DNA of 64,000 nucleotides, from positions 65,314-129,313 of the forward strand of contig MGPE01000006.1 in assembly GCA_001797335.1 (NCBI GenBank), in the 5' to 3' direction. Under the pieces are notes generated by a model. It saw nothing but the letters and a program-made list of their open reading frames with translations, searched no databases and was not told where the DNA came from. The stretch's first letter is position 1. Each line of letters opens with the position of its first letter. Source of the stretch: Deltaproteobacteria bacterium GWA2_38_16 (lineage in GTDB: Bacteria; Bdellovibrionota; JACOXK01; 2-02-FULL-40-11). This document shows, piece by piece, positions 1 through 64,000 of this stretch. The position numbers and the translations under genes are program-made.

Positions 1-1258
1 TTAGTTTTTTCCCCAAATGAATTCTTAAATTTCCTAAGGCATCATAGACAACCTGAGGATCCGTATCGGCCACAAAAACAAGAGCATCCCCTTCTTTGGC
101 TCCCGTACGTTCATTGATATTTTTAATCTGTTCTGGTTTAAAAAATTTGCTAATAGGGCCATGCCACTGCCCATTTTCAATTTTAACCCACGCCAACCCT
201 TTGGCCCCATAAATTCCCACTACTTTTTCACACTCATCAAAATCTTTTCGAGAGAAAAGAGCTCCCTTAGGGATCGTAATCGCTTGAACCAATCCCCCTT
301 CTTTAGCAGCAAATGAAAAAACTTTAAACTCCACGTCTTTCACAAGATCTGTCGTATTTTTCAGTTCTAATCCAAACCGGATATCCGGCTTATCAACTCC
401 ATATCTTGTCATGGCCTCATCATAGGTTAGTCTGGGAAAAGGGATAGAAGGTGTCACATTTTTTGCTTTTTTAAATACCTCAACCATCATACCCTCTAAG
501 AGTTTCATCACATCTTCTTGGTCAATAAACGACATTTCAATATCGACTTGGGTAAATTCCGGCTGACGATCCGCTCTTAAATCTTCATCTCGGAAACAGC
601 GCACAATTTGAAAATAACGTTCAAATCCGGCTACCATAAAAATTTGTTTAAAAAGTTGTGGCGATTGAGGCAGTGCAAAAAAATGTCCTGGATAGAGACG
701 ACTGGGCACCACATAATCTCTCGCTCCTTCGGGAGTACTTTTAATAAGAAAAGGAGTTTCTAATTCTAAAAATTTTTCTTTGGATAAATACTGACGAATA
801 ACATGCGCCACCTCATGGCGGAGAACAAAGTTTTTTTGAAGGAGGGGGCGACGAAGATCCAAATATCGATACTGAAGACGTATATTCTCTCCTACTTCGG
901 CCTCATCTTCAATCATAAAGGGAAGCGGCTTAGAAGAACTTAAAATTTCAAATTCGGTAACCTCAATCTCAATATCTCCGGTTTTCATTTTTGGATTTTT
1001 CATTCCTTCGGGACGTGCCTCCACTTTTCCCTTTACAGAAATGACATATTCGGATCGAAGTTGCTCGGCTTCTTTGTGAAGCTTACTATTTATTTTTGGA
1101 TTAAATACAACCTGCGTAATACCGGTACGATCCCGAAGATCAACAAAAATTACTCCTCCATGGTCTCTGCGTCGCTGCACCCAGCCTGAAAGAATAACTT
1201 CTTGCCCACTATTTTTTTGGGTCAGCTCCCCGCAACTATGACTTCTTCTTAAATTCAT
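1..1258 (-). CDS. aspS: Aspartyl-tRNA synthetase, N-terminal ~419 codons. The gene runs off the left edge of the window and is absent from the ORF track because no stop lies inside the window.
   Basis: Minus-strand ORF starting ATG at 1256-1258 translates MNLRRSHSCGELTQKNSGQEVILSGWVQRRRDHGGVIFVDLRDRTGITQVVF..LDLRRP..FLELETPFL..QSPQLFKQ.., the class-II AspRS anticodon-binding and motif-1 signatures. It is still open at position 1 and overlaps the hisS stop by ~22 nt (hisS-aspS arrangement). Confidence 0.85.
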   Translation of the reverse strand, partial: MNLRRSHSCGELTQKNSGQEVILSGWVQRRRDHGGVIFVDLRDRTGITQVVFNPKINSKLHKEAEQLRSEYVISVKGKVEARPEGMKNPKMKTGDIEIEVTEFEILSSSKPLPFMIEDEAEVGENIRLQYRYLDLRRPLLQKNFVLRHEVAHVIRQYLSKEKFLELETPFLIKSTPEGARDYVVPSRLYPGHFFALPQSPQLFKQIFMVAGFERYFQIVRCFRDEDLRADRQPEFTQVDIEMSFIDQEDVMKLLEGMMVEVFKKAKNVTPSIPFPRLTYDEAMTRYGVDKPDIRFGLELKNTTDLVKDVEFKVFSFAAKEGGLVQAITIPKGALFSRKDFDECEKVVGIYGAKGLAWVKIENGQWHGPISKFFKPEQIKNINERTGAKEGDALVFVADTDPQVVYDALGNLRIHLGKKL

Positions 1259-2489
1259 CTAGGATCTCCCCAAACGGAATCGTTTTTTGTTCTTTCGTAC
1301 TCATGTTTCGAAGAATAGCTTCTCCTTTATTCATTTCATCTTCCCCAATGATTAAAACACATTGGGAATTCATACGATCGGCTTTTTTCATCTGTGCTTT
1401 TAAAGAACTATCATCATAATCAATCTCGCATTTGATGCCCTTTAAACGCAATTTATGAATAAGCCCATACGAAAACGCTTGTGCCTTTGGCCCCAAAGCT
1501 GCCACAAAAACATTGACCCCATATTTTGGTTGAGTCTCATTCTCTAATACCAACAGGAGACGCTCTATCCCTCCTGCATAACCAAATGCAGGCGTATCTT
1601 TTCCCCCTAACTCTTTCACAAGTCCATCGTATCGGCCTCCCCCACCCAATGCATTTTGTGCACCTAGGTCTCCCGATACAATTTCAAATGTCGTTCTCAC
1701 ATAATAATCCAATCCCCGCACAATATTGGGATTTAGAATAAAGGGTGTATTCAATTGATTAAGTGCTGTCTTTACCCCTTCAAAATGGGCTTTACATGGC
1801 TCGCATAGATGATCCACCATCCTGGGAAGGGTTGTTTGAGCAATTTTTTGACATCCTTCATTTTTGCAATCAAACGTACGCAATGGATTTTTTTCAAGAC
1901 GGTTTTGGCAATCTGCGCACAAAGCCGATTTTTGCCCCCGAAGTTCTTTAAGTAACTGCTCCCGATATTTAGGCCGACACTCATGACAGCCAAGAGAATT
2001 TAACTGAATTTCAAATTTTTTAACTCCCAGTTCCCGATAAAGATGCATCATCATAAAAATGATTTCTGCATCAATACGATAAGAGGCCGATCCAAATACT
2101 TCTACTCCAAATTGATGAAACTCTCGATATCTGCCCTTTTGCATGCGCTCATAGCGATACATAGGGCCCCAATAATAGAACTTTTGATAAGGATCGGGAT
2201 GATAGAGCTGATGTTCCAAATATGCGCGTACCACAGGAGCTGTTCCTTCGGGGCGCAAAGAAAGAGATTCCCCATTTTTATCCAAAAAAGTATACATTTG
2301 TTTTTCAACAATGTCGGTAGCGCGACCTATCCCACGACTAAATAGCTCTGTTCTTTCAACGGCAGGCGTTACAATGGGTGAAAAACTAAAAGATTCAAAA
2401 ATAGCTTTGGCTTTTTTTTCAATTTCTGCCCATCGATAAGATTCAGGCGGACAAAGATCATCCATCCCCTTTACACTGGTATATGACAT
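1236..2489 (-). CDS. hisS: Histidyl-tRNA synthetase carrying a Cys-rich insertion
   Basis: 417 aa with HisRS class-II motifs (LSLRPEGTAPVVRAY, GGGGRYDGL, C-terminal anticodon-binding domain). The insertion has CHEC..CADC..CKNEGC..CEPC. Confidence 0.9.
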   Translation of the reverse strand: MSYTSVKGMDDLCPPESYRWAEIEKKAKAIFESFSFSPIVTPAVERTELFSRGIGRATDIVEKQMYTFLDKNGESLSLRPEGTAPVVRAYLEHQLYHPDPYQKFYYWGPMYRYERMQKGRYREFHQFGVEVFGSASYRIDAEIIFMMMHLYRELGVKKFEIQLNSLGCHECRPKYREQLLKELRGQKSALCADCQNRLEKNPLRTFDCKNEGCQKIAQTTLPRMVDHLCEPCKAHFEGVKTALNQLNTPFILNPNIVRGLDYYVRTTFEIVSGDLGAQNALGGGGRYDGLVKELGGKDTPAFGYAGGIERLLLVLENETQPKYGVNVFVAALGPKAQAFSYGLIHKLRLKGIKCEIDYDDSSLKAQMKKADRMNSQCVLIIGEDEMNKGEAILRNMSTKEQKTIPFGEILDEFKKKS

Positions 2490-2537
2490 AGTAATCTATT
2501 GAAATTATCACGAAGGAGAAAATAGCGTCAATGCAAT

Positions 2538-3173
2538 TTAAGGTTTGTAATTTTTATGGATAACTTCTAAGGCTTTTTTAGCTTCGATATTTTCAGGGAA
2601 GTTCTCTTGTAAAGTGGTAAATTGCTCATAGGCCTCTTTCCATTTGAGTTCTGCCATCGCAATCCACCCTAGCGCTAATTGCGGAGAAACACTCCTAGGA
2701 TAATCATTTTGCAGGCCACTAAAGTATTCTTTGGCCTTTATATATTTTTTCCCATAATAATAGATCCATCCCAGCTGTTCACGAGCTGCATAATTTTCAT
2801 TATCAATCTTTAAAATTTCTAAATATTCTTTTTCTGCTTTCGTATAATTCGATAAAAAATAAATATAGGCCAGTCCTAACCGAGATTGGATGTCATTTGT
2901 ATCTTCTTGAATTAATTCTTGAAAAAGGGCTGTACTTTCAGGATATTTTTTTTGAATACTTAAAATGGTGGCCTTTATTCTTCTCAACTCCGTATCTTTT
3001 GGATCATATGTTAAAGCCTTTTGATAGTAAGAAAGCGCTTCCTCATATTTTCCTTCATAATAGGCTCGATCGCCTTCTTTTTTATCATTTTTGGCTGTCG
3101 TACCTGCACATCCCCCTACCATCATTATTAAAAAACCCATTATTAAAACATTTTTATTCATTAAAAAGTCCAT
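2538..3173 (-). CDS. TPR-repeat lipoprotein
   Basis: Signal peptide with lipobox (MMVGGCAG), then repeated TPR-like A/Y/L-rich 34-aa units (YYEGKYEEALSYYQKAL..). Confidence 0.7.
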   Translation of the reverse strand: MDFLMNKNVLIMGFLIMMVGGCAGTTAKNDKKEGDRAYYEGKYEEALSYYQKALTYDPKDTELRRIKATILSIQKKYPESTALFQELIQEDTNDIQSRLGLAYIYFLSNYTKAEKEYLEILKIDNENYAAREQLGWIYYYGKKYIKAKEYFSGLQNDYPRSVSPQLALGWIAMAELKWKEAYEQFTTLQENFPENIEAKKALEVIHKNYKP

Positions 3174-4744
3174 TTAAGGGATACCTCTGTAGAATATGCA
3201 GCATCAGGATTTTCTGAACCTACTTTTGGCGAAAATGACAAAGGATCTGTATCAATTCTATTATTATTCTCATAATAGTATCTTCCTGGTAAAAAATAGG
3301 CAGAAAGCATGGTTGCTTTCAGATTACCCCAAATCGGATAACCTAAAATCAAATTTGCTTCTGTTCCTAAATGACCGCTTAGTTTTTGATAATCACTCGT
3401 TGCAAATTGCCCATAGCCTGGATTGGGTGCCCACATATCAAAAAAATCTAAAATAAAAGTTAGATCTTTAGCTAAAGAAAAATTAAAAGATGCCTGAGTT
3501 AACAATAAATTTTCTTTTGCGGTAGGATCTGCAAAAGAATTAGGTCTTAAAACCCCTTTCATCACTCCATGGAGCCCTGCCATGGAAAGCATAGGAAATC
3601 CTCCAGAAATAGGAGTATTAATCGTATCTGCTAAATTTTCATTCCCTAAAGAATATCCACCGATATACCCTTTATTTGTTCCAATGGAATTGGTATTCCC
3701 CGTCCTGACATCATCCATAGATACATCATTCCCTGAAAAATAAAATAATTTAAAACTAGGCTGAATCCAAACTGGGGGAGTAAAAGCCAGCTTTACCGCT
3801 GTCATCCATCCTTCGTGCTCCACATTACCACCACCACCACCCGTTCCTGTATTAGAAATTTCTCCAAAATTCTTGGCCCCTTCTAAAAATAAAGTCCAAT
3901 CTTTTCCTAAATATTGGACCCAACTCCCTCCCACATTTCCTACAAATTCTTTTTTAACCGTTAAATTATCAAAGAAAGCAATCAATCGTTTGCCAAGTTT
4001 GGTTCTATCCCAAAGACCACTCACCATAGCTTGAAGAACATTCGACTTCCAATAATATGAAAGATCAGTGGTAAATCGATTGGCATTGGTATGATTCGTT
4101 GCTTCATTATTTTCCATAGTCGGCCGTTTAAATTGCATCCGCCATTTGCTATTAAAGTCTGGTTTATCCCAATGGAAATTATAAACCAAAGAACTTTCTT
4201 TTAAAGGATGCGTATACGTTACTGTCGCACCATAATTGGAATCTTTAATACCAAATAGCTGGGTCGTCCAACCAATACTATAATATTTATGAAGCCCTAG
4301 GGTGGTTTTTAACCCCTTAATAAATAAGGGAGTTGTTAGGGAGAGCTCTCGCAGCCTGGGGAACATATCTTGACTTAAAATATGATACCTTGCAATTTCT
4401 CGGGTTGTTGAAATATCGACCTTAGCTAAGTTGGCTGCATATCCCAATCGTCCTTTTCTCTCCGCCATTCCATGAAGTACAATATCACCATAGCCCAGGG
4501 GGAGTCCTGAATAAATAAGATCTACATTACCCATGTATTGCGCAGCAGGAAAAAACTCATCATCTCCTTTATCTTGATTTAAATCGATGACATTATTGAG
4601 ATAGTTTTGAATAAGTTCAACAGAGCCATCCGTTTCCGCTTTAAAATTATTTTTAGAGAAAATAATCTTTCGAGCTAAAACCTCTGGTGAGAACAAAAAA
4701 CCGACAACAAAAATCCCTACGAATAGTTTTGAAAAATGGTGCAT
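3161..4744 (-). CDS. Outer-membrane beta-barrel protein (porin/export-type), function unknown
   Basis: N-terminal signal peptide, alternating amphipathic beta-strand pattern, internal Gly run (GTGGGGGN), C-terminal aromatic terminus ..SLKWTF typical of OMPs. It overlaps the downstream TPR lipoprotein gene by 13 nt. Confidence 0.6.
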   Translation of the reverse strand: MHHFSKLFVGIFVVGFLFSPEVLARKIIFSKNNFKAETDGSVELIQNYLNNVIDLNQDKGDDEFFPAAQYMGNVDLIYSGLPLGYGDIVLHGMAERKGRLGYAANLAKVDISTTREIARYHILSQDMFPRLRELSLTTPLFIKGLKTTLGLHKYYSIGWTTQLFGIKDSNYGATVTYTHPLKESSLVYNFHWDKPDFNSKWRMQFKRPTMENNEATNHTNANRFTTDLSYYWKSNVLQAMVSGLWDRTKLGKRLIAFFDNLTVKKEFVGNVGGSWVQYLGKDWTLFLEGAKNFGEISNTGTGGGGGNVEHEGWMTAVKLAFTPPVWIQPSFKLFYFSGNDVSMDDVRTGNTNSIGTNKGYIGGYSLGNENLADTINTPISGGFPMLSMAGLHGVMKGVLRPNSFADPTAKENLLLTQASFNFSLAKDLTFILDFFDMWAPNPGYGQFATSDYQKLSGHLGTEANLILGYPIWGNLKATMLSAYFLPGRYYYENNNRIDTDPLSFSPKVGSENPDAAYSTEVSLKWTF

Positions 4745-4778
4745 ATTTTTATATAGTGCACCACCTGAATTTCAAAAA

Positions 4779-7562
4779 TCAAGACTTTTTTGCTGGAATC
4801 GACGCTAACCCTCGCTTGGGAGAAGCATACATGGGCGCCAACGATAAGGCTTTATTGAACGCTTCTTTGGCCTTTGAGTAATCCTTTAATTTTAAATAAT
4901 TCCACCCCAAACCATCATAAGGATCAGCATAGATATCGTTAGAAGCATGTAGATCTACCAATTCTTGAAATGCCTGAATAGAGTTTTCATTCTGGCCACT
5001 AAAATAATAGCTCCAGGCCAATGCTGAAAGGACCACACTCTTTTTCCCCCAGATTTTTTCTGAGTCTTTGAGCTCACGAGCTACCTTGGAAAGCGTTTGA
5101 GAAGCCTTGGTATACGTTCCCATGTAATACTGAACGAGCCCCAGTCCCCGTTGAACTTCCACATCATCTGGATTATGCACCAAGGCCAAATTAAAATATT
5201 TTTCTGCTTCAAGATAATAGAAGGAATTTAGATACCCCCATCCAGAAATGGCAAATACATCACTCCAGTCTGTATGTTCTTCAAGCATCGCTTGATAATC
5301 TGGCAAGTTTGAAATGACAGAGGATAAGTTTACGGCTTTGAGCATTTGTTCATGGGCTTTTTCCGGTTGATTCAGTTTAAAATAGGTAAGGGCTAATCCT
5401 CCTTGAGCTTCTGGAAGTAGTGGATATTGCTCCATAAACTTTTTAAAATGTTTCAACGCTTGATCAAATTTACCCGCCCTAAAAGATGCCCAACTTAAAT
5501 ACCCTTGCCCTTCAGATGAAAGCGGGTATTGAGAAGAAAATTTTTCCAAATAAGGCACCGCTTCAGCATATTGACCTAAGATATAGTGAGCAAAGCCAAT
5601 ACCCCTTAATGTCATGGGGTCATTGGGCCTGACCGCTAATACTTTTTCTTTAAAGATGCTCAGTGCCTTTTGAGTTTGTCCCAAGGAATAATAACACCAC
5701 GCAATTCCAGCATGAGCTCTCCATTTTTCAGATTCTGGCAATTTATTTAAAACCGCCATAAACCGCCCTTGGGCTTTTTGAATATAGCCAATATTATACC
5801 AATACCAAGCTTCATTCACCTGAATAAAATTTTTATTAATTTTAGATAGCCCGAGCTGTGCTTCATAATGACCCGGTAAGAGAAGTAGACACTTATCAAA
5901 TTCATCTGCCGCTCGAGTAAAATCATTTTTACCAAAATACGCCCATCCTAGGCCATTCTTAGCATCGGCAAGAAGTGGATAGTCTTTGGCCAACGCTTCA
6001 AAATGAGTAATGGCATTTTGAAAATCTTTTTTCTTGTGATACGCCCACCCTAGCCCCCTCACAGCTTCCAAAGAATTATAAATTTTTCTGGACTCATTAA
6101 AAGCATTAATGGCTTCATTATATTGAGCTTTATTATAATGAGACCACCCCAAAGAATTTAAGGCTTCTACTTTTTCATCTTTGGTAATGGATTGCTGCAA
6201 AAACTCATTTAATAAAGAAATGGCTTGATCATTTTTAGCAAGCTGCCAGCTGGTATAGGCACGCCCTTTTAAATTAAATTTGTCATGCCCATTACCTGCC
6301 ATTTCAAAATGAGTCATCGCTTTTTTATAGTCTGCCTTATAATAAAATGCCCATCCAATATCGTTATTCACAGCTTTCCAATCTTTTTGTTCTGTTAACA
6401 TTTGTTTAAACAAAGGCCCATCCACATACCAAGGATAAAGATTGACCGCCCTCGCAAAACTTTCTTTCGCTTTTGTAAAATTTTTACCCTCATAGAAACA
6501 GAGAGTTAGTCCAAAATGCGCATCGGCTATCAAAGGATAATTTATGGTTAAAAAAGAAAATTCCTGAATGGCATTTTGATAGTCTTTTTTATTATAGTAA
6601 CTCCAAGCAATATTAATGATGGCATCCGTATCTCCTGGAACTTCTTCAAGATACCTTTTTAATTGAGTAATGGCTTTATCAAATTGCTTCATTTTAAATT
6701 CACAAAATGCCATCCCTTTACGAGCGTAGGCTGTATTGGCATTTTGATCCAAGGCACTCATGAAATTCTGCTTCGCTTTGGCAAAATCTCCAAGCCAATA
6801 CTGAGACCAAGCTAATCCTAAATGAACTCTCCACAGTTCCCCTTTAGGAACTCTTTTCGTTGTATTTTGTAAAATTGCATTAAATTGATTCACCGCCACT
6901 TTGTAACTTCCAATATTGAGCTGATACCAAGCCTTATAAATAGGCTCTAACGCCACATTTTGCGCTTGATAACTTTTAATAGCTCCAATGGTAGATAAGC
7001 CAATATCAGCCCCTGCATATTTGGGATCGTGCTTTTTAATTTCTTGAAATTCTTGTTTTGCTTGGGGCAATTTTCCCATCGCCACAAAGGCTAGCCCCAA
7101 TCCATGGCGAGAAGCCACCCAGTCGGGATGCTCTTTGGTCACTTCTTTTAAAGTTTTAATGGCATCATTATAGTAGCCTAAAAGATAATAGCTCCACCCT
7201 AAGAGAGATTTTCCATTTCCATCAACATCAAACTCTCCTTCTACACCAGGAAGGGTGATTTTTTCGTGAATGGTTTCAAAAGTTGGACTTATTTTTTGAG
7301 CCGCTTTAATGTGATAAACAGCATCCCAATAGCGACCTAATTTAAATTCTGCATAGGCCATCCCCACCAGGGCATCTGGGTTATTTTGGGGAGACTTTTT
7401 AAAGCTGGCCATAGCATCAACAAACTTTTTAGAATGATAATTTTCCCATCCTTGTTGAACCGCATTGTCTTTTTCAGCCCTGAGTGAAAATGATAAAAAA
7501 CTCACCACGATAACTACCCATAAGATTCGATATAATTTCATATTGCCTCCTTGTACCCACAC
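4779..7562 (-). CDS. Large secreted TPR-repeat protein (927 aa). The true start is probably the internal MKLYRIL.. Met.
   Basis: Signal peptide and >20 tandem TPR-like units (W/Y-rich, e.g. LGWAYFGKNDF.. and GLGWSYY..). Confidence 0.7.
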   Translation of the reverse strand: MWVQGGNMKLYRILWVVIVVSFLSFSLRAEKDNAVQQGWENYHSKKFVDAMASFKKSPQNNPDALVGMAYAEFKLGRYWDAVYHIKAAQKISPTFETIHEKITLPGVEGEFDVDGNGKSLLGWSYYLLGYYNDAIKTLKEVTKEHPDWVASRHGLGLAFVAMGKLPQAKQEFQEIKKHDPKYAGADIGLSTIGAIKSYQAQNVALEPIYKAWYQLNIGSYKVAVNQFNAILQNTTKRVPKGELWRVHLGLAWSQYWLGDFAKAKQNFMSALDQNANTAYARKGMAFCEFKMKQFDKAITQLKRYLEEVPGDTDAIINIAWSYYNKKDYQNAIQEFSFLTINYPLIADAHFGLTLCFYEGKNFTKAKESFARAVNLYPWYVDGPLFKQMLTEQKDWKAVNNDIGWAFYYKADYKKAMTHFEMAGNGHDKFNLKGRAYTSWQLAKNDQAISLLNEFLQQSITKDEKVEALNSLGWSHYNKAQYNEAINAFNESRKIYNSLEAVRGLGWAYHKKKDFQNAITHFEALAKDYPLLADAKNGLGWAYFGKNDFTRAADEFDKCLLLLPGHYEAQLGLSKINKNFIQVNEAWYWYNIGYIQKAQGRFMAVLNKLPESEKWRAHAGIAWCYYSLGQTQKALSIFKEKVLAVRPNDPMTLRGIGFAHYILGQYAEAVPYLEKFSSQYPLSSEGQGYLSWASFRAGKFDQALKHFKKFMEQYPLLPEAQGGLALTYFKLNQPEKAHEQMLKAVNLSSVISNLPDYQAMLEEHTDWSDVFAISGWGYLNSFYYLEAEKYFNLALVHNPDDVEVQRGLGLVQYYMGTYTKASQTLSKVARELKDSEKIWGKKSVVLSALAWSYYFSGQNENSIQAFQELVDLHASNDIYADPYDGLGWNYLKLKDYSKAKEAFNKALSLAPMYASPKRGLASIPAKKS

Positions 7563-7625
7563 TCATCGGATATATTTTTTGAAACTTTAGTAAAAACAGC
7601 CTAAAGATTATCGCCCATTTTCCGA

Positions 7626-7631
7626 TATAAT
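7626..7631 (+). promoter_or_regulatory. Putative -10 hexamer (TATAAT) upstream of the operon's first gene
   Basis: Perfect TATAAT 21 nt upstream of the ATG at 7653, with an A/G-rich RBS (aaagaaagga) in between. No convincing -35 was identified. Confidence 0.3.
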
Positions 7632-7652
7632 ACTTAAAGAAAGGATAAACCC

Positions 7653-8021
7653 ATGCCAAACATGAATGATCCCCAAAAAACTTCTTCTAGTCAGCAAGTA
7701 GAACGATACTTTGATCAATTTGCATTTTTAGATAGCAAACGCCATCTTTCCTTAGATATTCCTAAGCATCTTAAGATAGAGCTTTATAAAGAAGAAGGTG
7801 GTTTTATCTTTGATAGCAATAATGGCCTTATTTATACCATAAATCAGGTAGCCGCTTTTATCCTCTCTCTCATCATCCATAAAAAAGGACAATATGGATT
7901 AAATGATATTACCCAGTTTTTGAAAACCACTTTTGATGTCACTGATCAAGAAGCTCAAGATGATATTATTGAATTTTTTTGCCATTTAAAAGACTTTGGA
8001 ATGGAGGTCATCGCTGAATGA
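7653..8021 (+). CDS. PqqD-like / RiPP recognition element (RRE)-type small protein
   Basis: C-terminal ~90 aa fit the PqqD pattern from memory (..LIYTINQVAAFILSLI..G.YGLNDITQFLKTTFDVTDQEAQDDIIEFFCHLKDFGMEVI). Its stop overlaps the next start (ATGA). Confidence 0.5.
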   Translation: MPNMNDPQKTSSSQQVERYFDQFAFLDSKRHLSLDIPKHLKIELYKEEGGFIFDSNNGLIYTINQVAAFILSLIIHKKGQYGLNDITQFLKTTFDVTDQEAQDDIIEFFCHLKDFGMEVIAE

Positions 8022-9094
8022 ATCATCCTATTCACGTCGCTATTACAGGACTCCAAATGATGGACAATCCCTATCCCGGAGTTAGTGTTGCCCGAAGTCT
8101 TAAGGAAAGTCCCAGTTTTTCTGGAAAAATCATCGGCCTTTCGTATGATCTTCACTGTACAGGAAATTTCTCTCCCTATTTTGATGACATTTTTTTAACC
8201 CCTTTCCCCTGGGATTCAGAAACACAGTGGCTTAATAGAATTGCCCAAATTCATCAAAAAATTCGGCTCGATGTCATTATCCCAACCCTGGATTCTGAAA
8301 TAGCTCTTTTTTCTAAAATGTCTTTAACGTTAGAAAAAATGGGAATTAAAACATTCTTACCTTCTGAAATGTCTGTTAAAGCCCGAGCTAAAAATTTTTT
8401 ACCCGAATGGTGCAAAACTCATCAAATTATTAAAACCCCCAAAACCATGGTGGTAGTTAATAAAAGTGAAATCGCTAAAATTGTAGGTACCGTAGGATAT
8501 CCCTGCCTCATTAAAGGAGCTCTGGCCGATGCTTATATTGCTTATGATATCTATGAAGCCAGCGTTTTTTTTGACCGAATCTATTATGGCTGGGGACTAC
8601 CCGTCATTATTCAAGAATGTATTAAAGGAGATGATTTTGACGTTGTCGCTCTCGCTGGGAAAGATAGTACCCTCATTGGTGCTACCGCTATTAAAAAATT
8701 GGCCATTACCGATCAAGGAAAATGCGCCATTGCCAGTATTGTCAATGACGAACAATTATTTACCCTTACTCAAAAAATTGCTCACGCTTTAAAATGGGTA
8801 GGCCCGTTTGAAGTAGAAATGGTTTATGACGGCTTTAATAAAGAATTTTATTTGATTGAAATTAATGCACGGTTTCCCGCATGGATTTATTTAACAGCAA
8901 AAGCCAATTATAATTTACCTGAAAAACTAGTTCAGCTGGCCATGGGAGAAAATGTCTCTCCACTGCCTCCCTGTCAGAGTGAGCTTCTTTTTACACGCAC
9001 CAAAGAAGATTATTTTTTTGAAGTTAATGCCTATAGCAAACTGGCTGCAACAGGAGAACTAAAAAAAGGAGATCTTCTCTGTGAAAACTTATAA
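8018..9094 (+). CDS. ATP-grasp family ligase (paralog 1)
   Basis: ATP-grasp C-terminal metal-binding signature FYLIEINARFP (E-x-N), preceded by a Gly/Lys-rich nucleotide-binding region. Its start overlaps the upstream gene by 4 nt. Confidence 0.7.
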   Translation: MNHPIHVAITGLQMMDNPYPGVSVARSLKESPSFSGKIIGLSYDLHCTGNFSPYFDDIFLTPFPWDSETQWLNRIAQIHQKIRLDVIIPTLDSEIALFSKMSLTLEKMGIKTFLPSEMSVKARAKNFLPEWCKTHQIIKTPKTMVVVNKSEIAKIVGTVGYPCLIKGALADAYIAYDIYEASVFFDRIYYGWGLPVIIQECIKGDDFDVVALAGKDSTLIGATAIKKLAITDQGKCAIASIVNDEQLFTLTQKIAHALKWVGPFEVEMVYDGFNKEFYLIEINARFPAWIYLTAKANYNLPEKLVQLAMGENVSPLPPCQSELLFTRTKEDYFFEVNAYSKLAATGELKKGDLLCENL

Positions 9095-10154
9095 TATTGC
9101 CATTACTGGATTTCATGCTACCTGTGAACCCACTGCGGCACAACACATTGCCCATAGTCTTAAAACCTCTAGCCGATTTGGAAATTCTAAACTCATTGCT
9201 TTAAATTACGATATCAACTGCGGAGGAAATTTTAATCCAACCAGCATTGATGAAGTATATGTGCTTCCCTCTCCCTTCGATAACGAAGATCGCTTTTACC
9301 ACGCCCTGGTTAACATTCTTAAAAAAGCCAAAATTGATATTTTGATTCCAACGATGGATTTTGAACTTTCTTTATTCCCTCAATTTAAAGAACGCCTTTT
9401 AAAAGAGGGGGTAGATGTCATGATTGTCCTGCCTCAACAATATTATTTTCATAATAAACAAAAATTGTATCGCTTTTGCGAATCTCAAAAAATTCCTATG
9501 CCTTGGACAGTAGAAGTTATTAATCGCTATACCATTGATTATTATTCCCCCTATTTTATTTATCCACTTTTACTTAAAAACTCTAAGGGCCAAGAAATTT
9601 TTTGCTGCACATTAGAAGAGGTGTATGTTTTTTACCGTCGCCTTTTACGAGAACCCGCTAGCACCATTTATCTCCAAAACACTATCGGCGGTGAATTCTA
9701 CAGTGCATGTCTTTTGTTCGGAAAATCTTCAGAAATTTTAGGAAAAATTATTGTTAAAAGAATTCTTGTAGCTCCCAATGGAGAAACCTGGGGAGTATTA
9801 ACCGTCACCGCTCCCCCTTTACAAGCAGTTTTAGATAATCTTCTTTTTAAATTGGGGATTACCTATGAAGGGCCCCTTGAAATTAAATTTAAAAGAATTA
9901 TAGGTACCGATATTTTTTATATTACCGATCTTAAAACACAATTTCCAACGTGGGTGCATCTGGCCACCAAAGCAGGACAAAATCTTGTGGAAACATATCT
10001 AAAATTTATTTTGGGAGAATCTGTAGAAAAATTGGCTCCCTATCAACCCGGCATGATGCTTATTAAAAGCGCGTACGATCAGGTATCCCCCACAAATAAT
10101 TTAGGAAAACTCATTATGAAAGGAGAAATGACCTATGACAAAAAAGCAGCCTAG
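9081..10154 (+). CDS. ATP-grasp family ligase (paralog 2, divergent metal-binding motif)
   Basis: Collinear with paralog 1 along its full length (ITG..CTGNF.P..D(V/I)(I/L)IPT(L/M)D.E..LF..). The position equivalent to FYLIEINARFP reads FYITDLKTQFP, so the Asn of E-x-N is Lys. It overlaps its neighbours by 14 and 20 nt. Confidence 0.65.
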   Translation: MKTYNIAITGFHATCEPTAAQHIAHSLKTSSRFGNSKLIALNYDINCGGNFNPTSIDEVYVLPSPFDNEDRFYHALVNILKKAKIDILIPTMDFELSLFPQFKERLLKEGVDVMIVLPQQYYFHNKQKLYRFCESQKIPMPWTVEVINRYTIDYYSPYFIYPLLLKNSKGQEIFCCTLEEVYVFYRRLLREPASTIYLQNTIGGEFYSACLLFGKSSEILGKIIVKRILVAPNGETWGVLTVTAPPLQAVLDNLLFKLGITYEGPLEIKFKRIIGTDIFYITDLKTQFPTWVHLATKAGQNLVETYLKFILGESVEKLAPYQPGMMLIKSAYDQVSPTNNLGKLIMKGEMTYDKKAA

Positions 10155-11535
10155 TGATTTGCAAAAATATGAAAAACCTACCATTCAGCTTTTTTCTTTG
10201 CAAAATACAAGTCCTTATGAAGGGGTAAAATATAATGACGCTCTTCCCCAAGAAATTGATGGTGTTAATATTTTTACCATGCTTCAAAATTATGGGTCTC
10301 CTCTCTTTGTGATTTCTGAAAAAACATTACGAGAAAATTACAGATACATGGCTCAAACTTTTCAAAAACACTATGAAAAAACACACATCAGCTATTCCTA
10401 TAAAACCAATTATCTGTCTACGATTTGCGCTATTTTAAAAGAAGAAGGTGCCTGGTCAGAAGTTGTAAGCGGTATGGAATATGACATGGCCGAGCGACTG
10501 GGGGTTCCTGGAAATAATATCATTTTTAATGGCTGCTATAAAAAACCTCATGAACTTTTAAAAGCGGCGTTAGGAAATACGCTCATTAACATTGATTCTC
10601 ATGATGAAGCCATTCAATTAGAAAAAATTGCTTTAAAACTTAAAAAGAAAATTCCCGTTGGTATCCGAATTAATATGCGTCTTTCCAATATGCCCTGGAA
10701 TAAATTCGGTTTTAATTTGGAATCTGGCCAAGCCTATGAAATGTGTAAACGTATTTACACCTCTCAACTTCTAGAAGTACGTGGCATTCATGCTCATATT
10801 GGAACCTATATTGCAGATCCTTTTTTGTATACGCAAGCTACTCGAGCTCTCGTACGATTTGCCCAATTTATCGAAGAGCAATGCAATTTTAAAATTGAAT
10901 ATTTTGATTTAGGGGGAGGATTTCCTTCTCCCAATACCCTTCAGCAACAATTCCTACCTGCATCGTATCTCATCCCAAATATCGAAGAATATGCAAAAGC
11001 CATCTGTGGCCCTTTGAAAGAGTTCAAATCTCGTCATGGGATTAAACCAACGTTATTTTTGGAACCTGGACGAGCTCTTGTGGATAGCGCCATGACCTGT
11101 CTTACAACCGTGGTGGCCCATAAAACCATTGCTCAGAGTGTTCAAGGCATCATTATTGATACGGGAGTCAATATTCTTCCCACAGCCTATTGGTACGATC
11201 ATGATATTTCCTGCGCGACAAAGAGTGCGATGTCCAGACAAGACACTGTTATTTTTGGGCCTCTTTGCATGCAAATTGATGTGGTAAGAAAGTATATTAA
11301 ACTTCCTCCTCTTCAACGCGGAGATATTTTAATTATTAAAAATACGGGGGCTTATAACACTACTCAATCCATGCAGTTTATTTATACACGACCGGCCATC
11401 GTCCTTATTCATGACGGCCAAGTAGAAGTGGTTAAAAAAGCCGAAACCCTAGATGACATTCAACGCTTAGAAGAACTTCCCGAACGATTAAAAAACAATG
11501 TCATGCCGTTTCAAAAAGAGAAAAAAGCAGCCTAA
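10135..11535 (+). CDS. PLP-dependent decarboxylase, alanine-racemase fold (Orn/DAP/Arg decarboxylase family)
   Basis: YSYKTN (PLP-Lys), SEVVSGMEYDMA, FDLGGGFPS, EPGRALV, GAYNTTQSMQF: the canonical fold-III decarboxylase motifs. Confidence 0.8.
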   Translation: MTKKQPSDLQKYEKPTIQLFSLQNTSPYEGVKYNDALPQEIDGVNIFTMLQNYGSPLFVISEKTLRENYRYMAQTFQKHYEKTHISYSYKTNYLSTICAILKEEGAWSEVVSGMEYDMAERLGVPGNNIIFNGCYKKPHELLKAALGNTLINIDSHDEAIQLEKIALKLKKKIPVGIRINMRLSNMPWNKFGFNLESGQAYEMCKRIYTSQLLEVRGIHAHIGTYIADPFLYTQATRALVRFAQFIEEQCNFKIEYFDLGGGFPSPNTLQQQFLPASYLIPNIEEYAKAICGPLKEFKSRHGIKPTLFLEPGRALVDSAMTCLTTVVAHKTIAQSVQGIIIDTGVNILPTAYWYDHDISCATKSAMSRQDTVIFGPLCMQIDVVRKYIKLPPLQRGDILIIKNTGAYNTTQSMQFIYTRPAIVLIHDGQVEVVKKAETLDDIQRLEELPERLKNNVMPFQKEKKAA

Positions 11536-12621
11536 ATGAAACCAGATTTTTTAGATTTTAACCATTATGAACAATCTGTGTGGAGTAATCCTCTGATCCG
11601 CTTTATCGACACTATCCTAAGAGGGATGGCCCAAATGTTATTTTGCTACCACCCTATTTCTGGACTTTTATTTTTAATTGGAACTTTCGCCCTCTCTCCA
11701 GTAGCAGGAATGTATTCGCTACTAGGTCTCATGATAGCCACACTTACCGCTCGATTTTTAAAATGCAATCCTTACCTTATTAACATTGGTATTTATGGAT
11801 ATAATGCCGCTCTTTTAGGAATATATTGGATTTTTTTTGACACTTTTTCCATTTCTCTTCTTTTTTTATTTATCGGCATGTGTATTCTAACCGTTTTTTT
11901 AGAGCACTTCTTCTTAGTAAAAGTATCTTCTAGCCGATGGGGACTTCCGGCCATTAGTTTTCCCTCACTTTTTTCGATGTGGATAGGGGTTAGTCTTGCC
12001 TATCTTTTTAAACTCGTTCCCTATCCCATTTCTATTGATAGGTTAGAAGTCACCACCATTAATTTTTTTGCAAATCCAGATTATGAACTTTTAGGAACCT
12101 ACTTATGGGATCATCTGGGAGGAATTATTCTTATTGCCATGGGGATTCTTTATAATTCTAGAATTAGTTTTTTCTTTACAGCCATTTCTTTTACTCTAGC
12201 CACCGTCATTTCTCTTTTTTTAGGAGGGAATTCTTTACCTTACTGGAATGATATTTATTACAATTTAGTTCCTATGAGCATTGCTCTTGGAGGATTTTAT
12301 TTTGTGTTTAATAAACACATCATTTTTTATACTTTTTTAGCCATGATCCTAACTACCACTTTGTTTTACGGTATGCACAATTTCTTTCATTCCTTTGGAT
12401 TTCCTACCTTAATCTATCCTTTTAATATGGTTGTTTTTGCCGTATTGTGTGTTTTTGCCAAAGGAAGTTTATCCTTTGAAAAATTTTTTAATGCTTATCG
12501 AGTCCCTCTGATCGTATGTAAAAGACCCGAATCAATTCTTCAGTGGCACCAAGAACACATGGAGTCTTATCATTATTGGAATAACTTAAACTCCCAACAA
12601 AATAGAAAGGCGGCCGCATGA
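11536..12621 (+). CDS. Polytopic membrane protein resembling the urea-transporter (UT) family
   Basis: ~10 TM segments. ILRGMAQMLFCYHPISGLLFLIG and IGIYGYNAALLG resemble the UT signature blocks (LRG..Q..F..NP.SGL, GLYGYN..LVG). It starts immediately after the decarboxylase stop. Confidence 0.5.
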   Translation: MKPDFLDFNHYEQSVWSNPLIRFIDTILRGMAQMLFCYHPISGLLFLIGTFALSPVAGMYSLLGLMIATLTARFLKCNPYLINIGIYGYNAALLGIYWIFFDTFSISLLFLFIGMCILTVFLEHFFLVKVSSSRWGLPAISFPSLFSMWIGVSLAYLFKLVPYPISIDRLEVTTINFFANPDYELLGTYLWDHLGGIILIAMGILYNSRISFFFTAISFTLATVISLFLGGNSLPYWNDIYYNLVPMSIALGGFYFVFNKHIIFYTFLAMILTTTLFYGMHNFFHSFGFPTLIYPFNMVVFAVLCVFAKGSLSFEKFFNAYRVPLIVCKRPESILQWHQEHMESYHYWNNLNSQQNRKAAA

Positions 12622-13430
12622 ATAATGATACTTTAAATACCATTATAAATCTTATATTAAAATCACAAAACATTGTTTTTCTCACGGGCTCTGGAGTAAG
12701 CACGACTTCGGGCATCCCTGATTACCGAGGGAAAACCAGTGCTTATTGGAAAAAATATGAGGGCAATGAATATAACTATCAAAATTTTTTAAGAAGTGAA
12801 AATTCCAGACAAAAATATTGGGAAATGAGCGCAGATTTTTTTAATATGATTCAAAAAGCAACCCCTTCAATAGCTCACAAGGCTCTGGCCGAGCTTGAAA
12901 AATGTGGTGCTTTGCAATCTATCATCACTCAAAATGTCGATGGCTTACATCAAAAAGCAGGAAATCTTCCTGCCAATATTTTAGAAATTCATGGAACCAT
13001 TCATCATGTTATTTGTTTGGATTGTTCCACCGTCTATCAGAGTAAAGACATCTATGGAAGAATTCAAAAAGGGATTAAGGTTCCCTACTGTGATTATTGT
13101 CGAGGAATCTTAAAACCAGCGGTCATTGATTTTGGACAACCGCTTCCAAAAGCCCAAATGGCAAAAGCGTTAAAAAGAACTCTAGACTGTGACCTTTTTA
13201 TTGCTGTTGGATCTTCTCTCATTATTCAACCGGCTGCCACCCTTCCCATTATTGCAAAAGAACACCAAAAAACCGTGGTTATTATCAATGACATGTCCAC
13301 GGTCTGTGACCAATATGCCAATCACATTATCCATGGCGAATGCGGTGATATTTTATCTAAGATGGTAAGTGAATTAAAACAAAAACGTCCCGTTCAAGAA
13401 CCTTCTTTTGTCTATAGTCAAACTGGCTGA
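12618..13430 (+). CDS. Sir2-family NAD-dependent protein deacylase (sirtuin, CobB-like)
   Basis: GSGVSTTSGIPDYRG, TQNVDGLHQKAG, catalytic His in EIHGT, zinc ribbon CLDC..CDYC. 4-nt ATGA overlap with the upstream gene. Confidence 0.8.
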   Translation: MNNDTLNTIINLILKSQNIVFLTGSGVSTTSGIPDYRGKTSAYWKKYEGNEYNYQNFLRSENSRQKYWEMSADFFNMIQKATPSIAHKALAELEKCGALQSIITQNVDGLHQKAGNLPANILEIHGTIHHVICLDCSTVYQSKDIYGRIQKGIKVPYCDYCRGILKPAVIDFGQPLPKAQMAKALKRTLDCDLFIAVGSSLIIQPAATLPIIAKEHQKTVVIINDMSTVCDQYANHIIHGECGDILSKMVSELKQKRPVQEPSFVYSQTG

Positions 13431-14521
13431 TGACCTCTCATCGACATATCTCTCTTGATGCCTTACGGGGTCTAGTCGTCGTTTTGATGGCCTTGGATCA
13501 CGTTCAATTTTTTTGGTTTTCTTTTGGACTCCCTAACGATGGCCTTCATGGACTTATTCCCCAATATCTGTCTTCTTTTCATCAACTAACTCGATTTTTA
13601 AGTCATCTCTGTGCTCCTACTTTTCTTTTTTTAGCAGGCATGATGGTTGCTTGGAAAAAAGATCCAAAACATATTTTTATTCGAGGGATAATCCTCATTT
13701 TCTTGCAATTTACATTGGAAAATATTGCCTGGTGGCCCAAAGGATATATTGAAAACAAAGGATATGCATATTTTGGAATTCTTTCATGCTTAGGGGTTGG
13801 CATGTGCATGTTGGCGCTTTTGTCTTCTGTAAGGCCCCTATTTATATTTATCATAAGCATATTCATTTTCTTCCTCTCCCAGGCCATAGTAAATCCAATG
13901 GTTCCTAATGCCCATCCCTTCTTACAGGGATTGGCCATCATTTTCTATGTACCCACATTAGAGAAATTTTATCCTATGACATCCTTATTTACGGTTATCC
14001 CCTGGGTGGGATTTATGGGCATTGGATATTATATAGGCACAAAAACATTAAACCATCCTTTATACCTTTATAAAAAAACATTTGGGATCGTGGGGCTTAT
14101 ACTTATTATCACCTCTAGCGTACTTCGTTATATGAATGGTTTTGGAAACACCCTTCACTGGTATGGAAGTCCTTTTGGATCAGATTTTTTTATTCTCTCC
14201 AAGTACCCACCCAGTCTTGTATTTAGTGGATTTATCCTGGGAATAATGTTTTTAATTTGGGCCCTTTTTATACACACTGAATCAAAATTCAGCCGATGGA
14301 ACCCTCTCGTTGTTTTTGGACAGGTGGCCTTATTCTTTTATCTCGTACATCTCTATCTTTATGGATTAGGGGCTTACATCGTAGGGCACACTGTGGGGCT
14401 TACTCATCTCTCACACATCTGGGGTATTTGGTTTTTGGGACTTATCCCTCTTTATTTTCTCTGTGCTTTCTATAGAAATCTAAAAACTACTTCTCCAACT
14501 ACTTGGATAAGGTATATATAA
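13430..14521 (+). CDS. DUF1624 / acyltransferase-3-like integral membrane protein (HGSNAT-like)
   Basis: N-terminus HISLDALRGLVVVLMALDHV matches the DUF1624 start motif. ~9 TM helices. Its start overlaps the sirtuin stop by 1 nt. Confidence 0.5.
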   Translation: MTSHRHISLDALRGLVVVLMALDHVQFFWFSFGLPNDGLHGLIPQYLSSFHQLTRFLSHLCAPTFLFLAGMMVAWKKDPKHIFIRGIILIFLQFTLENIAWWPKGYIENKGYAYFGILSCLGVGMCMLALLSSVRPLFIFIISIFIFFLSQAIVNPMVPNAHPFLQGLAIIFYVPTLEKFYPMTSLFTVIPWVGFMGIGYYIGTKTLNHPLYLYKKTFGIVGLILIITSSVLRYMNGFGNTLHWYGSPFGSDFFILSKYPPSLVFSGFILGIMFLIWALFIHTESKFSRWNPLVVFGQVALFFYLVHLYLYGLGAYIVGHTVGLTHLSHIWGIWFLGLIPLYFLCAFYRNLKTTSPTTWIRYI

Positions 14522-15347
14522 AAGTAAATTTACCACGATCGGTCTCAATTTCTTTTTCAAAATCTTGACCATAGTCGGCATCTTTAATCGTTGCTAAATC
14601 AATTGTTCCCACCAAAAGATTTTCTGATGGATAGGTAATATAAATCTCATATGTCTGCCCTAAGGGAATAGAATTAAAAGAAGTCGCTACGGTATGCAAA
14701 TCATCACTATAAGGAAAATAAGAACTCCCTACAGCAATAGCAGTATCTTCTCCCTCTGCTCTTATTTCAGCGCCGCTATTTCCTTCTGCAGTAAAGTCTT
14801 GAAAAACCACCATTGCTTCTATATTCACTTTTGGAGCATTGGGATCAATTTCTATCATTGCCGCAGTGGGAGGCTCGGTTCGATTATCCATCATAATAAG
14901 AACATCATTTTTAACTCCTGTTAAATCAATCGTTCCTACTTTTTCTGATAAACTTTGAGCCCCACCTGTTACATAAATGTCATATCGTTTTCCAGATTCC
15001 ATATCATTAAACTTCATAAGCACCTTGGATTCATCTGGATAACTATTGGCATATCCATGCGTCACTTCTTCACTCCCTTCTTCAGCAATTTTAGAACCAT
15101 TAATAGCATCTATTCGGATATTAAAATTATCTGGAAGATAGAGTTTCATCTTTATATTAATAATTTGGGGGCTTGAGCTTGAAGAACTATCGACAATTTG
15201 AGTGGAATTGGTTTGAGTATTAGAACTTGTAGTCCCACCACTCCCTCCTCCGCCGCCACCTCCACCACCACAGGCACTTAATAACAGTAGGGAAATAATC
15301 AGAACTTTTTTGAGATCCACAAACGTTCCTCCTCTGATTTTAATCAA
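14499..15347 (-). CDS. Lipoprotein with poly-Gly linker, function unknown
   Basis: Signal peptide plus lipobox LLSACGGGGGGGGGSGG. It converges on and overlaps the end of the plus-strand operon by 23 nt. Confidence 0.55.
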   Translation of the reverse strand: MIKIRGGTFVDLKKVLIISLLLLSACGGGGGGGGGSGGTTSSNTQTNSTQIVDSSSSSSPQIINIKMKLYLPDNFNIRIDAINGSKIAEEGSEEVTHGYANSYPDESKVLMKFNDMESGKRYDIYVTGGAQSLSEKVGTIDLTGVKNDVLIMMDNRTEPPTAAMIEIDPNAPKVNIEAMVVFQDFTAEGNSGAEIRAEGEDTAIAVGSSYFPYSDDLHTVATSFNSIPLGQTYEIYITYPSENLLVGTIDLATIKDADYGQDFEKEIETDRGKFTFIYTLSK

Positions 15348-15390
15348 ATCTTAATATTTTACTTTGTCTCTTATCTTTAATTTTATAAGC

Positions 15391-16758
15391 CTATCCCCAA
15401 AATGTCAAAATCACTCCCTTTAAACATAAAAAAATTAAAAGAAGTGAAAGAAAAGATATCCCATACTTGAGAGCCCGGGTAAAAACAGTAGGTTTATCCG
15501 TATAGTCAGAAATCACATAGTGCATATCGAGTTCTAAGAGAGGATTTAAATTAATTAACCCAATCACGTAGGAACACAGCGCCACTATCCAACAATTTAC
15601 ACAACCAGTTATCCCTCCTATCCATGCAAAAACGGCTGAAAACACAAAGTGGCTATAAGGACCTGAGAGAGACACCACCATTCTGGGCCATTTGGGTAAA
15701 AGCCACATATCTGATGTATCGACAAACACCATGGGACTTATCCAATGCCACCCAAACCCCATGCCATACACTTTTCGACCATAGCTTTTGGTTGCAAAAG
15801 CATGCGCCATCTCGTGGATCAAAAATGAAAGCAGCACTCCCCCAAAAACGATGGGAAGGGAAAAAGACGCATTTTCTTTTAGAAGATCCATCATAGATTT
15901 CCAGCGCAGAATAAATATCCCTATCCCACTGATTGAAAACAAGGTTAAGACCACAAACGCTTTCGTCGTAAAAAAAATCTTAAAACCAGAATTATAAATT
16001 TTAGTGAGTATAGGGTCCACATTTTTAAAAATAACCGTTGCCGTAAGACATCTTTTAATCCCTAGCATTATTTTTTGAAGCCAGCTCATTCGAAAAGCAA
16101 TGGCTGTTACATCTTTTTTTAAAAACCGCTTCTTTAAAAAACCTTTCGCTTCTAGCCCAGCGATAACATCGGCAATTTGATGGGGGGCAAAGGTCTTAAA
16201 TTTAGCCAGATATTCTAAAGTTAAATCTTTCAAATGATGTTTTCCGTCTAAAAGTTGCCAAATAAACCATCCTTCAGAAGACAGTCGATAGTAGGCCTGT
16301 GTCAGGGGATTTTTTAAAATCGTCATCGTACGTCCCTCTTCTAGATATTGCTCTACATCGACATTGGAGAGTCTCTTGGGGCGACTTCTTAGAGTGAGTA
16401 ATTCGATAATCTGACTTGAAATTGTGTTATCAAAACCCAATAATTCTAATAACTCTTTGCGCTTTAAAATAATAACGGTGGATTTTTCCACTGTTTTTAC
16501 AGAGGCATTCCGAGGGGCACCGGTTAAGAGAGCCGCTTCTCCAAACACACTTCCGGGACCGAGCGTTGCCAATACTCTATCGTTTGAAACTTCGCGAAGG
16601 ATAACTTCAACACTTCCACTTAAAAGAACATAGCACACATCTCCCCGCTCATTTTGCCGGATAATTTCAATATGGGCAGGAAATGTTTTTTGTTCAAGTC
16701 GCTCTAAAAAAGAGTGAGAGGCCTGCTTTAAAATCTCAGGAAGAGGAGAAAGAATCAC
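15391..16758 (-). CDS. Cyclic-nucleotide-binding domain fused to an M50 (site-2 protease) intramembrane zinc metalloprotease
   Basis: N-terminal cNMP-binding fold (..GDVCYVLLSGSVEV..GPGSVFGEAALLTG.PRNASV). Then TM segments carrying HEMAHAF (HExxH) and NLNPLLELD (M50 N-x2-P-x4-D motif). GTG start overlaps the upstream small ORF stop (GTGA). Confidence 0.7.
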   Translation of the reverse strand: MILSPLPEILKQASHSFLERLEQKTFPAHIEIIRQNERGDVCYVLLSGSVEVILREVSNDRVLATLGPGSVFGEAALLTGAPRNASVKTVEKSTVIILKRKELLELLGFDNTISSQIIELLTLRSRPKRLSNVDVEQYLEEGRTMTILKNPLTQAYYRLSSEGWFIWQLLDGKHHLKDLTLEYLAKFKTFAPHQIADVIAGLEAKGFLKKRFLKKDVTAIAFRMSWLQKIMLGIKRCLTATVIFKNVDPILTKIYNSGFKIFFTTKAFVVLTLFSISGIGIFILRWKSMMDLLKENASFSLPIVFGGVLLSFLIHEMAHAFATKSYGRKVYGMGFGWHWISPMVFVDTSDMWLLPKWPRMVVSLSGPYSHFVFSAVFAWIGGITGCVNCWIVALCSYVIGLINLNPLLELDMHYVISDYTDKPTVFTRALKYGISFLSLLLIFLCLKGVILTFWG

Positions 16759-16955
16759 GCGCCTTTATTAATACGTGATTTTAACTCTTCATCGGATAAG
16801 GACCAATCAACGTGATTTAATAAATCCATTTCTTCTTTGGTAAGCCGAATGCCGCTCGTTTGAACAGCACTCTTTGGATCTTTTCGAATCAGCTCTCTAA
16901 ATTTTTTGTCATTAATCCATTTATCAATCAATTTCCCCACTTCTTGCATACCCAT
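16755..16955 (-). CDS. 66-aa NHLP/Nif11-like leader-type peptide without a core (copy 1)
   Basis: ..KLIDKWINDKKFRELIRKDPKSAVQTSGIRL..LSDEELKSRINKGA matches the nitrile-hydratase-leader-peptide pattern (LI.KAW.D..F..EL..NPK.A....G..L......LSDEEL...) but terminates where the GG/core would start. Good RBS (aaaggag). Confidence 0.5.
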   Translation of the reverse strand: MGMQEVGKLIDKWINDKKFRELIRKDPKSAVQTSGIRLTKEEMDLLNHVDWSLSDEELKSRINKGA

Positions 16956-16976
16956 ATGTTTTCTCCTTTTGTTGTC

Positions 16977-16997
16977 ATTCCCGCCAAGAGCGGGAAT
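16977..16997 (-). promoter_or_regulatory. 8-bp-stem hairpin in the 5' UTR of peptide copy 1
   Basis: attcccgc-caaga-gcgggaat perfect inverted repeat between the conserved upstream motif and the RBS. Absent from copy 2. Confidence 0.3.
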
Positions 16998-17045
16998 CTA
17001 TGTTGAATGATGACACTTAAAAAGCAGAATACTTAATTGAACCTA

Positions 17046-17066
17046 TCTTTTTCAATACATTTTTCG
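17046..17066 (-). promoter_or_regulatory. Conserved upstream promoter-like motif shared by both peptide copies (copy 1)
   Basis: Minus-strand reading cgaaaaatgtaTTGAAA-N17-GTATTCT. The same block recurs at 18875-18897 upstream of copy 2. Confidence 0.35.
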
Positions 17067-17119
17067 CCTCGCCTTCCCCCAGTTTTAAGGATTATGAAAT
17101 GCAATCTTTTTACTAAAAT

Positions 17120-18481
17120 CTAAATATTTTTGAGAATTTCTCTCCATCGAAAAATCAAATAAAACGGAATAGAAAGAAGTCGATATTGTAACTTTGTGCC
17201 GGTTGGCAACGTTACCAGATGACTTTCAACTTTAAGCGCCGCTTGGTTATAAAAACGAACTCCAATAGTGTAAGAGCTCCTTGAAAGAAATTGGTGAAGC
17301 GATTTAAGCGAACCATGGCTACCTGATTTAACCTCGATGGGAATAAGTTCATTTTCAAAGGGAACCAAAAAATCAAGCTCTGAAGAACTCCCCTTTTCTT
17401 CACGAATCCAAAAAAATAATGTATTACGATTATAAAAATCACATGCCAATAATTCCTGCCCCACAAATGTTTCTAATAATCCCCCTTGATAAAAGGGATC
17501 AATAAGCTGCGCATGAATTTGCTTTTGAGCTATATGAAGAGATTCTGTACAAAGTCCTACATCAAGAAAAATTGCTTTTGGTGCTGCTTTTGGTTTTCTA
17601 ACCAGCGGAGGTTGTGTTTGTGTAGTTGGAAAAATTCTTTCTACAAGCATGGCCTCATGCAAAATATCAAATGCTCTTGAAATCTCTTTTGAACGAACTT
17701 CAGATCCTGCTAGTTTTGAATATGTAATCCTTTTCCCAATTTCAAAGGGAACTCGATCCCAAACCAATTTCAGGTGCTCAGTCTCTGCCCCCTTCGAATA
17801 TTTTGCGAAATCTTCTTTAAATGAGGAGACCAATATTTCATGGCATTGTTTCACAGTAATAAAACTTCCATTTTTTATATATTCATTGACAGCCTCCGGC
17901 ATCCCACCCACAACCATATAATCCGAAAGTAAGCCTACAAGCTTATCATGCACAGGTCGGGGCAAGGAGCTTCCAATCTTAAGCTCCATTAATGATTGAA
18001 GAAGAATCTCTTCACCATTCACTAATAAAAACTCGTCAAAAGTAAGTGGGTATAAATAAAGAAACTCTACTCTTCCCACAGGAAAGGACCAACCTTCACT
18101 TCTCATACGCACTTCCAAAAGTGAACCAGCACCAATCACATGAAGATTGGGTAATTCTTCATAAAAATAACGCAGTAATTTTATGGCAACTTCAGAATTT
18201 TGGATCTCATCCAGGAAGAGAAGGGTTTTTTTCGGAATAACCCTCTTATTTGAAACTCCTTCAATGCTTTTGACAACTTCTTTTATATCTTGAACCTCAG
18301 AAAATATTTTTCGGTTGGCGTCCTTTTCTAGATTTAACTCAATAAAATTTTCAAATTGACGCCCAAGATTTCTGACCAGTGTTGTCTTGCCTGTTTGTCT
18401 AGCCCCACGGAAGATAAGAGGTTTTCGAATTTCTTTGTTTTTCCACTTTTGTAGTTCTTGATCAGATTTTCTTACAAACAT
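17120..18481 (-). CDS. AAA+ ATPase of the DUF4143/COG1373 family
   Basis: Walker A FRGARQTGKTT, Walker B LLFLDEIQ, C-terminal DUF4143-like region. Confidence 0.7.
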   Translation of the reverse strand: MFVRKSDQELQKWKNKEIRKPLIFRGARQTGKTTLVRNLGRQFENFIELNLEKDANRKIFSEVQDIKEVVKSIEGVSNKRVIPKKTLLFLDEIQNSEVAIKLLRYFYEELPNLHVIGAGSLLEVRMRSEGWSFPVGRVEFLYLYPLTFDEFLLVNGEEILLQSLMELKIGSSLPRPVHDKLVGLLSDYMVVGGMPEAVNEYIKNGSFITVKQCHEILVSSFKEDFAKYSKGAETEHLKLVWDRVPFEIGKRITYSKLAGSEVRSKEISRAFDILHEAMLVERIFPTTQTQPPLVRKPKAAPKAIFLDVGLCTESLHIAQKQIHAQLIDPFYQGGLLETFVGQELLACDFYNRNTLFFWIREEKGSSSELDFLVPFENELIPIEVKSGSHGSLKSLHQFLSRSSYTIGVRFYNQAALKVESHLVTLPTGTKLQYRLLSIPFYLIFRWREILKNI

Positions 18482-18550
18482 AAGTAAATTATATCTAAAG
18501 AATAGGTTCTTTACAACATAAAAATATATAAAGAATAGGTTCTTTTAAGC

Positions 18551-18620
18551 GCCTATCCCCAAAATGTCAAAAAGAGTGAGAGGCCTGCTTTAAAATCTCA
18601 GGAAGAGGGGGAGCAATCAC
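18551..18620 (-). pseudogene. Deletion relic of the cNMP-M50 protease gene: first 17 codons fused to its last codons and 3' flank
   Basis: 18573-18620 matches the 5' end of the 15391-16758 gene (GTG ATT.. = V-I-A-P-P-L-P-E-I-L-K-Q-A-S-H-S-F then stop), read off the minus strand. 18551-18572 (gcctatccccaaaatgtcaaaa) matches that gene's terminal codons and 3' flank at 15390-15411. Confidence 0.6.
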
Positions 18621-18817
18621 ATACCTTTATTAATACGTGATTTTAATTCTTCATCAGAAAGAGTCCAATCGACATGACTTAACAAATCCCATTCTTCTTT
18701 GGTCAACTTAATCTCACTATTTTGAACTGCATTTTTAGGATCTTTTCGAATGAGTTCTCTAAATTTTTTGTCATTAATCCATTTATCGATCAATTTTCCT
18801 ACTTCTTGCATCCCCAT
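18617..18817 (-). CDS. 66-aa NHLP/Nif11-like leader-type peptide without a core (copy 2)
   Basis: 58 of 66 residues identical to copy 1. Termini are identical and differences cluster centrally and at the last residue (A vs M). Same GTGA overlap with the relic downstream. Confidence 0.5.
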   Translation of the reverse strand: MGMQEVGKLIDKWINDKKFRELIRKDPKNAVQNSEIKLTKEEWDLLSHVDWTLSDEELKSRINKGM

Positions 18818-18874
18818 AAAACATCTCTCCTTTTTCTAAACTACATTTAAAAAAGAGAATACCTAAAATGAGTT

Positions 18875-18897
18875 CTATCTTTCAATACATTTTTCGA
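18875..18897 (-). promoter_or_regulatory. Conserved upstream promoter-like motif (copy 2)
   Basis: tctatctttcaatacatttttcg, i.e. TTGAAA-N17-GTATTCT on the minus strand, identical in core to 17046-17066. Confidence 0.35.
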
Positions 18898-18932
18898 AGT
18901 TGTTGGACGAGTAGCGCAGTTACTGATGGCTT

Positions 18933-20384
18933 TTAAAAAACATGTGCCAAATCATTTAACCTAAATTGATGTTCCTGTCTTTCAAAATATGCTTTTAATT
19001 TCTCTTTCCACCCATCCATAAATGTATTGGCAGGCTCCTGAAATTGATTATTCAAAGAAAACTGAGGAGAAGAAAGTGCGTGTACCCATCGTTTTCCCTC
19101 GGAAGCAGCGTTAAATTCACCTAACTGGTCAGGCCTAAGCTTAGAAAGGTAATCCTGGTCTGACACCGTTATGTCCGGCTCTACTCCCTGTAACTGAATG
19201 GGAATTCCTTTTGGAGAAAATAAATACAGCGTTGATAATGTTAAATAAGACTTATTTATACTTTCTTCTGTATCATCAAAGGTCAGCTTAACCGTTCTTT
19301 GTGCGGTTCCTTTTCCAAAAGTTTTTTCTCCAATCACTATAGCCGAATGATTTTCCTTCATGGCTGCGGAAAACATTTCAGCCGAAGAAGCAGAATAACG
19401 ACTCACGAGCATCATAACGGGAATCTCTTCAATACGAGAAAGCTCATTTCCACTCCTAGCTTCCCGACGATAGTCCAACCAGCCATTTCCACTTTTTTCC
19501 CGCATTAAAAGCGTACCTCCCCTTTTTAAGAAAAGATCAGCCAACGCCGCTACCTGGAAAGCATCTCCCCCTGTACTTCTTCTTAAATCAATCACCAGTG
19601 CCAAAATCTTTTTTTCTTTTGAAAATTGCTGATACAGATCTTTAAATTGTTGTGCCGTGGAAGGAGAACTTCCACTGGCTTCTACAAATTTAATAATTTC
19701 AATATGAAGTACAGCCGTATCTGAAACCCAGCTAGCAACCATATTTTCCTCCGGCAGCATATAAAAAGGATTTCCAGAGGAAAAAAAGGTAACATTATCA
19801 TCTTGATCTCTTCTCAACATCCCACCCAATCCACTCTTCAAATATCCTTGCTCCAAACTCTCTAGAACAAAGGAATGAGGATCGAGACTAGTCACAAAAT
19901 ATCGAAAAATACCTTTAAAGAGTAAATCTTTTGACACTGAGAGTTCTTGAGCCGTGCTTTGAACTGCAGAACAAAATTGACTCATCTCGGAAAATTCAAA
20001 AAGAATATTTTCAGTTCTAAAATTTTGATACTGAATTTCATATGGAGGTATTTTATTCACACTTTCTATAAAATAAGGTGTTGGGATTCTCCCTTTTACC
20101 ATAATTTTTTGCATGGCCGATTTTAAAAGAGAAACCGTACGCGTAGAATCTAAGGCCACCACATGGTATTTTTGGACAAATTCAATAAGTTTTAACGTGC
20201 TCTCACACCCTGCATTTGGAAAAGATAAGGTAGTATTTTGAATAATATCCCCATCTTCTGAAGAGATGGAAGAAGATCCCTGTGGAGCACAGGAAAGTAT
20301 AAACACTAGCCCTGCAAATATCCCAATACTAAAAAGAAATCCCCTGATCCCCCTCATGACCCCTCTCATGTAGAGAGAAGGCAT
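18933..20384 (-). CDS. S41 family C-terminal processing peptidase (Ctp-like) lipoprotein
   Basis: VSRYSASSAEMFSAAMKE..IVIGEKTFGKGTAQ (S41 Ser/Lys dyad region). N-terminal lipoprotein signal (FILSCAPQG). Confidence 0.75.
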   Translation of the reverse strand: MPSLYMRGVMRGIRGFLFSIGIFAGLVFILSCAPQGSSSISSEDGDIIQNTTLSFPNAGCESTLKLIEFVQKYHVVALDSTRTVSLLKSAMQKIMVKGRIPTPYFIESVNKIPPYEIQYQNFRTENILFEFSEMSQFCSAVQSTAQELSVSKDLLFKGIFRYFVTSLDPHSFVLESLEQGYLKSGLGGMLRRDQDDNVTFFSSGNPFYMLPEENMVASWVSDTAVLHIEIIKFVEASGSSPSTAQQFKDLYQQFSKEKKILALVIDLRRSTGGDAFQVAALADLFLKRGGTLLMREKSGNGWLDYRREARSGNELSRIEEIPVMMLVSRYSASSAEMFSAAMKENHSAIVIGEKTFGKGTAQRTVKLTFDDTEESINKSYLTLSTLYLFSPKGIPIQLQGVEPDITVSDQDYLSKLRPDQLGEFNAASEGKRWVHALSSPQFSLNNQFQEPANTFMDGWKEKLKAYFERQEHQFRLNDLAHVF

Positions 20385-20464
20385 TTTGCAAGATCGATAC
20401 CATAAAAATATACAATGATTTCAGCTAGTTAAATAAAAAATGGGTGTTAATTGAATAAACAGGG

Positions 20465-22333
20465 TCAATATTTTATACAGAGCGTCCCTTGTTGATCCGT
20501 CCTCCAAAGCGGGATATGAAGACGTTCATATCGCTTCAAAACTTGAGCATGGGGGAAATGATAACGATTGCGATATCCCAGGCTCATCACGGCTAATGTT
20601 GGGGACACCGCTTTTAAAAAGGCATAAGAACTCGATGTTTTTGAACCATGGTGAGGCACTTTTAAAACCGTACTTTTAAGATCCTGCTCCAAAAGTTTTT
20701 CTTCAATGGATTTCTCAATATCTCCCGTAAATAATACGGAAACTGTTTGATGTGTTATTTTTAAAACCAATGCCCGATTATTTGAAGACACCCTTTCAAA
20801 AGGAGTGGTTGGATTTAAAAACCTAATTTCTGCTCCATTGATAATCAGAGATTTTGTATTTTGAGATAATAGATAACACGGGATTTGTTTTTGTTCTGCT
20901 ACCGATAAAATTTCATAAAACATCTGGGTATGGCTTTCCCATTGAGAAAGCCAAATTTCTCCCACCCAAAAATGTTCTAAAATAAATTTAAATCCTTCGA
21001 TGTGATCAAAATCAGAATGCGATAGCACCAAATAATCAATATGACGAATTCCTTGCTTCCATAAAAAAGGGGCTACCATTTTTTCTCCCGGATCAAAAGC
21101 TCCCCAAATACCCCCGGCATCGATGAGCATGGTTTTCCCTCGGGGAAACTCAATCACACTGCTATCCCCTTGGCCCACATCTAAAAAAGAAATTCTTAAA
21201 TGGGGGTCATGACGTCTCATGAAATCTTTCCCAAAACCATACACATTTAACATCAAAAGCATAATTAAAAAATTTAGAAATGCTTTTTGGTATGCCTTTT
21301 GACAAACAAAATAAAAAATAAAAAATAAAAACCCATAATATAAAAAAATTTGAAAAAAATTAGGCCAAGAAACATAAACACTACTCCACGAAAAAGAACC
21401 AAATACATGCGCTGCCCACATAAAAAGATTGGCTAAATAATAAAAAGGGATCATGAAAAATCCTGCTAACGGTTCCCATATAAAATAGGCCCCGGTAATT
21501 ATAAATGAGGCTGGAAGCAAAATAAAACTTACGTATGGAACCACGACCATATTGCTGATCAAAGAAATAAGAGACAAACGATGGAAATGATAAGCAATAA
21601 TAGGAGCCGTCATGACCATGGCTGCCAACGGAGATAAGACGAAAAAAAATTTCATACTTCGAGTTGGGAAAAGCACTGTTAATCCCATGAGTCCAACGAT
21701 GGCCGCAAAAGAAAGCTGAAAAGAGGGGTCTTTTAGAGAAGAAGGTATGAAATTCAAAATCAACGCCAATGCCCAACAGATGCTATACACACCGTTTTTG
21801 GGCCGGGAAGCAAAAAGTGCCATTAAAAAACAACCCGCCATAATGCTGGCCCGAAGAATGGGGATGGCAGCACCTGAAAAAAAGTAAAAAACAAAGATAA
21901 GACATCCTAAAAAACCAATAAGAATCTTTTGAATATTAAAATAGAGGAGCATAAATTCAAAACGCAAAAAAATAATATAAAAAAGCCACGTCACACACAA
22001 AAGTAAAAGCCCCACATTTTGTCCGGAAATTACGAGCACGTGAATGAGGCCCGATCGAATAAACTCTTGATATTCTTTTTTTGAAATTCCTTCTTTACTT
22101 CCTAAAATGAGTGCCTTTAAAACTCCCCCTCTGGGGAAATGTTCCAAAAAAATAGAAAACTTTTCTCTTTGTTCTTGAAGGACGGATTTTTTCCCTGCGG
22201 ACGGAAAACCGACCGGCGTTTCCCATAACATCCCTCGGAAAACACCTATCACAATCAATAGCCATAAGAATAAAACCCTCTTGGGCATGATACGCTTCAT
22301 CATTTTCCCTCTTCTTTGCAAAGACAATGCCAA
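20465..22333 (-). CDS. comEC: ComEC/Rec2 DNA-uptake channel with C-terminal metallo-beta-lactamase domain
   Basis: Polytopic competence-domain region, then ISFLDVGQGDSSVIEFPRGKTMLIDAGG, DYLVLSHSDFDHIEG, VPHHGSKTSSS. Confidence 0.8.
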   Translation of the reverse strand: MALSLQRRGKMMKRIMPKRVLFLWLLIVIGVFRGMLWETPVGFPSAGKKSVLQEQREKFSIFLEHFPRGGVLKALILGSKEGISKKEYQEFIRSGLIHVLVISGQNVGLLLLCVTWLFYIIFLRFEFMLLYFNIQKILIGFLGCLIFVFYFFSGAAIPILRASIMAGCFLMALFASRPKNGVYSICWALALILNFIPSSLKDPSFQLSFAAIVGLMGLTVLFPTRSMKFFFVLSPLAAMVMTAPIIAYHFHRLSLISLISNMVVVPYVSFILLPASFIITGAYFIWEPLAGFFMIPFYYLANLFMWAAHVFGSFSWSSVYVSWPNFFQIFLYYGFLFFIFYFVCQKAYQKAFLNFLIMLLMLNVYGFGKDFMRRHDPHLRISFLDVGQGDSSVIEFPRGKTMLIDAGGIWGAFDPGEKMVAPFLWKQGIRHIDYLVLSHSDFDHIEGFKFILEHFWVGEIWLSQWESHTQMFYEILSVAEQKQIPCYLLSQNTKSLIINGAEIRFLNPTTPFERVSSNNRALVLKITHQTVSVLFTGDIEKSIEEKLLEQDLKSTVLKVPHHGSKTSSSYAFLKAVSPTLAVMSLGYRNRYHFPHAQVLKRYERLHIPLWRTDQQGTLCIKY

Positions 22334-22354
22334 GTATGGTAATTTGAAGACTTC

Positions 22355-22894
22355 ATGCTCACAGACACAGATAAAACTTTTTTATTACAGCTGTCCCGAA
22401 GAACGTTGAAAGAGTATTTAGAAACCCGCCAATTTAAAATTGAAAAAGATATTCCTTCTTCTCTCAAACAAAAAACAGGGGTTTTTATTACACTTTACGA
22501 TAACACTCAACAAAGAGGCGAAAGTGGGAAAATGATTCCCAATCAATTTTTATGTGAATTAGTACAGTCACTGGTGGTGCAAGCAGCCGTGGGAGATCCC
22601 CTCTTCCCCCCGCTTCATCAAGAAGAGCTTCCTAGAATCCGAATAGAAATTTCTGTTTTATCTATATTTAGAAAAATGAAAACGATTGAAGATCTGGATA
22701 TTGGCCATCATGGAATTTCAATCACACTTTTAGATCATCAAGGGTTTTTATTACCGAAAGTAGCCATTGGGAACCACTGGGATAAACTCACCTTCTTAGC
22801 CCAGGTCTGCCAAAAAGCAGGACTTTCCTCTCATGCGTGGCGTGATCCTCGCGCACAAGTAGGCATCTGCATCGTTGATACGTTTTCTGAATAA
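22355..22894 (+). CDS. AMMECR1-domain protein (possibly non-canonical active site)
   Basis: ..GVFITLYDN..RIEISVLS..DLDIGHHGISITLLDHQGFLLPKVAIGNHWDKLTFLAQVCQKAGL fits the AMMECR1 fold pattern. The usual LRGCIG Cys is not evident. Confidence 0.45.
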   Translation: MLTDTDKTFLLQLSRRTLKEYLETRQFKIEKDIPSSLKQKTGVFITLYDNTQQRGESGKMIPNQFLCELVQSLVVQAAVGDPLFPPLHQEELPRIRIEISVLSIFRKMKTIEDLDIGHHGISITLLDHQGFLLPKVAIGNHWDKLTFLAQVCQKAGLSSHAWRDPRAQVGICIVDTFSE

Positions 22895-23833
22895 TTATAA
22901 AATTCCGAATCGAATCCCTAAGAGGATAGACAACCGACTTTCATCTTCAAAATTTCCCCAAAGCTCTCCGCTGTCCTGATTATCGACCTGGGTTCTATAG
23001 AGAAGTACTCTAGAATGTCCTCGGATACTGATATTATTATCTAGAGGAATTGAAAATCCTGGCACCGCATGCACAGCCAAAGCACTGCCGGTTGCAGGAA
23101 TAGAAATTTTATTAATAATGGTTTCCGAAGGCATCACATAAGATCCTTGAAATCTTAAAACAGGAGTAAGTTTAGGCGTAATGCTATAGGCTGCTCCAAA
23201 AGAAGCCGAAAACTCATCTCCATAATCCTTCTCTTCTTTCTGATATACCGAAGAAAATTTCGTAATATAAGAAAAAGATCCCAGGGCAAAAAGCGGAAGC
23301 TTTGAAAATCGATAGCTATTAGAAAGCCCTACAGATAAATCTGTGTGATTATAAAACCGATTTCTCGAAGGGACCGTTCCAAAAATGGTAGGAAGATAGG
23401 CCTGACTATTCCACGAAATTTCACCCAGCATCGTCTCTCGGAATAATTTTCCTTCTACCCCTACTTTCACCCGATCTGTTACAAAATTGGTAACAGATTG
23501 AGAAGGATTAGCCCCAAGAGCACTATAATTTCCTTCGGTATAAAAAAATCCAAAAGGGAAATTTGCTGTAAAATATGCAATTTCCGAAAAAATATATTTG
23601 GCTCCCACATGCACTTTTCCAAACATGGAAGAAGAAGAAATGCCGGGAGTATCTAATTGATTAATTCCACTCACCCATTGAAAGTCTGTGGTCACACTTA
23701 AAAGTTTTGGGGATGTCTTCTTTAATACATGAACTGTTTCAGTTTTTTCCTCAGCAAAAGCAAAGAAAGCACTGAAAACCAATACGAATAGGAATAAATA
23801 TAGCTTCTTCATCATATACAATCCTCCACACAT
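22895..23833 (-). CDS. Predicted outer-membrane beta-barrel protein, function unknown
   Basis: Signal peptide (..AFFAFAEE), amphipathic beta-strand periodicity, C-terminal ..LGIRFGIL. Confidence 0.45.
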   Translation of the reverse strand: MCGGLYMMKKLYLFLFVLVFSAFFAFAEEKTETVHVLKKTSPKLLSVTTDFQWVSGINQLDTPGISSSSMFGKVHVGAKYIFSEIAYFTANFPFGFFYTEGNYSALGANPSQSVTNFVTDRVKVGVEGKLFRETMLGEISWNSQAYLPTIFGTVPSRNRFYNHTDLSVGLSNSYRFSKLPLFALGSFSYITKFSSVYQKEEKDYGDEFSASFGAAYSITPKLTPVLRFQGSYVMPSETIINKISIPATGSALAVHAVPGFSIPLDNNISIRGHSRVLLYRTQVDNQDSGELWGNFEDESRLSILLGIRFGIL

Positions 23834-24115
23834 TGTATTAGAGCAAGCACCATGCCATTTACTTAACTCCTTGATTTTATTTAAAAATGATAAATTCCAA
23901 GAACCCCAAAAGGTGTTGATCCCCTAAACACCTGACTAAATCTATCCCGATTTGGTACTTTTCAAGAAAATTACAAGAGCCTTAAAACTCGCTTTGCTTC
24001 AATGATAAACCCCCCTTACAAGAGCCTTAAGGGTTTAATTTTGGCTATTTCTTAATTAAAGAAAACATTTGAAAAAATAAACTAAGAGTATCATAGTTTC
24101 CATAGATAATAACCA

Positions 24116-24916
24116 ATGCTTTCAAAATTATTCAGACGTTTAGTGGAGTTTCTAATCAAGATTTATCGTCGAAAGACAAAAGACAATCCTAGTCCTACTC
24201 CTACGCCAAATCCAAAACCGCCGGTAGATCCTAAGCCTGTTCATCCTTGGCGCATATGTCCTTTAGGAGAGTATTGGCGCAATTTACATCCCAGGCATGT
24301 TACTCCAAGCAAAAAACATCCCGATGGAATTACAACTGTCAAAGGGCATTGCGTTACTAATCCGTCTGGAAAAGATCAACTTTACTCAGAAGAAATGCAA
24401 TTAATTGCTGAAAAAAATTTTGGCCAGTTTAAATTAATACCATTACCTGAAATTCCAGAGTTTCAAAAAAAAGATCTAGTTTATGACCATATTATTCAAG
24501 GTTGGACTCAATACTGGAATGACGTTCTAAAACCTCAGGAACCATTGGATCCTTGCCTTGTTAAAGCTTTAATAGCAACAGAATCTGGCTTTAATTCCAA
24601 TGCCTGGAATAAAAAACATGGCCGCCAAAGAGCAAGAGGATTAACGCAAGTAACAGACCAAACTCTTCGTTATCTTTCTGATGATTACCATGAGCTTAAA
24701 GATCATTTTCTACATCTGAAAGAGGATGAAACATTAGACCCAAATTTTTCAATTTGCGCTGGCATCAGATGGTTATTTCGGAAAAAGGAAATTGCGAATT
24801 CTAAAATAGGCAGAAAAGCCTCTTGGATTGATGCTGTGGGTGAGTATAAACATTACAAAATGGATGACCCGAACATGCAAAAATTTATCGAAATTTATAA
24901 GGAATTAAAAATATAA
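24116..24916 (+). CDS. Lytic transglycosylase (SLT domain) with Pro-rich N-terminal region and no obvious signal peptide
   Basis: ALIATESGFNSNAWNKKHGRQRARGLTQVT matches the SLT catalytic block (E-S-G-F-N-P..A-R-G-L-M-Q). PSPTPTPNPKPPVDPKP low-complexity linker. Confidence 0.6.
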   Translation: MLSKLFRRLVEFLIKIYRRKTKDNPSPTPTPNPKPPVDPKPVHPWRICPLGEYWRNLHPRHVTPSKKHPDGITTVKGHCVTNPSGKDQLYSEEMQLIAEKNFGQFKLIPLPEIPEFQKKDLVYDHIIQGWTQYWNDVLKPQEPLDPCLVKALIATESGFNSNAWNKKHGRQRARGLTQVTDQTLRYLSDDYHELKDHFLHLKEDETLDPNFSICAGIRWLFRKKEIANSKIGRKASWIDAVGEYKHYKMDDPNMQKFIEIYKELKI

Positions 24917-25485
24917 TGAAACTTCAAAAGTTTCTCATCTTGGCTGTTGTGCTGTGCGCTTTTCTAAATTTATCTATGGAATGGGATTATGGCTATGGAA
25001 TTCTAACCAGCAGTGATTTTGACACACAGAGAAATCAGGATCGCCATGCATTGTCGGCCGCCCTAGACGATCCAGATTATTGGGAGTCTTATAACCTCTG
25101 GCAGTGTTTTCCAAAAGAAGAAATCGAGATTAACTGTATTAAAGTTTGTTATAAAGATAAATGCATTGCCAATGAAGATTGGAGCGACTCTCTAACATTT
25201 TTAGCACAGCCTTCTGATGGAGCTCTTTATGAATTTTCTTTTGATGATGATCATGAAAGATCTTGTAACCAAACAATGGAAATATGGTGGCCCCTTCTCA
25301 ATGGGCAACAAGCAGTGTGTTTGTACGCTGCATATCTACAAGACTTTGATGTTTCTTCAGAAGAAAATATTAAACGACACAGCTATTGGGTTATAGATCG
25401 CTTTAAAACGTTAGCGGGGCAGTACTCTTCTTCAGATTACGCATCACCAGAAATTCAATCTGATTATGATGATGAGCAACATTAA
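24916..25485 (+). CDS. Secreted Cys-containing hypothetical protein, start overlapping the transglycosylase stop
   Basis: Signal peptide MKLQKFLILAVVLCAFLNLS. No recognisable domain. Confidence 0.4.
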   Translation: MKLQKFLILAVVLCAFLNLSMEWDYGYGILTSSDFDTQRNQDRHALSAALDDPDYWESYNLWQCFPKEEIEINCIKVCYKDKCIANEDWSDSLTFLAQPSDGALYEFSFDDDHERSCNQTMEIWWPLLNGQQAVCLYAAYLQDFDVSSEENIKRHSYWVIDRFKTLAGQYSSSDYASPEIQSDYDDEQH

Positions 25486-25526
25486 ATGCACAAAGCCATA
25501 AAACTCGCCCTGCAAAGTTAATTTTT

Positions 25527-25781
25527 TTATTCATTCCCTGATTTACGCTTTTTTTGAATGGCCTCAACCAAAAGTTGTCGAATAATCGCAGCCCTAGAAT
25601 TTGCCTGAAGCTTAGAAAGCATATCAATTTCTAGCGCCAACCACGCAGGGATAGTAATAGGGGGAAGCTTTACAATCTTACTCAGCCCTTCGGTTACAAT
25701 CCCTTGTTCAAAATTTATAGAAGCCTCCCCTTTATCAAAAGCCTCATCAAATACCTCTATCTTTTGCTTGTTTTTCTTCAT
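25527..25781 (-). CDS. brnA: BrnA-like antitoxin (ribbon-helix-helix). Start at the internal ATG at 25779-25781 is likelier than the track's TTG at 25829.
   Basis: ..IPAWLALEIDMLSKLQANSRAAIIRQLLVEA is an RHH motif. It lies immediately downstream of brnT and overlaps it. Confidence 0.55.
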   Translation of the reverse strand: MKKNKQKIEVFDEAFDKGEASINFEQGIVTEGLSKIVKLPPITIPAWLALEIDMLSKLQANSRAAIIRQLLVEAIQKKRKSGNE

Positions 25782-26019
25782 TTTTTCGCGCCCTCCTGAC
25801 TGAGATAATTCTAAATTTTCCTTCCACAACCGTAAAAATTCCTACGTAATATTTATCCTTAAATTTACCAATAACTGCATGCCTTCTCTCTTCTTTGTCA
25901 TAGGCCACATCAACGGCTAAAATATTTTTTCTTTCAAATATATAATCCCTTGCTTCTTCAAATGAAATTCCGTGCTGTTTTTTATTCGCTTCATTTTTAT
26001 AAGGATCCCATATGTACAC
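25747..26019 (-). CDS. brnT: BrnT-family (DUF497) ribonuclease toxin
   Basis: ..WDPYKNEANKKQHGISFEEA..ERRHAVIGKF..RIISVRRARKNE matches the BrnT pattern (W-D..K...N..KHG..F.EA...R.ISARKA). GTG start. Confidence 0.65.
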   Translation of the reverse strand: MYIWDPYKNEANKKQHGISFEEARDYIFERKNILAVDVAYDKEERRHAVIGKFKDKYYVGIFTVVEGKFRIISVRRARKNEEKQAKDRGI

Positions 26020-26247
26020 AATTAAATATTAATATGATATCATATATATGTCAATATTATATTAATTTGATACAAATAACTTTTACCCTCGTAATCCAGA
26101 AATGACAAAAAAATAAACACATCACCCTATGCGCCTATTTATAAAAAATATAATAATTTCAAACAGATATCTTCTCATAAATTCAACTTTGTTCATTTAT
26201 TATACAGTCAAAAATCACTCATTAAAAAATAAGAAATTCTTAAACCC

Positions 26248-28230
26248 TTGATGTTTAAGCCAATTTTGTTTTGGCACCTGGGTTGCACTATTTATAAGTT
26301 AAGGTATCGCACAAAATCTTCCGATAAGCGTATTGAAATAAAAAGGGATCTTAAACTTGTTCATGAGATTTTAATGAGTAAATATTTAATGCGTGTAACA
26401 TTTAAACAACTCTTTTTGGCTCTTGGAATTACACTCTTTTGCCTAGCCAGCACTAAAGCTTTTTCCGAACCCAACACAGAACTCACCCCATCCGAAAAAG
26501 ATGCATTAGCAGAGTTGGGATTAACTCTGGAAGATTTAAATGCGGATTTAGGCCGACGAGCTCCAGCAGAGCTCACCCCTCCCACTCCAGCTCCCGCTCC
26601 AAAAACAACTTTAGAAGAAATGATTTCCGATGCAAATGAGGCTATTTCTGACGCCTTCTTCCCTTCAGAAGAAAAAAATGTCACCCCTGCGAAAGCAGGG
26701 ATCCAGAAATCTCAAGACAAAAAACCAGCAGGAGAGAGTATCCATGACCTTACTCCCCCAAAACCTTCTGACGAAGGAAAAAGTCAGGTTCGCTATGACT
26801 CAGAGAAACAAAAGAAAAATGTGTTAGCAGAAACTTTTCATGCAGATCCCCTAACCCGTCAACATAGAATGGAACTCCAAGAAAAAGCCGACACTCATCC
26901 TAAAAACTCAACGTCATCCCGGGTACAAAGCACGAGGGATCTCTTTATTCCTAAACCCGTTGAACCCAAAAAAGAAGAGCCCACTCAAATTACCTTAGGA
27001 CCCGTTTCTCTTCCCGAACAAAATTTAGTAAATCAACTTAAAGAATACGAAAATATCGTAAAGAATAAAGATCTTACCCAACAACAAACCCAAAATCTTT
27101 TGGATGAATATAAAAAATTACTTAACCTCCCTCAAAAAGAGGTGGCTCCCACAACACCGTCATCCCACTCGGGCTTCCCCGGAGGATCTTTTACCCGTGA
27201 ACAAGAACTGGCGCTAGAGTCTTTGTCTCGGCTTATTAATGACGAAAATCTCCAAAAACAAAAACCAGAACTTGTGTATAATGACATTATTAAAGGCCTC
27301 CTCGTTCCAAAAATGGACGATGCGGCTAAAAATCTAGATCTTCCTATCTACTCCAAGGTCGGAGAATCCATGGTATATGTCCACGATTATAAAGATCCCA
27401 AAGATTCTACTAAAGATGTCACTATCCCCGTCATTTATAAAGAAGAACATAAAAAACGAGATAAAGAATTAAGCAATAAAATCACTCAGCTTTTAGAGGA
27501 CATCGATGAAAGCATTATCGATGGCGTTTCCTCTGACCTCTTTGGAACCGTTGCAAAACTTGAAAAAGCCTCTCAATTTTTAGAAAACGATATACTCACT
27601 ACTGCTCGACTGAGACAAACCGATCCCCATTGGCTCTGGGAACGGTTTAAAAATGATGATGGTATTTTAACAGAAGATGAGCGCTTCTCAGCCGTACAAA
27701 TTATTGCCGAACTCATGGAAGAAGGAACCATCTCTCCTACTCCAGAAGAAAAGAAAAAAATGATGGCTTTTGTGGAAGAATATTTACGGAAATTTGAAGA
27801 AAAAAGCACAACTCTCGCTAGCGAAGAAAAAGAGTGTAAAGACAAAGAATCTTTAGAAAAGGATAAAGAAAGATTAGAAAGGGCGTTAGAAAGCTTTAGA
27901 GCCGTCGCCTCTCGACTTTCTTCTACCCACGCCCAGGCTTCTCGATCAAATATGGCGGATATGGAAAGGCTTGATCGGCTAGCTAATATTGTGAGGAGAG
28001 TGAGAGAAAGACTCATCGCAAGTTTAAAGAATATGCCTGATCATGACAGCCCAAACTGTGTCTTAACCAAAAAAGGCATCGCCTTTTGCGGGAACATCCT
28101 CGATACCATCCAAGCCACCCAATCCCTCCTCCAATCTTCACCATTGGAGACACAGAGAGAAAAAATTTCTAGTGAACATGCTCCTCAAAAAGACACTTCA
28201 AATGATAGGTCTGATTTTTTTAAAAAATAA
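26248..28230 (+). CDS. Large secreted coiled-coil / Pro-Glu-Lys-rich protein. The true start is probably an internal Met before the signal peptide (MSKYLMRVTFKQLFLALGITLFCLASTKA).
   Basis: Signal peptide, PAP/TPP low-complexity segments, heptad-rich charged C-terminal half. Confidence 0.45.
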   Translation: MMFKPILFWHLGCTIYKLRYRTKSSDKRIEIKRDLKLVHEILMSKYLMRVTFKQLFLALGITLFCLASTKAFSEPNTELTPSEKDALAELGLTLEDLNADLGRRAPAELTPPTPAPAPKTTLEEMISDANEAISDAFFPSEEKNVTPAKAGIQKSQDKKPAGESIHDLTPPKPSDEGKSQVRYDSEKQKKNVLAETFHADPLTRQHRMELQEKADTHPKNSTSSRVQSTRDLFIPKPVEPKKEEPTQITLGPVSLPEQNLVNQLKEYENIVKNKDLTQQQTQNLLDEYKKLLNLPQKEVAPTTPSSHSGFPGGSFTREQELALESLSRLINDENLQKQKPELVYNDIIKGLLVPKMDDAAKNLDLPIYSKVGESMVYVHDYKDPKDSTKDVTIPVIYKEEHKKRDKELSNKITQLLEDIDESIIDGVSSDLFGTVAKLEKASQFLENDILTTARLRQTDPHWLWERFKNDDGILTEDERFSAVQIIAELMEEGTISPTPEEKKKMMAFVEEYLRKFEEKSTTLASEEKECKDKESLEKDKERLERALESFRAVASRLSSTHAQASRSNMADMERLDRLANIVRRVRERLIASLKNMPDHDSPNCVLTKKGIAFCGNILDTIQATQSLLQSSPLETQREKISSEHAPQKDTSNDRSDFFKK

Positions 28231-28239
28231 ATAAATTTT

Positions 28240-28770
28240 TTATCGGGCTCGAGAAAGAATCTCTTGAAGTTTGGCTTTACCCAATACTACCTTTTCAAGG
28301 GCTTCTTGAAGCTTGGATGTATCTTCAAATCGCTGCTGCCAATTGGCAACATTTTGAGCATAGGCCTCAAGAATACCTATAGCTGAAGTAAAAAAATTAT
28401 TCCTAGCCTCTCTAATTGCTTGAATATCTGCTTCATCTAAACGTTCTAAATTATTATCATGACAAAACATGATAGCATCCAAAGGAGCGGAAGATTCATC
28501 AAGAAGCGCAGCAATATATATGGCATTGTCTTCAACCCCTTGGCGATTAAGACCACCTAGGTCTTCTTTTTTGACTGAGGTCATAAATTTTTGGATATTG
28601 GTTATATGTTTTTCATAAGCATTCCTTTGTCCAATAAGTATTGAGTAAAACAACGGATGATCTTGTTTTTTGGATGCTTGGGTTGGGTTTGAGAACAAGC
28701 ATAAAAGACCCAGTAATAAAATAGTGAGTTTTTTCATAACTTCATACCTCCCTAAAAACAAAAAAGGCAT
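28240..28770 (-). CDS. Secreted hypothetical protein
   Basis: Signal peptide MKKLTILLLGLLCLFSNPTQA. No recognisable domain. Confidence 0.4.
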   Translation of the reverse strand: MPFLFLGRYEVMKKLTILLLGLLCLFSNPTQASKKQDHPLFYSILIGQRNAYEKHITNIQKFMTSVKKEDLGGLNRQGVEDNAIYIAALLDESSAPLDAIMFCHDNNLERLDEADIQAIREARNNFFTSAIGILEAYAQNVANWQQRFEDTSKLQEALEKVVLGKAKLQEILSRAR

Positions 28771-28820
28771 TTTACACAGATTGTGTAAAACGCCCGGATA
28801 AGAAACTGATTAAGATTATA

Positions 28821-28853
28821 GCAGAACTTGATTAAAACTTCCAGAGTTTTTTC
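28821..28853. repeat. ~33-nt direct repeat, copy A (gcagaacttgattaaaacttccagagttttttc)
   Basis: Recurs at 30893-30927 with 3 mismatches. The two copies bracket the DUF4143 ATPase plus hicAB segment. Confidence 0.6.
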
Positions 28854-28963
28854 AAACAAATAGTACTGGATCCGGACCAAATTTTTTAATTAATTAAATA
28901 TATTGATCGTATCCAAAATTCTGTTATTGACTAAATCCTGAAAACGGCGTACATTTTAAGGAT

Positions 28964-30133
28964 ATGTTCAGAAGATTTTTATCCCCTTCAAATCATTCAA
29001 GTTTTTTCTTATTCGGAGCTCGTGGAACAGGCAAATCAACATGGCTTAAAAGCCATTTTTCACAAAAAAACATACTTTATTTCGATCTTTTGGATCCTGC
29101 CATTGAAAATCTATTTTTGACTCAACCACAACGCTTTAAAGAACAAATTCTTAACACACTTGGAAAGCAGCCAAAATTAGAATGGATCATTGTGGATGAA
29201 GTACAAAAGTGTCCAGCCCTGCTCAATTACGTACATATGTTGATTGAAGAGAAAAAGCTTAAGTTTGCCCTCAGTGGCTCTAGTGCCAGACGCCTAAAAC
29301 AAAAGGGGGTAAATTTGTTGGCAGGTAGAGCATTCATAGAACATCTCTTCCCACTAACACAGTGGGAGCTAGACGCTGATTTTGATCTACCCTCTATCTT
29401 AAGTTATGGGTCATTGCCACATGTATTTGACTTGCACCATCAACAGGAAAAAAAAGATTTTCTAAATGCGTATGCACTCACGTACGTTCAGAATGAAATT
29501 CAGGCTGAACAATGGATTCGCAAGCTAACCCCGTTTAGAAAATTTCTACCCATTGCTGCCCAAATGAATGGTAAAATTTTAAACTATCATAAAATTGAAA
29601 AAGACATCGGTGTAGATTGGAGTACAATAAAAAATTATTTTGATATTTTAGAGGATACACTTATGGGTTTTCAATTAGAAGGCTGGCATCAATCCGTTCG
29701 GAAACGACAACGACAGGCTCCTAAATTTTATTTTTTTGATATCGGTATCAAAAAAGCACTTGAAGGTTCTCTAGATCAAATACCCACCCCTGGGACCGGA
29801 TTTTATGGTGAATGTTTTGAACACTTTGTTATTTTAGAAATTTATAGACTTAACACACTCTTAAAAAAAGACTATACATTATCTTATCTTCGAACGAAAG
29901 ATGATGCTGAAATCGACATCATCATGAGTAAACCCGGAGTCCCTATACTTCTTATAGAAATCAAATCATCATCCAATATTACAGAATCGGATATCACAAA
30001 TTTATTAAACCTAGCTCGTGATATTCCAAATTCCAGGCCTTATGTTTTATGTCAAGAATCCATTCCTAGAAAAATAGGGCCTGTAGAAATTCTTCCCTGG
30101 AAACAAGGACTGGGAGAGATTGGGTTGACATGA
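28964..30133 (+). CDS. AAA+ ATPase of the DUF4143/COG1373 family (second copy in window)
   Basis: Walker A FGARGTGKST, Walker B IIVDEVQ, DUF4143-like C-terminus. Confidence 0.7.
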   Translation: MFRRFLSPSNHSSFFLFGARGTGKSTWLKSHFSQKNILYFDLLDPAIENLFLTQPQRFKEQILNTLGKQPKLEWIIVDEVQKCPALLNYVHMLIEEKKLKFALSGSSARRLKQKGVNLLAGRAFIEHLFPLTQWELDADFDLPSILSYGSLPHVFDLHHQQEKKDFLNAYALTYVQNEIQAEQWIRKLTPFRKFLPIAAQMNGKILNYHKIEKDIGVDWSTIKNYFDILEDTLMGFQLEGWHQSVRKRQRQAPKFYFFDIGIKKALEGSLDQIPTPGTGFYGECFEHFVILEIYRLNTLLKKDYTLSYLRTKDDAEIDIIMSKPGVPILLIEIKSSSNITESDITNLLNLARDIPNSRPYVLCQESIPRKIGPVEILPWKQGLGEIGLT

Positions 30134-30167
30134 AACGACTGTATCGATCTAAAACTGGCTGAGTATA
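30130..30167 (+). pseudogene. Internally deleted relic of the pspC 5' end (M-K-R-L-Y-R-S-K-T-G-stop)
   Basis: 26 nt (atgaaacgactgtatcgatctaaaac) plus a 10-nt block (ggctgagtat) are identical to the start of the pspC-domain gene at 32811. The intervening 34 nt are missing and the frame hits a stop at once. Its ATG overlaps the ATPase stop (ATGA). Confidence 0.6.
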
Positions 30168-30227
30168 ACGATATATCAGGACGAAAACTCCTTAAATATA
30201 GCGCCAAAACTTGACAATGCAACCTAT

Positions 30228-30446
30228 ATGTTGCATACTATGAAAGTGAAGGCTTTAAGACCCCGGGAGCTTATTAAAATAGCGCAATCTTATGGATGGA
30301 CGCATGTGAGAACTACAGGAAGTCATTGGATTATGGTAAAAAAAGGATATCGGTCAGTACCTATTCCAAACCATGCGAAAGAATTACCCCCAGGTTTTGT
30401 TAAGACTATCTTAAGACAATTAGGAATTAATCCTAAGGAGGTTTGA
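30228..30446 (+). CDS. hicA: HicA-family mRNA interferase toxin
   Basis: 72 aa, ..GWTHVRTTGSHWIMVKKGYRSVPIPNHAKELPPGFVKTILRQLGI matches the HicA/YcfA pattern. Confidence 0.7.
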   Translation: MLHTMKVKALRPRELIKIAQSYGWTHVRTTGSHWIMVKKGYRSVPIPNHAKELPPGFVKTILRQLGINPKEV

Positions 30447-30447
30447 A

Positions 30448-30879
30448 ATGATTTTTCATGCAAAAATAAAAAAAGAAGAAAAAGGGTATCAGATTCAATT
30501 TTTAGAATTACCCAATGTGGTTACTTATTGCGAAAATAAAGATGATATTAGAAAGATTGCCAGAGATGCACTTATTGGCTGTATTGAGGAAGACTTGGAT
30601 CGTTATTTAGATATTCCTTTACCCAAAAATATTAATTCAAGAAATATCATTTCTATTGCATTACCATTAAGTTTAAGTTGCTCAATTCTTTTTAGAAAAT
30701 TAAGAAAACAACGAGGTTGGACAACAGCAGAGGTAGCCAAAAAATTAGGGATCTCTAGACAGGCATATGAAAAATTAGAGTCTTCAAAGGCCAATCATTC
30801 TGCACAAACTATCGAAAGAGTTTTAAATGTTTTAGGAAAGGCTTGTGTAGATATAGAAATTGAGGAATTAGCAGCTTAG
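30448..30879 (+). CDS. hicB: HicB-family antitoxin with C-terminal XRE-type HTH
   Basis: N-terminal HicB fold (MIFHAKIKKEEKGYQIQFLELPNVVTYCEN..), C-terminal HTH (LRKQRGWTTAEVAKKLGISRQAYEKLE). Starts 2 nt after the hicA stop. Confidence 0.7.
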   Translation: MIFHAKIKKEEKGYQIQFLELPNVVTYCENKDDIRKIARDALIGCIEEDLDRYLDIPLPKNINSRNIISIALPLSLSCSILFRKLRKQRGWTTAEVAKKLGISRQAYEKLESSKANHSAQTIERVLNVLGKACVDIEIEELAA

Positions 30880-30892
30880 AAATAAAGCAAAA

Positions 30893-30927
30893 GCAGAACT
30901 TGATTAAAATTTCCAGTGATTTTTTTC
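30893..30927. repeat. ~33-nt direct repeat, copy B (gcagaacttgattaaaatttccagtgatttttttc)
   Basis: See 28821-28853. Confidence 0.6.
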
Positions 30928-31019
30928 TTACCATTTTTAAAAAATAACTTTAACTTGTAATTTCATAAAATTCTGCTATACTTTTACTCACTTTTAATCC
31001 GGGCATTTCTCAATACTTT

Positions 31020-31499
31020 ATGGGAAGTGCCCTTTTTATTTGGAGGCTATTTATGAACACTAATGGAATAAAAATATTAATTGTTTTAACACTTTCTTTT
31101 CTTTTGGTTGGATGCGCTACCATGTCTGATGTTTTAACATCAAAAGATAATGGAACTGCTAAGGTTTATCCTGTCAACGCAAACCAAGCTTGGACAATAG
31201 CAACAAAAGTTCTCCGCTGGGAAGGAGCCGATGCTATTGAAGAACATCGCGATGAAGGATATATGCTTGCAAACTCCAGTATGAATTTGATTACTACCGG
31301 AACACTGATGGGAGCTTGGGTAGAAAAAGTAGATAACAGCCATTCCAAAGTTACAGTTGTTACTAAAAGACGCATTGCTACAAATTTAGTTACGACATTA
31401 ACAGAAACAACTTTTCATGATCGATTTGCACAAGCAGTTGATATCGTAAAAAAAGGGCAACCCCTCCCTGCTACCTCACCACCAAGAGTTCAAAAATAA
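31020..31499 (+). CDS. Lipoprotein, function unknown (likely start MNTNGIKIL..)
   Basis: Lipobox LLVGCATM. Confidence 0.45.
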   Translation: MGSALFIWRLFMNTNGIKILIVLTLSFLLVGCATMSDVLTSKDNGTAKVYPVNANQAWTIATKVLRWEGADAIEEHRDEGYMLANSSMNLITTGTLMGAWVEKVDNSHSKVTVVTKRRIATNLVTTLTETTFHDRFAQAVDIVKKGQPLPATSPPRVQK

Positions 31500-31552
31500 T
31501 TTTCACACAAATTGTCATTGTTAGAAAACTTTAAAAAAGGAGAAGAAAAAAA

Positions 31553-32449
31553 ATGAATCAGATTGCACCACATCAAATACTTTATTTCATAGGAATAGCG
31601 GGCTTTGTTATCTTTGTTTTTTCTGGCTTTAGAATTGTTAGACCTATAGAACGGGGACTTGTTGAACGATTTGGAAAATACAAACGCTTTGCCACTCCTG
31701 GATTAAATTGGATTATTCCCGTTTTCGAACATATGTTTAAAGTCGATGTCACCGAAAATATGGTCGATGCCGCGGCTCAAGAAATCATCACAAAAGATAA
31801 TTTAAACGCACAAGTGGATGCCCAGCTCTATTACAAAGTAAAAATAGATGAAGAAAGCGTAAAAGCTTCACAATACAATGTTTCAAATTATGAAATACAA
31901 ATTGTAAGCCTAACTAGAACGACTTTAAGAAACATCGTAGGAACACTTTCATTAAAAGAAGCCAATGTTGAACGAAATAGAATCAATAAAGACTTAATGG
32001 AAACATTAAAAAAAGAAGTCTCTAATTGGGGGCTAGAAGTGGTAAGAGCTGAATTAAAAGAAATACAACCTCCTAAAGATGTTCAGACGACCATGAATCA
32101 AGTGGTAAAGGCTGAAAACGAAAAAATAGCCGCTATCGATTTTGCAACTGCAAAAGAAACTGAAGCGGATGGAATAAAAAGAGCTGAAATCAAAAAAGCC
32201 GAAGGAGAAGCAAAGGCCATTGTCATAAAAGCAGAAGCAGGAGCTCTTTCCATTCGGCTTTTAAACGAAGCAGCAGAAAAATATTTTGTAGGAAATGCAC
32301 AAAAATTAAAAGCCTATGAAGTCACAGAATCTTCTTTAAAAAACAACACAAAGATTCTTATTACAGAAAAAGGAATCCAACCTACAATTGTTCTAGGCTT
32401 AGGTTCCGAGGGAGACCAACATATTCTTCCTGTAAAACAACAACGTTAA
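31553..32449 (+). CDS. SPFH/Band-7 (stomatin/prohibitin-like) membrane protein
   Basis: N-terminal TM, then RIVRPIERGLVERFGKY..TPGLNWIIPVFE..ITKDNLNAQVDAQLYYKV, with a coiled-coil C-terminus. Confidence 0.75.
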   Translation: MNQIAPHQILYFIGIAGFVIFVFSGFRIVRPIERGLVERFGKYKRFATPGLNWIIPVFEHMFKVDVTENMVDAAAQEIITKDNLNAQVDAQLYYKVKIDEESVKASQYNVSNYEIQIVSLTRTTLRNIVGTLSLKEANVERNRINKDLMETLKKEVSNWGLEVVRAELKEIQPPKDVQTTMNQVVKAENEKIAAIDFATAKETEADGIKRAEIKKAEGEAKAIVIKAEAGALSIRLLNEAAEKYFVGNAQKLKAYEVTESSLKNNTKILITEKGIQPTIVLGLGSEGDQHILPVKQQR

Positions 32450-32477
32450 TTTTTATTCTAGAAGGAGGGTTTCTCAT

Positions 32478-32762
32478 ATGAAAAAAATTCTGATTAGATC
32501 TATTAATAAAGATAAGTTGGCAATATTATTTGCTGCTTTATCTGGAGTTTATGGAATTATCATTGCAGGTGTCGGATTAATAAATGGTATTTTGACTTTA
32601 GTTAAACACAACTATGAAGGCATTGTACCATCGCTAATAGCAGTAGGATTTGGGCTTATAATATACCCAGTCCTTGGTTATATTTCTGGCTTAGTTACAG
32701 CATCTATTTTTAATTATATCGGTGGCATCGACTTCGAAATCAATATCGAAGACAAAAAATAA
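32478..32762 (+). CDS. Small membrane protein (3 predicted TM), unknown
   Basis: Hydrophobic segments only. Confidence 0.35.
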   Translation: MKKILIRSINKDKLAILFAALSGVYGIIIAGVGLINGILTLVKHNYEGIVPSLIAVGFGLIIYPVLGYISGLVTASIFNYIGGIDFEINIEDKK

Positions 32763-32810
32763 ATAAGAACGTACCTTATTAAATTAAAATATATTTGGAT
32801 AAGCTAATTT

Positions 32811-33191
32811 ATGAAACGACTGTATCGATCTAAAACCAATAGAAAAATTGCTGGGATTTGTGGAGGGATGGCTGAGTATTTTGAATTAGATCCCGTACTC
32901 ATGAGAATGCTGTGGCTCTCTTTCATCATCATGGGGGCCCTGGTATACGTGCTTGGATGGATTATTATTCCTGAAAATCCAAGCTCTGAAACCACCCTAC
33001 CAGACTATAAAATCTTTGCGCGCTCTTCTCAACATAAAGTCCTAGGAGGCGTTTGTGGAGGACTGGGAGACTATTTCAATATGGATCCCGTCATTATCCG
33101 CATTCTCTTTCTCCTAATGATCTTTGGTCTGGGATGGGGACTTCTCCTTTATCTTTTACTTTGGATCTCAGCCCCTTTAAAACATTCATAA
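32811..33191 (+). CDS. Tandem PspC-domain membrane protein
   Basis: Two copies of the PspC signature: KIAGICGGMAEYFELDPVLMRM and KVLGGVCGGLGDYFNMDPVIIRI, each followed by a TM helix. Confidence 0.65.
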   Translation: MKRLYRSKTNRKIAGICGGMAEYFELDPVLMRMLWLSFIIMGALVYVLGWIIIPENPSSETTLPDYKIFARSSQHKVLGGVCGGLGDYFNMDPVIIRILFLLMIFGLGWGLLLYLLLWISAPLKHS

Positions 33192-33192
33192 T

Positions 33193-33627
33193 TCACCACT
33201 GCCTTAAAAGGACGGCCTGCTCTACAGCGATTTGGTGGAAAGGGTCTTGAGGAGGATTTATATCGATAATGAGAACATCTATTTTTTGCTCTCCCAGGTG
33301 TTTTTGAATCTCAAGAGAAAAAGGAATTCGTATTTTTTTTGCAGAACTTAAAATTTCCATAGGCACCCGCAATAATAAATCAATAAAGGATCCTCTAAAA
33401 CCAGGATCATGGATTAAAATTTTTACCCGTAAATATTTCATAAAATAAATATCTGAGGCTCGAGAAAATCGGGCCTCAAAACTTTCCCATTCTGCCAGCT
33501 GGCTTTCATTTAATTTATGGACATCCGTCCCCAATGTTTGAATATTATTAAAACTATACTTTAAATGTTGAATAGCTTTTTTAAGTTTTTCGGCGTGTAT
33601 TTCGGCTAATTTTTTATAATCCGTCAT
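33193..33627 (-). CDS. Hypothetical protein
   Basis: No confident domain assignment. ORF from the track. Confidence 0.35.
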   Translation of the reverse strand: MTDYKKLAEIHAEKLKKAIQHLKYSFNNIQTLGTDVHKLNESQLAEWESFEARFSRASDIYFMKYLRVKILIHDPGFRGSFIDLLLRVPMEILSSAKKIRIPFSLEIQKHLGEQKIDVLIIDINPPQDPFHQIAVEQAVLLRQW

Positions 33628-33807
33628 GTTCTAAAAATACTCACATAAATCAAAGCCCCCATCAAGACAAAAGGTTAGCTATTGAATTACTAAAATTAAA
33701 ACTTTTTTCACCTTCCAGTGGCTTTCTTCAGAAGACAAAGATAGCTAAAAATAAATGGAAATGGTTCTTGATACTGCTAGGTTCTTTTCTATATAATACA
33801 AAATATC

Positions 33808-34569
33808 ATGTACGAAAATAGAATTGAAGACATTGATAGACTCAAGAAAAAAATAGACAAACACCGCCCTCTGACACCTGCACAACTTTCTAAATTAAAG
33901 GAATATTATTGTATCGGATTAACGTATTCCAGCAATGCACTTGAAGGAAATTCTTTAACAGAAACGGAAACAAAAGTTGTTATTGAAGATGGGCTGACGA
34001 TCGGTGGAAAACCACTCAAGGATCATTATGAAGCTATTGGCCACGGCGAGGCATTTAATTTTCTTTATGGTTTATCCAAACAACAAACTATCTCAGAAAA
34101 AGACATCCTAAAACTTCATCATTTTTTTTATTACCGCATTGATGAAAAAAAGGCTGGTCAATATCGCACAGAAAAAGTAATTATCACAGGCACAGAGTTT
34201 ATCCCTCCTAAACCATCGCAAATTGGTTCTCTTATGCAAAGATTTATTGCAGACATCCCTAAATTAAAGAAAAAATATCATCCAGTTGAATTTGCGGCTC
34301 TTTTACATTTAGATTTTGTAACCATCCATCCATTCATAGATGGAAATGGAAGAACTGCTCGACTCCTCATGAATCTTGCGCTCCTTCAAAGTGGCTACTG
34401 CATTACCATTATCCCGCCCCTCCTAAGATCTGATTATATTAATAATATCAAGAAATCACAAGAAACCATCCACGCAACATTTAATGACAAAAAACCTTTT
34501 ATTTATTTTATTTCATCAATGGTTTATGAATCGATGAAAGAATATTCACGTTTATTAAAAGCCCTCTGA
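33808..34569 (+). CDS. Fic/Doc family protein (AMPylase-type)
   Basis: Canonical Fic motif HPFIDGNGRTARLLMNLALL. Confidence 0.8.
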   Translation: MYENRIEDIDRLKKKIDKHRPLTPAQLSKLKEYYCIGLTYSSNALEGNSLTETETKVVIEDGLTIGGKPLKDHYEAIGHGEAFNFLYGLSKQQTISEKDILKLHHFFYYRIDEKKAGQYRTEKVIITGTEFIPPKPSQIGSLMQRFIADIPKLKKKYHPVEFAALLHLDFVTIHPFIDGNGRTARLLMNLALLQSGYCITIIPPLLRSDYINNIKKSQETIHATFNDKKPFIYFISSMVYESMKEYSRLLKAL

Positions 34570-34675
34570 ATTTTTTTATTTAAAATCTAAATTTTATACT
34601 TTACACACCCCTTCTTCTTGCGGTAGCGTTTTTGGGAACAGATTCCCACTTTCATGGGAATGACGGGAGGTTCAT

Positions 34676-34987
34676 ATGAAAAAGATATTGGGTAGTGTTG
34701 TTATGGGTATCGTGCTTTTTGGCTCCATAAATCTTCTTGCAGCATCACAAATGAAATTAAATGATGATGCCTGCTACACCCTTTCACTGGCATCGATCAC
34801 TTATGATTCCATTCATCTCTATGGAAGAAATTTAAGCCTGGGCGACGATGACACCATTTATTTTAAAGAAGATGGAAAAATTGTAGGCTTGGCATCTAAA
34901 GCCATTGGGCATGTCATTATTGAAGCACCCGAAGAAAAGTGCCTGAACAGCAAAAAGCCCGCATTTAGTTCATTAAGATTAAAGTAA
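34676..34987 (+). CDS. Small secreted hypothetical protein
   Basis: Signal peptide MKKILGSVVMGIVLFGSINLLAAS. Confidence 0.4.
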   Translation: MKKILGSVVMGIVLFGSINLLAASQMKLNDDACYTLSLASITYDSIHLYGRNLSLGDDDTIYFKEDGKIVGLASKAIGHVIIEAPEEKCLNSKKPAFSSLRLK

Positions 34988-34988
34988 T

Positions 34989-36179
34989 TTATTCTAGCTG
35001 TTCTAAAGCTTTGTGAATTCTGGCAATGCCTTTTTGAATGTGATCTAAAGAGGCAGCATAGGAGAGTCGAATGCATTTATCGGCTCCAAACACATAGCCA
35101 GGAATGGTGGCCACCTTGGCTTCATCTAACAAATAAGTCGCTAAATCGTTAGAGCCTGTTATTTCTTTTCCTCGAAATTTAAGCCCATAATATTTAGACA
35201 CATCTGGGAATAAATAAAACGCACCCTGAGGAACAAAGCATTTTATCTTTTTAATTTTGGAAAGTTCTTGAAGGGCTAAATTTCTTCGCCCTTCAAATTC
35301 TTTGACCATAGCCTTTACACACGCCTGAGAACTGGTGAGCGCTTTTAGAGCAGCCTTTTGAGAAATGGAATTAATGCTAGAAGTTGCCTGACTTTGAATA
35401 ATAGCCATGGCTTTTAAAATTTCTTCGGAACCTACCGCATACCCCACCCGCCAACCTGTCATGGCATATGTTTTTGAGAGGGTATCAAAAATAATCGTCT
35501 TAGAAAAAAGTTTTTTAGAAAACTTGGCAATCGAATAAAATGTAAACCCGTCATACAAAAGTTTTGAATAGGCATCGTCGCTTAATACCCAAAGATCATG
35601 CTCTTCTAAAATACGAGCTAAGCTTTCTAATTCTTCTTTCGTATACACAGCCCCCGTAGGATTGGAGGGGGAATTTAAAATAATGGCTTTGGTTTTTGGA
35701 CGAATGGCTTTTTTAAGCTGTTCCGGAGTGATCTTAAAATTTTGTTTTTGAGTGGTTTGAATAATTTTTGGAATTCCTCCGGCGAGTTTTATCATCGGAG
35801 GATAAGAAAGCCAGTAGGGAGCTGGTACCAACACTTGATCGCCTTTATTTAACACGGCTTGAAAAAAATTATAAAGGGCTTGCTTGGAACCATTGCTAAC
35901 AACCACATTTTTAATTTCATAGTCCAACCCCAAATCTTCTTTTACACGCTCTACAATGGCTCGCCTTAATTCGGGAATTCCTTCAGCCGCTGTATATTTG
36001 GTAAATCCAGATTCAATAGCTTCAATCGCAGCTTGTTTAATGTGGGTAGGCGTATCAAAATCGGGCTCTCCAACAGTAAAGGAAACTACATCCACGCCCT
36101 GAGCTTTAAGTTCTTTGGCCTTGGCAGAAATTACCAGAGTTTCAGAAGCATTTACACCCTGAAGGCGCTCAGCAATCAT
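34989..36179 (-). CDS. aspC: Class I PLP-dependent aspartate/aromatic aminotransferase
   Basis: ..SPSNPTGAVYTKEEL.., PLP-Lys block FDTLSKTYAMTGWRVGY. Confidence 0.75.
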   Translation of the reverse strand: MIAERLQGVNASETLVISAKAKELKAQGVDVVSFTVGEPDFDTPTHIKQAAIEAIESGFTKYTAAEGIPELRRAIVERVKEDLGLDYEIKNVVVSNGSKQALYNFFQAVLNKGDQVLVPAPYWLSYPPMIKLAGGIPKIIQTTQKQNFKITPEQLKKAIRPKTKAIILNSPSNPTGAVYTKEELESLARILEEHDLWVLSDDAYSKLLYDGFTFYSIAKFSKKLFSKTIIFDTLSKTYAMTGWRVGYAVGSEEILKAMAIIQSQATSSINSISQKAALKALTSSQACVKAMVKEFEGRRNLALQELSKIKKIKCFVPQGAFYLFPDVSKYYGLKFRGKEITGSNDLATYLLDEAKVATIPGYVFGADKCIRLSYAASLDHIQKGIARIHKALEQLE

Positions 36180-36658
36180 TTTTTAAATTTTTCCTTAAGT
36201 CTTTTTTCAATAACTGGAGGAACAATATCCGTCAACGCTCCTCCCAAAGAAGCAATTTCTCGAACCAAATGAGAACTCACAAAATAATATTTTTCAGAAG
36301 TCATCATGAAAATCGTATCAATAGATGGACGTAACCGCTTATTCATGGCCGCCATTTGAAACTCATATTCAAAATCAGAAACCGCTCTTAAACCTCGAAC
36401 AATGGCATTGGCCTTTTTTTTGCCCGCATATTCCATCAGAAGTCCTGGCCAAACATCAATAATCACTCTTTTTTCATGCTTAAAAACGTCTTGAAGATGT
36501 TCTTTTTTTTCAGAAATAGAAAATAAGCCTTTTTTTTGCGAACTTTCAGCAATCAGTACAATCACTTCATCAAAAAGCCCCAGACTTCGTTCCACAATAT
36601 CCACATGCCCTAAGGTGACTGGATCAAAAGAGCCAGGATAGATAGCCAACGTACTCAT
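36176..36658 (-). CDS. coaD: Phosphopantetheine adenylyltransferase
   Basis: AIYPGSFDPVTLGHVDIVERS (T/HxGH nucleotidyltransferase motif). 160 aa, coaD-typical length. Confidence 0.85.
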   Translation of the reverse strand: MSTLAIYPGSFDPVTLGHVDIVERSLGLFDEVIVLIAESSQKKGLFSISEKKEHLQDVFKHEKRVIIDVWPGLLMEYAGKKKANAIVRGLRAVSDFEYEFQMAAMNKRLRPSIDTIFMMTSEKYYFVSSHLVREIASLGGALTDIVPPVIEKRLKEKFKK

Positions 36659-37212
36659 AACGTTTTCCGATTTAAAAAGGTAATAATGGTATCTCCATAA
36701 GGCCTAAAATCTACAATGTGAAGATTTTGCCATTCTTCCGCCACCGGTTCTCGCTTAGAATGCTGTACAATCACCAACGCTTCCTCCTTTAATAAAGGCA
36801 GGGTATCTATTTTTTGAAGCGTTTTAGAAATAAAATCATGCTCATAGGGTGGATCTAAAAAAATAACATCAAATTGATAATTTCTTTTTGCCAACGTATT
36901 TAAGGCAACATCTACTTTGGCAGGAAGAATGGTCACTCGATCTCTACAAAATTGGGTATTCCTTTTCAAATACTCAATAGATTGATGAGAATCATCCACA
37001 AAAACAACTTCTTCGGCTCCTCGACTTAATGCCTCAAGCCCAACGGTTCCAACTCCGGCAAATAAATCTAAAATTTTAGTTTCATAAAAGTCGATCCGAT
37101 TGGCTAAAATATTAAAGAGATTTTCCCGAACCCGATCGGAAGTAGGCCGCACCCGGAGCGTTCGAGGGGAAACAAGATTTCGTCCACTAAATTCTCCACC
37201 CACTATTCTCAT
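36655..37212 (-). CDS. rsmD: 16S rRNA (guanine966-N2)-methyltransferase RsmD-like
   Basis: LDLFAGVGTVGLEALSRGA..VVFVDD..DVIFLDPPY, the RsmD signature motifs. Frequently lies upstream of coaD. Confidence 0.75.
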   Translation of the reverse strand: MRIVGGEFSGRNLVSPRTLRVRPTSDRVRENLFNILANRIDFYETKILDLFAGVGTVGLEALSRGAEEVVFVDDSHQSIEYLKRNTQFCRDRVTILPAKVDVALNTLAKRNYQFDVIFLDPPYEHDFISKTLQKIDTLPLLKEEALVIVQHSKREPVAEEWQNLHIVDFRPYGDTIITFLNRKTL

Positions 37213-38270
37213 GATAACTTCTTTGCTAATAGGCTAGCGCTTCCTTTTGCATTAAAGGCTCGAATAAAGGCTTTGGCTTCTTTATAGGCTTGCTCCGTAC
37301 ATTTATCGGTATATTTTTGGGGAATAGAATTAATTTCTTCTAAAAATGGCTTGGTTGCCATTTTAATATTTTGGTTATTTTCTTGGGCCCATTTTTTCAT
37401 ACGCTCCATCAGCTCTTCTGGCAAACATGCATGGGCTACATTTTGCCAATTGGTCCCCACATTTCCCTTTCGAATACCATGAAATCTAAATTGATCTAAT
37501 AAATTTACAGGCGTTCCCGTAATTCCATGCTGCGCAATGCTCACTCCATAGGGTTTCACAGCCTCATAAATTTCTTTCGTACGCTTTAAATCAATATGAA
37601 CTTCTTCTCCAGCTCGATAATTCCCATGCTTAGAACCATTATAAACTGCCAATAAACTGGGTTTAATCCCATTTTTATGAAGTCCCGAAATAAATTCCAC
37701 AGATTCTTCGACGGTAGACAACCTTCCTTCTTTTCCCACATGGGTAATTTCTCCCACTTCCACTTCAAGCCCCACGTCTTCTTTCATCAAAGGCTTGGCA
37801 AGCTCTGTGGTAATTTTTGTATTATCTGGAATTTCATTAAAAGAAGCATCTATACAAAAGGAAGTAAACCCTGCTTTTAGTTCGGCATCAATTAATTTTC
37901 GAGAAGACTCGATTTCTTCTTTAGACTGATTTTTAACCGTAATGTGATCTCCATGAATAAAGAAAGGCTTGGTAAACCCCCCTTTTTCGGCGTAGTGAAT
38001 CAGCATTTCCCAAAAAGATTTTGGGGTAAAACCCGTATATCCTCCTTCTAGTCCTCCTTCAGATTTAGCAATTTCAAAAGCAACAACGGCATCTTCTTCC
38101 TGTGCCGCCTTCATAATACCAGCAACCACGTGTTTAATTCGGATATTACAAGCCATAACAATCATGGGTTCTTCTTTTAAAGCATCCAAAATGGTTTTGG
38201 AGCTCAATAAACAGACTTTTGAAGTGGCTTCTAACTTATTTCTGACATGTCGGGGTCTAAGATCTAGCAT
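37209..38270 (-). CDS. Class II (metal-dependent) fructose/tagatose-bisphosphate aldolase family protein
   Basis: ..HGDHITV.., GFTSFCIDAS, IAQHGITGTP resemble class-II FBA metal-binding blocks. Confidence 0.55.
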   Translation of the reverse strand: MLDLRPRHVRNKLEATSKVCLLSSKTILDALKEEPMIVMACNIRIKHVVAGIMKAAQEEDAVVAFEIAKSEGGLEGGYTGFTPKSFWEMLIHYAEKGGFTKPFFIHGDHITVKNQSKEEIESSRKLIDAELKAGFTSFCIDASFNEIPDNTKITTELAKPLMKEDVGLEVEVGEITHVGKEGRLSTVEESVEFISGLHKNGIKPSLLAVYNGSKHGNYRAGEEVHIDLKRTKEIYEAVKPYGVSIAQHGITGTPVNLLDQFRFHGIRKGNVGTNWQNVAHACLPEELMERMKKWAQENNQNIKMATKPFLEEINSIPQKYTDKCTEQAYKEAKAFIRAFNAKGSASLLAKKLS

Positions 38271-38344
38271 ATAAATTCTCCTTTTTTTATTAAAATCGAG
38301 GGAAAAATATCATGCCAAAACTCAAAAATCAAGGAAAGGAATAA

Positions 38345-38662
38345 CTACTTGGAGCAAACAAGATGCTGAAACTTTAAACACTCATCCATCGTATCAAATA
38401 AAATCTCACTAGAAATTTTTTTATTCCAAAGAGATAAAATAATTTTAGAGTCATTTTTTCTAACTGTTTGGCATTCTTCACAATAGACTGGTTCTTCTGA
38501 AAAAAAGTTTTCATATAAGAATGCCATCCCCCCATTTCCAACTTCATGGCCAGCCCATATTTTAGGTAAAAAATAAAAGATCATCCCTAAACATAAAATA
38601 ACCATCATACGTTTCATGGCCCCTCCTTTTTCCCCATATTGAAAAACTGAACAGATAAACAA
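38345..38662 (-). CDS. Small secreted Cys-containing hypothetical protein
   Basis: Signal peptide and four Cys. Overlaps the start region of the next ORF. Confidence 0.3.
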   Translation of the reverse strand: MFICSVFQYGEKGGAMKRMMVILCLGMIFYFLPKIWAGHEVGNGGMAFLYENFFSEEPVYCEECQTVRKNDSKIILSLWNKKISSEILFDTMDECLKFQHLVCSK

Positions 38663-39417
38663 TATAGCTTATTTTTATTTTTCGATCGACTGAGCTTCTT
38701 ACAAAATTGCCGACGAAATTCTTTAATCCATATCTTTGCTTGGGGTAATTTATACTCATCAATGGCCATCAAAATAGAAGAATAATCTCTCTCCCCAACA
38801 GGTTGCAGGTATAACGCCGAAAGAGCCTTTTCTAAAATTTTCCGATGAAATTGTTTAATCGCCGAAGAAGGAACTCCACTGGGAGAAGCCACAAATTCGT
38901 TCTTGGCCACAAATCGACCATTTTTCTCTTCTAGCATCCCCATTTTTTTGAGCCGATCAATGGCAAGCTCTGCTTGAATTTTTTGAATCCCTAAAGTCTT
39001 TGCAATCCACTCCACGTCACTTTTAAATGTAGATAGATAGGTCAATTCTAAAATAGCAAAGTGGTGCCAGTCAGAAACCAGCCGAAATGAATCCATCTTA
39101 AGCGTTTGAAAATCATTGTTTTTATTAATCTTTTTTAATTCTTGATGAGCCATTTTACGTTGAGCTCGACTCCTGGCGTGTTGACTTTCAACCAGTGTGC
39201 AAAAAAAAGATTTTTCTTCTTCATTATAACCAAGTCGTTCAGCAATTTTTGCTGACGCCTCTTTAGAAAGACCACTTTTATAATTTAAAACATCGCTCAA
39301 ACGGGGAGCCCCTAGGTTTAGATCACGGGCAAAGGCTCTTAGAGAATAATGCGAATTTCTACGACAACGTTCTTCGTATTCTGAAGCAAGAAGGTCTCTA
39401 TAATCTCTAGTTTGCAT
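38614..39417 (-). CDS. Hypothetical protein with an N-terminal HTH-like region. Resembles, from memory, the TIGR02147 paralogous family seen in Fibrobacter and Bdellovibrio-like genomes.
   Basis: ..YSLRAFARDLNLGAPRLSDVLNYKSGLSKEASAKIAERLG.. HTH-like N-terminus. Assignment from memory only. Confidence 0.4.
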   Translation of the reverse strand: MQTRDYRDLLASEYEERCRRNSHYSLRAFARDLNLGAPRLSDVLNYKSGLSKEASAKIAERLGYNEEEKSFFCTLVESQHARSRAQRKMAHQELKKINKNNDFQTLKMDSFRLVSDWHHFAILELTYLSTFKSDVEWIAKTLGIQKIQAELAIDRLKKMGMLEEKNGRFVAKNEFVASPSGVPSSAIKQFHRKILEKALSALYLQPVGERDYSSILMAIDEYKLPQAKIWIKEFRRQFCKKLSRSKNKNKLYCLSVQFFNMGKKEGP

Positions 39418-39594
39418 GGAGGGACGTTATACAGGCAAAACCTCATTTTGTCAAAATATCCCAGAACAGGATGTTCAGTGAAATTCTGCGAGCAGATTTT
39501 AACAATTTTAGCCAATTTTTGACTCGGAGCTCTTGATCCTTTCTCTTTCTTCATATATTTATGCAGCCTCCCTTTTAAAAACATAGGAGGATAT

Positions 39595-40059
39595 ATGAAA
39601 AAAATATCGTACTTTTTAGTCGCAATGAGCGTAGGAGCATTCTTTCTTTCTCCTTACAACACAGATGCTGCCCCACAAAAAAAGAAGGTTGTTACTGTTC
39701 AATGTAGCCCCTTGTTTAGTAGAGCAGGAGGAAATTTTGCAACCGTTACAGGAAAAATTTCACTAAAACTGATCAACAATGGAGCCTACGTTGGGCAAGG
39801 CAATCTTTCTATTTCTGTTTCTCAAGGTGGGATCAGAAATGGCGGCATCATCCTCGAAGAAAAGGATATTCCTGTTGAAGCTTATTTTGATGATATTCTT
39901 CTTCCAACACTTCAAGCAGTACCAGCCAGAGGAGTAAATTCAAAAATTTCTACATTTTTTCTATTCCAAAAAAATCCAGAAGCGGAAAAACCTCTGTATA
40001 GCAGAATCGAAACCAAAGATAATGAAGTTTACGAAACCGACTGTGAGTTAAAATATTAG
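39595..40059 (+). CDS. Secreted hypothetical protein
   Basis: Signal peptide MKKISYFLVAMSVGAFFLSPYNTDA. Confidence 0.4.
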   Translation: MKKISYFLVAMSVGAFFLSPYNTDAAPQKKKVVTVQCSPLFSRAGGNFATVTGKISLKLINNGAYVGQGNLSISVSQGGIRNGGIILEEKDIPVEAYFDDILLPTLQAVPARGVNSKISTFFLFQKNPEAEKPLYSRIETKDNEVYETDCELKY

Positions 40060-40083
40060 TATTTTAAGGTAGAATTTCGCGAT

Positions 40084-40275
40084 TTATGGTTTTCTTTTAG
40101 CTTTTTTCTTTTGGCCTTGAGAAAGCTCAAATATATGGAACCGATCGGCCATGGGACTGAGCAAATTCTTAATAACTTCGCTCATCTTAGCAAGCTGGGT
40201 AGCAGAATGGGCCACATGCTTGGGAACCGCCTTTTTAGGGGTTTTTAGCTTTGTCCGACCTTGCGTTTTCATCAA
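40084..40275 (-). CDS. Small basic hypothetical protein (63 aa)
   Basis: Lys/Arg-rich termini. ORF only. Confidence 0.25.
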   Translation of the reverse strand: MMKTQGRTKLKTPKKAVPKHVAHSATQLAKMSEVIKNLLSPMADRFHIFELSQGQKKKAKRKP

Positions 40276-40487
40276 TTACCTCTAACTACTCTATCGGCAA
40301 GTGCTTATATAAGCTTTAATGCAATTTTTTGTAGATATTTTAAAATTGCTGGACTATAGTTTCCCTTATCTTTTGTACATGAGGAAGTACTACCTGACTT
40401 AGTTTTTTATCTTTTTACGCAGTACCAAAAATTTGATTGGCAAAGTAGGTCTTTGGATCTGATTTGTCGGTTTTGAGGTATTGACCC

Positions 40488-43394
40488 TTGCAGTACTCCG
40501 AGGCAGAGCTCGCAACGGAGGCATTGGGAAAGATAGAAAGAAGTCCCAAAGTAGTAGATGTTCCCAGTGTTTCCGACAGTAGTTTTTCGTGTGGGTTTGA
40601 AAGTCAACTCACCCTTGACTTAAAGTCTTGTCAAAAAATTGAAACAGGAGAAATCTGCTCTCCCCTCCACATCGATGCCATTAAAAAAGATTTCCCGTAC
40701 GCCTTAAAAAGCTTAATTCACTGTATTTCAGAAGATGTAGAAGCCCAAAAAGAAACAATTCTTTCCATGAATCAAAGCCGGAAAAAAACCATTGCCCAGG
40801 AACTTGAAAATATTACCTCTGAACTTAATCAATTTAAACCCATCAAATCCATTCTTCCCGAAAAATTAGATGAAATAGTCTATGCTTCTTATGATTCTGT
40901 CCCGGGTCGAGGTATGATGGTTTTCTGCTCCAGGGTTGCTTATTTCACCACCATTCGGCTCATGCTCATTCACTATTGGAAAAATATGGGTCTTATCGAT
41001 GCCACCGAACGAAATCCCTATAAAGAACCCAATCTTACAATCAATCAGGTTTTAAATAAATCCTGTACAAACCTGATTAAAGAAAAACATAATTGGCTTT
41101 TTGCCAAACAAAGCAATTATTCCTGGTACAAGCTTAGTTTTGATACCTTAAACGAAATTGAAGATATTTTATCTCACTGGGAATTTAGTGAAGAATCCAT
41201 TAGCTTACTTTCCTTAGTTTATGAACGTTATCTGGATGAGAACCGTTTGCAAAAATATTCTCATTATACCCCTCCCCTTTTAGTTCAGTTTATTTGGGAC
41301 ATCTTGCTCTCTCATTCAAAAGATCCAAGCCTCTTTAGAATGATGGGGAAAAACCGTGTGCCTAAACTTATTTTTGATCCTACGATGGGCTCTGGAAACT
41401 TTTTGGCGGAAGCTGCCCAACGAATGAAAGAGGAATTAAAAGTAGAGGAAGATCCTAAAAAAGAATTTAAAGAATGTAGCCAAGCTTTAAGTACAGGCCT
41501 TTTTGGATGCGATATCGATTCTTTTGCACACTTTTTTTCTGAAATAAAAATGCTTTGGCTTATGTCTAGCTGGAATAAAAAAGCCCAAAGCTTAAATCTT
41601 TTGCCTCACCAAAGAGCTTCACTGTCACTTTCTATTATTCATCAAAATGCTTTAAAGCTCTATCATGATACTCAACTCAATATCATTAATACGGAAGCAG
41701 AACCTGATCTTTCTTTGGATAGCAAATTTGGGGTGATGCCCTTAGAAGGCCACCTAAAATCAATTCATTCCAAAATTAAACTCTTAGAAAAATTTGATTA
41801 TTGTATTGGATGCCCTCCAGAACAAATTTTAAAAGAACAACGAGAGTTCATGAAAGAACTCATTCAAAAAATTCCTTTTTGGAAACAATATTATGAGTCA
41901 AATCTTCTATATTCCTCCTGGTTTTTTGTTTTAGGGATTTCAAAATTGAGAGAAGGTGGGCAATTGACGTTTATTACACAAACCTATTGGCCCACAGAAG
42001 AAGGTGCCTCTAGGCTCAGACGGTATGTCCTGGATCACTGCAAAGTCATCGCCATGATTGATTTGGGAGACACCACTCCTTTTCCTCGATATATTACTCT
42101 TTTAGAAAAATGTTCCAGCAAAGAAGAAAGAGACAGCCATAAAATAAAAATTATTAAGGCGCACCCTCTAGAACAAGCCGCAGACACTTCTTTTATCTTT
42201 GGGAAAATTGCCTCTAAGGCAAAACTTATTGATAAACCCGGAAAAATTTATTCTGACGATGACATAGACATTTTCTTTAGTGGGGTTAACCAAGCAGAGC
42301 TCGATGAAAAACCCTGGCAACAAATTTATGACACAGGGTTTAGTCAAATCCTAAAGCAAATTTTATCTTTTAAAACAACTCTTACCTATTTTTGTTCTAT
42401 TGAAGAAAATGAGGAACCTTCTAAAGAAACTCAAAGCTTAATGACTCCCGAAACTTCTCTTAAAAATCAATTTAGTCTTTATGAAAAAAGAGAAGAAACT
42501 GGAAATCTGATTATTCTAAACCCAAAACCTATTTGCAAAGAATCCCCCTATTATCTTTTGACACTCTTAAATTCCCCAGTGCTCAATTTTTGGTATACCC
42601 ATAATGGAAATAAAAAGAATGGGAAAAAATTCTTTGACCCTGCTTCTTTAAAAATGATTCCTATCCGACCTATCAGTTTTTCTAAACCCATAGATCCTTC
42701 TATCCACAGTGAAAAAATGGCTCAACTGGAGTCTGCACTTAAAAAACTAGATCCAGGTTATTTACTGGCCAATTTAAGTTTAGAGCTCACTCATGGAAGA
42801 GAAGAAATAGTGCACGATGCCCTTGTCATGATGCAAAAAGAAATTTTATCTATTGAAAAAACACTTCGACGATACGATGACTTTTTTAAAGAAAAATTAA
42901 GCACTTTATTGGAAGCTCCCACAACCCTTCCCTATTCCATTCAGCAATTTAGAAACGTCTATCCTCACGAAAAACAGTGCCCCTTAAAAGACCACAAAAA
43001 AGTATTTATTCAAAAAGAAGCAACCCTTCTTTCTGATCAATTCTGTCTCACTCAATTTAAGCGGGAAGCAGGAGTTAAAAATGAAGGAGAACATTTAAGC
43101 CTTATTTCTAAAGATAATAAAATAATTTGTCTTTATGCTGAAAAAGAAATTTTAGATCTCATTGAGTATGATCTCAAAAATCAAATTCATAATTTTTTTG
43201 ATGAAATTGAATCTTCAATTTATTTACCCAAAGATTTTTCTGATTTTGAAGGATTTAAACAAGAAGTAATTGGCCATTGTTTAAATCTTAAATCCAAACA
43301 AATTCAAATCTCAAAAATATGCCACAAACTTATCTACATGCTCTACGGATTTACCGAAGAAATATCTATCCAAATGATGGATGCTGGCTACTGA
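40488..43394 (+). CDS. Large N6-adenine DNA methyltransferase-like protein (Eco57I/PglX-like fold) with a degenerate motif IV
   Basis: YTPPLLVQFIWD, motif I FDPTMGSGNFLAEAA, motif-IV position reads IGCPPE instead of NPP(Y/F). Long C-terminal extension with no recognisable nuclease. Confidence 0.55.
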   Translation: MQYSEAELATEALGKIERSPKVVDVPSVSDSSFSCGFESQLTLDLKSCQKIETGEICSPLHIDAIKKDFPYALKSLIHCISEDVEAQKETILSMNQSRKKTIAQELENITSELNQFKPIKSILPEKLDEIVYASYDSVPGRGMMVFCSRVAYFTTIRLMLIHYWKNMGLIDATERNPYKEPNLTINQVLNKSCTNLIKEKHNWLFAKQSNYSWYKLSFDTLNEIEDILSHWEFSEESISLLSLVYERYLDENRLQKYSHYTPPLLVQFIWDILLSHSKDPSLFRMMGKNRVPKLIFDPTMGSGNFLAEAAQRMKEELKVEEDPKKEFKECSQALSTGLFGCDIDSFAHFFSEIKMLWLMSSWNKKAQSLNLLPHQRASLSLSIIHQNALKLYHDTQLNIINTEAEPDLSLDSKFGVMPLEGHLKSIHSKIKLLEKFDYCIGCPPEQILKEQREFMKELIQKIPFWKQYYESNLLYSSWFFVLGISKLREGGQLTFITQTYWPTEEGASRLRRYVLDHCKVIAMIDLGDTTPFPRYITLLEKCSSKEERDSHKIKIIKAHPLEQAADTSFIFGKIASKAKLIDKPGKIYSDDDIDIFFSGVNQAELDEKPWQQIYDTGFSQILKQILSFKTTLTYFCSIEENEEPSKETQSLMTPETSLKNQFSLYEKREETGNLIILNPKPICKESPYYLLTLLNSPVLNFWYTHNGNKKNGKKFFDPASLKMIPIRPISFSKPIDPSIHSEKMAQLESALKKLDPGYLLANLSLELTHGREEIVHDALVMMQKEILSIEKTLRRYDDFFKEKLSTLLEAPTTLPYSIQQFRNVYPHEKQCPLKDHKKVFIQKEATLLSDQFCLTQFKREAGVKNEGEHLSLISKDNKIICLYAEKEILDLIEYDLKNQIHNFFDEIESSIYLPKDFSDFEGFKQEVIGHCLNLKSKQIQISKICHKLIYMLYGFTEEISIQMMDAGY

Positions 43395-45454
43395 ATCGCA
43401 TCTAAAACGGTTGAAGCAAATTCTTTCACCCCTGGGTTATTAGAATTTTCCAATGGTTTTAAAAAGGCGATGGTTTTTAAATCCCCTTTTAATAATCCAA
43501 AACGCTGCCCCAAGGCCACGTCTTCTAAAGCAATATCAAAAATATCAAATCCAAAACGGCTATCTTCATAAAAACAAACAACCTTCTTTACCGTTTCTCT
43601 TAAAACCTCTTTATGGTCGTAGTTTGTGGCAAGCTCAATCAAAATTCTTCTTTTTTGTGATCCCAAAGACACTTCTTCAAATAAAACAAGTAACTCCTGG
43701 GCTGCTTTTAAATCCTTCGTTTTAGCTAAACAAGAAAGCGCCTCTAGGCGCACAGCCATGGCTTCTTTTTCAACCATTCTCCACAACATGTTTTTTAGCG
43801 ATGCTAGATCTGAAAAAGAAGTTCTTAATTGATTGAGCAATAAAATTTTAACCTCGTCTGAGATCGGTAATTTGGGCATCTCTACCAAACGAACCAATTC
43901 AAATAAAATACCCGGTTCTTGCCCCTGGGCTAATGCCACAGCTGCTGCCGTATGAACCTCTAAAATAGGATTGGCTAAATAAGGGCGCATCACTAAAGCA
44001 ATATCTTCACTCCAAGACAATTTTGAAAAGGCAATGATGATTTGAACCAACGTTTCTTCATTGCTCGTTTTGGCTAAAGACGTTAAAGCCTTCACCAATG
44101 TCTCTTGCCTTGCAACATCTGTTCTAGCGCACAATAGCAATTCTGAAACTACGGCTTTAAAAAGTTCTGTATCTGAACTATCCAAGCGAAAAAGAGTGGT
44201 CACTAAAATTTTAAATGCTTGCGGAGTATTTAAATGCCCTAACGACCGAATAAATCCAATTTTTTGAGCTGCTGTTTTTGTCGATAAAGACAAAACACCC
44301 TCTAGTTCTGCTTCTCCTCGATAGCATAAAAGAGCTACCAGCGTTTCTATAGATCTTTCAAATTCTTTATCTCCTGGAAAGAAAAGACGTGATCGCATGA
44401 GTTCTGTATCTAAGGCCACGGCCATTTGAGGAGATACCAGGGCTGTTTTTTTAAAATGCTCCACTACATACTCACGAAAACGATTATTTTTAGTAGAAAA
44501 AAGTTCTCGAAGCACTTTGGCCGGTAAAATTTCTGGAACCCCTGCCACTTGTGCTCCAGAAAAATGACGCAAAAGCTGATGGAAAGCTACCTTTTGATTT
44601 TCTAATGCCCCAAATCGGACTTGAGCTAATAAAAAATCTAGCTCTATCCCCACAATGTGGTTGGAGACCAGAGAAAAACTGTAGCCTCCCATCAGCTGAT
44701 TTAGTTCGGTAAGCGATTGAAGATAAGACTCCACTGCCGAACTATCTCCACCTTCTGGAAAAATTTTTCTAAGCCTTCGAACTCCTTGTTGAAGTTTTGC
44801 GTTAGCTTCATTTAAAAGAATTTCAATTTCACCTCTGGCTTGAGGAGAAATATTTTTTACCTGTTGAGCCCCACTAAAAGCATGTTCTAATTCTTTTAAA
44901 GCACCATTAATTTCTTCAATCCCTGGCACTTTTCCAGGATGGTCCCGAAGACCTTCCAATACGCGACTAATTTCTTGTTTATAATATTGTAAAAGATGGT
45001 CATGGGCAGCAGTTTGGGTTACCAAAGATCCCAATTCTCCTTCTATTATTTTTACAACAGGCGCATGATTGGCTACTGCACTTTCGGCTGCCATAAAAGA
45101 TTTTAAAATATCTTCCCATTGAGCATTTTGCCGAGAAAGAATCACCGCCATGTCTGTTCCTTCAATCAACCGAAGTGCTTTTTGGGGGGTTGCTAAATTT
45201 TCTCGGACAGAAGCGACAATATGCGGATCATAGGATTTTTCAGCCAAAATGGTTTTAATAGCAGCTTCTCTTTCTGCCTCCCATCCCACATAGGCAATCA
45301 CTCGGTTGGGCTCTCTGGGAACTTTCTTTAAAATTTGTCCCATAACCTTAGATGCAAATTCAAAATAAGGGTTGGCAAAAGAAGTAGTGGTAAAACTAAG
45401 AACAACAATAACGATCCCAAAAAGGGTAAATATATGTTTTTTCATGAGGTTCAC
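43388..45454 (-). CDS. Secreted HEAT/ARM-like alpha-helical repeat protein
   Basis: Signal peptide, then repetitive Leu/Ala-rich helical hairpins (..LVLFEEVSLG..LVRLVEMPKL..). Confidence 0.45.
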   Translation of the reverse strand: MNLMKKHIFTLFGIVIVVLSFTTTSFANPYFEFASKVMGQILKKVPREPNRVIAYVGWEAEREAAIKTILAEKSYDPHIVASVRENLATPQKALRLIEGTDMAVILSRQNAQWEDILKSFMAAESAVANHAPVVKIIEGELGSLVTQTAAHDHLLQYYKQEISRVLEGLRDHPGKVPGIEEINGALKELEHAFSGAQQVKNISPQARGEIEILLNEANAKLQQGVRRLRKIFPEGGDSSAVESYLQSLTELNQLMGGYSFSLVSNHIVGIELDFLLAQVRFGALENQKVAFHQLLRHFSGAQVAGVPEILPAKVLRELFSTKNNRFREYVVEHFKKTALVSPQMAVALDTELMRSRLFFPGDKEFERSIETLVALLCYRGEAELEGVLSLSTKTAAQKIGFIRSLGHLNTPQAFKILVTTLFRLDSSDTELFKAVVSELLLCARTDVARQETLVKALTSLAKTSNEETLVQIIIAFSKLSWSEDIALVMRPYLANPILEVHTAAAVALAQGQEPGILFELVRLVEMPKLPISDEVKILLLNQLRTSFSDLASLKNMLWRMVEKEAMAVRLEALSCLAKTKDLKAAQELLVLFEEVSLGSQKRRILIELATNYDHKEVLRETVKKVVCFYEDSRFGFDIFDIALEDVALGQRFGLLKGDLKTIAFLKPLENSNNPGVKEFASTVLDAIQ

Positions 45455-45743
45455 CTAAAGCAAAGGGCATGCCAAAATAAAAACTAAATTATTAAGTAAT
45501 TTCAATAGCTTATATAATATTTATTTGCTTAAAAAATAGGCTAAATTTAACCCCTGTCAAAGGACTTAACATGTCAGATAAAAAATCTATTTTTTACACG
45601 CTTAAATGTGGATCTTCTTTACAAAGTTACAAATATCGACACTTTAGACATAAAAAGGAGTCGCACTTCATTTATAACCAATTGATATTGCTTATTTTTT
45701 TAATCTATGAGCTGGCATTTAATTTGCATATTCTCTAGGCACT

Positions 45744-48700
45744 ATGGAGAGCTCTTTTTCCCTATTTCAAAGACTTCTATCAGGCTTCTTAGCCCTACTC
45801 TTTACTTTCACCATGGTGTCAATAACTTTTCCACAAAGAGTGGCCGCAGAAACCCTCCCACCCGAAGAATTCTTACGAAATGATATCTTCTTTACCGCCC
45901 AGCGGATTGAAATGGTCAGTCAAAAATTAATCTATATCCACGAACAAATGAGGCCCAAAGAAAAAACACTGGGTGCCACTGAATTACCAGGACTTAAAGA
46001 AGGGAGATTTTGTACCAATTGCCATGAAGAACGCCCTACAGGACCTTTGCAACTTCCAGAGTTTATCACCAATCCTAATTTTCTTATTCCAAAATCACCT
46101 GCTCCGCACAAAACCCACGAAACACCCAAAGAAACATTTGCACATTTACAACAAGATATTTTGGATCTCAAAATTCGAACCGAACAATATTTAACTTCAA
46201 ATGCCGCCCTTCCCCTTCACATCACGATGATTAAGGTGTATCTAGCCGCACTCACTCAATATCTGGTCGTAAGTCTTCTCATGGATCCCTTCGGAAATCC
46301 TTTTGATTTGCTCGACATCCAATTTGGGCTAAGGTTTTCTCCAGAACGCATTCAAGAAATTAAAAATTACATTTCTGATTCTAATACTGAAAAAACAACA
46401 AAAGATATTTTTAGTGTCCTAACCCATTTTGAAGATAATGCCCTTATTTTTTCAGATACATTTAAAATGAATATTGAGCTTTCTTCATATTTAAAAGCTC
46501 AAAATGAAGAAGCTTGGCTGAATATCTTAAAACTTCAAACTACAAAGTATCTAGCTTCTCAATTGTTACACATTACCGACTATTGGCCAGAGGTAGGATA
46601 TAAAAATAAAGAATTTTTTGGAAAACTTTCCAGATACTTTAGATCGATGGATCACCATTTTGGATCTATGATTGCTGAAAAAGAACGAGAAAAACAATCC
46701 GAGTTTAATTATTTTTTATTAGAATATATATCTTCAAAACCCATCCCAACGGTGATCACTCTAGAACGGTATCGAGATCTCATTTCTTATGCTCCTCGAA
46801 TGGCAGAAGCGTTAGGAGATCACTTAGAAAATTATTTAACTCAAAGCCGTTTTATTGAAACTGAACAACAATTTACCCTGAAAGAACTTAAAAAAGTTTT
46901 TAAAAATTACCCTTATTCTCTTCTCGATCGTAGATCTAAAGAGCTCGCCCAATGGATAAGAGAAAAAATTTTAGAGATTAAAAAACAATTCTTTCACTCT
47001 CATCTTTTGTATCATTTTGTCCAGGAACGAGAAATTGATGAATCCAAAATTCCAGAATTAGAAGAAAAATATCTAAAACAATTTTCACAAGAATTATCTT
47101 TAGATCTCATTCAAACCTGGGTCATCAATTTTCACTCTCCCAATTCAAGTTTAAAGGCTTCTGCCAAATTTTTAAAACTTACTCTATTAGATGTCCCTTC
47201 GATGGTAGAACTTATTCAAGAAATTGATGATCAAATTCAAGCTCTTCTGCTCTATGATTTTAATAAAAGTGTTTCCTGGTCTTACGATGTTTTAGAAGGA
47301 AGACCCGAACGTGCATATATGCGTGGTAAAGGACTAGCCGATCGTTGGTACTATAGTGGCATGGATAATGAAGAAATGAAAAGTATGATTCCTGTTCCTC
47401 TAGATCCTTCTGTGCCGGATCTTTTACCTCCTGAATATTTGCCCACTATTAAACCTATTGAAAATAACCAAATAAATTTTGGAATCCTTTTATCTCAGCT
47501 CATTGCCCCTTTAAGTTCCAATGTTTTTTTATTAAAAAATATAGAAAAATTTTCACAGGCTAAAACCAAAGAAGATCTTTTGAATACCTATGAAACTTTA
47601 CTGACCGATTTAGAAATAAAAGTAAATATTCCTCGCCCTGAAATTGGGGGAGGCCATACCATCGTAGATCCTTTGAACATGCCCATGCCTGTCTATATTT
47701 CCCATCCTCAAGAACAAAGCTCTAGGCATGAAAAAGAAGAACTTGAAACAGCCTTAAAACACCTTCAAAAGCTGGGAGAAAAATTAAAAAATGTAAATTC
47801 CAAAAATACGGATACCTTAGATGATTTTTTTAATTCTAATAAAGAAAAAGTAGAATTTTTAAAAACAAAACGAAATACGTTTATTAATCTTTTTAGAATT
47901 CTATCCGTTCCTCTTGAAGATAAGTTATTTCTACATCATATCCAAGATCTTCAAAAACAAGATGGTATCACCAAAGAAGATATTGAAACTTTTTTAGCGG
48001 AGAGCGAAAAATATGCTGCGCAGTTTCCTGATTTTATTCAATCTTCTCATTATAGCTTTTTAAAATTTAAAGAAGCTTATCAAAAGAAAATTCAAGAATT
48101 TCTAAAAGCAGAAGAAGCCGATGAAATGATTGCCTACAATAGAGCTATTCTTACTGAACTTCGAAAATTAAAAGATGCCCTTTGGTATTTTAAAGGCGGC
48201 TATGATCATCCTGAATATTTTATCAATGTCAAAGGAGAACTTTTAAGTGAAAGAACCCTTACTCAACTAAAAAAAGTAAAATCCCTCAGAGAAAGGCGAA
48301 AAGAAATATATCTTGATAAAGGAGGAGCCATTTTAGACCAATGGATGAAATCTTATGTGATGGCACTCATGACGCGGGAAGCACTGATGACACAAGATGC
48401 ATTGATTCGGAAAAATATTCATAAAGTTATTTCTGCTAAAAATATTTCTGACATTAAAGAATTTGTTTTAGATCCTTTTATTTTAGATCAAGCTTTAAAG
48501 ATGGTTTCTGAAGAACATCCGGATCAGGTCTGGAGAATTACTTCTTATCGGAAAATGCATATGAATCTTATTAATGAATACTCTCACACCTTGTTAGATA
48601 GCTATTTCCACGGCTCTATCCATAGTGTGGCGTTTTGGAGTTTACTCACCATCTCTATTATTCTCGCTTTTGTACCTGGGGGCCAGATTCCTTCTTATTT

Positions 48701-49190
48701 TATTGGGGTTTTATTACTCTCTGACTTTGCTGTTCAATGCGGGCACGATCTTTATAATAGTTTCATCGTTCTTCCAGAAAGTCTTCAAAAGAAAAAAGAT
48801 TTCTTTTTATCACAAGCTGAGGCAGGAGCGGGAGCCGGAGATTATGGAGAATTTGAAAAATTGGAAGAAGGCATCTTTTGGCAAAAAACCATTGCGGTTG
48901 GAGGCACAGCACTCTTTTTTATCCCCTGGGCAAGATCAGAAGTAAAACGAGGGATGAGGCTTTTTTTCACAGACACTATGGCCATTAAAAATGCCCTCCT
49001 AACCTTAAGGTTCAGCGCAGATACAACCCCTGCCTTGGCAGAAATCAGACAGCGCACAAACCATCTTCTTGAACAAAACACATTTCGATCTGGATTACCC
49101 ACAATTACTCCAGAATTTGAAGAACTTTTGATAAGAGATCGAGCCAATATTGAAGAGGCGCTTAAGATTTTAGAAAAGAAGGCCCACTAG
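45744..49190 (+). CDS. Very large (1148 aa) membrane-anchored hypothetical protein
   Basis: N-terminal TM/signal, long helical charged body, C-terminal TM pair (VAFWSLLTISIILAFV.. and YFIGVLLLSDFAV). Confidence 0.45.
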   Translation: MESSFSLFQRLLSGFLALLFTFTMVSITFPQRVAAETLPPEEFLRNDIFFTAQRIEMVSQKLIYIHEQMRPKEKTLGATELPGLKEGRFCTNCHEERPTGPLQLPEFITNPNFLIPKSPAPHKTHETPKETFAHLQQDILDLKIRTEQYLTSNAALPLHITMIKVYLAALTQYLVVSLLMDPFGNPFDLLDIQFGLRFSPERIQEIKNYISDSNTEKTTKDIFSVLTHFEDNALIFSDTFKMNIELSSYLKAQNEEAWLNILKLQTTKYLASQLLHITDYWPEVGYKNKEFFGKLSRYFRSMDHHFGSMIAEKEREKQSEFNYFLLEYISSKPIPTVITLERYRDLISYAPRMAEALGDHLENYLTQSRFIETEQQFTLKELKKVFKNYPYSLLDRRSKELAQWIREKILEIKKQFFHSHLLYHFVQEREIDESKIPELEEKYLKQFSQELSLDLIQTWVINFHSPNSSLKASAKFLKLTLLDVPSMVELIQEIDDQIQALLLYDFNKSVSWSYDVLEGRPERAYMRGKGLADRWYYSGMDNEEMKSMIPVPLDPSVPDLLPPEYLPTIKPIENNQINFGILLSQLIAPLSSNVFLLKNIEKFSQAKTKEDLLNTYETLLTDLEIKVNIPRPEIGGGHTIVDPLNMPMPVYISHPQEQSSRHEKEELETALKHLQKLGEKLKNVNSKNTDTLDDFFNSNKEKVEFLKTKRNTFINLFRILSVPLEDKLFLHHIQDLQKQDGITKEDIETFLAESEKYAAQFPDFIQSSHYSFLKFKEAYQKKIQEFLKAEEADEMIAYNRAILTELRKLKDALWYFKGGYDHPEYFINVKGELLSERTLTQLKKVKSLRERRKEIYLDKGGAILDQWMKSYVMALMTREALMTQDALIRKNIHKVISAKNISDIKEFVLDPFILDQALKMVSEEHPDQVWRITSYRKMHMNLINEYSHTLLDSYFHGSIHSVAFWSLLTISIILAFVPGGQIPSYFIGVLLLSDFAVQCGHDLYNSFIVLPESLQKKKDFFLSQAEAGAGAGDYGEFEKLEEGIFWQKTIAVGGTALFFIPWARSEVKRGMRLFFTDTMAIKNALLTLRFSADTTPALAEIRQRTNHLLEQNTFRSGLPTITPEFEELLIRDRANIEEALKILEKKAH

Positions 49191-49216
49191 ATCCCCGCCT
49201 TCGCGGGGATGACCTT

Positions 49217-50176
49217 TTAAAAAAGAGCCCCTGCGCAATCGATTCCGGCATCGGGGTGCCATTTTCCTAAAAAATAGACTCGTACTACGCCCTGCGCTTG
49301 AAGAACTTTTTCCCAAGAATAATTGAGAGATTCATTTTGACTTTTATTCGTAAAGACAATGAGTTGATTGTCTTTTCGGCTACGAACAACAAATCCATTA
49401 AAAAAATTAACATCTTTAATCTCACCTGAAACCTCTACCACCGCAAATCCACTCTCTTTTATTTTTTGAATCACAGCTTGAAACCTTGAGTCTTTTTGAA
49501 TCAGAATTTTTCCATTGGGTAACGCCATCATCCAGGTATCAATGTGAGTGGGAAAATCTTCACCTATAGAAAGAGATAGCAAATTTTCTTCTTCAACTTC
49601 TAAGTCTTGAGCTACCTGTCTTTTGGCTTCATCAAAAGAAAACTTAAATTGAGCTTGAGCACGCCGAATCACATTTTCATCGATAAGAGCATAGGGCTTC
49701 CCTTCTCGTCTCCCCGAAATAAGCTCTCCCCCCTCGACACGAGTAACATTAAGTTCTTTCACAGGGCGACCAAGTTTATGGGCCAAGTTTTTGATCCAAA
49801 ATGGATTATAGACATCACGATCGTCTAGCGTATAAAATGTACTTAAAGAAGGTGGATAATCTAACAAAATTTTATACTCTATCGGAGCCATTTGAAGAAA
49901 CTCCCCTCGGTCATTAAATAACAGATGATCCTGAAACCATTGTCTCAACCGCGTTTCAACTTCAACCGTTTTTAAAATTAATCCTTCACTTTGAAAAATT
50001 TCTTTAAGTAAATCTATATCTTGAATCCCGCTATACTCATACTGGACCTTTGGCCATGTTGTTTTAACGACCGAATGCACCCAGCCGTGAACATGCATAG
50101 AGCCATCTTCGGGAACGAGAGCAGAAAAAGAAGGAGCGGAGAGAAGAAAGAATATTATAAAAAGATATCGTTTCAT
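49217..50176 (-). CDS. Secreted hypothetical protein (possibly guanidino-group-modifying/amidinotransferase superfamily, low confidence)
   Basis: Signal peptide. C-terminal ..WHPDAGIDCAGALF is reminiscent of the C-terminal catalytic Cys of amidinotransferase-fold enzymes. Confidence 0.35.
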   Translation of the reverse strand: MKRYLFIIFFLLSAPSFSALVPEDGSMHVHGWVHSVVKTTWPKVQYEYSGIQDIDLLKEIFQSEGLILKTVEVETRLRQWFQDHLLFNDRGEFLQMAPIEYKILLDYPPSLSTFYTLDDRDVYNPFWIKNLAHKLGRPVKELNVTRVEGGELISGRREGKPYALIDENVIRRAQAQFKFSFDEAKRQVAQDLEVEEENLLSLSIGEDFPTHIDTWMMALPNGKILIQKDSRFQAVIQKIKESGFAVVEVSGEIKDVNFFNGFVVRSRKDNQLIVFTNKSQNESLNYSWEKVLQAQGVVRVYFLGKWHPDAGIDCAGALF

Positions 50177-50406
50177 AAAAAATAAAAATTAGAAATACCC
50201 TATAACATGCTTCCACGCCTTGTGCAATCCGGACGGTTTTTCGTCCGCTCATAAAAATTCCGTCCGCTTCTTGTGCTCAAAACAGATATTTCACACTACA
50301 AATTGTGCTTTTTAACTTGGCACAAACTTTGCTTATCATGGTTTTCATTGATAAGGGCATGGGGCTCTTATAGAATGCTTAAACCTTTTTAAAAAGGAGA
50401 TGTACA

Positions 50407-50946
50407 ATGACTATTACAAAAACAGACTTAACAGAAGCTTTAAATAACTTCTCTAAAACTACTTTTGAGCCAGCGTTAAAAAGATTAGAAGAAAAGATGG
50501 CCACCAAAGATGATCTAAAGAACTTTATTACGAAAGAAGATGCAAAAAACTTTGCCACCAAAGACGATCTGAAAAACTTTGCCACCAAAGACGATCTGAA
50601 AAACTTTGCCACCAAAGACGATTTGAAAAACTTTGCCACCAAAGACGATTTGAAAAACTTTGCCACCAAAGACGATTTGAAAAACTTTGCCACAAAAGAT
50701 AACCTAAAAGACTTTGCTACCAAAGATGATATGCAAGAAATTAGTAAGGCCTTATTATTTATTACAAATAATACCTATACCAAAAAAGAATGGGACCAGA
50801 AATTTTCTAATATTGTTCGTAAAGTTGAAATTCAAATCGAACACTATCGTTCAGAATTTAGATCTGCTGTTGATGGCTATGATCACTTAAATACAAAAGT
50901 GAAAAATCACGAAAAACGGATTACAAAGCTTGAAGAACGGATTTAA
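50407..50946 (+). CDS. Repeat-containing coiled-coil protein with 9-aa (27-nt) tandem repeats
   Basis: KDDLKNFAT repeated ~8 times, then a coiled-coil C-terminus. Good RBS (aaaggag). Confidence 0.55.
   Translation: MTITKTDLTEALNNFSKTTFEPALKRLEEKMATKDDLKNFITKEDAKNFATKDDLKNFATKDDLKNFATKDDLKNFATKDDLKNFATKDDLKNFATKDNLKDFATKDDMQEISKALLFITNNTYTKKEWDQKFSNIVRKVEIQIEHYRSEFRSAVDGYDHLNTKVKNHEKRITKLEERI
50506..50721 (+). repeat. 27-bp tandem repeat array (~8 units, 5 near-perfect) inside a coding sequence
   Basis: Unit aaagacgatctgaaaaactttgccacc at 50560, 50587, 50614, 50641 and 50668. Degenerate units at 50506, 50533 and 50695. Confidence 0.9.
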
Positions 50947-51617
50947 ATTTCTACCGCAGTGCCGGTGGCAAAGATAACAAACGATTTTTGTTCAGGTAGG
51001 AATTTAAAATCAAACGTCACAGCAATCACTGCATTGGCATGCATTTTTTTGGCTTTCGCTTCTAAGGCTTTTAGCACTTTTGAAACTAAAAGATCATACT
51101 CAGAGCGCACATCTTCTTTTTCTTGATGGAGCTCTTTCATAACTACTTCTTCTGGCATCGTAATTTCTGTGGATACAATACCTAAATACTTTCTAACACT
51201 TTTTTCTGGAATGGAAGGCGCAGTTGTTAACACAACTTCCCCTTTTACAAAAAAAGGTTCTTCGGATTGAGATCCTTCGCTTCTCTCAGGATGACTTTTT
51301 TTAGGACGTAATTCATCTAAAGGTCCAAAACGAATATTGGCAGCTTCGATATCTTTAATTTTATCCACAATCATTGCTGCTTTGGCTTCATTTAAATGAC
51401 TCACAAGGGCATGTCCTCCTTGGTTCAGTTGCTTTCGAAGAGAATCTAAATCTAAATCAACTTCTGAGGTACTTAAAACCTGATATACCAATTCCTGATC
51501 TTCAGGACGATCGATGCCTTCAATTAAAAGAGCATAAGGAGAATCTATTTCTCCTTCTTTACTTTCCTTTAATCCTATTTCTTCTCCAAACTTCTTTATG
51601 TCTTCTAAATCTTTCAT
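50943..51617 (-). CDS. YbjQ/UPF0145-domain protein with an acidic N-terminal extension
   Basis: C-terminal ..[24 protein letters not shown] matches the UPF0145 (YbjQ) C-terminus. Confidence 0.55.
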
Positions 51618-54160
51618 AGTTTATTTCCACAGCACTTCTTATACTTTTTCCCACTCCCACAAGGGCAGGGATCATTGCGCCCCACTTTTTCTTGAACTCT
51701 GGTAACAGGCTTTGGAGCCTCTGCCTTATCTCGCCCCAAATTTCCATGAATAAATGCCAATTCTTGCGCTTGTTTCTGACGGATTTCTAAAACTTCTTCT
51801 TGAGTTAATCCCTGAGCCCTAAAAATCTTAGAAAGACTGGTTGCCTTAATTTGAAACATCATCCCCTTAAACATTTGAAAGGCTTCTTTTTTATATTCCA
51901 AGATAGGATCTTTTTGTGCATAGGCTCTGAGGTTAATGCCCTCTCGCATATGATCGATCCCCAGCAAATGATCTTTCCAATAAAAATCAATGGTTTCTAA
52001 AAGCAAAATTCGCTCTACATGCCGCATGAACTCAGGCGTATATTTTTTTTCTTTTTCTTCGTAAAATTGTTTGGATTTTTCTTCAATAAATTTGGCTAAT
52101 GCATCTTGTTTGGTGGAAGGATGCGTAGAAGCCGTTAAATTCAGTCGAAATCCAAATTGCTGGTAAAAAACATCTTCCAACCCCTTCCAATCAAATTCAT
52201 CGTCTTTAATATTTTCATTTCCAACAAAAGAAAGCGCTGTCTCCTCACTCACTTCATGAAGCATCTCGGTTACAATATCTCGAATATTTTCTCCCTGCAT
52301 GACAGTTCGTCGCATTCCATAAATGGCTTCCCGTTGAAGATTCATCACGTTATCAAAATCTAAAAGATGTTTTCTGATTTCAAAATTATGCCCTTCAACC
52401 CTCTTTTGAGCATTCTCTACGGCTTTGGTAATCCATCGGTGCTCAATGGGCTCGTCTTCTTTCATGCCAAGAGTAGACATCACTTTTGAAATCCGTTCAG
52501 ACCCAAAAATTCTCATCAAATCATCTTCCAAAGACAAATAAAACCGAGAAGAGCCAGGATCTCCCTGACGTCCTGAACGACCCCGAAGCTGATTATCAAT
52601 TCGCCGGCTTTCATGTCGTTCAGTTCCAATAATCCGAAGTCCTCCTTTTTTCGCAACCCCCTCTCCCAACACAATATCGGTCCCCCGACCTGCCATGTTG
52701 GTAGCAATGGTAATAGCTCCTGGTTGTCCTGCTTGAGCAATAATTTCTGCTTCTTTTTCATGATGTTTGGCATTTAACACGTGATGAGGAACCCCTTGGC
52801 GTTTAAGCATGCTGGCCAAGACTTCCGATTTTTCAATAGAAATGGTCCCCACCAATACCGGCATTTGTTTTTCATAGCGCTCCTTGATTTCTTGAATCAC
52901 GGCATGAAATTTTGCTTTTTCTGTTTTATAAATGACATCCGAAAAATCTTCTCGAATCATGGGTTTATTGGTCGGGATCACGGCCACATCTAAATTATAG
53001 ATTTTTTTAAATTCAACAGCTTCGGTGTCTGCCGTACCCGTCATCCCAGCTAATTTTTCATACATGCGAAAATAATTTTGAAAAGTAATGGTGGCCAATG
53101 TTTGATTTTCATTGGCTACTTTAACCCCCTCTTTAGCTTCTAGCGCCTGATGAAGTCCATCACTATACCGACGGCCGGGCATAAGCCTTCCCGTAAATTC
53201 ATCCACAATAATCACTTCACCTTCTTTCACCACATAATCAACATCGCACTTAAACATGGCATGAGCCCTTAAAGCCTGGTTTACATGATGCACGAGCTCA
53301 ATATTCCTGGGGTCATAGAGATTTTCAAGCCCCAGTCTTTTTTCAACCTTGGTCACACCCTCTTCTGTTAGGGCTGCAGATTTGCTTTTTTCATCCAAGG
53401 TATAATCTGTTGTAGCGGACAATCCTGGAATCAATGCATTAATTTTATAATACTTATCCGTTGATTCTTCAGCAGGTCCAGAAATAATAAGGGGAGTTCT
53501 GGCTTCATCAACAAGGATAGAATCCACCTCATCCACAATACAATAATGAAGCGGCCGCTGGGCTAAATCTTCCATTCGAAATTTCATATTATCTCTTAAA
53601 TAATCAAATCCAAATTCGTTATTGGTCCCATAGGTTACATCACTATTATAGGCCGCCTGTCGTTCTTGATCATTTAATCCATGGACAATAACCCCCACCG
53701 TAAGACCCAGCATTGTATAAATAGGCCCCATCCAGGTTGCATCTCGACGTGCCAAGTAATCATTGACCGTAATGACATGCACCCCTTTTCCCGTCAGTGC
53801 ATTTAAGTACACAGGAAGGGTGGCAACCAGCGTTTTTCCTTCCCCTGTTTTCATTTCTGCAATTTTCCCTTGGTGAAGTACAATCCCCCCAATGAGCTGC
53901 ACATCATAATGGCGTTGTTTTAAGGTACGCATCGCCGCTTCTCGAACCACAGCAAAGGCCTCGGGCAGTAAAGAATCTAGACTCTCTCCTTTAGATAACC
54001 GTTCTTTAAATTCAGTGGTTTTCGATCGAAGACCTTCATCAGAAAGGGGTTTAATAGAACTTTCTAGAGCATTGATTTTTTGAACCAATGGTTGAATACG
54101 TTTCAAATAACGATCATTAGCACTTCCAAAGATTTTTTTTAGAATCGCTTCAAAAAACAT
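51614..54160 (-). CDS. secA: Preprotein translocase ATPase SecA
   Basis: 848 aa: DEAD-like motor ([33 protein letters not shown]), IRA domains, C-terminal zinc finger [14 protein letters not shown]. Confidence 0.95.
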
Positions 54161-54188
54161 ATTATAACTTTACAGTATAGTTTAAAAA

Positions 54189-55568
54189 ATGATACTTGTA
54201 AAAGTAAATCCCATGCAAAAACAAGCAACTTCCCACGCAACTTCTATCGTTAAAAAGCTTACTCAAAGTGGCTATAAAGCTTATTTTGCAGGAGGCTGTG
54301 TCAGAGACCTCATCATGGGCATAGAACCTAAAGATATTGACATTGCTACCTCCGCCACGCCTGATCAAGTATTAAAACTTTTCTCCAAAACTTTTGAAAA
54401 AGGAAAATCATTTGGGGTGGTTTCAGTTCTTTTAGGGGGGCATGAATTTGAAGTTACCACTTTCAGAAAAGAAGGCAGTTATTTTGATGGCCGGCATCCT
54501 ACAAAAGTAACTTGGACAGATGACAAAGAAGATGCCTTAAGACGAGATTTTACCATTAATGGCATGTTTTACGACCCCCTTCAAAAAAAAATCATCGATT
54601 ATGTCGATGGCCAAAAAGATATTGAAAAAAAAATTATTCGAACGATTGGAGATCCCCGCGACCGGTTTAACGAGGATAAACTTCGCTTGATGCGTGCTGT
54701 ACGCTTTTCGGCACGTTTTCAGTATGAGATAGCTTCTGAAACAAGATCTGCTCTTGTAGATTTGGCGCCTCTTTTATCAGAAGTAAGCTTGGAACGTATT
54801 CGAGATGAGCTTATTAAAATTTTAACCGGAGAAAATGCTCACCAAGGCATTGATCTTCTCTCTCAAGTCGGTATTTTATCCCTCATCCTTCCTGAAATTG
54901 AAACCATGAAAGGGGTTGCTCAACCGCCCCAGTTTCATCCCGAAGGAGATGTTTACATCCACACCCTTCTTCTCCTGGAAAATTTTAAAAAGCCTAATCC
55001 TGAGCTTGCCATGGCTGGCCTTTTACACGATGTGGGGAAACCTCCCACTTTTTCGGTTAAAGAGCGTATTCGATTTGATGGACATGTAGAAGTGGGAACC
55101 GAAATGGCTCAAAAAATATGTAAAAGACTTCGTTTTTCCAATAAACAAGTAGATCACATCACCTCCCTGGTCAGGCAACATCTACAATTCATGAATGTAA
55201 GGCGCATGCGAAAAAGTACACTCACCCGTTTTTTAACTCAAGACCGTTTTGAAGATCATCTCGAACTCCACCGAGCAGATTGTTTAGCGTGTCATAAAAT
55301 TTTAGATAATTATGAATTTTGCAAAGAAAAATTAAAAGAACTTAAATTAAAACCTCGCCCTAAAAAACCTTTGCTCACAGGAAAAGATCTTATTCGACTG
55401 GGATTTACCCCAGGCCCTATTTTTAAAAAAATTTTAACGGCTATTGAGACAGAACAACTGGAAGGAAAACTTAAAACCAAAAACTCTGCTTTAAAATGGG
55501 CTCAATACAAATTTTCTTCTCATTTGCCTTCGAAGAAAAAACACAAAAAGAAGCGGCCACGAAAGTAA
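54189..55568 (+). CDS. cca: tRNA nucleotidyltransferase (CCA-adding)/poly(A) polymerase family with HD domain
   Basis: YFAGGCVRDLIMG..DIDIAT (pol-beta nucleotidyltransferase head), RDFTINGMFYD, HD region (HTLLLLENF.. and GLLHDVGK). Confidence 0.7.
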   Translation: MILVKVNPMQKQATSHATSIVKKLTQSGYKAYFAGGCVRDLIMGIEPKDIDIATSATPDQVLKLFSKTFEKGKSFGVVSVLLGGHEFEVTTFRKEGSYFDGRHPTKVTWTDDKEDALRRDFTINGMFYDPLQKKIIDYVDGQKDIEKKIIRTIGDPRDRFNEDKLRLMRAVRFSARFQYEIASETRSALVDLAPLLSEVSLERIRDELIKILTGENAHQGIDLLSQVGILSLILPEIETMKGVAQPPQFHPEGDVYIHTLLLLENFKKPNPELAMAGLLHDVGKPPTFSVKERIRFDGHVEVGTEMAQKICKRLRFSNKQVDHITSLVRQHLQFMNVRRMRKSTLTRFLTQDRFEDHLELHRADCLACHKILDNYEFCKEKLKELKLKPRPKKPLLTGKDLIRLGFTPGPIFKKILTAIETEQLEGKLKTKNSALKWAQYKFSSHLPSKKKHKKKRPRK

Positions 55569-57038
55569 AAATAAAGAAATTCCAGAAGTAGGAGTCAATC
55601 CTTGGCCGCCCCCATTTTTAGGTCCTTGGGTAATATCAACGAGTGCCCCACATCCCATTCCAGCAGATTCTGAGGCAGAAAGCCCAATAGAATCTGAAAT
55701 GGAAGAGGGAGTATAAGGAGGAATATTCCCATCTGGCGTTGTATTGGATGCTGTGGTCACGGCATCACTGGGTTCTACACTGCCCTTCCCAATCATCCCT
55801 TCAAGAGAGGCATTGGATACTGATGTATCCATAATGATTTTTTTCACTTGAAGATGCATGAGTTCTGGTTGCTCAGAGAGCATCATCGCTGCTACCCCCG
55901 CCACATAGGGCGTAGCCATGGATGTTCCACTTAAATATTTATAACAGGGAGGCACAGAACACTGTTCTTTAGGAACGGCACTATAAATAGCCACTCCGGG
56001 GGCTCCCACATGAACCCCTGTAGGACCATAGTTTGAAAACCACGCTAAATTATCAGAGCTATTAAGCGCTGCTACCGTAATCATATTAGGAATTAAATAT
56101 GAGGGTGGATAAGAAGGCTCTTGGTCAATATTCACAGCACTATTTCCAGCAGCCACGGCAAACACACGATTGGCATTATACGTAGCCACAATCGCATCTC
56201 GCAATGCAGAGGAATAAAATCCACCTCCCCAGCTATTGTTTAGAATTTTAGCGCCATTCCTAACTGCGTAATCAATGGCATTAATCGCATCTCCCGTAGA
56301 TCCATATCCATAATAATCCAAAAATTTAAGGGCCATAATTTTAATCACAGGACGTGCTTTATTTTGAAGGCTTAATACAATTCCAGAGACATGCGTTCCG
56401 TGATAATGATCATCATAAGGATCGTTATCATTATTTACAAAATCCCATCCATTAATATCGTCAATATATCCATTCTTATCGTCATCAATGCCATTGCCTG
56501 GAACTTCTCCTGAATTTATCCACATGTTAGAAGCAATATCGGCATGTGTATAATCCACTCCGGTATCAATGACAGCCACCGTCACATTTTGTCCTGCTCC
56601 TAGAGCTTGGGCTGAACTAAATCTATTTTGTTCTGAAGAAAAAGCTTGGGCAGAGGGTGCGTCTTCAAAAGCTTCTGTGGTAAATGTTGCTGAAAAAATG
56701 TAATTGGGTTCCACATATTCTACCTCTTCCATTCCTTGAATTTTCCCCATCACTTGATCAAAATCTTCTCCCGGACGAATGCGAACATGATGAATATCGG
56801 CCCACGCATAGGAATTTAAAAGTTCAAGACTATCATCTTTTTTTAACTTAGCTTGAAGTTTATGAAATCCCACCTGGTCTGCAAAAATTTTTAAGATATC
56901 TTCTTCTCCAGAAGTAATTTGGGTTTTAAATTTAATAATGAGCTCTCCTTCTACATGAGGAATATTGGGATCTAAAGCAAATCCATTGATAGAAAATAGA
57001 AGCCACGCACTCACGAACAAACAACTCACGTACTTCAT
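55491..57038 (-). CDS. Secreted subtilisin-like serine protease (peptidase S8) with C-terminal GCG–hydrophobic–basic tail
   Basis: Catalytic triad blocks VAVIDTGVDYTHADI (D), HGTHVSGIV (H), GTSMATPYVAGVAAMM (S). C-terminus ..GMGCGAL..GGGQG..ISLFLLSWPLLFVFFLRRQMRRK. The 3' end overlaps the convergent cca gene by 78 nt. Confidence 0.8.
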   Translation of the reverse strand: MKYVSCLFVSAWLLFSINGFALDPNIPHVEGELIIKFKTQITSGEEDILKIFADQVGFHKLQAKLKKDDSLELLNSYAWADIHHVRIRPGEDFDQVMGKIQGMEEVEYVEPNYIFSATFTTEAFEDAPSAQAFSSEQNRFSSAQALGAGQNVTVAVIDTGVDYTHADIASNMWINSGEVPGNGIDDDKNGYIDDINGWDFVNNDNDPYDDHYHGTHVSGIVLSLQNKARPVIKIMALKFLDYYGYGSTGDAINAIDYAVRNGAKILNNSWGGGFYSSALRDAIVATYNANRVFAVAAGNSAVNIDQEPSYPPSYLIPNMITVAALNSSDNLAWFSNYGPTGVHVGAPGVAIYSAVPKEQCSVPPCYKYLSGTSMATPYVAGVAAMMLSEQPELMHLQVKKIIMDTSVSNASLEGMIGKGSVEPSDAVTTASNTTPDGNIPPYTPSSISDSIGLSASESAGMGCGALVDITQGPKNGGGQGLTPTSGISLFLLSWPLLFVFFLRRQMRRKFVLSPF

Positions 57039-57063
57039 TAAACCTCCACAAACGTTCTACAGT

Positions 57064-57585
57064 TTACCGAACTTCAAATTCCAGCATCGGCGGTACAGGT
57101 ACTGTCGGCCGTGCTCTTACTTCAGACACTCTCACGCGATAAATCCCACGTCCTGCTACTCTTCCCTCTAGGGTCAGTTGATTCCAGGGAATTACCACAC
57201 TCATTTCTTGGTCAGGTCCTAAACTTTCTTCTGAAATAACTTGAATGCTCATCATATCGTCATTTGACCAAACCAAGGAATGATCCTGTAAAATTTCTAC
57301 TCTCGCTCTTCTCCCATCATTAAATAGGAGGGTCTTTGGCTCAGAACTTGTATTTTTAACCCTCACGCGAATCCCAACCTGCTCAGTCGCAAATTCAGAA
57401 GTTATCTCTCCGTTTTGATTAATGGTTTCAACGGCTGTAATAAAGTCTTGGGATACGGCCTGTGTCATTCCACGTTCCGCTTGAGGCTCATTCCCACTTC
57501 CCTCATTTAACATATCGGCAGATCCACAAGAAAAAACAAGAGGTAAAATCAAAAAATAAAAAGATAGGGTCAAGTGTCTATGCAT
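57064..57585 (-). CDS. Lipoprotein resembling the BsuPI-type intracellular proteinase-inhibitor domain
   Basis: Lipobox LVFSCGSA. ..KTLLFNDGRRARVEILQDHSLVWSNDDMMSIQVISEESLGPDQEMSVVIPW fits, from memory, the BsuPI beta-sandwich pattern (SGQ.YDF.V.D..G..VW.WS...F.Q.....L.PGE). Adjacent to the S8 protease. Confidence 0.45.
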   Translation of the reverse strand: MHRHLTLSFYFLILPLVFSCGSADMLNEGSGNEPQAERGMTQAVSQDFITAVETINQNGEITSEFATEQVGIRVRVKNTSSEPKTLLFNDGRRARVEILQDHSLVWSNDDMMSIQVISEESLGPDQEMSVVIPWNQLTLEGRVAGRGIYRVRVSEVRARPTVPVPPMLEFEVR

Positions 57586-57760
57586 ACGCTCTCCTTTATG
57601 TATGACCTTTCCACCTATACTGAAAACTTCAATAAATTCAGATATTTATATATTATATGCCGGACTTCGTAAGAATCCCTTTGCCCTCTTCCTACATGCC
57701 ACTTTGGCAACTATAATTAAATTGTAACCGCCAACTTTCATTCTGTCAAATTTCCCTCTT

Positions 57761-60700
57761 TTACCATGCCATACACCCTATTGCATCAATCAACATTTTA
57801 CTTCCTCCGAATGAAAGACATTCATAATGTTTACAAGCCGTATTATTTGATTCTGTGGATTTAAGAGTGCAGTGGGTAGCAAGACACGTATCATATCCAC
57901 GCCCATCTACCACACCATTCGTTGTAATTGACTTTACACACTGGTCAAAAGGAGTAGGTGACATCTGACATTTTAAATCACTAGCATGAGTGGAGCAGAA
58001 GGCATCCATACAAGCTCTCATCTCGGCTTCCGTTTTTCCTTCCAGCTGGCTGCAATCATCTACCACGCATTCAATAGAAGCAGGAACTGCATTTTTTGCT
58101 TCAGTAACCATTTGTCCCATATTGGTTTCCGTCATTGCGGTTTGAAAACTAAAATTACATCCACTCTGAACAGAAATACAACTTTCTCTGGTTGTCTGGG
58201 CTTGGGTCATATTCCTTTCTAATTGCTCCTTAAAATTTTCGATGGCTCCTTCTATTTCCTCTTTCTTATTCCTAAAAGCTTCTTGCGCTTGAACCAATGC
58301 TTGCATGGACTGAGAATCCGTACTGCCACACCCTTTGTTTTTCATATCTACTAAAATGGCATTCATTCGGGCTTGTTCTTCATCGCATCCTTGATCTGTA
58401 GAATGATAGCCCATGCAAATCCGCTCTATCCGAAAACGAACAAGTGATAAATCGTTTCTTTTAGAATCGCACTGGTCTTTAAACCGTTCAAAGTTTCTCC
58501 TAGCCTGCTGAAAGGTATTTCTTAAAACGTCTAATTCAGCTTCTTTTGTTTGTTTTTGGTGTTCAAATCCACTTTTTAATCCTTGAAGAGCATTTGTATA
58601 TGTTGTTTCGCAATTGGCCCGGGTCACTTGAGGTAAAATAGAGGCGGCTCTTTGATCTAAGGCTTCTCCCACATTAAACACCCACCTTCTTGTTTTTGTG
58701 GAGGCATCGCTCATTCGAGAATAAAGAGCTCGATACCCTCGAAGAAGTCTTCGAGTAGAATCCAAGGTCAAAGCTATCCTATTAGCTTCATTATCAGATT
58801 CATGAATAAATTTTTCGAAGTCTTCCTTCACCATTTCTTTGATAAGACTCGGGCCAAAACTTAAGAGCAGTTGAAAGCCCGGTAAATACACATCGCTTTT
58901 TCCCTTTGCCACCCATTCTTTAAGATACTTTAAAAATTTTATAATTTTATCTATTTTAACAGCCACTTTAATACTTATTTTTTTAAAAATTTTATCATTG
59001 ATATGAACCAAATGATCAATGGTTTGTTCCAAAAGCATTTCAATGCCTTTCTCAATAGCTTTTCGTACCGCTGCACTTTTTAAAGCAATCCCGATGGTTT
59101 TTTCGGCTGCTATTTTCCACACAGAAATCACCATTCCTACACTTTCTGTCACAAAAACCATGAGATGAGTCATGATGAGTTCATTTAAACGTCGATCAAT
59201 TTCTTCATAGACCTTAGGATCATTTTTTTCAGACAATGCTCTTTTTAAACTTTTTTCTTCTACTTCCAAATCAAATATCTTCCATTCCAATTGATGACGA
59301 TAAATCGAAAATCTGACTGAAAGTTTATCGAGCACCTGATAGAGCTTTTGAAGTTGGCACACACTGGGATTACTTGTTGCAGCCCCCGTACTGCTTACTG
59401 GACAACTGCCTGCTGCTTTTAAAATTTCTTCTTGTTTTACTTTTAAATTTTGAAGCTCTTGTTCAATGGCTTGAGCTAGCCGAATGAGTTGCCTTTCCAT
59501 ATCCTCATTCAATATGTTGGCTTGAGAGGTAGCTCCCCCACTCATACCAGTCGTATCTGCGACCGGGAGTGTTGTTTCCATAGGAGCTCCTCCCGCATTT
59601 TGAATAAGCTGATTCACCTGATCAAAAAACTCTTGCTCTCCTCCCGCCCATGCATGACGGATCAATGTAGGAATAAAAGAAGTAGAAGAATCGTGAACAT
59701 CATGATGATACTCCATATAAAATTTAGGCGCTAAAATTAAAGCAGAAGATTCTATAGAAGCTGCATCTTTTACTAAAATTTTTATTTTCGTTTTTTCATC
59801 TGCATTGTCTGAAAAAATGAGAACTGCTTTATCGATAACAACCAAATCAATTCTGGATGGATCATTTAAAATAGGTCTGTACGTAGCATTTGAAAATGAC
59901 GTTAAAAAGGAGGAATCCATCGAATAAGATAGAGTACCTACATAAGTTGAAATCTGATCACTGCTTATCTTTTCTAATGCCAGATTTCCTTCAAAATCTA
60001 AAATTACTACCTGCGCTTTTTGCTCTTTAGAATATTGTTCTGTAGGAATACCGATAGAGGGAGGAGAGATAGAGTTAGGATTTCCCCACATTCTAGATTT
60101 AAATGAATTCTCTTTAATATCTAAAAAATAATTCCAATAATAATAGTGAGAGTTAATCTCTTCCGAACTCATGCCCTCTTGATACATGGGTTTAATTGTT
60201 TTAATAAAATCCCCACGATCCACCTTTCCATCTCCATTCGTATCCAAAGAGGATTCACTCACCCGAAAGGAGCTAGCCAGGCTTGCAGTAGCTCGAATTA
60301 ATTCTTGCATCTGTGCTTCATTAAATAAAGGCAATGATTTTAATGTATTTTCTAAAGCACTCGCATCCTCCACATCTATATCAGTCATCTTAGGCAAATC
60401 TTCCAATGCCTGTTGCGTAGTTCCTGATAATTTACCCTGCCACACACGATCAACGTTCAGCGTTGATAGGGATTCAGGGGAAGGTAAAAACAATTTATCT
60501 TTTAAAACTTGTGTTTGATCTGGATCTAAAACCTGATGCGTATCTGCCAAATACTGTGAAACAAAAGTATCTTGTTCTTCTTGAGAACCAATCGATTGAT
60601 CTGTGGGAAAATGTTTGGCTAAATCTTCATAAGAAGTATTCTGAACGGTATCGGCCACAGCAGAGGGTCCTTCTTCAGTCGGTAAAACACCAACAGTATC

Positions 60701-60793
60701 TCCTCCCGTAGGACCGCCTCCGCCGCCGCCACCACCTCCGCAAGCAAAGAAAAAGAGAAGGCCAAAAATTGTGAACAACACACGTACCATCAT
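57761..60793 (-). CDS. Large (1010 aa) lipoprotein with poly-Gly linker, coiled-coil centre and Cys-rich C-terminal domain
   Basis: Lipobox FFFACGGGGGGGGGPTGG. Long helical region. ~20 Cys in the last 250 aa. Confidence 0.45.
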   Translation of the reverse strand: MMVRVLFTIFGLLFFFACGGGGGGGGGPTGGDTVGVLPTEEGPSAVADTVQNTSYEDLAKHFPTDQSIGSQEEQDTFVSQYLADTHQVLDPDQTQVLKDKLFLPSPESLSTLNVDRVWQGKLSGTTQQALEDLPKMTDIDVEDASALENTLKSLPLFNEAQMQELIRATASLASSFRVSESSLDTNGDGKVDRGDFIKTIKPMYQEGMSSEEINSHYYYWNYFLDIKENSFKSRMWGNPNSISPPSIGIPTEQYSKEQKAQVVILDFEGNLALEKISSDQISTYVGTLSYSMDSSFLTSFSNATYRPILNDPSRIDLVVIDKAVLIFSDNADEKTKIKILVKDAASIESSALILAPKFYMEYHHDVHDSSTSFIPTLIRHAWAGGEQEFFDQVNQLIQNAGGAPMETTLPVADTTGMSGGATSQANILNEDMERQLIRLAQAIEQELQNLKVKQEEILKAAGSCPVSSTGAATSNPSVCQLQKLYQVLDKLSVRFSIYRHQLEWKIFDLEVEEKSLKRALSEKNDPKVYEEIDRRLNELIMTHLMVFVTESVGMVISVWKIAAEKTIGIALKSAAVRKAIEKGIEMLLEQTIDHLVHINDKIFKKISIKVAVKIDKIIKFLKYLKEWVAKGKSDVYLPGFQLLLSFGPSLIKEMVKEDFEKFIHESDNEANRIALTLDSTRRLLRGYRALYSRMSDASTKTRRWVFNVGEALDQRAASILPQVTRANCETTYTNALQGLKSGFEHQKQTKEAELDVLRNTFQQARRNFERFKDQCDSKRNDLSLVRFRIERICMGYHSTDQGCDEEQARMNAILVDMKNKGCGSTDSQSMQALVQAQEAFRNKKEEIEGAIENFKEQLERNMTQAQTTRESCISVQSGCNFSFQTAMTETNMGQMVTEAKNAVPASIECVVDDCSQLEGKTEAEMRACMDAFCSTHASDLKCQMSPTPFDQCVKSITTNGVVDGRGYDTCLATHCTLKSTESNNTACKHYECLSFGGSKMLIDAIGCMAW

Positions 60794-60806
60794 ACAATCT
60801 TCTTTC

Positions 60807-61640
60807 TTACCGATGTGTTAAGAGAACAGGTTCGGGTTTAAATTTCTTAGAAAATTTAGCTAAAAAATTTCCCGCCTCGTCTAATACCCAAAAATAAATA
60901 ACGTACTGACCCTCTTTATTAAAAACGATAGAGGGATGAATCGAAGTTTCTTTTTCTAAATGATAATCTTCGCCACTGATAGCAACCTCTTCATAAGATT
61001 TATTGCAAATATCTACAGAGTCAAAACCAGAGGGACAATAAACAGGTTTTATTTTTTTAATTTCCCATTGATATTTTAAAATTTCATTCTCGTTAAAAGT
61101 ATGTTGATTTTTTTCTACCTCTCCCATCAATTCCACTTTTTCACCCACCTGAAATGCCAGTTTATCCACACCAAAATCAGCCCTAATGTCATAAGAAGGT
61201 TCTTCTAAGCGGGTTAAATCAATGTCTGTTTTTTTAAGAATTTGTTTTTCGCCGTTTAAAATAACGGCTGCCAAAACTTCATATTTATTTTTTTGTAAAA
61301 ATAAAATAGTTCGTTGAGTGGGACGTTTATTTTGAAGTTCTGGCACTTCTTCATCTAAAATATAGTAGCGGCCGCCACTCACTTCCCAGGTCACTTCTAT
61401 GTCAGAAGAAAGATCGGATTTTAAAGCTACGTGATATAACGTATTATAAAAACTATCCTTATAAGAGGCTAAACTGATGTTCTCCTCTTCTTCTTCAGTG
61501 GGTGTTTCTAACATCATATTGTGATTTTCATCGCTTTTGGCAGGCAAACGCTCTTCTTGTGGAAGTGAATTCTTTTCCCCACAAGCAAAAAGAAACACAC
61601 CCATGAGAACACTTAAAAATATAAACAATGAGCGCTGCAT
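60807..61640 (-). CDS. Lipoprotein, function unknown
   Basis: Lipobox VFLFACGEKN. Confidence 0.4.
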   Translation of the reverse strand: MQRSLFIFLSVLMGVFLFACGEKNSLPQEERLPAKSDENHNMMLETPTEEEEENISLASYKDSFYNTLYHVALKSDLSSDIEVTWEVSGGRYYILDEEVPELQNKRPTQRTILFLQKNKYEVLAAVILNGEKQILKKTDIDLTRLEEPSYDIRADFGVDKLAFQVGEKVELMGEVEKNQHTFNENEILKYQWEIKKIKPVYCPSGFDSVDICNKSYEEVAISGEDYHLEKETSIHPSIVFNKEGQYVIYFWVLDEAGNFLAKFSKKFKPEPVLLTHR

Positions 61641-61759
61641 CTTATTGATTTTACTCTGTAAAATAACGTTCTTATGCTTAAGCTTTTTATCTACTTACGT
61701 ACATTTAAAAGCTTAACTATAATGATATCGCAGATTTAAATTAAGTCAAATAAGAGGAT

Positions 61760-62761
61760 TTATTGGCCCCAATCAAACGCATCATCAGGATCTCGAAACT
61801 GTGGCCATCGTCTTTCCTGAATAGAGTCAACCATGCCTTTAAGTTCTTCTAGAAGCTTTTCTTGGCCGGGGCCACAACTGGAATGTTCTTCTACTTCTTC
61901 TGTTCGGTGAGAAACGATATTTTCAGCACCCCGCAACTTAGCCTGTAAACAATCATTAAAATCGACTTTAGATTCTGAAGTTAAACGAATAGAATCAATA
62001 TTTTCATGACGCTCGTCAAAAGGAGTCATGGAAGTCCCTTCTTGTCTGGGTAGATTCAGTCGAATTTCATTGGCGTGATCATTGTCCCATGCCATTCCTA
62101 CTCGATAGCGACCATTCACATCTTCTTCTTTTCTATAACTTAAAAAATAATTAAATATGGTTCGAATAGGTGGGGTAGTAGAGCGCATGCCGGTAAAGTC
62201 ACTCCCCCCTAAAAAAAGATCTGGGTTTAATACAGAAGTTCCTTCTTTCATGATGGCAATTTGATTCTCGCAAGGATTAAAATAAGCTTCTACTTTTTTC
62301 CCTCGTCTATCTTGTCCTGTAAATTTAGTTAAAGGAATAATGTGTTCATTTTTTAAATCAGGCTGATTATGCGGGGTAAACTGAAATTTACCTTGAGCAT
62401 CTTGAGTCATATTTAAAACATGTGCTCTCCACCCTCCCTCTTGTTTTTTAAATACAAAAGCATAATGAAGTTCAGGATCTAAAACAGCTCCGCTATCTGG
62501 TTTAAATGATCCATCGTCTCTGGTATCGTAACTTTTTTCCATGCGACCATCGGGTTCTATGAACCGTACTTTTATTTTTCCACTGAGTTCATCAATTAAA
62601 ATCCGGGCATCACGCCTTGTGCCATTAGGAAGATCAAATGTTGTGGTATACACATAAATACGTTTTTCAGGAGCCGGAGTTGTTTGAGAAGTAGGTGGAT
62701 TTTGAGCAAATACAGAAACACACAACAATAAAAGCACACTTAAAAAAATTATTTTTTTCAT
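61760..62761 (-). CDS. Secreted hypothetical protein
   Basis: Signal peptide MKKIIFLSVLLLLCVSVFAQ. Confidence 0.4.
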   Translation of the reverse strand: MKKIIFLSVLLLLCVSVFAQNPPTSQTTPAPEKRIYVYTTTFDLPNGTRRDARILIDELSGKIKVRFIEPDGRMEKSYDTRDDGSFKPDSGAVLDPELHYAFVFKKQEGGWRAHVLNMTQDAQGKFQFTPHNQPDLKNEHIIPLTKFTGQDRRGKKVEAYFNPCENQIAIMKEGTSVLNPDLFLGGSDFTGMRSTTPPIRTIFNYFLSYRKEEDVNGRYRVGMAWDNDHANEIRLNLPRQEGTSMTPFDERHENIDSIRLTSESKVDFNDCLQAKLRGAENIVSHRTEEVEEHSSCGPGQEKLLEELKGMVDSIQERRWPQFRDPDDAFDWGQ

Positions 62762-62779
62762 GGGCGCTCCTTATTCTTC

Positions 62780-64000
62780 TTATCGGACATTCACCCATGA
62801 AACTTGAATTCGTGCGGGAAGTTGAATTAGGACAAAGAAGAAGGCCACCAAAATTAAAGAAAGGGTATTTCCCCCGGTCCAATCCGAAGGGCCAGACGTT
62901 GTAATAATGCCACACCCCGAAGGACCCATATCAACAGAGTTTTGAGGATCATATTCTGACGACAAAGACGTAGTTAAGGGAGTATAGGGAGGAATCACGC
63001 CATCCGGAACCGTTGATTGAGCTTCCAAAATAGCTTTTGAAGCATCCACAATGCCACCAGAGGCAATAATAGGATCCAATTCTGCTACAAACGTAGCCGT
63101 ATCCATAATAATTTCTTTCACCTGAAAAGAAGAAATCCCTCGATTTTGATCCATCATGAGCATGGCTACTCGACTTACGTAGGGAGTCGCCATCGAAGTT
63201 CCACTCATATATCCATACATGCCATTGGGCATTGAACTATAAATGGAAACTCCAGGAGCAGCAACATCGACTGATTTTTTCCCAAAATTTGAAAACCAAG
63301 CCAAAGACCCTAAACTCGTCGATGCAGCAATAGACAAGAGATTGGGATGTTCAAAACTTGCCGGGTAAGAAGGAGTGGCATCAATATCTGTACTTTCGTT
63401 ACCCGCCGCTACCACAAAGAGTGCCCCTTTTTGATAGGTTTGAGTAACTACATCGTGCAGAGCTCTCGATGTCCCTCCCCCTCCCCAGCTGTTGTTGAAC
63501 ACCTTCACGCCCATTTGTAATCCATAGGAAATCGCTGAAATAGCATCTAAAGTTGTCCCCATGCCGTCACCATCTAAAAATTTTAAAGGCATAATTTTAA
63601 AATTCCCACTCATGTCTATTTCGGTGGGAGATTTAACTCCCGCAATGGTTCCAGACACATGGGTTCCATGGCCATGGTCATCCATGGGATCATTGGTATT
63701 GGTCACAAAATTCCACCCTTGAATATCGTCAATAAAGCCATTACCGTCGTCATCTTTTCCATTTCCGGAAATTTCTTTGGCATTGATAAAAATTCGATTT
63801 TGAAGAATTGGGTGCATATAATCTACACCGGTATCTACCACCGCCACCAAGATAGGATCCTGCTGAGCGGGGGACAAAGTTGAAACACCAAAAGTATCAT
63901 TAGCTGTCATTGCTGTTTTATCAAAAACTGAAAAACGAAAAGAAGTAGCTTCTAAAATATAATTGGGCTCCACAAACTCCACATCAGGATCCTGTTTAAG
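62780..64000 (-). CDS. Second subtilisin-like S8 protease, 5'-truncated by the window edge. The reading frame stays open upstream of the track's GTG at 63980-63982.
   Basis: VAVVDTGVDYMHPIL (D), HGHGTHVSGTIAG (H), GTSMATPYVSRVAMLM (S). ..EFVEPNYILEATSF aligns to residues ~95-110 of the first S8 (EVEYVEPNYIFSATF), implying ~100 missing N-terminal residues. C-terminus ..SGCGIITTSG..TLSLILVAFFFVLIQLPARI. Confidence 0.8.
   Translation of the reverse strand, partial: LKQDPDVEFVEPNYILEATSFRFSVFDKTAMTANDTFGVSTLSPAQQDPILVAVVDTGVDYMHPILQNRIFINAKEISGNGKDDDGNGFIDDIQGWNFVTNTNDPMDDHGHGTHVSGTIAGVKSPTEIDMSGNFKIMPLKFLDGDGMGTTLDAISAISYGLQMGVKVFNNSWGGGGTSRALHDVVTQTYQKGALFVVAAGNESTDIDATPSYPASFEHPNLLSIAASTSLGSLAWFSNFGKKSVDVAAPGVSIYSSMPNGMYGYMSGTSMATPYVSRVAMLMMDQNRGISSFQVKEIIMDTATFVAELDPIIASGGIVDASKAILEAQSTVPDGVIPPYTPLTTSLSSEYDPQNSVDMGPSGCGIITTSGPSDWTGGNTLSLILVAFFFVLIQLPARIQVSWVNVR

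Follow-up and report, generated by a model that had tools for sequence, protein, structure and literature searches.

The window, which is the whole stretch of 64,000 nucleotides analysed, carries a block of seven genes on the plus strand and a divergent operon of three genes beside it (Table 1). All seven open reading frames were found at the coordinates given by an earlier note on this DNA, its seven domain calls were all backed by Pfam or NCBIfam evidence, and the junctions proved to be as claimed, namely a 4-nt ATGA overlap, overlaps of 14 and 20 nt, one abutting pair, a second 4-nt ATGA overlap and a 1-nt overlap. In L005, a 67%-identical relative, the junctions AG1/AG2 (14 nt), AG2/decarboxylase (20 nt), decarboxylase/UT (abutting) and UT/SIR2 (4 nt) are kept. 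An AGGA ribosome-binding site precedes the ATG at 7653, a TATAAT-like box lies near 7624, and an Rfam search of the intergenic region gave no matches. Inside the operon, neither promoter-like sites (17 versus 27 expected from shuffles) nor terminator-like sites (10 versus a shuffle expectation of 6.2 ± 2.3) were in clear excess. The gene overlaps, together with a conserved order and fusions elsewhere, bear out the view that the block is a single co-transcribed, functionally linked unit. As a coupled block the seven genes are real, but the unit is larger than had been claimed: on sequence grounds we assign to the system the divergent TPR/outer-membrane-barrel/TPR operon (2538-7562) as well.

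Table 1 Features of the locus and its surroundings
Feature	Position	Strand	Remarks
HisRS	1236-2489		boundary of divergent operon
Small secreted TPR protein, 211 aa	2538-3173	-	TPR Pfam matches; last gene of divergent operon
Putative outer-membrane beta-barrel, 527 aa, AlgE-like	3161-4744	-	homology to L001 531-aa protein
Large secreted TPR protein, 927 aa	4779-7562	-	many TPR Pfam matches; divergent from PqqD
Divergent intergenic (promoter) region	7563-7652		90 bp separating both operons
PqqD-family (RRE-type) small protein, 122 aa	7653-8021	+	Pfam PqqD 33.5 bits
ATP-grasp ligase AG1, L-amino-acid ligase/PylC-like	8018-9094	+	
AG2, ATP-grasp paralogue, probably non-catalytic	9081-10154	+	28% identity to AG1
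PLP-dependent alanine-racemase-fold decarboxylase, FslC/FigC-like	10135-11535	+	Orn_Arg_deC_N and C-terminal domain
UT-fold inner-membrane channel, 361 aa, non-canonical filter	11536-12621	+	Pfam UT 131.8 bits
Sirtuin (NAD-dependent deacylase)	12618-13430	+	Pfam SIR2 148.6 bits; translational coupling to UT
HGSNAT/DUF1624-type transmembrane acetyltransferase	13430-14521	+	Pfam HGSNAT_cat 52 bits
66-aa peptides	16755-16955 and 18617-18817		NCBIfam NF038399 53 and 51 bits

The core of the system, consisting of a PqqD-like protein, an ATP-grasp enzyme, the decarboxylase, a UT-fold channel and secreted TPR proteins, was found in at least 600 species from at least eight phyla. Among 84 AG1 loci, the decarboxylase follows AG1 in 82, a PqqD orthologue of 80-88 aa lies directly 5' of the ATP-grasp gene in 76, UT is present in 70 (fused to an M23 peptidase in 62) and a small TPR gene in about 54-55. 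The UT-M23 fusion is the commoner form, with M23 at the position where the rarer form has SIR2. The window belongs to the rarer variant, which has a second ATP-grasp and a sirtuin and recurs in Rokubacteria and Planctomycetota. This SIR2-type set (TPR, PqqD, AG1, AG2, decarboxylase, UT and SIR2, with or without an acetyltransferase) was seen in L001, in the Planctomycetota loci L047 and L091, and in the Rokubacteria locus L090, to which L089 is nearly identical. Fusions of the UT-SIR2 or UT-SIR2-GNAT type in Rokubacteria and Planctomycetota mirror the order UT, SIR2, acetyltransferase of the window. The gene content described earlier is thus widespread in its core, whereas the sirtuin, HGSNAT and AG2 are confined to one variant.

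The 527-aa barrel candidate of the divergent operon has no Pfam match of its own, but aligns over its full length with the 531-aa protein of L001 (29% identity, E 3e-42), which matches Pfam Alginate_exp with 26.3 bits (cutoff 25.2); it has a hydrophobic N-terminus and a C-terminal end of KWTF. The N-terminus of the 927-aa TPR protein is signal-peptide-like, and homologues of it lie directly upstream of PqqD and co-directional with it in L001 (28% identity, 321 bits), L015 and L045. Large TPR genes, recognised by Pfam, are found at this place in L089, L090 and L091 too, and L047 has matches to the 927-aa protein both ahead of PqqD and in the interval from AG1 to AG2. The 211-aa TPR protein falls into one blastp cluster of 55 loci, a single-linkage cluster that includes large TPR proteins (family 4), with a TPR gene of about 208 aa that follows UT-M23 in Bacteroidota. 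Wherever their start is clear, the TPR partners have a signal peptide. Barrel-like proteins were found in the Bacteroidota, Cloacimonadota, Ignavibacteria/Lentisphaeria/Marinimicrobia and window/L001 forms, and searching the Rokubacteria and Planctomycetota loci revealed no barrel gene.

The first gene was confirmed as a member of the PqqD family, its profile score exceeding the Pfam cutoff of 23.4 bits, and its product has an N-terminal extension of roughly 40 aa. The family conserves no Lys, Cys, Ser or terminal residue to which a group could be attached. The RRE-type PqqD fold binds peptides in characterised systems. The earlier observation that no precursor open reading frame lies inside the operon now extends to more than 80 loci, very short frames included, none of which co-encodes a precursor peptide.

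The two ATP-grasp proteins differ in the state of their motifs. AG1 matches Pfam ATPgrasp_Ter, CPSase_L_D2 and ATP-grasp_3, and stays below every NCBIfam cutoff for carbamoyl-phosphate synthase (CPS) and biotin carboxylase (BC) families. Its nearest characterised structural neighbours, at only 13-15% sequence identity, are L-amino-acid ligases (BacD, RizA and BL00235) and PylC. AG2 is related to AG1 with E 5e-48 and is supported by NCBIfam PRK12767; a Pfam PylC-like_N signal is present in AG2 and in AG1 homologues. Where AG1 has the invariant E281-x-N283-x-R285, AG2 carries D/K/Q, with the further changes E267K, K235E and G167N. AG2 occurs only in the SIR2-type variant, and in its counterparts in L001, L005, L047, L089, L090 and L091 the same motif is also degenerate. 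By its motif and its structural neighbours, AG1 is predicted to be a catalytically intact small-molecule ligase of the L-amino-acid ligase/PylC type, and AG2 a degenerate paralogue that is probably non-catalytic. The claim that both ATP-grasps are ligases is therefore not upheld, since AG2 and its counterparts lack the canonical motif. AG1 was also considered as a RiPP macrocyclase or graspetide cyclase and rejected, its structural neighbours being L-amino-acid ligases and PylC instead.

The closest solved structure to the decarboxylase is FslC (7kh2, E 2.6e-67, versus 2.2e-44 for LysA), and its NCBIfam scores for FslC (259) and lysA (244) are each under their own cutoff. We compared it using the substrate determinants that separate LysA from FigC (PMC7857480). 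At the position of the DAP-binding Arg of LysA, 72 of 73 family members have Thr or Ser, and in all 73 'Cys-Glu' has become 'Cys-Met', so that the catalytic Cys is no longer followed by an acidic residue; FigC shares both replacements. The PLP Lys is invariant and the family conserves pocket motifs of its own. An assignment as LysA was rejected because both DAP-binding determinants are lost, the lysA cutoff is not reached and the FslC structure is closer. The citrate ligands H357 and R387 of FigC are replaced by Ile and Gln in the window enzyme, suggesting that the acyl partner is not citrate. The characterised members of the FigC clade, FigC, SbnH, AcsE, MccE and BtrK, all decarboxylate side-chain-tethered amino-acid moieties (PMC7857480). 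Together with the closest structure and the FigC-like determinants, this leads us to propose that the window enzyme would act on a tethered substrate.

The UT protein is similar to dvUT (3k3f, E 6.7e-26), with an NCBIfam urea_trans_yut score of 111, under the cutoff of 274.6. The cytoplasmic half of its urea recognition motif (as defined in PMC11589576) is largely kept and the periplasmic half is degenerate, which makes the class of solute less certain. Both termini of UT proteins are intracellular (PMC11589576), no hydrophobic segment lies between UT and M23 in the fusions, and NAD- and acetyl-CoA-dependent domains (SIR2 and GNAT) are fused to UT at the place that M23 takes elsewhere; the M23 domain, whose catalytic residues (H, D, H and HxH) show conservation of 90% or more across 56 sequences, is accordingly predicted to be cytoplasmic, and cytoplasmic amide cleavage is proposed for the same reasons. 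The sirtuin retains GSGVS, QNVD, the catalytic His and a CxxC...CxxC Zn ribbon, and its CobB-type NCBIfam score of 243 bits is below the cutoff of 320. UT-SIR2 exists as one open reading frame in L047 and in at least 50 protein clusters. The acetyltransferase, with about 10 hydrophobic segments, scores well above the Pfam HGSNAT_cat cutoff of 22 bits, and an orthologue was found only in L005. In other lineages a GNAT acetyltransferase, non-homologous to HGSNAT, is fused after UT-SIR2, which supports a role for acetyltransferases in the system. Alternatively, SIR2 and GNAT could form a regulatory lysine-acetylation pair; sirtuins normally deacylate lysines on proteins.

The earlier note could name no pathway for this gene content, and we agree: neither the ATP-grasps nor the decarboxylase scored above the cutoff of any curated family, and targeted literature searches found no published description of such a system. 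The logic of ligase and then decarboxylase is shared with Francisella rhizoferrin synthesis, in which FslA/FigA (an NIS synthetase) is paired with FslC/FigC (an N-citrylornithine decarboxylase) and a side-chain-conjugated amino acid is alpha-decarboxylated to an N-acyl diamine, with no free diamine. The window differs in that its ligase is an ATP-grasp and not an IucA/IucC NIS synthetase, the MFS exporter and siderophore receptor are missing, and nothing in the rhizoferrin pathway corresponds to PqqD, UT, SIR2/M23 or the TPR proteins. Butirosin synthesis (BtrI, ACP; BtrJ, ATP-grasp; BtrK, PLP decarboxylase; BtrG, deprotecting) likewise pairs an ATP-grasp with a DAP-decarboxylase-like enzyme on a tethered residue, and BtrK is a detectable homologue of the window decarboxylase (E 1.6e-21). 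A later amide-cleaving step of that pathway takes off the protecting or tethering group. However, the window has no acyl carrier protein, its sole small protein being PqqD-like without a conserved attachment residue, and no aminoglycoside context, while btr has no channel-fused hydrolases or envelope proteins. Pearlins (PEARL enzymes) and LysW/AmCP with LysX are built on a carrier, modified and released by a peptidase, a concept that matches the peptide-scaffolded synthesis raised in the earlier note; LysX and ArgX are ATP-grasp enzymes working on a small carrier protein. Graspetides of the microviridin type (MdnB/MdnC, CdnC and PsnB) resemble the locus in having ATP-grasps beside RiPP-like elements, with a 'Frankia_peptide'/NHLP-type precursor near. 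Unlike PylC and L-amino-acid ligase loci, the window has no pylB, pylD or dipeptide-antibiotic genes, and a PqqD partner is unprecedented for such ligases. The channel shares fold and family with urea transporters (UT/SLC14; dvUT, Yut), but has a degenerate periplasmic half-site, C-terminal M23, SIR2 or SIR2-GNAT fusions across its family, and no urease or urea-carboxylase context.

The analysis shows which genes are present, how they are conserved and fused, what state their motifs are in and which structures lie nearest. The chemistry, the substrates and the way in which transport runs are all inferred in the following tentative model, to which we give somewhat less than an even chance: the seven genes and the divergent operon form one variant of an envelope-spanning system that probably produces a small amine or amide compound and sets it free. 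AG1 would join a carboxylate to an amine, giving a Lys, Orn or Glu-like residue tethered via its side chain with the alpha-amino-acid end free, and the FigC-like decarboxylase would strip the alpha-carboxylate to leave a terminal primary amine. An amide-cleaving enzyme at the cytoplasmic C-terminus of UT, the sirtuin in the window and M23 in most lineages, would process or release the conjugate, and in the sirtuin variant an acetyltransferase (HGSNAT in the window, GNAT elsewhere) may cap or uncap the amine. The small product would then leave through the UT pore across the inner membrane, to be taken over in the periplasm and outer membrane by the secreted TPR proteins and the outer-membrane beta-barrel. 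The PqqD-like protein would partner AG1, presumably either as a non-canonical adaptor or by presenting part of a peptide or protein whose gene lies elsewhere. The general logic of ligation, decarboxylation, acyl/deacyl tailoring and export put forward earlier fits the FigC-clade decarboxylase and the UT-SIR2(-GNAT) fusions. Several points argue against the model: a PqqD/RRE domain normally implies a peptide and none is co-encoded; a cycle of ligation, decarboxylation and cleavage would be futile unless the conjugate is the product or more steps exist; a narrow UT pore has no obvious need for large periplasmic TPR proteins and a dedicated barrel; and no barrel gene was found in Rokubacteria and Planctomycetota loci. 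Such TPR proteins and barrels are usually met in systems that export polymers or assemble the envelope.

A rather unlikely alternative is that a peptide or protein encoded elsewhere is modified and is itself the end product. PqqD would dock its tail, AG1 would link the side chain of an amino acid to a carboxylate or a lysine of this target, and decarboxylation would give an aminoalkyl amide; SIR2 or M23 would be erasers, SIR2 and the acetyltransferase may regulate, and UT and the TPR proteins would have a linked but separate envelope role. RiPP precursors far from their maturase genes are known, the solid and conserved PqqD-family membership and the usual action of sirtuins on protein lysines favour this reading, and the FigC-clade MccE tailors a ribosomal peptide-nucleotide (PMC7857480). 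We consider very unlikely the narrower proposal of a classical RiPP cluster, in which the nearby 66-aa peptides would have their Asp/Glu/Ser/Lys-rich C-terminal core modified or cyclised by the ATP-grasps and an M50 protease would remove their NHLP-like leader. These peptides are bona fide RiPP-type precursors (NF038399 cutoff 40; weaker Pfam Frankia_peptide matches), only 2.2 kb from the operon, and Frankia_peptide was defined from ATP-grasp-linked peptides (PMC8939145). However, they form a module of their own, an Os1348/NHLP peptide with a cNMP-PqqD-M50 protease that brings its own PqqD domain, and in three other lineages this pair lies beside polyprenyl synthase and ABC exporters without any ATP-grasp. 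No AG1 locus (0 of 84) has such a peptide or M50 gene, and the related contig L085 has the module with the same HisRS, S41 and ComEC neighbours and no ATP-grasp system in the 17 kb fetched. Furthermore, AG1 is not of the graspetide type and AG2 lacks catalytic residues. The peptides, suggested earlier as substrates of the operon, thus belong to an independent module, each occurring elsewhere without the other.

Uptake or salvage appears improbable: an amide or N-acylated amine would enter by the barrel and UT, be trapped by SIR2/M23 deacylation, and then pass to AG1 for renewed conjugation and to the decarboxylase. In favour of it, urea-like amides can cross UT channels in either direction, the cytoplasmic urea half-site is the conserved one, and 18 loci of Bacteroidota have an upstream regulator of the AraC type, which is common in utilisation loci. 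Against it, ATP-dependent ligases and FigC-type decarboxylases belong to biosynthesis and not to catabolism, no downstream catabolic enzymes are conserved, and large secreted TPR proteins are atypical for small-solute uptake. Similarly doubtful is a peptidoglycan-related modification, in which the LysA-derived decarboxylase and the Ddl/Lal-like ATP-grasp would act on a stem-peptide diamino acid or supply a diamine to the periplasm, and the TPR proteins and barrel would use the product to tether or remodel outer membrane and peptidoglycan. Against this reading stand the predicted cytoplasmic location of M23, the absence of Mur, Fem and Ldt genes from the conserved neighbourhood, and PqqD, whose role it does not explain. 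Database labels favour a primary-metabolism operon (LysA, a CPS-like enzyme, a urea transporter and CobB) or chance juxtaposition, since homologues are annotated as 'carbamoyl-phosphate synthase large subunit', 'biotin carboxylase' and 'urea transporter', and FslC-type decarboxylases have been annotated in GenBank as diaminopimelate decarboxylase. The failed LysA determinants and lysA cutoff, and the AG1 scores below all CPS/BC cutoffs, make this explanation extremely improbable; it is effectively refuted by the conservation data, the gene order being kept across phyla and backed by fusions, and the genes of the window overlap.

PylC acylates the epsilon-amine of lysine to N-epsilon-acyl-lysine. 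A product of this type is just the kind of substrate on which both a FigC-like decarboxylase and a sirtuin could act. The system is widespread in bacteria, yet apparently undescribed.

Seven plus-strand open reading frames (ORFs) were found in the window where an earlier note had placed them, with the overlaps and abutments described there; the ATGA at 12618 was seen by direct reading of the sequence, and the remaining junctions were derived from the ORF coordinates. All seven domain assignments made at that time were borne out by Pfam or NCBIfam or, for the second ATP-grasp (AG2), by its paralogy to the first (AG1), and the first gene is a member of the PqqD/RRE family. In NCBIfam, PqqD, AG1, AG2, the decarboxylase, the urea-transporter-fold channel (UT) and the sirtuin (SIR2) all stayed below the model cutoffs, and the acyltransferase (HGSNAT) matched no model. 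Four junctions (14-nt, 20-nt, abutting and 4-nt) are shared with a 67%-identical relative (L005; L numbers denote comparison loci from other genomes). A ribosome-binding site and a -10-like box lie upstream of the ATG at 7653, and promoter-like and terminator-like sites inside the operon were not clearly above shuffle expectation. The 3' end of HGSNAT overlaps that of a convergent gene by 23 nt; the 282-aa product of this neighbour is lipoprotein-like, has a linker rich in Gly and Ser, and matched no family.

Features of the window and of comparison loci, with supporting matches
Feature	Locus	Coordinates	Strand	Match or remark
HisRS	window	1236-2489		boundary of the system
TPR211	window	2538-3173	-	groups with small TPR family
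527-aa protein	window	3161-4744	-	full-length homologue (E 3e-42) of Alginate_exp-positive barrel of L001
TPR927	window	4779-7562	-	signal peptide
Seven-gene operon	window	7653-14521	+	the seven genes below
PqqD	window		+	Pfam PqqD 33.5 bits (cutoff 23.4); Polaribacter orthologue 41.4 bits
AG1	window		+	ATPgrasp_Ter, CPSase_L_D2, ATP-grasp_3
AG2	window		+	AG1 paralogue, 28% identity, E 5e-48
Decarboxylase	window		+	alanine-racemase-fold PLP enzyme
UT	window		+	UT-family membrane protein, Pfam UT 131.8 bits; Polaribacter 174 bits
SIR2	window		+	sirtuin, Pfam SIR2 148.6 bits
HGSNAT	window		+	HGSNAT/DUF1624 acyltransferase, 52 bits
HGSNAT/convergent gene overlap	window	14499-14521		23 nt
Peptide/M50 module	window	15391-16955	-	also in L085-L088
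M50 3' end and copy	window	15381-15410; 18543-18572		30 nt, 90%
Duplication	window	16707-16956; 18569-18818		250 nt, 85% identity
66-aa peptides	window	16755-16955; 18617-18817		NCBIfam NF038399
AAA_14/DUF4143 ATPase	window	17120-18481	-	PADLOC candidate defence family PDC-S01, 507 bits
Genes just 5' of PqqD	L007	7479-9724		Ignavibacteria, Lentisphaeria and Marinimicrobia (this and next two rows; others exist)
	L008	7552-9740		
	L040	8885-9721		
AraC-family regulator	L060	9114-9704		directly 5' of PqqD
UT-M23 with C-terminal domain	L041	12408-14618		61 other loci
UT-SIR2(-GNAT) fusion ORFs	L047	15939-17777		proteins P0247, P0256, P0391-P0437 (all fusion rows)
	L089 and L090	9001-11148		
	L091	8750-10588		
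Spurious TPR-PqqD fusion	L047	8248-9978		Arg/Pro-rich frame
Spurious long PqqD ORF	L063	8941-9969		Arg/Pro-rich frame

A profile scan with AG1 across one genome per species gave at least 600 confirmed matches, from which 80 loci were kept and examined over 10 kb on either side; the counts that follow were taken across 84 loci. The kept loci belong to Bacteroidota, Ignavibacteriota, Cloacimonadota, Marinimicrobia, Fibrobacterota, Lentisphaeria, Planctomycetota and Myxococcota, and their carriers include a cultured Polaribacter and metagenome-assembled genomes assigned to Paludibacter, Ignavibacterium and Melioribacter. In 82 of the 84 loci the gene after AG1 is the decarboxylase, and in 76 a PqqD protein of 80-88 aa stands directly 5' of AG1. 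UT comes after the decarboxylase in 70, with a C-terminal M23 peptidase domain in 62 of these, and a small TPR protein with a signal peptide comes next in 54-55 of the 84. This neighbourhood comparison demonstrates that the gene set recurs as a unit in related genomes and is not a chance block. On the three points by which the earlier note was prepared to be judged, the first gene belongs with PqqD, the block is found again in other genomes, and neither ATP-grasp is a PurK, PurT or Ddl.

In 18 Bacteroidota loci an AraC-family regulator lies directly 5' of PqqD; in L089 and L090 a sigma-54 response regulator and an alpha/beta hydrolase are found downstream in its place. HisRS, S41 peptidase and ComEC genes, all shared with the window, adjoin each other in L085, with a protease (M50) module nearby, so that this locus is syntenic with window 1236-22333. 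In the window, the ATP-grasp/TPR system of ~12 kb separates HisRS from the M50 module, an arrangement that suggests gain or loss of the system as a block. Two apparent extensions of PqqD, a TPR fusion in L047 and a long ORF in L063, were rejected, as translation revealed spurious high-GC frames; the true PqqD of both loci is ~88 aa, and the genuine fusion of L047 is UT-SIR2. Where GC content is high, such frames can pass for N-terminally extended or fused PqqD, and mechanical ORF lists call for caution.

Judged from sequence, the system is larger than seven genes and takes in the divergent operon at 2538-7562, which encodes a large TPR protein (TPR927), a 527-aa barrel and a small TPR protein (TPR211). 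Homologues of TPR927 are co-directional with PqqD and lie just 5' of it in L001, L015 and L045, the stop codon in L001 overlapping the PqqD start, and the same place is taken by large secreted TPR genes in L089, L090 and L091. The barrel is AlgE-like and about 530 aa long in the window and L001. Bacteroidota have a TPR-plus-barrel protein of 428 aa, Cloacimonadota have an outer-membrane-barrel-like protein of 417 aa, and Ignavibacteria, Lentisphaeria and Marinimicrobia have barrel-like proteins of 261-284 aa with aromatic residues at the end. In loci of the last three groups, the genes just 5' of PqqD are of three types, encoding an FG-GAP/FlgD-Ig protein with a T9SS C-terminal sorting domain, a small outer-membrane-barrel-like protein, or a secreted Cys-rich protein of 142-149 aa with the motif KVDKVDCTLDYCYWCK; the Cys-rich protein is also repeated inside a 493-aa protein of one Planctomycetota locus.

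The window represents a rarer form of the system, the SIR2 type, in which AG2 and an in-operon sirtuin are present, as they are in L001, L005 and L047. In L047, from Planctomycetia, UT and SIR2 constitute a single uninterrupted ORF. When the window UT was searched against 1.8 billion representatives and the matches were scanned with Pfam, UT-SIR2, UT-M23 and UT-SIR2-GNAT fusions recurred, and a word-indexed search yielded at least 16 clusters of UT-SIR2-GNAT (including Rokubacteria) and at least 35 of UT-SIR2, those with a named source being mostly from Planctomycetota. The Candidatus Rokubacteria locus L090 encodes a secreted TPR protein (906), PqqD, AG1, an AG2-like protein, the decarboxylase and UT-SIR2-GNAT, an order found also in the near-identical metagenome contig L089, and L091 has the order TPR, PqqD, AG1, TPR, AG2-like, decarboxylase, UT-SIR2. 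PqqD, AG1, the AG2-like gene and the decarboxylase were all present in every UT-SIR2(-GNAT) context examined. Since the order UT, SIR2, HGSNAT of the window occurs elsewhere as one polypeptide, with a non-homologous acetyltransferase, this Rosetta-stone evidence suggests that genes 5-7 cooperate.

Both ATP-grasps are indeed ATP-grasp paralogues, but the description of the pair as two ligases does not extend to AG2, which lacks the E-x-N-x-R motif: it has D/K/Q at the positions of the invariant E281-x-N283-x-R285 of AG1. Its counterparts in six other loci are degenerate there too, with E/K/R, D/N/H and R/I/R at the three positions, or 'TGLTPG' or 'TRCIPR' for the 'VEVNPR' of AG1. AG2 is probably a non-catalytic partner. 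The invariant positions of the PqqD alignment are all structural Gly, Phe or Asn, and there is no conserved Ser, Cys or other nucleophile and no conserved terminal residue, which argues against a carrier role; PqqD was accordingly rejected as a LysW- or ACP-like carrier.

The best solved relative of the decarboxylase is the N-citrylornithine decarboxylase FslC/FigC (7kh2, E 2.6e-67; PDB), ahead of LysA (2.2e-44) and BtrK (1.6e-21). Specificity for diaminopimelate (DAP) is determined by an Arg to which the distal DAP carboxylate binds (R343 in the M. jannaschii DAP decarboxylase) and an acidic residue beside the catalytic Cys, FigC having Met355, and all characterised members among FigC, SbnH, AcsE, MccE and BtrK decarboxylate an amino-acid moiety attached by its side chain to something larger (PMC7857480). 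In our family, the DAP Arg position is Thr in 67 of 73 members and Ser in 5, 'CE' is replaced by 'CM' in all 73, and the PLP Lys is invariant. The FigC-type pocket is shared, with CM, T..WY and GAY conserved (Met after the catalytic Cys, DAP Arg gone, Tyr383), and the FigC citrate ligands His357 and Arg387 are replaced by Ile and Gln (over 80% of the family in either case) within strongly conserved motifs (GPLCM[NQ]ID and GAYNxTQWxQF). NCBIfam scores were below cutoff both for lysA (243.7 against 297.9) and for FslC (259 against 500). Because both the DAP determinants and the citrate ligands are replaced, the enzyme is neither LysA nor a citryl-ornithine decarboxylase, but a distinct member of the FigC clade.

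The urea recognition motif consists of Q-V/Y/T in Pa/3a/5a and Q-V/F/T in Pb/3b/5b (PMC11589576). Mapped on 62 UT sequences of the system, its cytoplasmic half-site is kept (Q in 44/58 and 4/4, F/Y in 52/58, Thr replaced by Ser in 55/58) and its periplasmic half-site is lost, with Q/E replaced by A/L/S and T(5b) by S/V/A, or by I/G in the SIR2 type. The catalytic H, D, H and HxH residues of M23 are at least 90% conserved in 56 UT-M23 fusions, and no hydrophobic segment was found between the last UT helix and M23. Since both UT termini are intracellular (PMC11589576), and other lineages have NAD- and acetyl-CoA-dependent domains at this place, this lack of an intervening segment points to a cytoplasmic M23 domain, a predicted site that is unusual for M23. 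The cytoplasmic end of UT carries, with M23, an uncharacterised conserved C-terminal domain of ~230 aa in L041 and 61 other loci. In the window sirtuin, the NAD motifs, the catalytic His and the Zn ribbon are readable (GSGVS...GIPDYRG, QNVDGLH, EIHG, CLDC...CDYC), and it scores under the CobB equivalog cutoffs of NCBIfam (243 against 320; 225.7 against 243).

The earlier note had seen no precursor ORF in the operon, and none is conserved across loci either. When 16,112 ORFs of 18-110 aa, taken from every locus, were clustered all against all, only PqqD and alternative-frame shadows of large genes emerged, and no ATG-started ORF of 8-70 aa in the 450 nt 5' of PqqD was conserved, the gap often being just 9-30 nt. 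A PqqA- or MftA-type short precursor at this site was rejected; the 'MMDYSSVQYL...' peptides that recur there represent the C-terminus of an AraC regulator encoded upstream. Rfam at the gathering threshold gave no riboswitch or RNA leader in the window and seven representative loci.

The candidate substrates that the earlier note had offered, two 66-aa peptides, turned out to belong to a separate Os1348/NHLP plus M50 module. Both pass NCBIfam NF038399 ('Os1348 family NHLP clan protein') and adjoin a cNMP-binding/PqqD/M50 protease. In three other lineages the peptide/M50 pair is preceded by a polyprenyl synthase (~345 aa), with a MacB/FtsX-type ABC exporter nearby in two, and never occurs with an ATP-grasp. 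L085 has the M50 module with HisRS, S41 and ComEC, but the 17 kb fetched there contain no ATP-grasp system, and an NHLP-type peptide or M50 gene is absent from all 84 AG1 loci. Since the module occurs in other lineages without an ATP-grasp and is missing from the AG1 loci, the peptides are unlikely to be substrates of the operon. The module may represent a RiPP type not described before, possibly prenylated; its window copy has no prenyl synthase and a short protease (455 aa, against about 680 aa typically). The 250-nt duplication comprises the peptide gene and the first ~50 nt of M50, and a copy of the M50 3' end abuts it, so that what comes after the second peptide gene is an M50 remnant with an internal deletion. 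An AAA_14/DUF4143 ATPase lies between the peptide copies.

The judgement that the operon matches no nameable pathway stands: the system lacks a defining feature of each family compared, and no NCBIfam cutoff is reached. Closest in working are the FigA/FigC pair and the BtrJ/BtrK module, where ligation of an amino acid is followed by decarboxylation of the tethered residue, and LysW and pearlin scaffolding share a conceptual likeness. Unlike FigC/FslC, however, the decarboxylase lacks the citrate-binding residues, and no IucA/IucC synthetase or siderophore transporter or receptor of an NIS siderophore pathway was found among window ORFs of at least 110 aa (1236-23833) or the scanned conserved neighbours. 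In contrast to butirosin BtrI/J/K, there is no PP-binding/ACP domain here, PqqD being the sole small conserved protein; nor is there a small carrier with a conserved C-terminal Glu plus a LysX-type ATP-grasp, as in LysW/AmCP systems, or, in the operon or conserved neighbours, a LanB-like PEARL enzyme or scaffold peptide, as in pearlin pathways. The system also lacks the MdnC/RimK-type ATP-grasp macrocyclase that graspetides require. A full-text literature search for this gene combination, outside the 2009 Iyer/Aravind amidoligase paper, where a brief mention is possible, found no description. On these grounds we rate the system-level architecture as new, with a chemistry that is proposed from sequence.

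As a general model, we tentatively favour a cytoplasm-to-envelope pathway, plausible though short of probable. AG1, which is PylC/Lal-like, would form a side-chain-linked amino-acid conjugate, the FigC-like enzyme would decarboxylate it to a terminal amine, and an amide-cleaving module at the cytoplasmic mouth of UT (SIR2 here, M23 elsewhere) would process or release the compound. In the SIR2 type, an acetyltransferase would cap or uncap the amine; the product would then leave through the UT pore, and the secreted TPR proteins and outer-membrane barrel would act beyond it. We infer that PylC-type chemistry could give an N-epsilon-acyl-lysine, the kind of substrate that a FigC-like decarboxylase and a sirtuin could recognise. 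Against this model, a plain cycle of ligation, decarboxylation and cleavage looks futile, and a small-solute channel has no evident need of large TPR proteins and a barrel. A scaffold-assisted small-molecule pathway of a new kind, with a cleave-and-export step, is possible, if rather doubtful. Here the PqqD adaptor would hold a carboxylate or lysine of a peptide or protein encoded elsewhere, to which the PylC/Lal-like ATP-grasp would tether an amino acid for conversion by the FigC-like decarboxylase; the UT-fused hydrolase (M23 in most phyla, the sirtuin with or without acetyltransferase here) would free the product straight into the pore, and the secreted TPR proteins and barrel would complete a trans-envelope route.

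The PqqD/RRE domain is shared with RRE-dependent RiPP clusters, but the co-encoded precursor of these is missing. That the system modifies a remote peptide or protein is unlikely. Uptake or salvage through UT is improbable, and we give as little weight to a peptidoglycan-linked role, the M23 domain being predicted to be cytoplasmic. Action on the adjacent 66-aa peptides, with their own module, is less probable still, and chance juxtaposition can be practically discounted, given the recurrence of the gene set. Primary metabolism (LysA, CPS or a canonical urea transporter) was rejected on motif and cutoff tests. A defence system was rejected on PADLOC, which gave no match for six of the seven genes and only weak generic SIR2 matches of at most 25 bits.

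If the proposal is true, the operon would belong to a widespread, unnoticed natural-product or envelope-metabolite pathway of at least 600 species, with the first PqqD/RRE protein paired with a small-molecule-type ATP-grasp and no co-encoded peptide. UT-fold channels would gain a new role as dedicated outlets of a biosynthetic pathway, on which cytoplasmic M23 peptidases and sirtuins would be interchangeable release or processing modules, and FigC-type decarboxylases would gain a new substrate class. The scaffold reading, if true, would add an ATP-grasp counterpart of pearlin or LysW logic and would show UT channels, cytoplasmic M23 domains and sirtuins taking part in the release of a metabolite, a use of them not known before. 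The routine annotations 'diaminopimelate decarboxylase', 'carbamoyl-phosphate synthase large subunit' and 'urea transporter' are corrected for these genes. Whatever the mechanism, the fusions of UT to SIR2-GNAT and to M23, together with the strictly kept gene order, provide testable handles on an unknown function common to the FCB group, Planctomycetota, Rokubacteria, Myxococcota and relatives.
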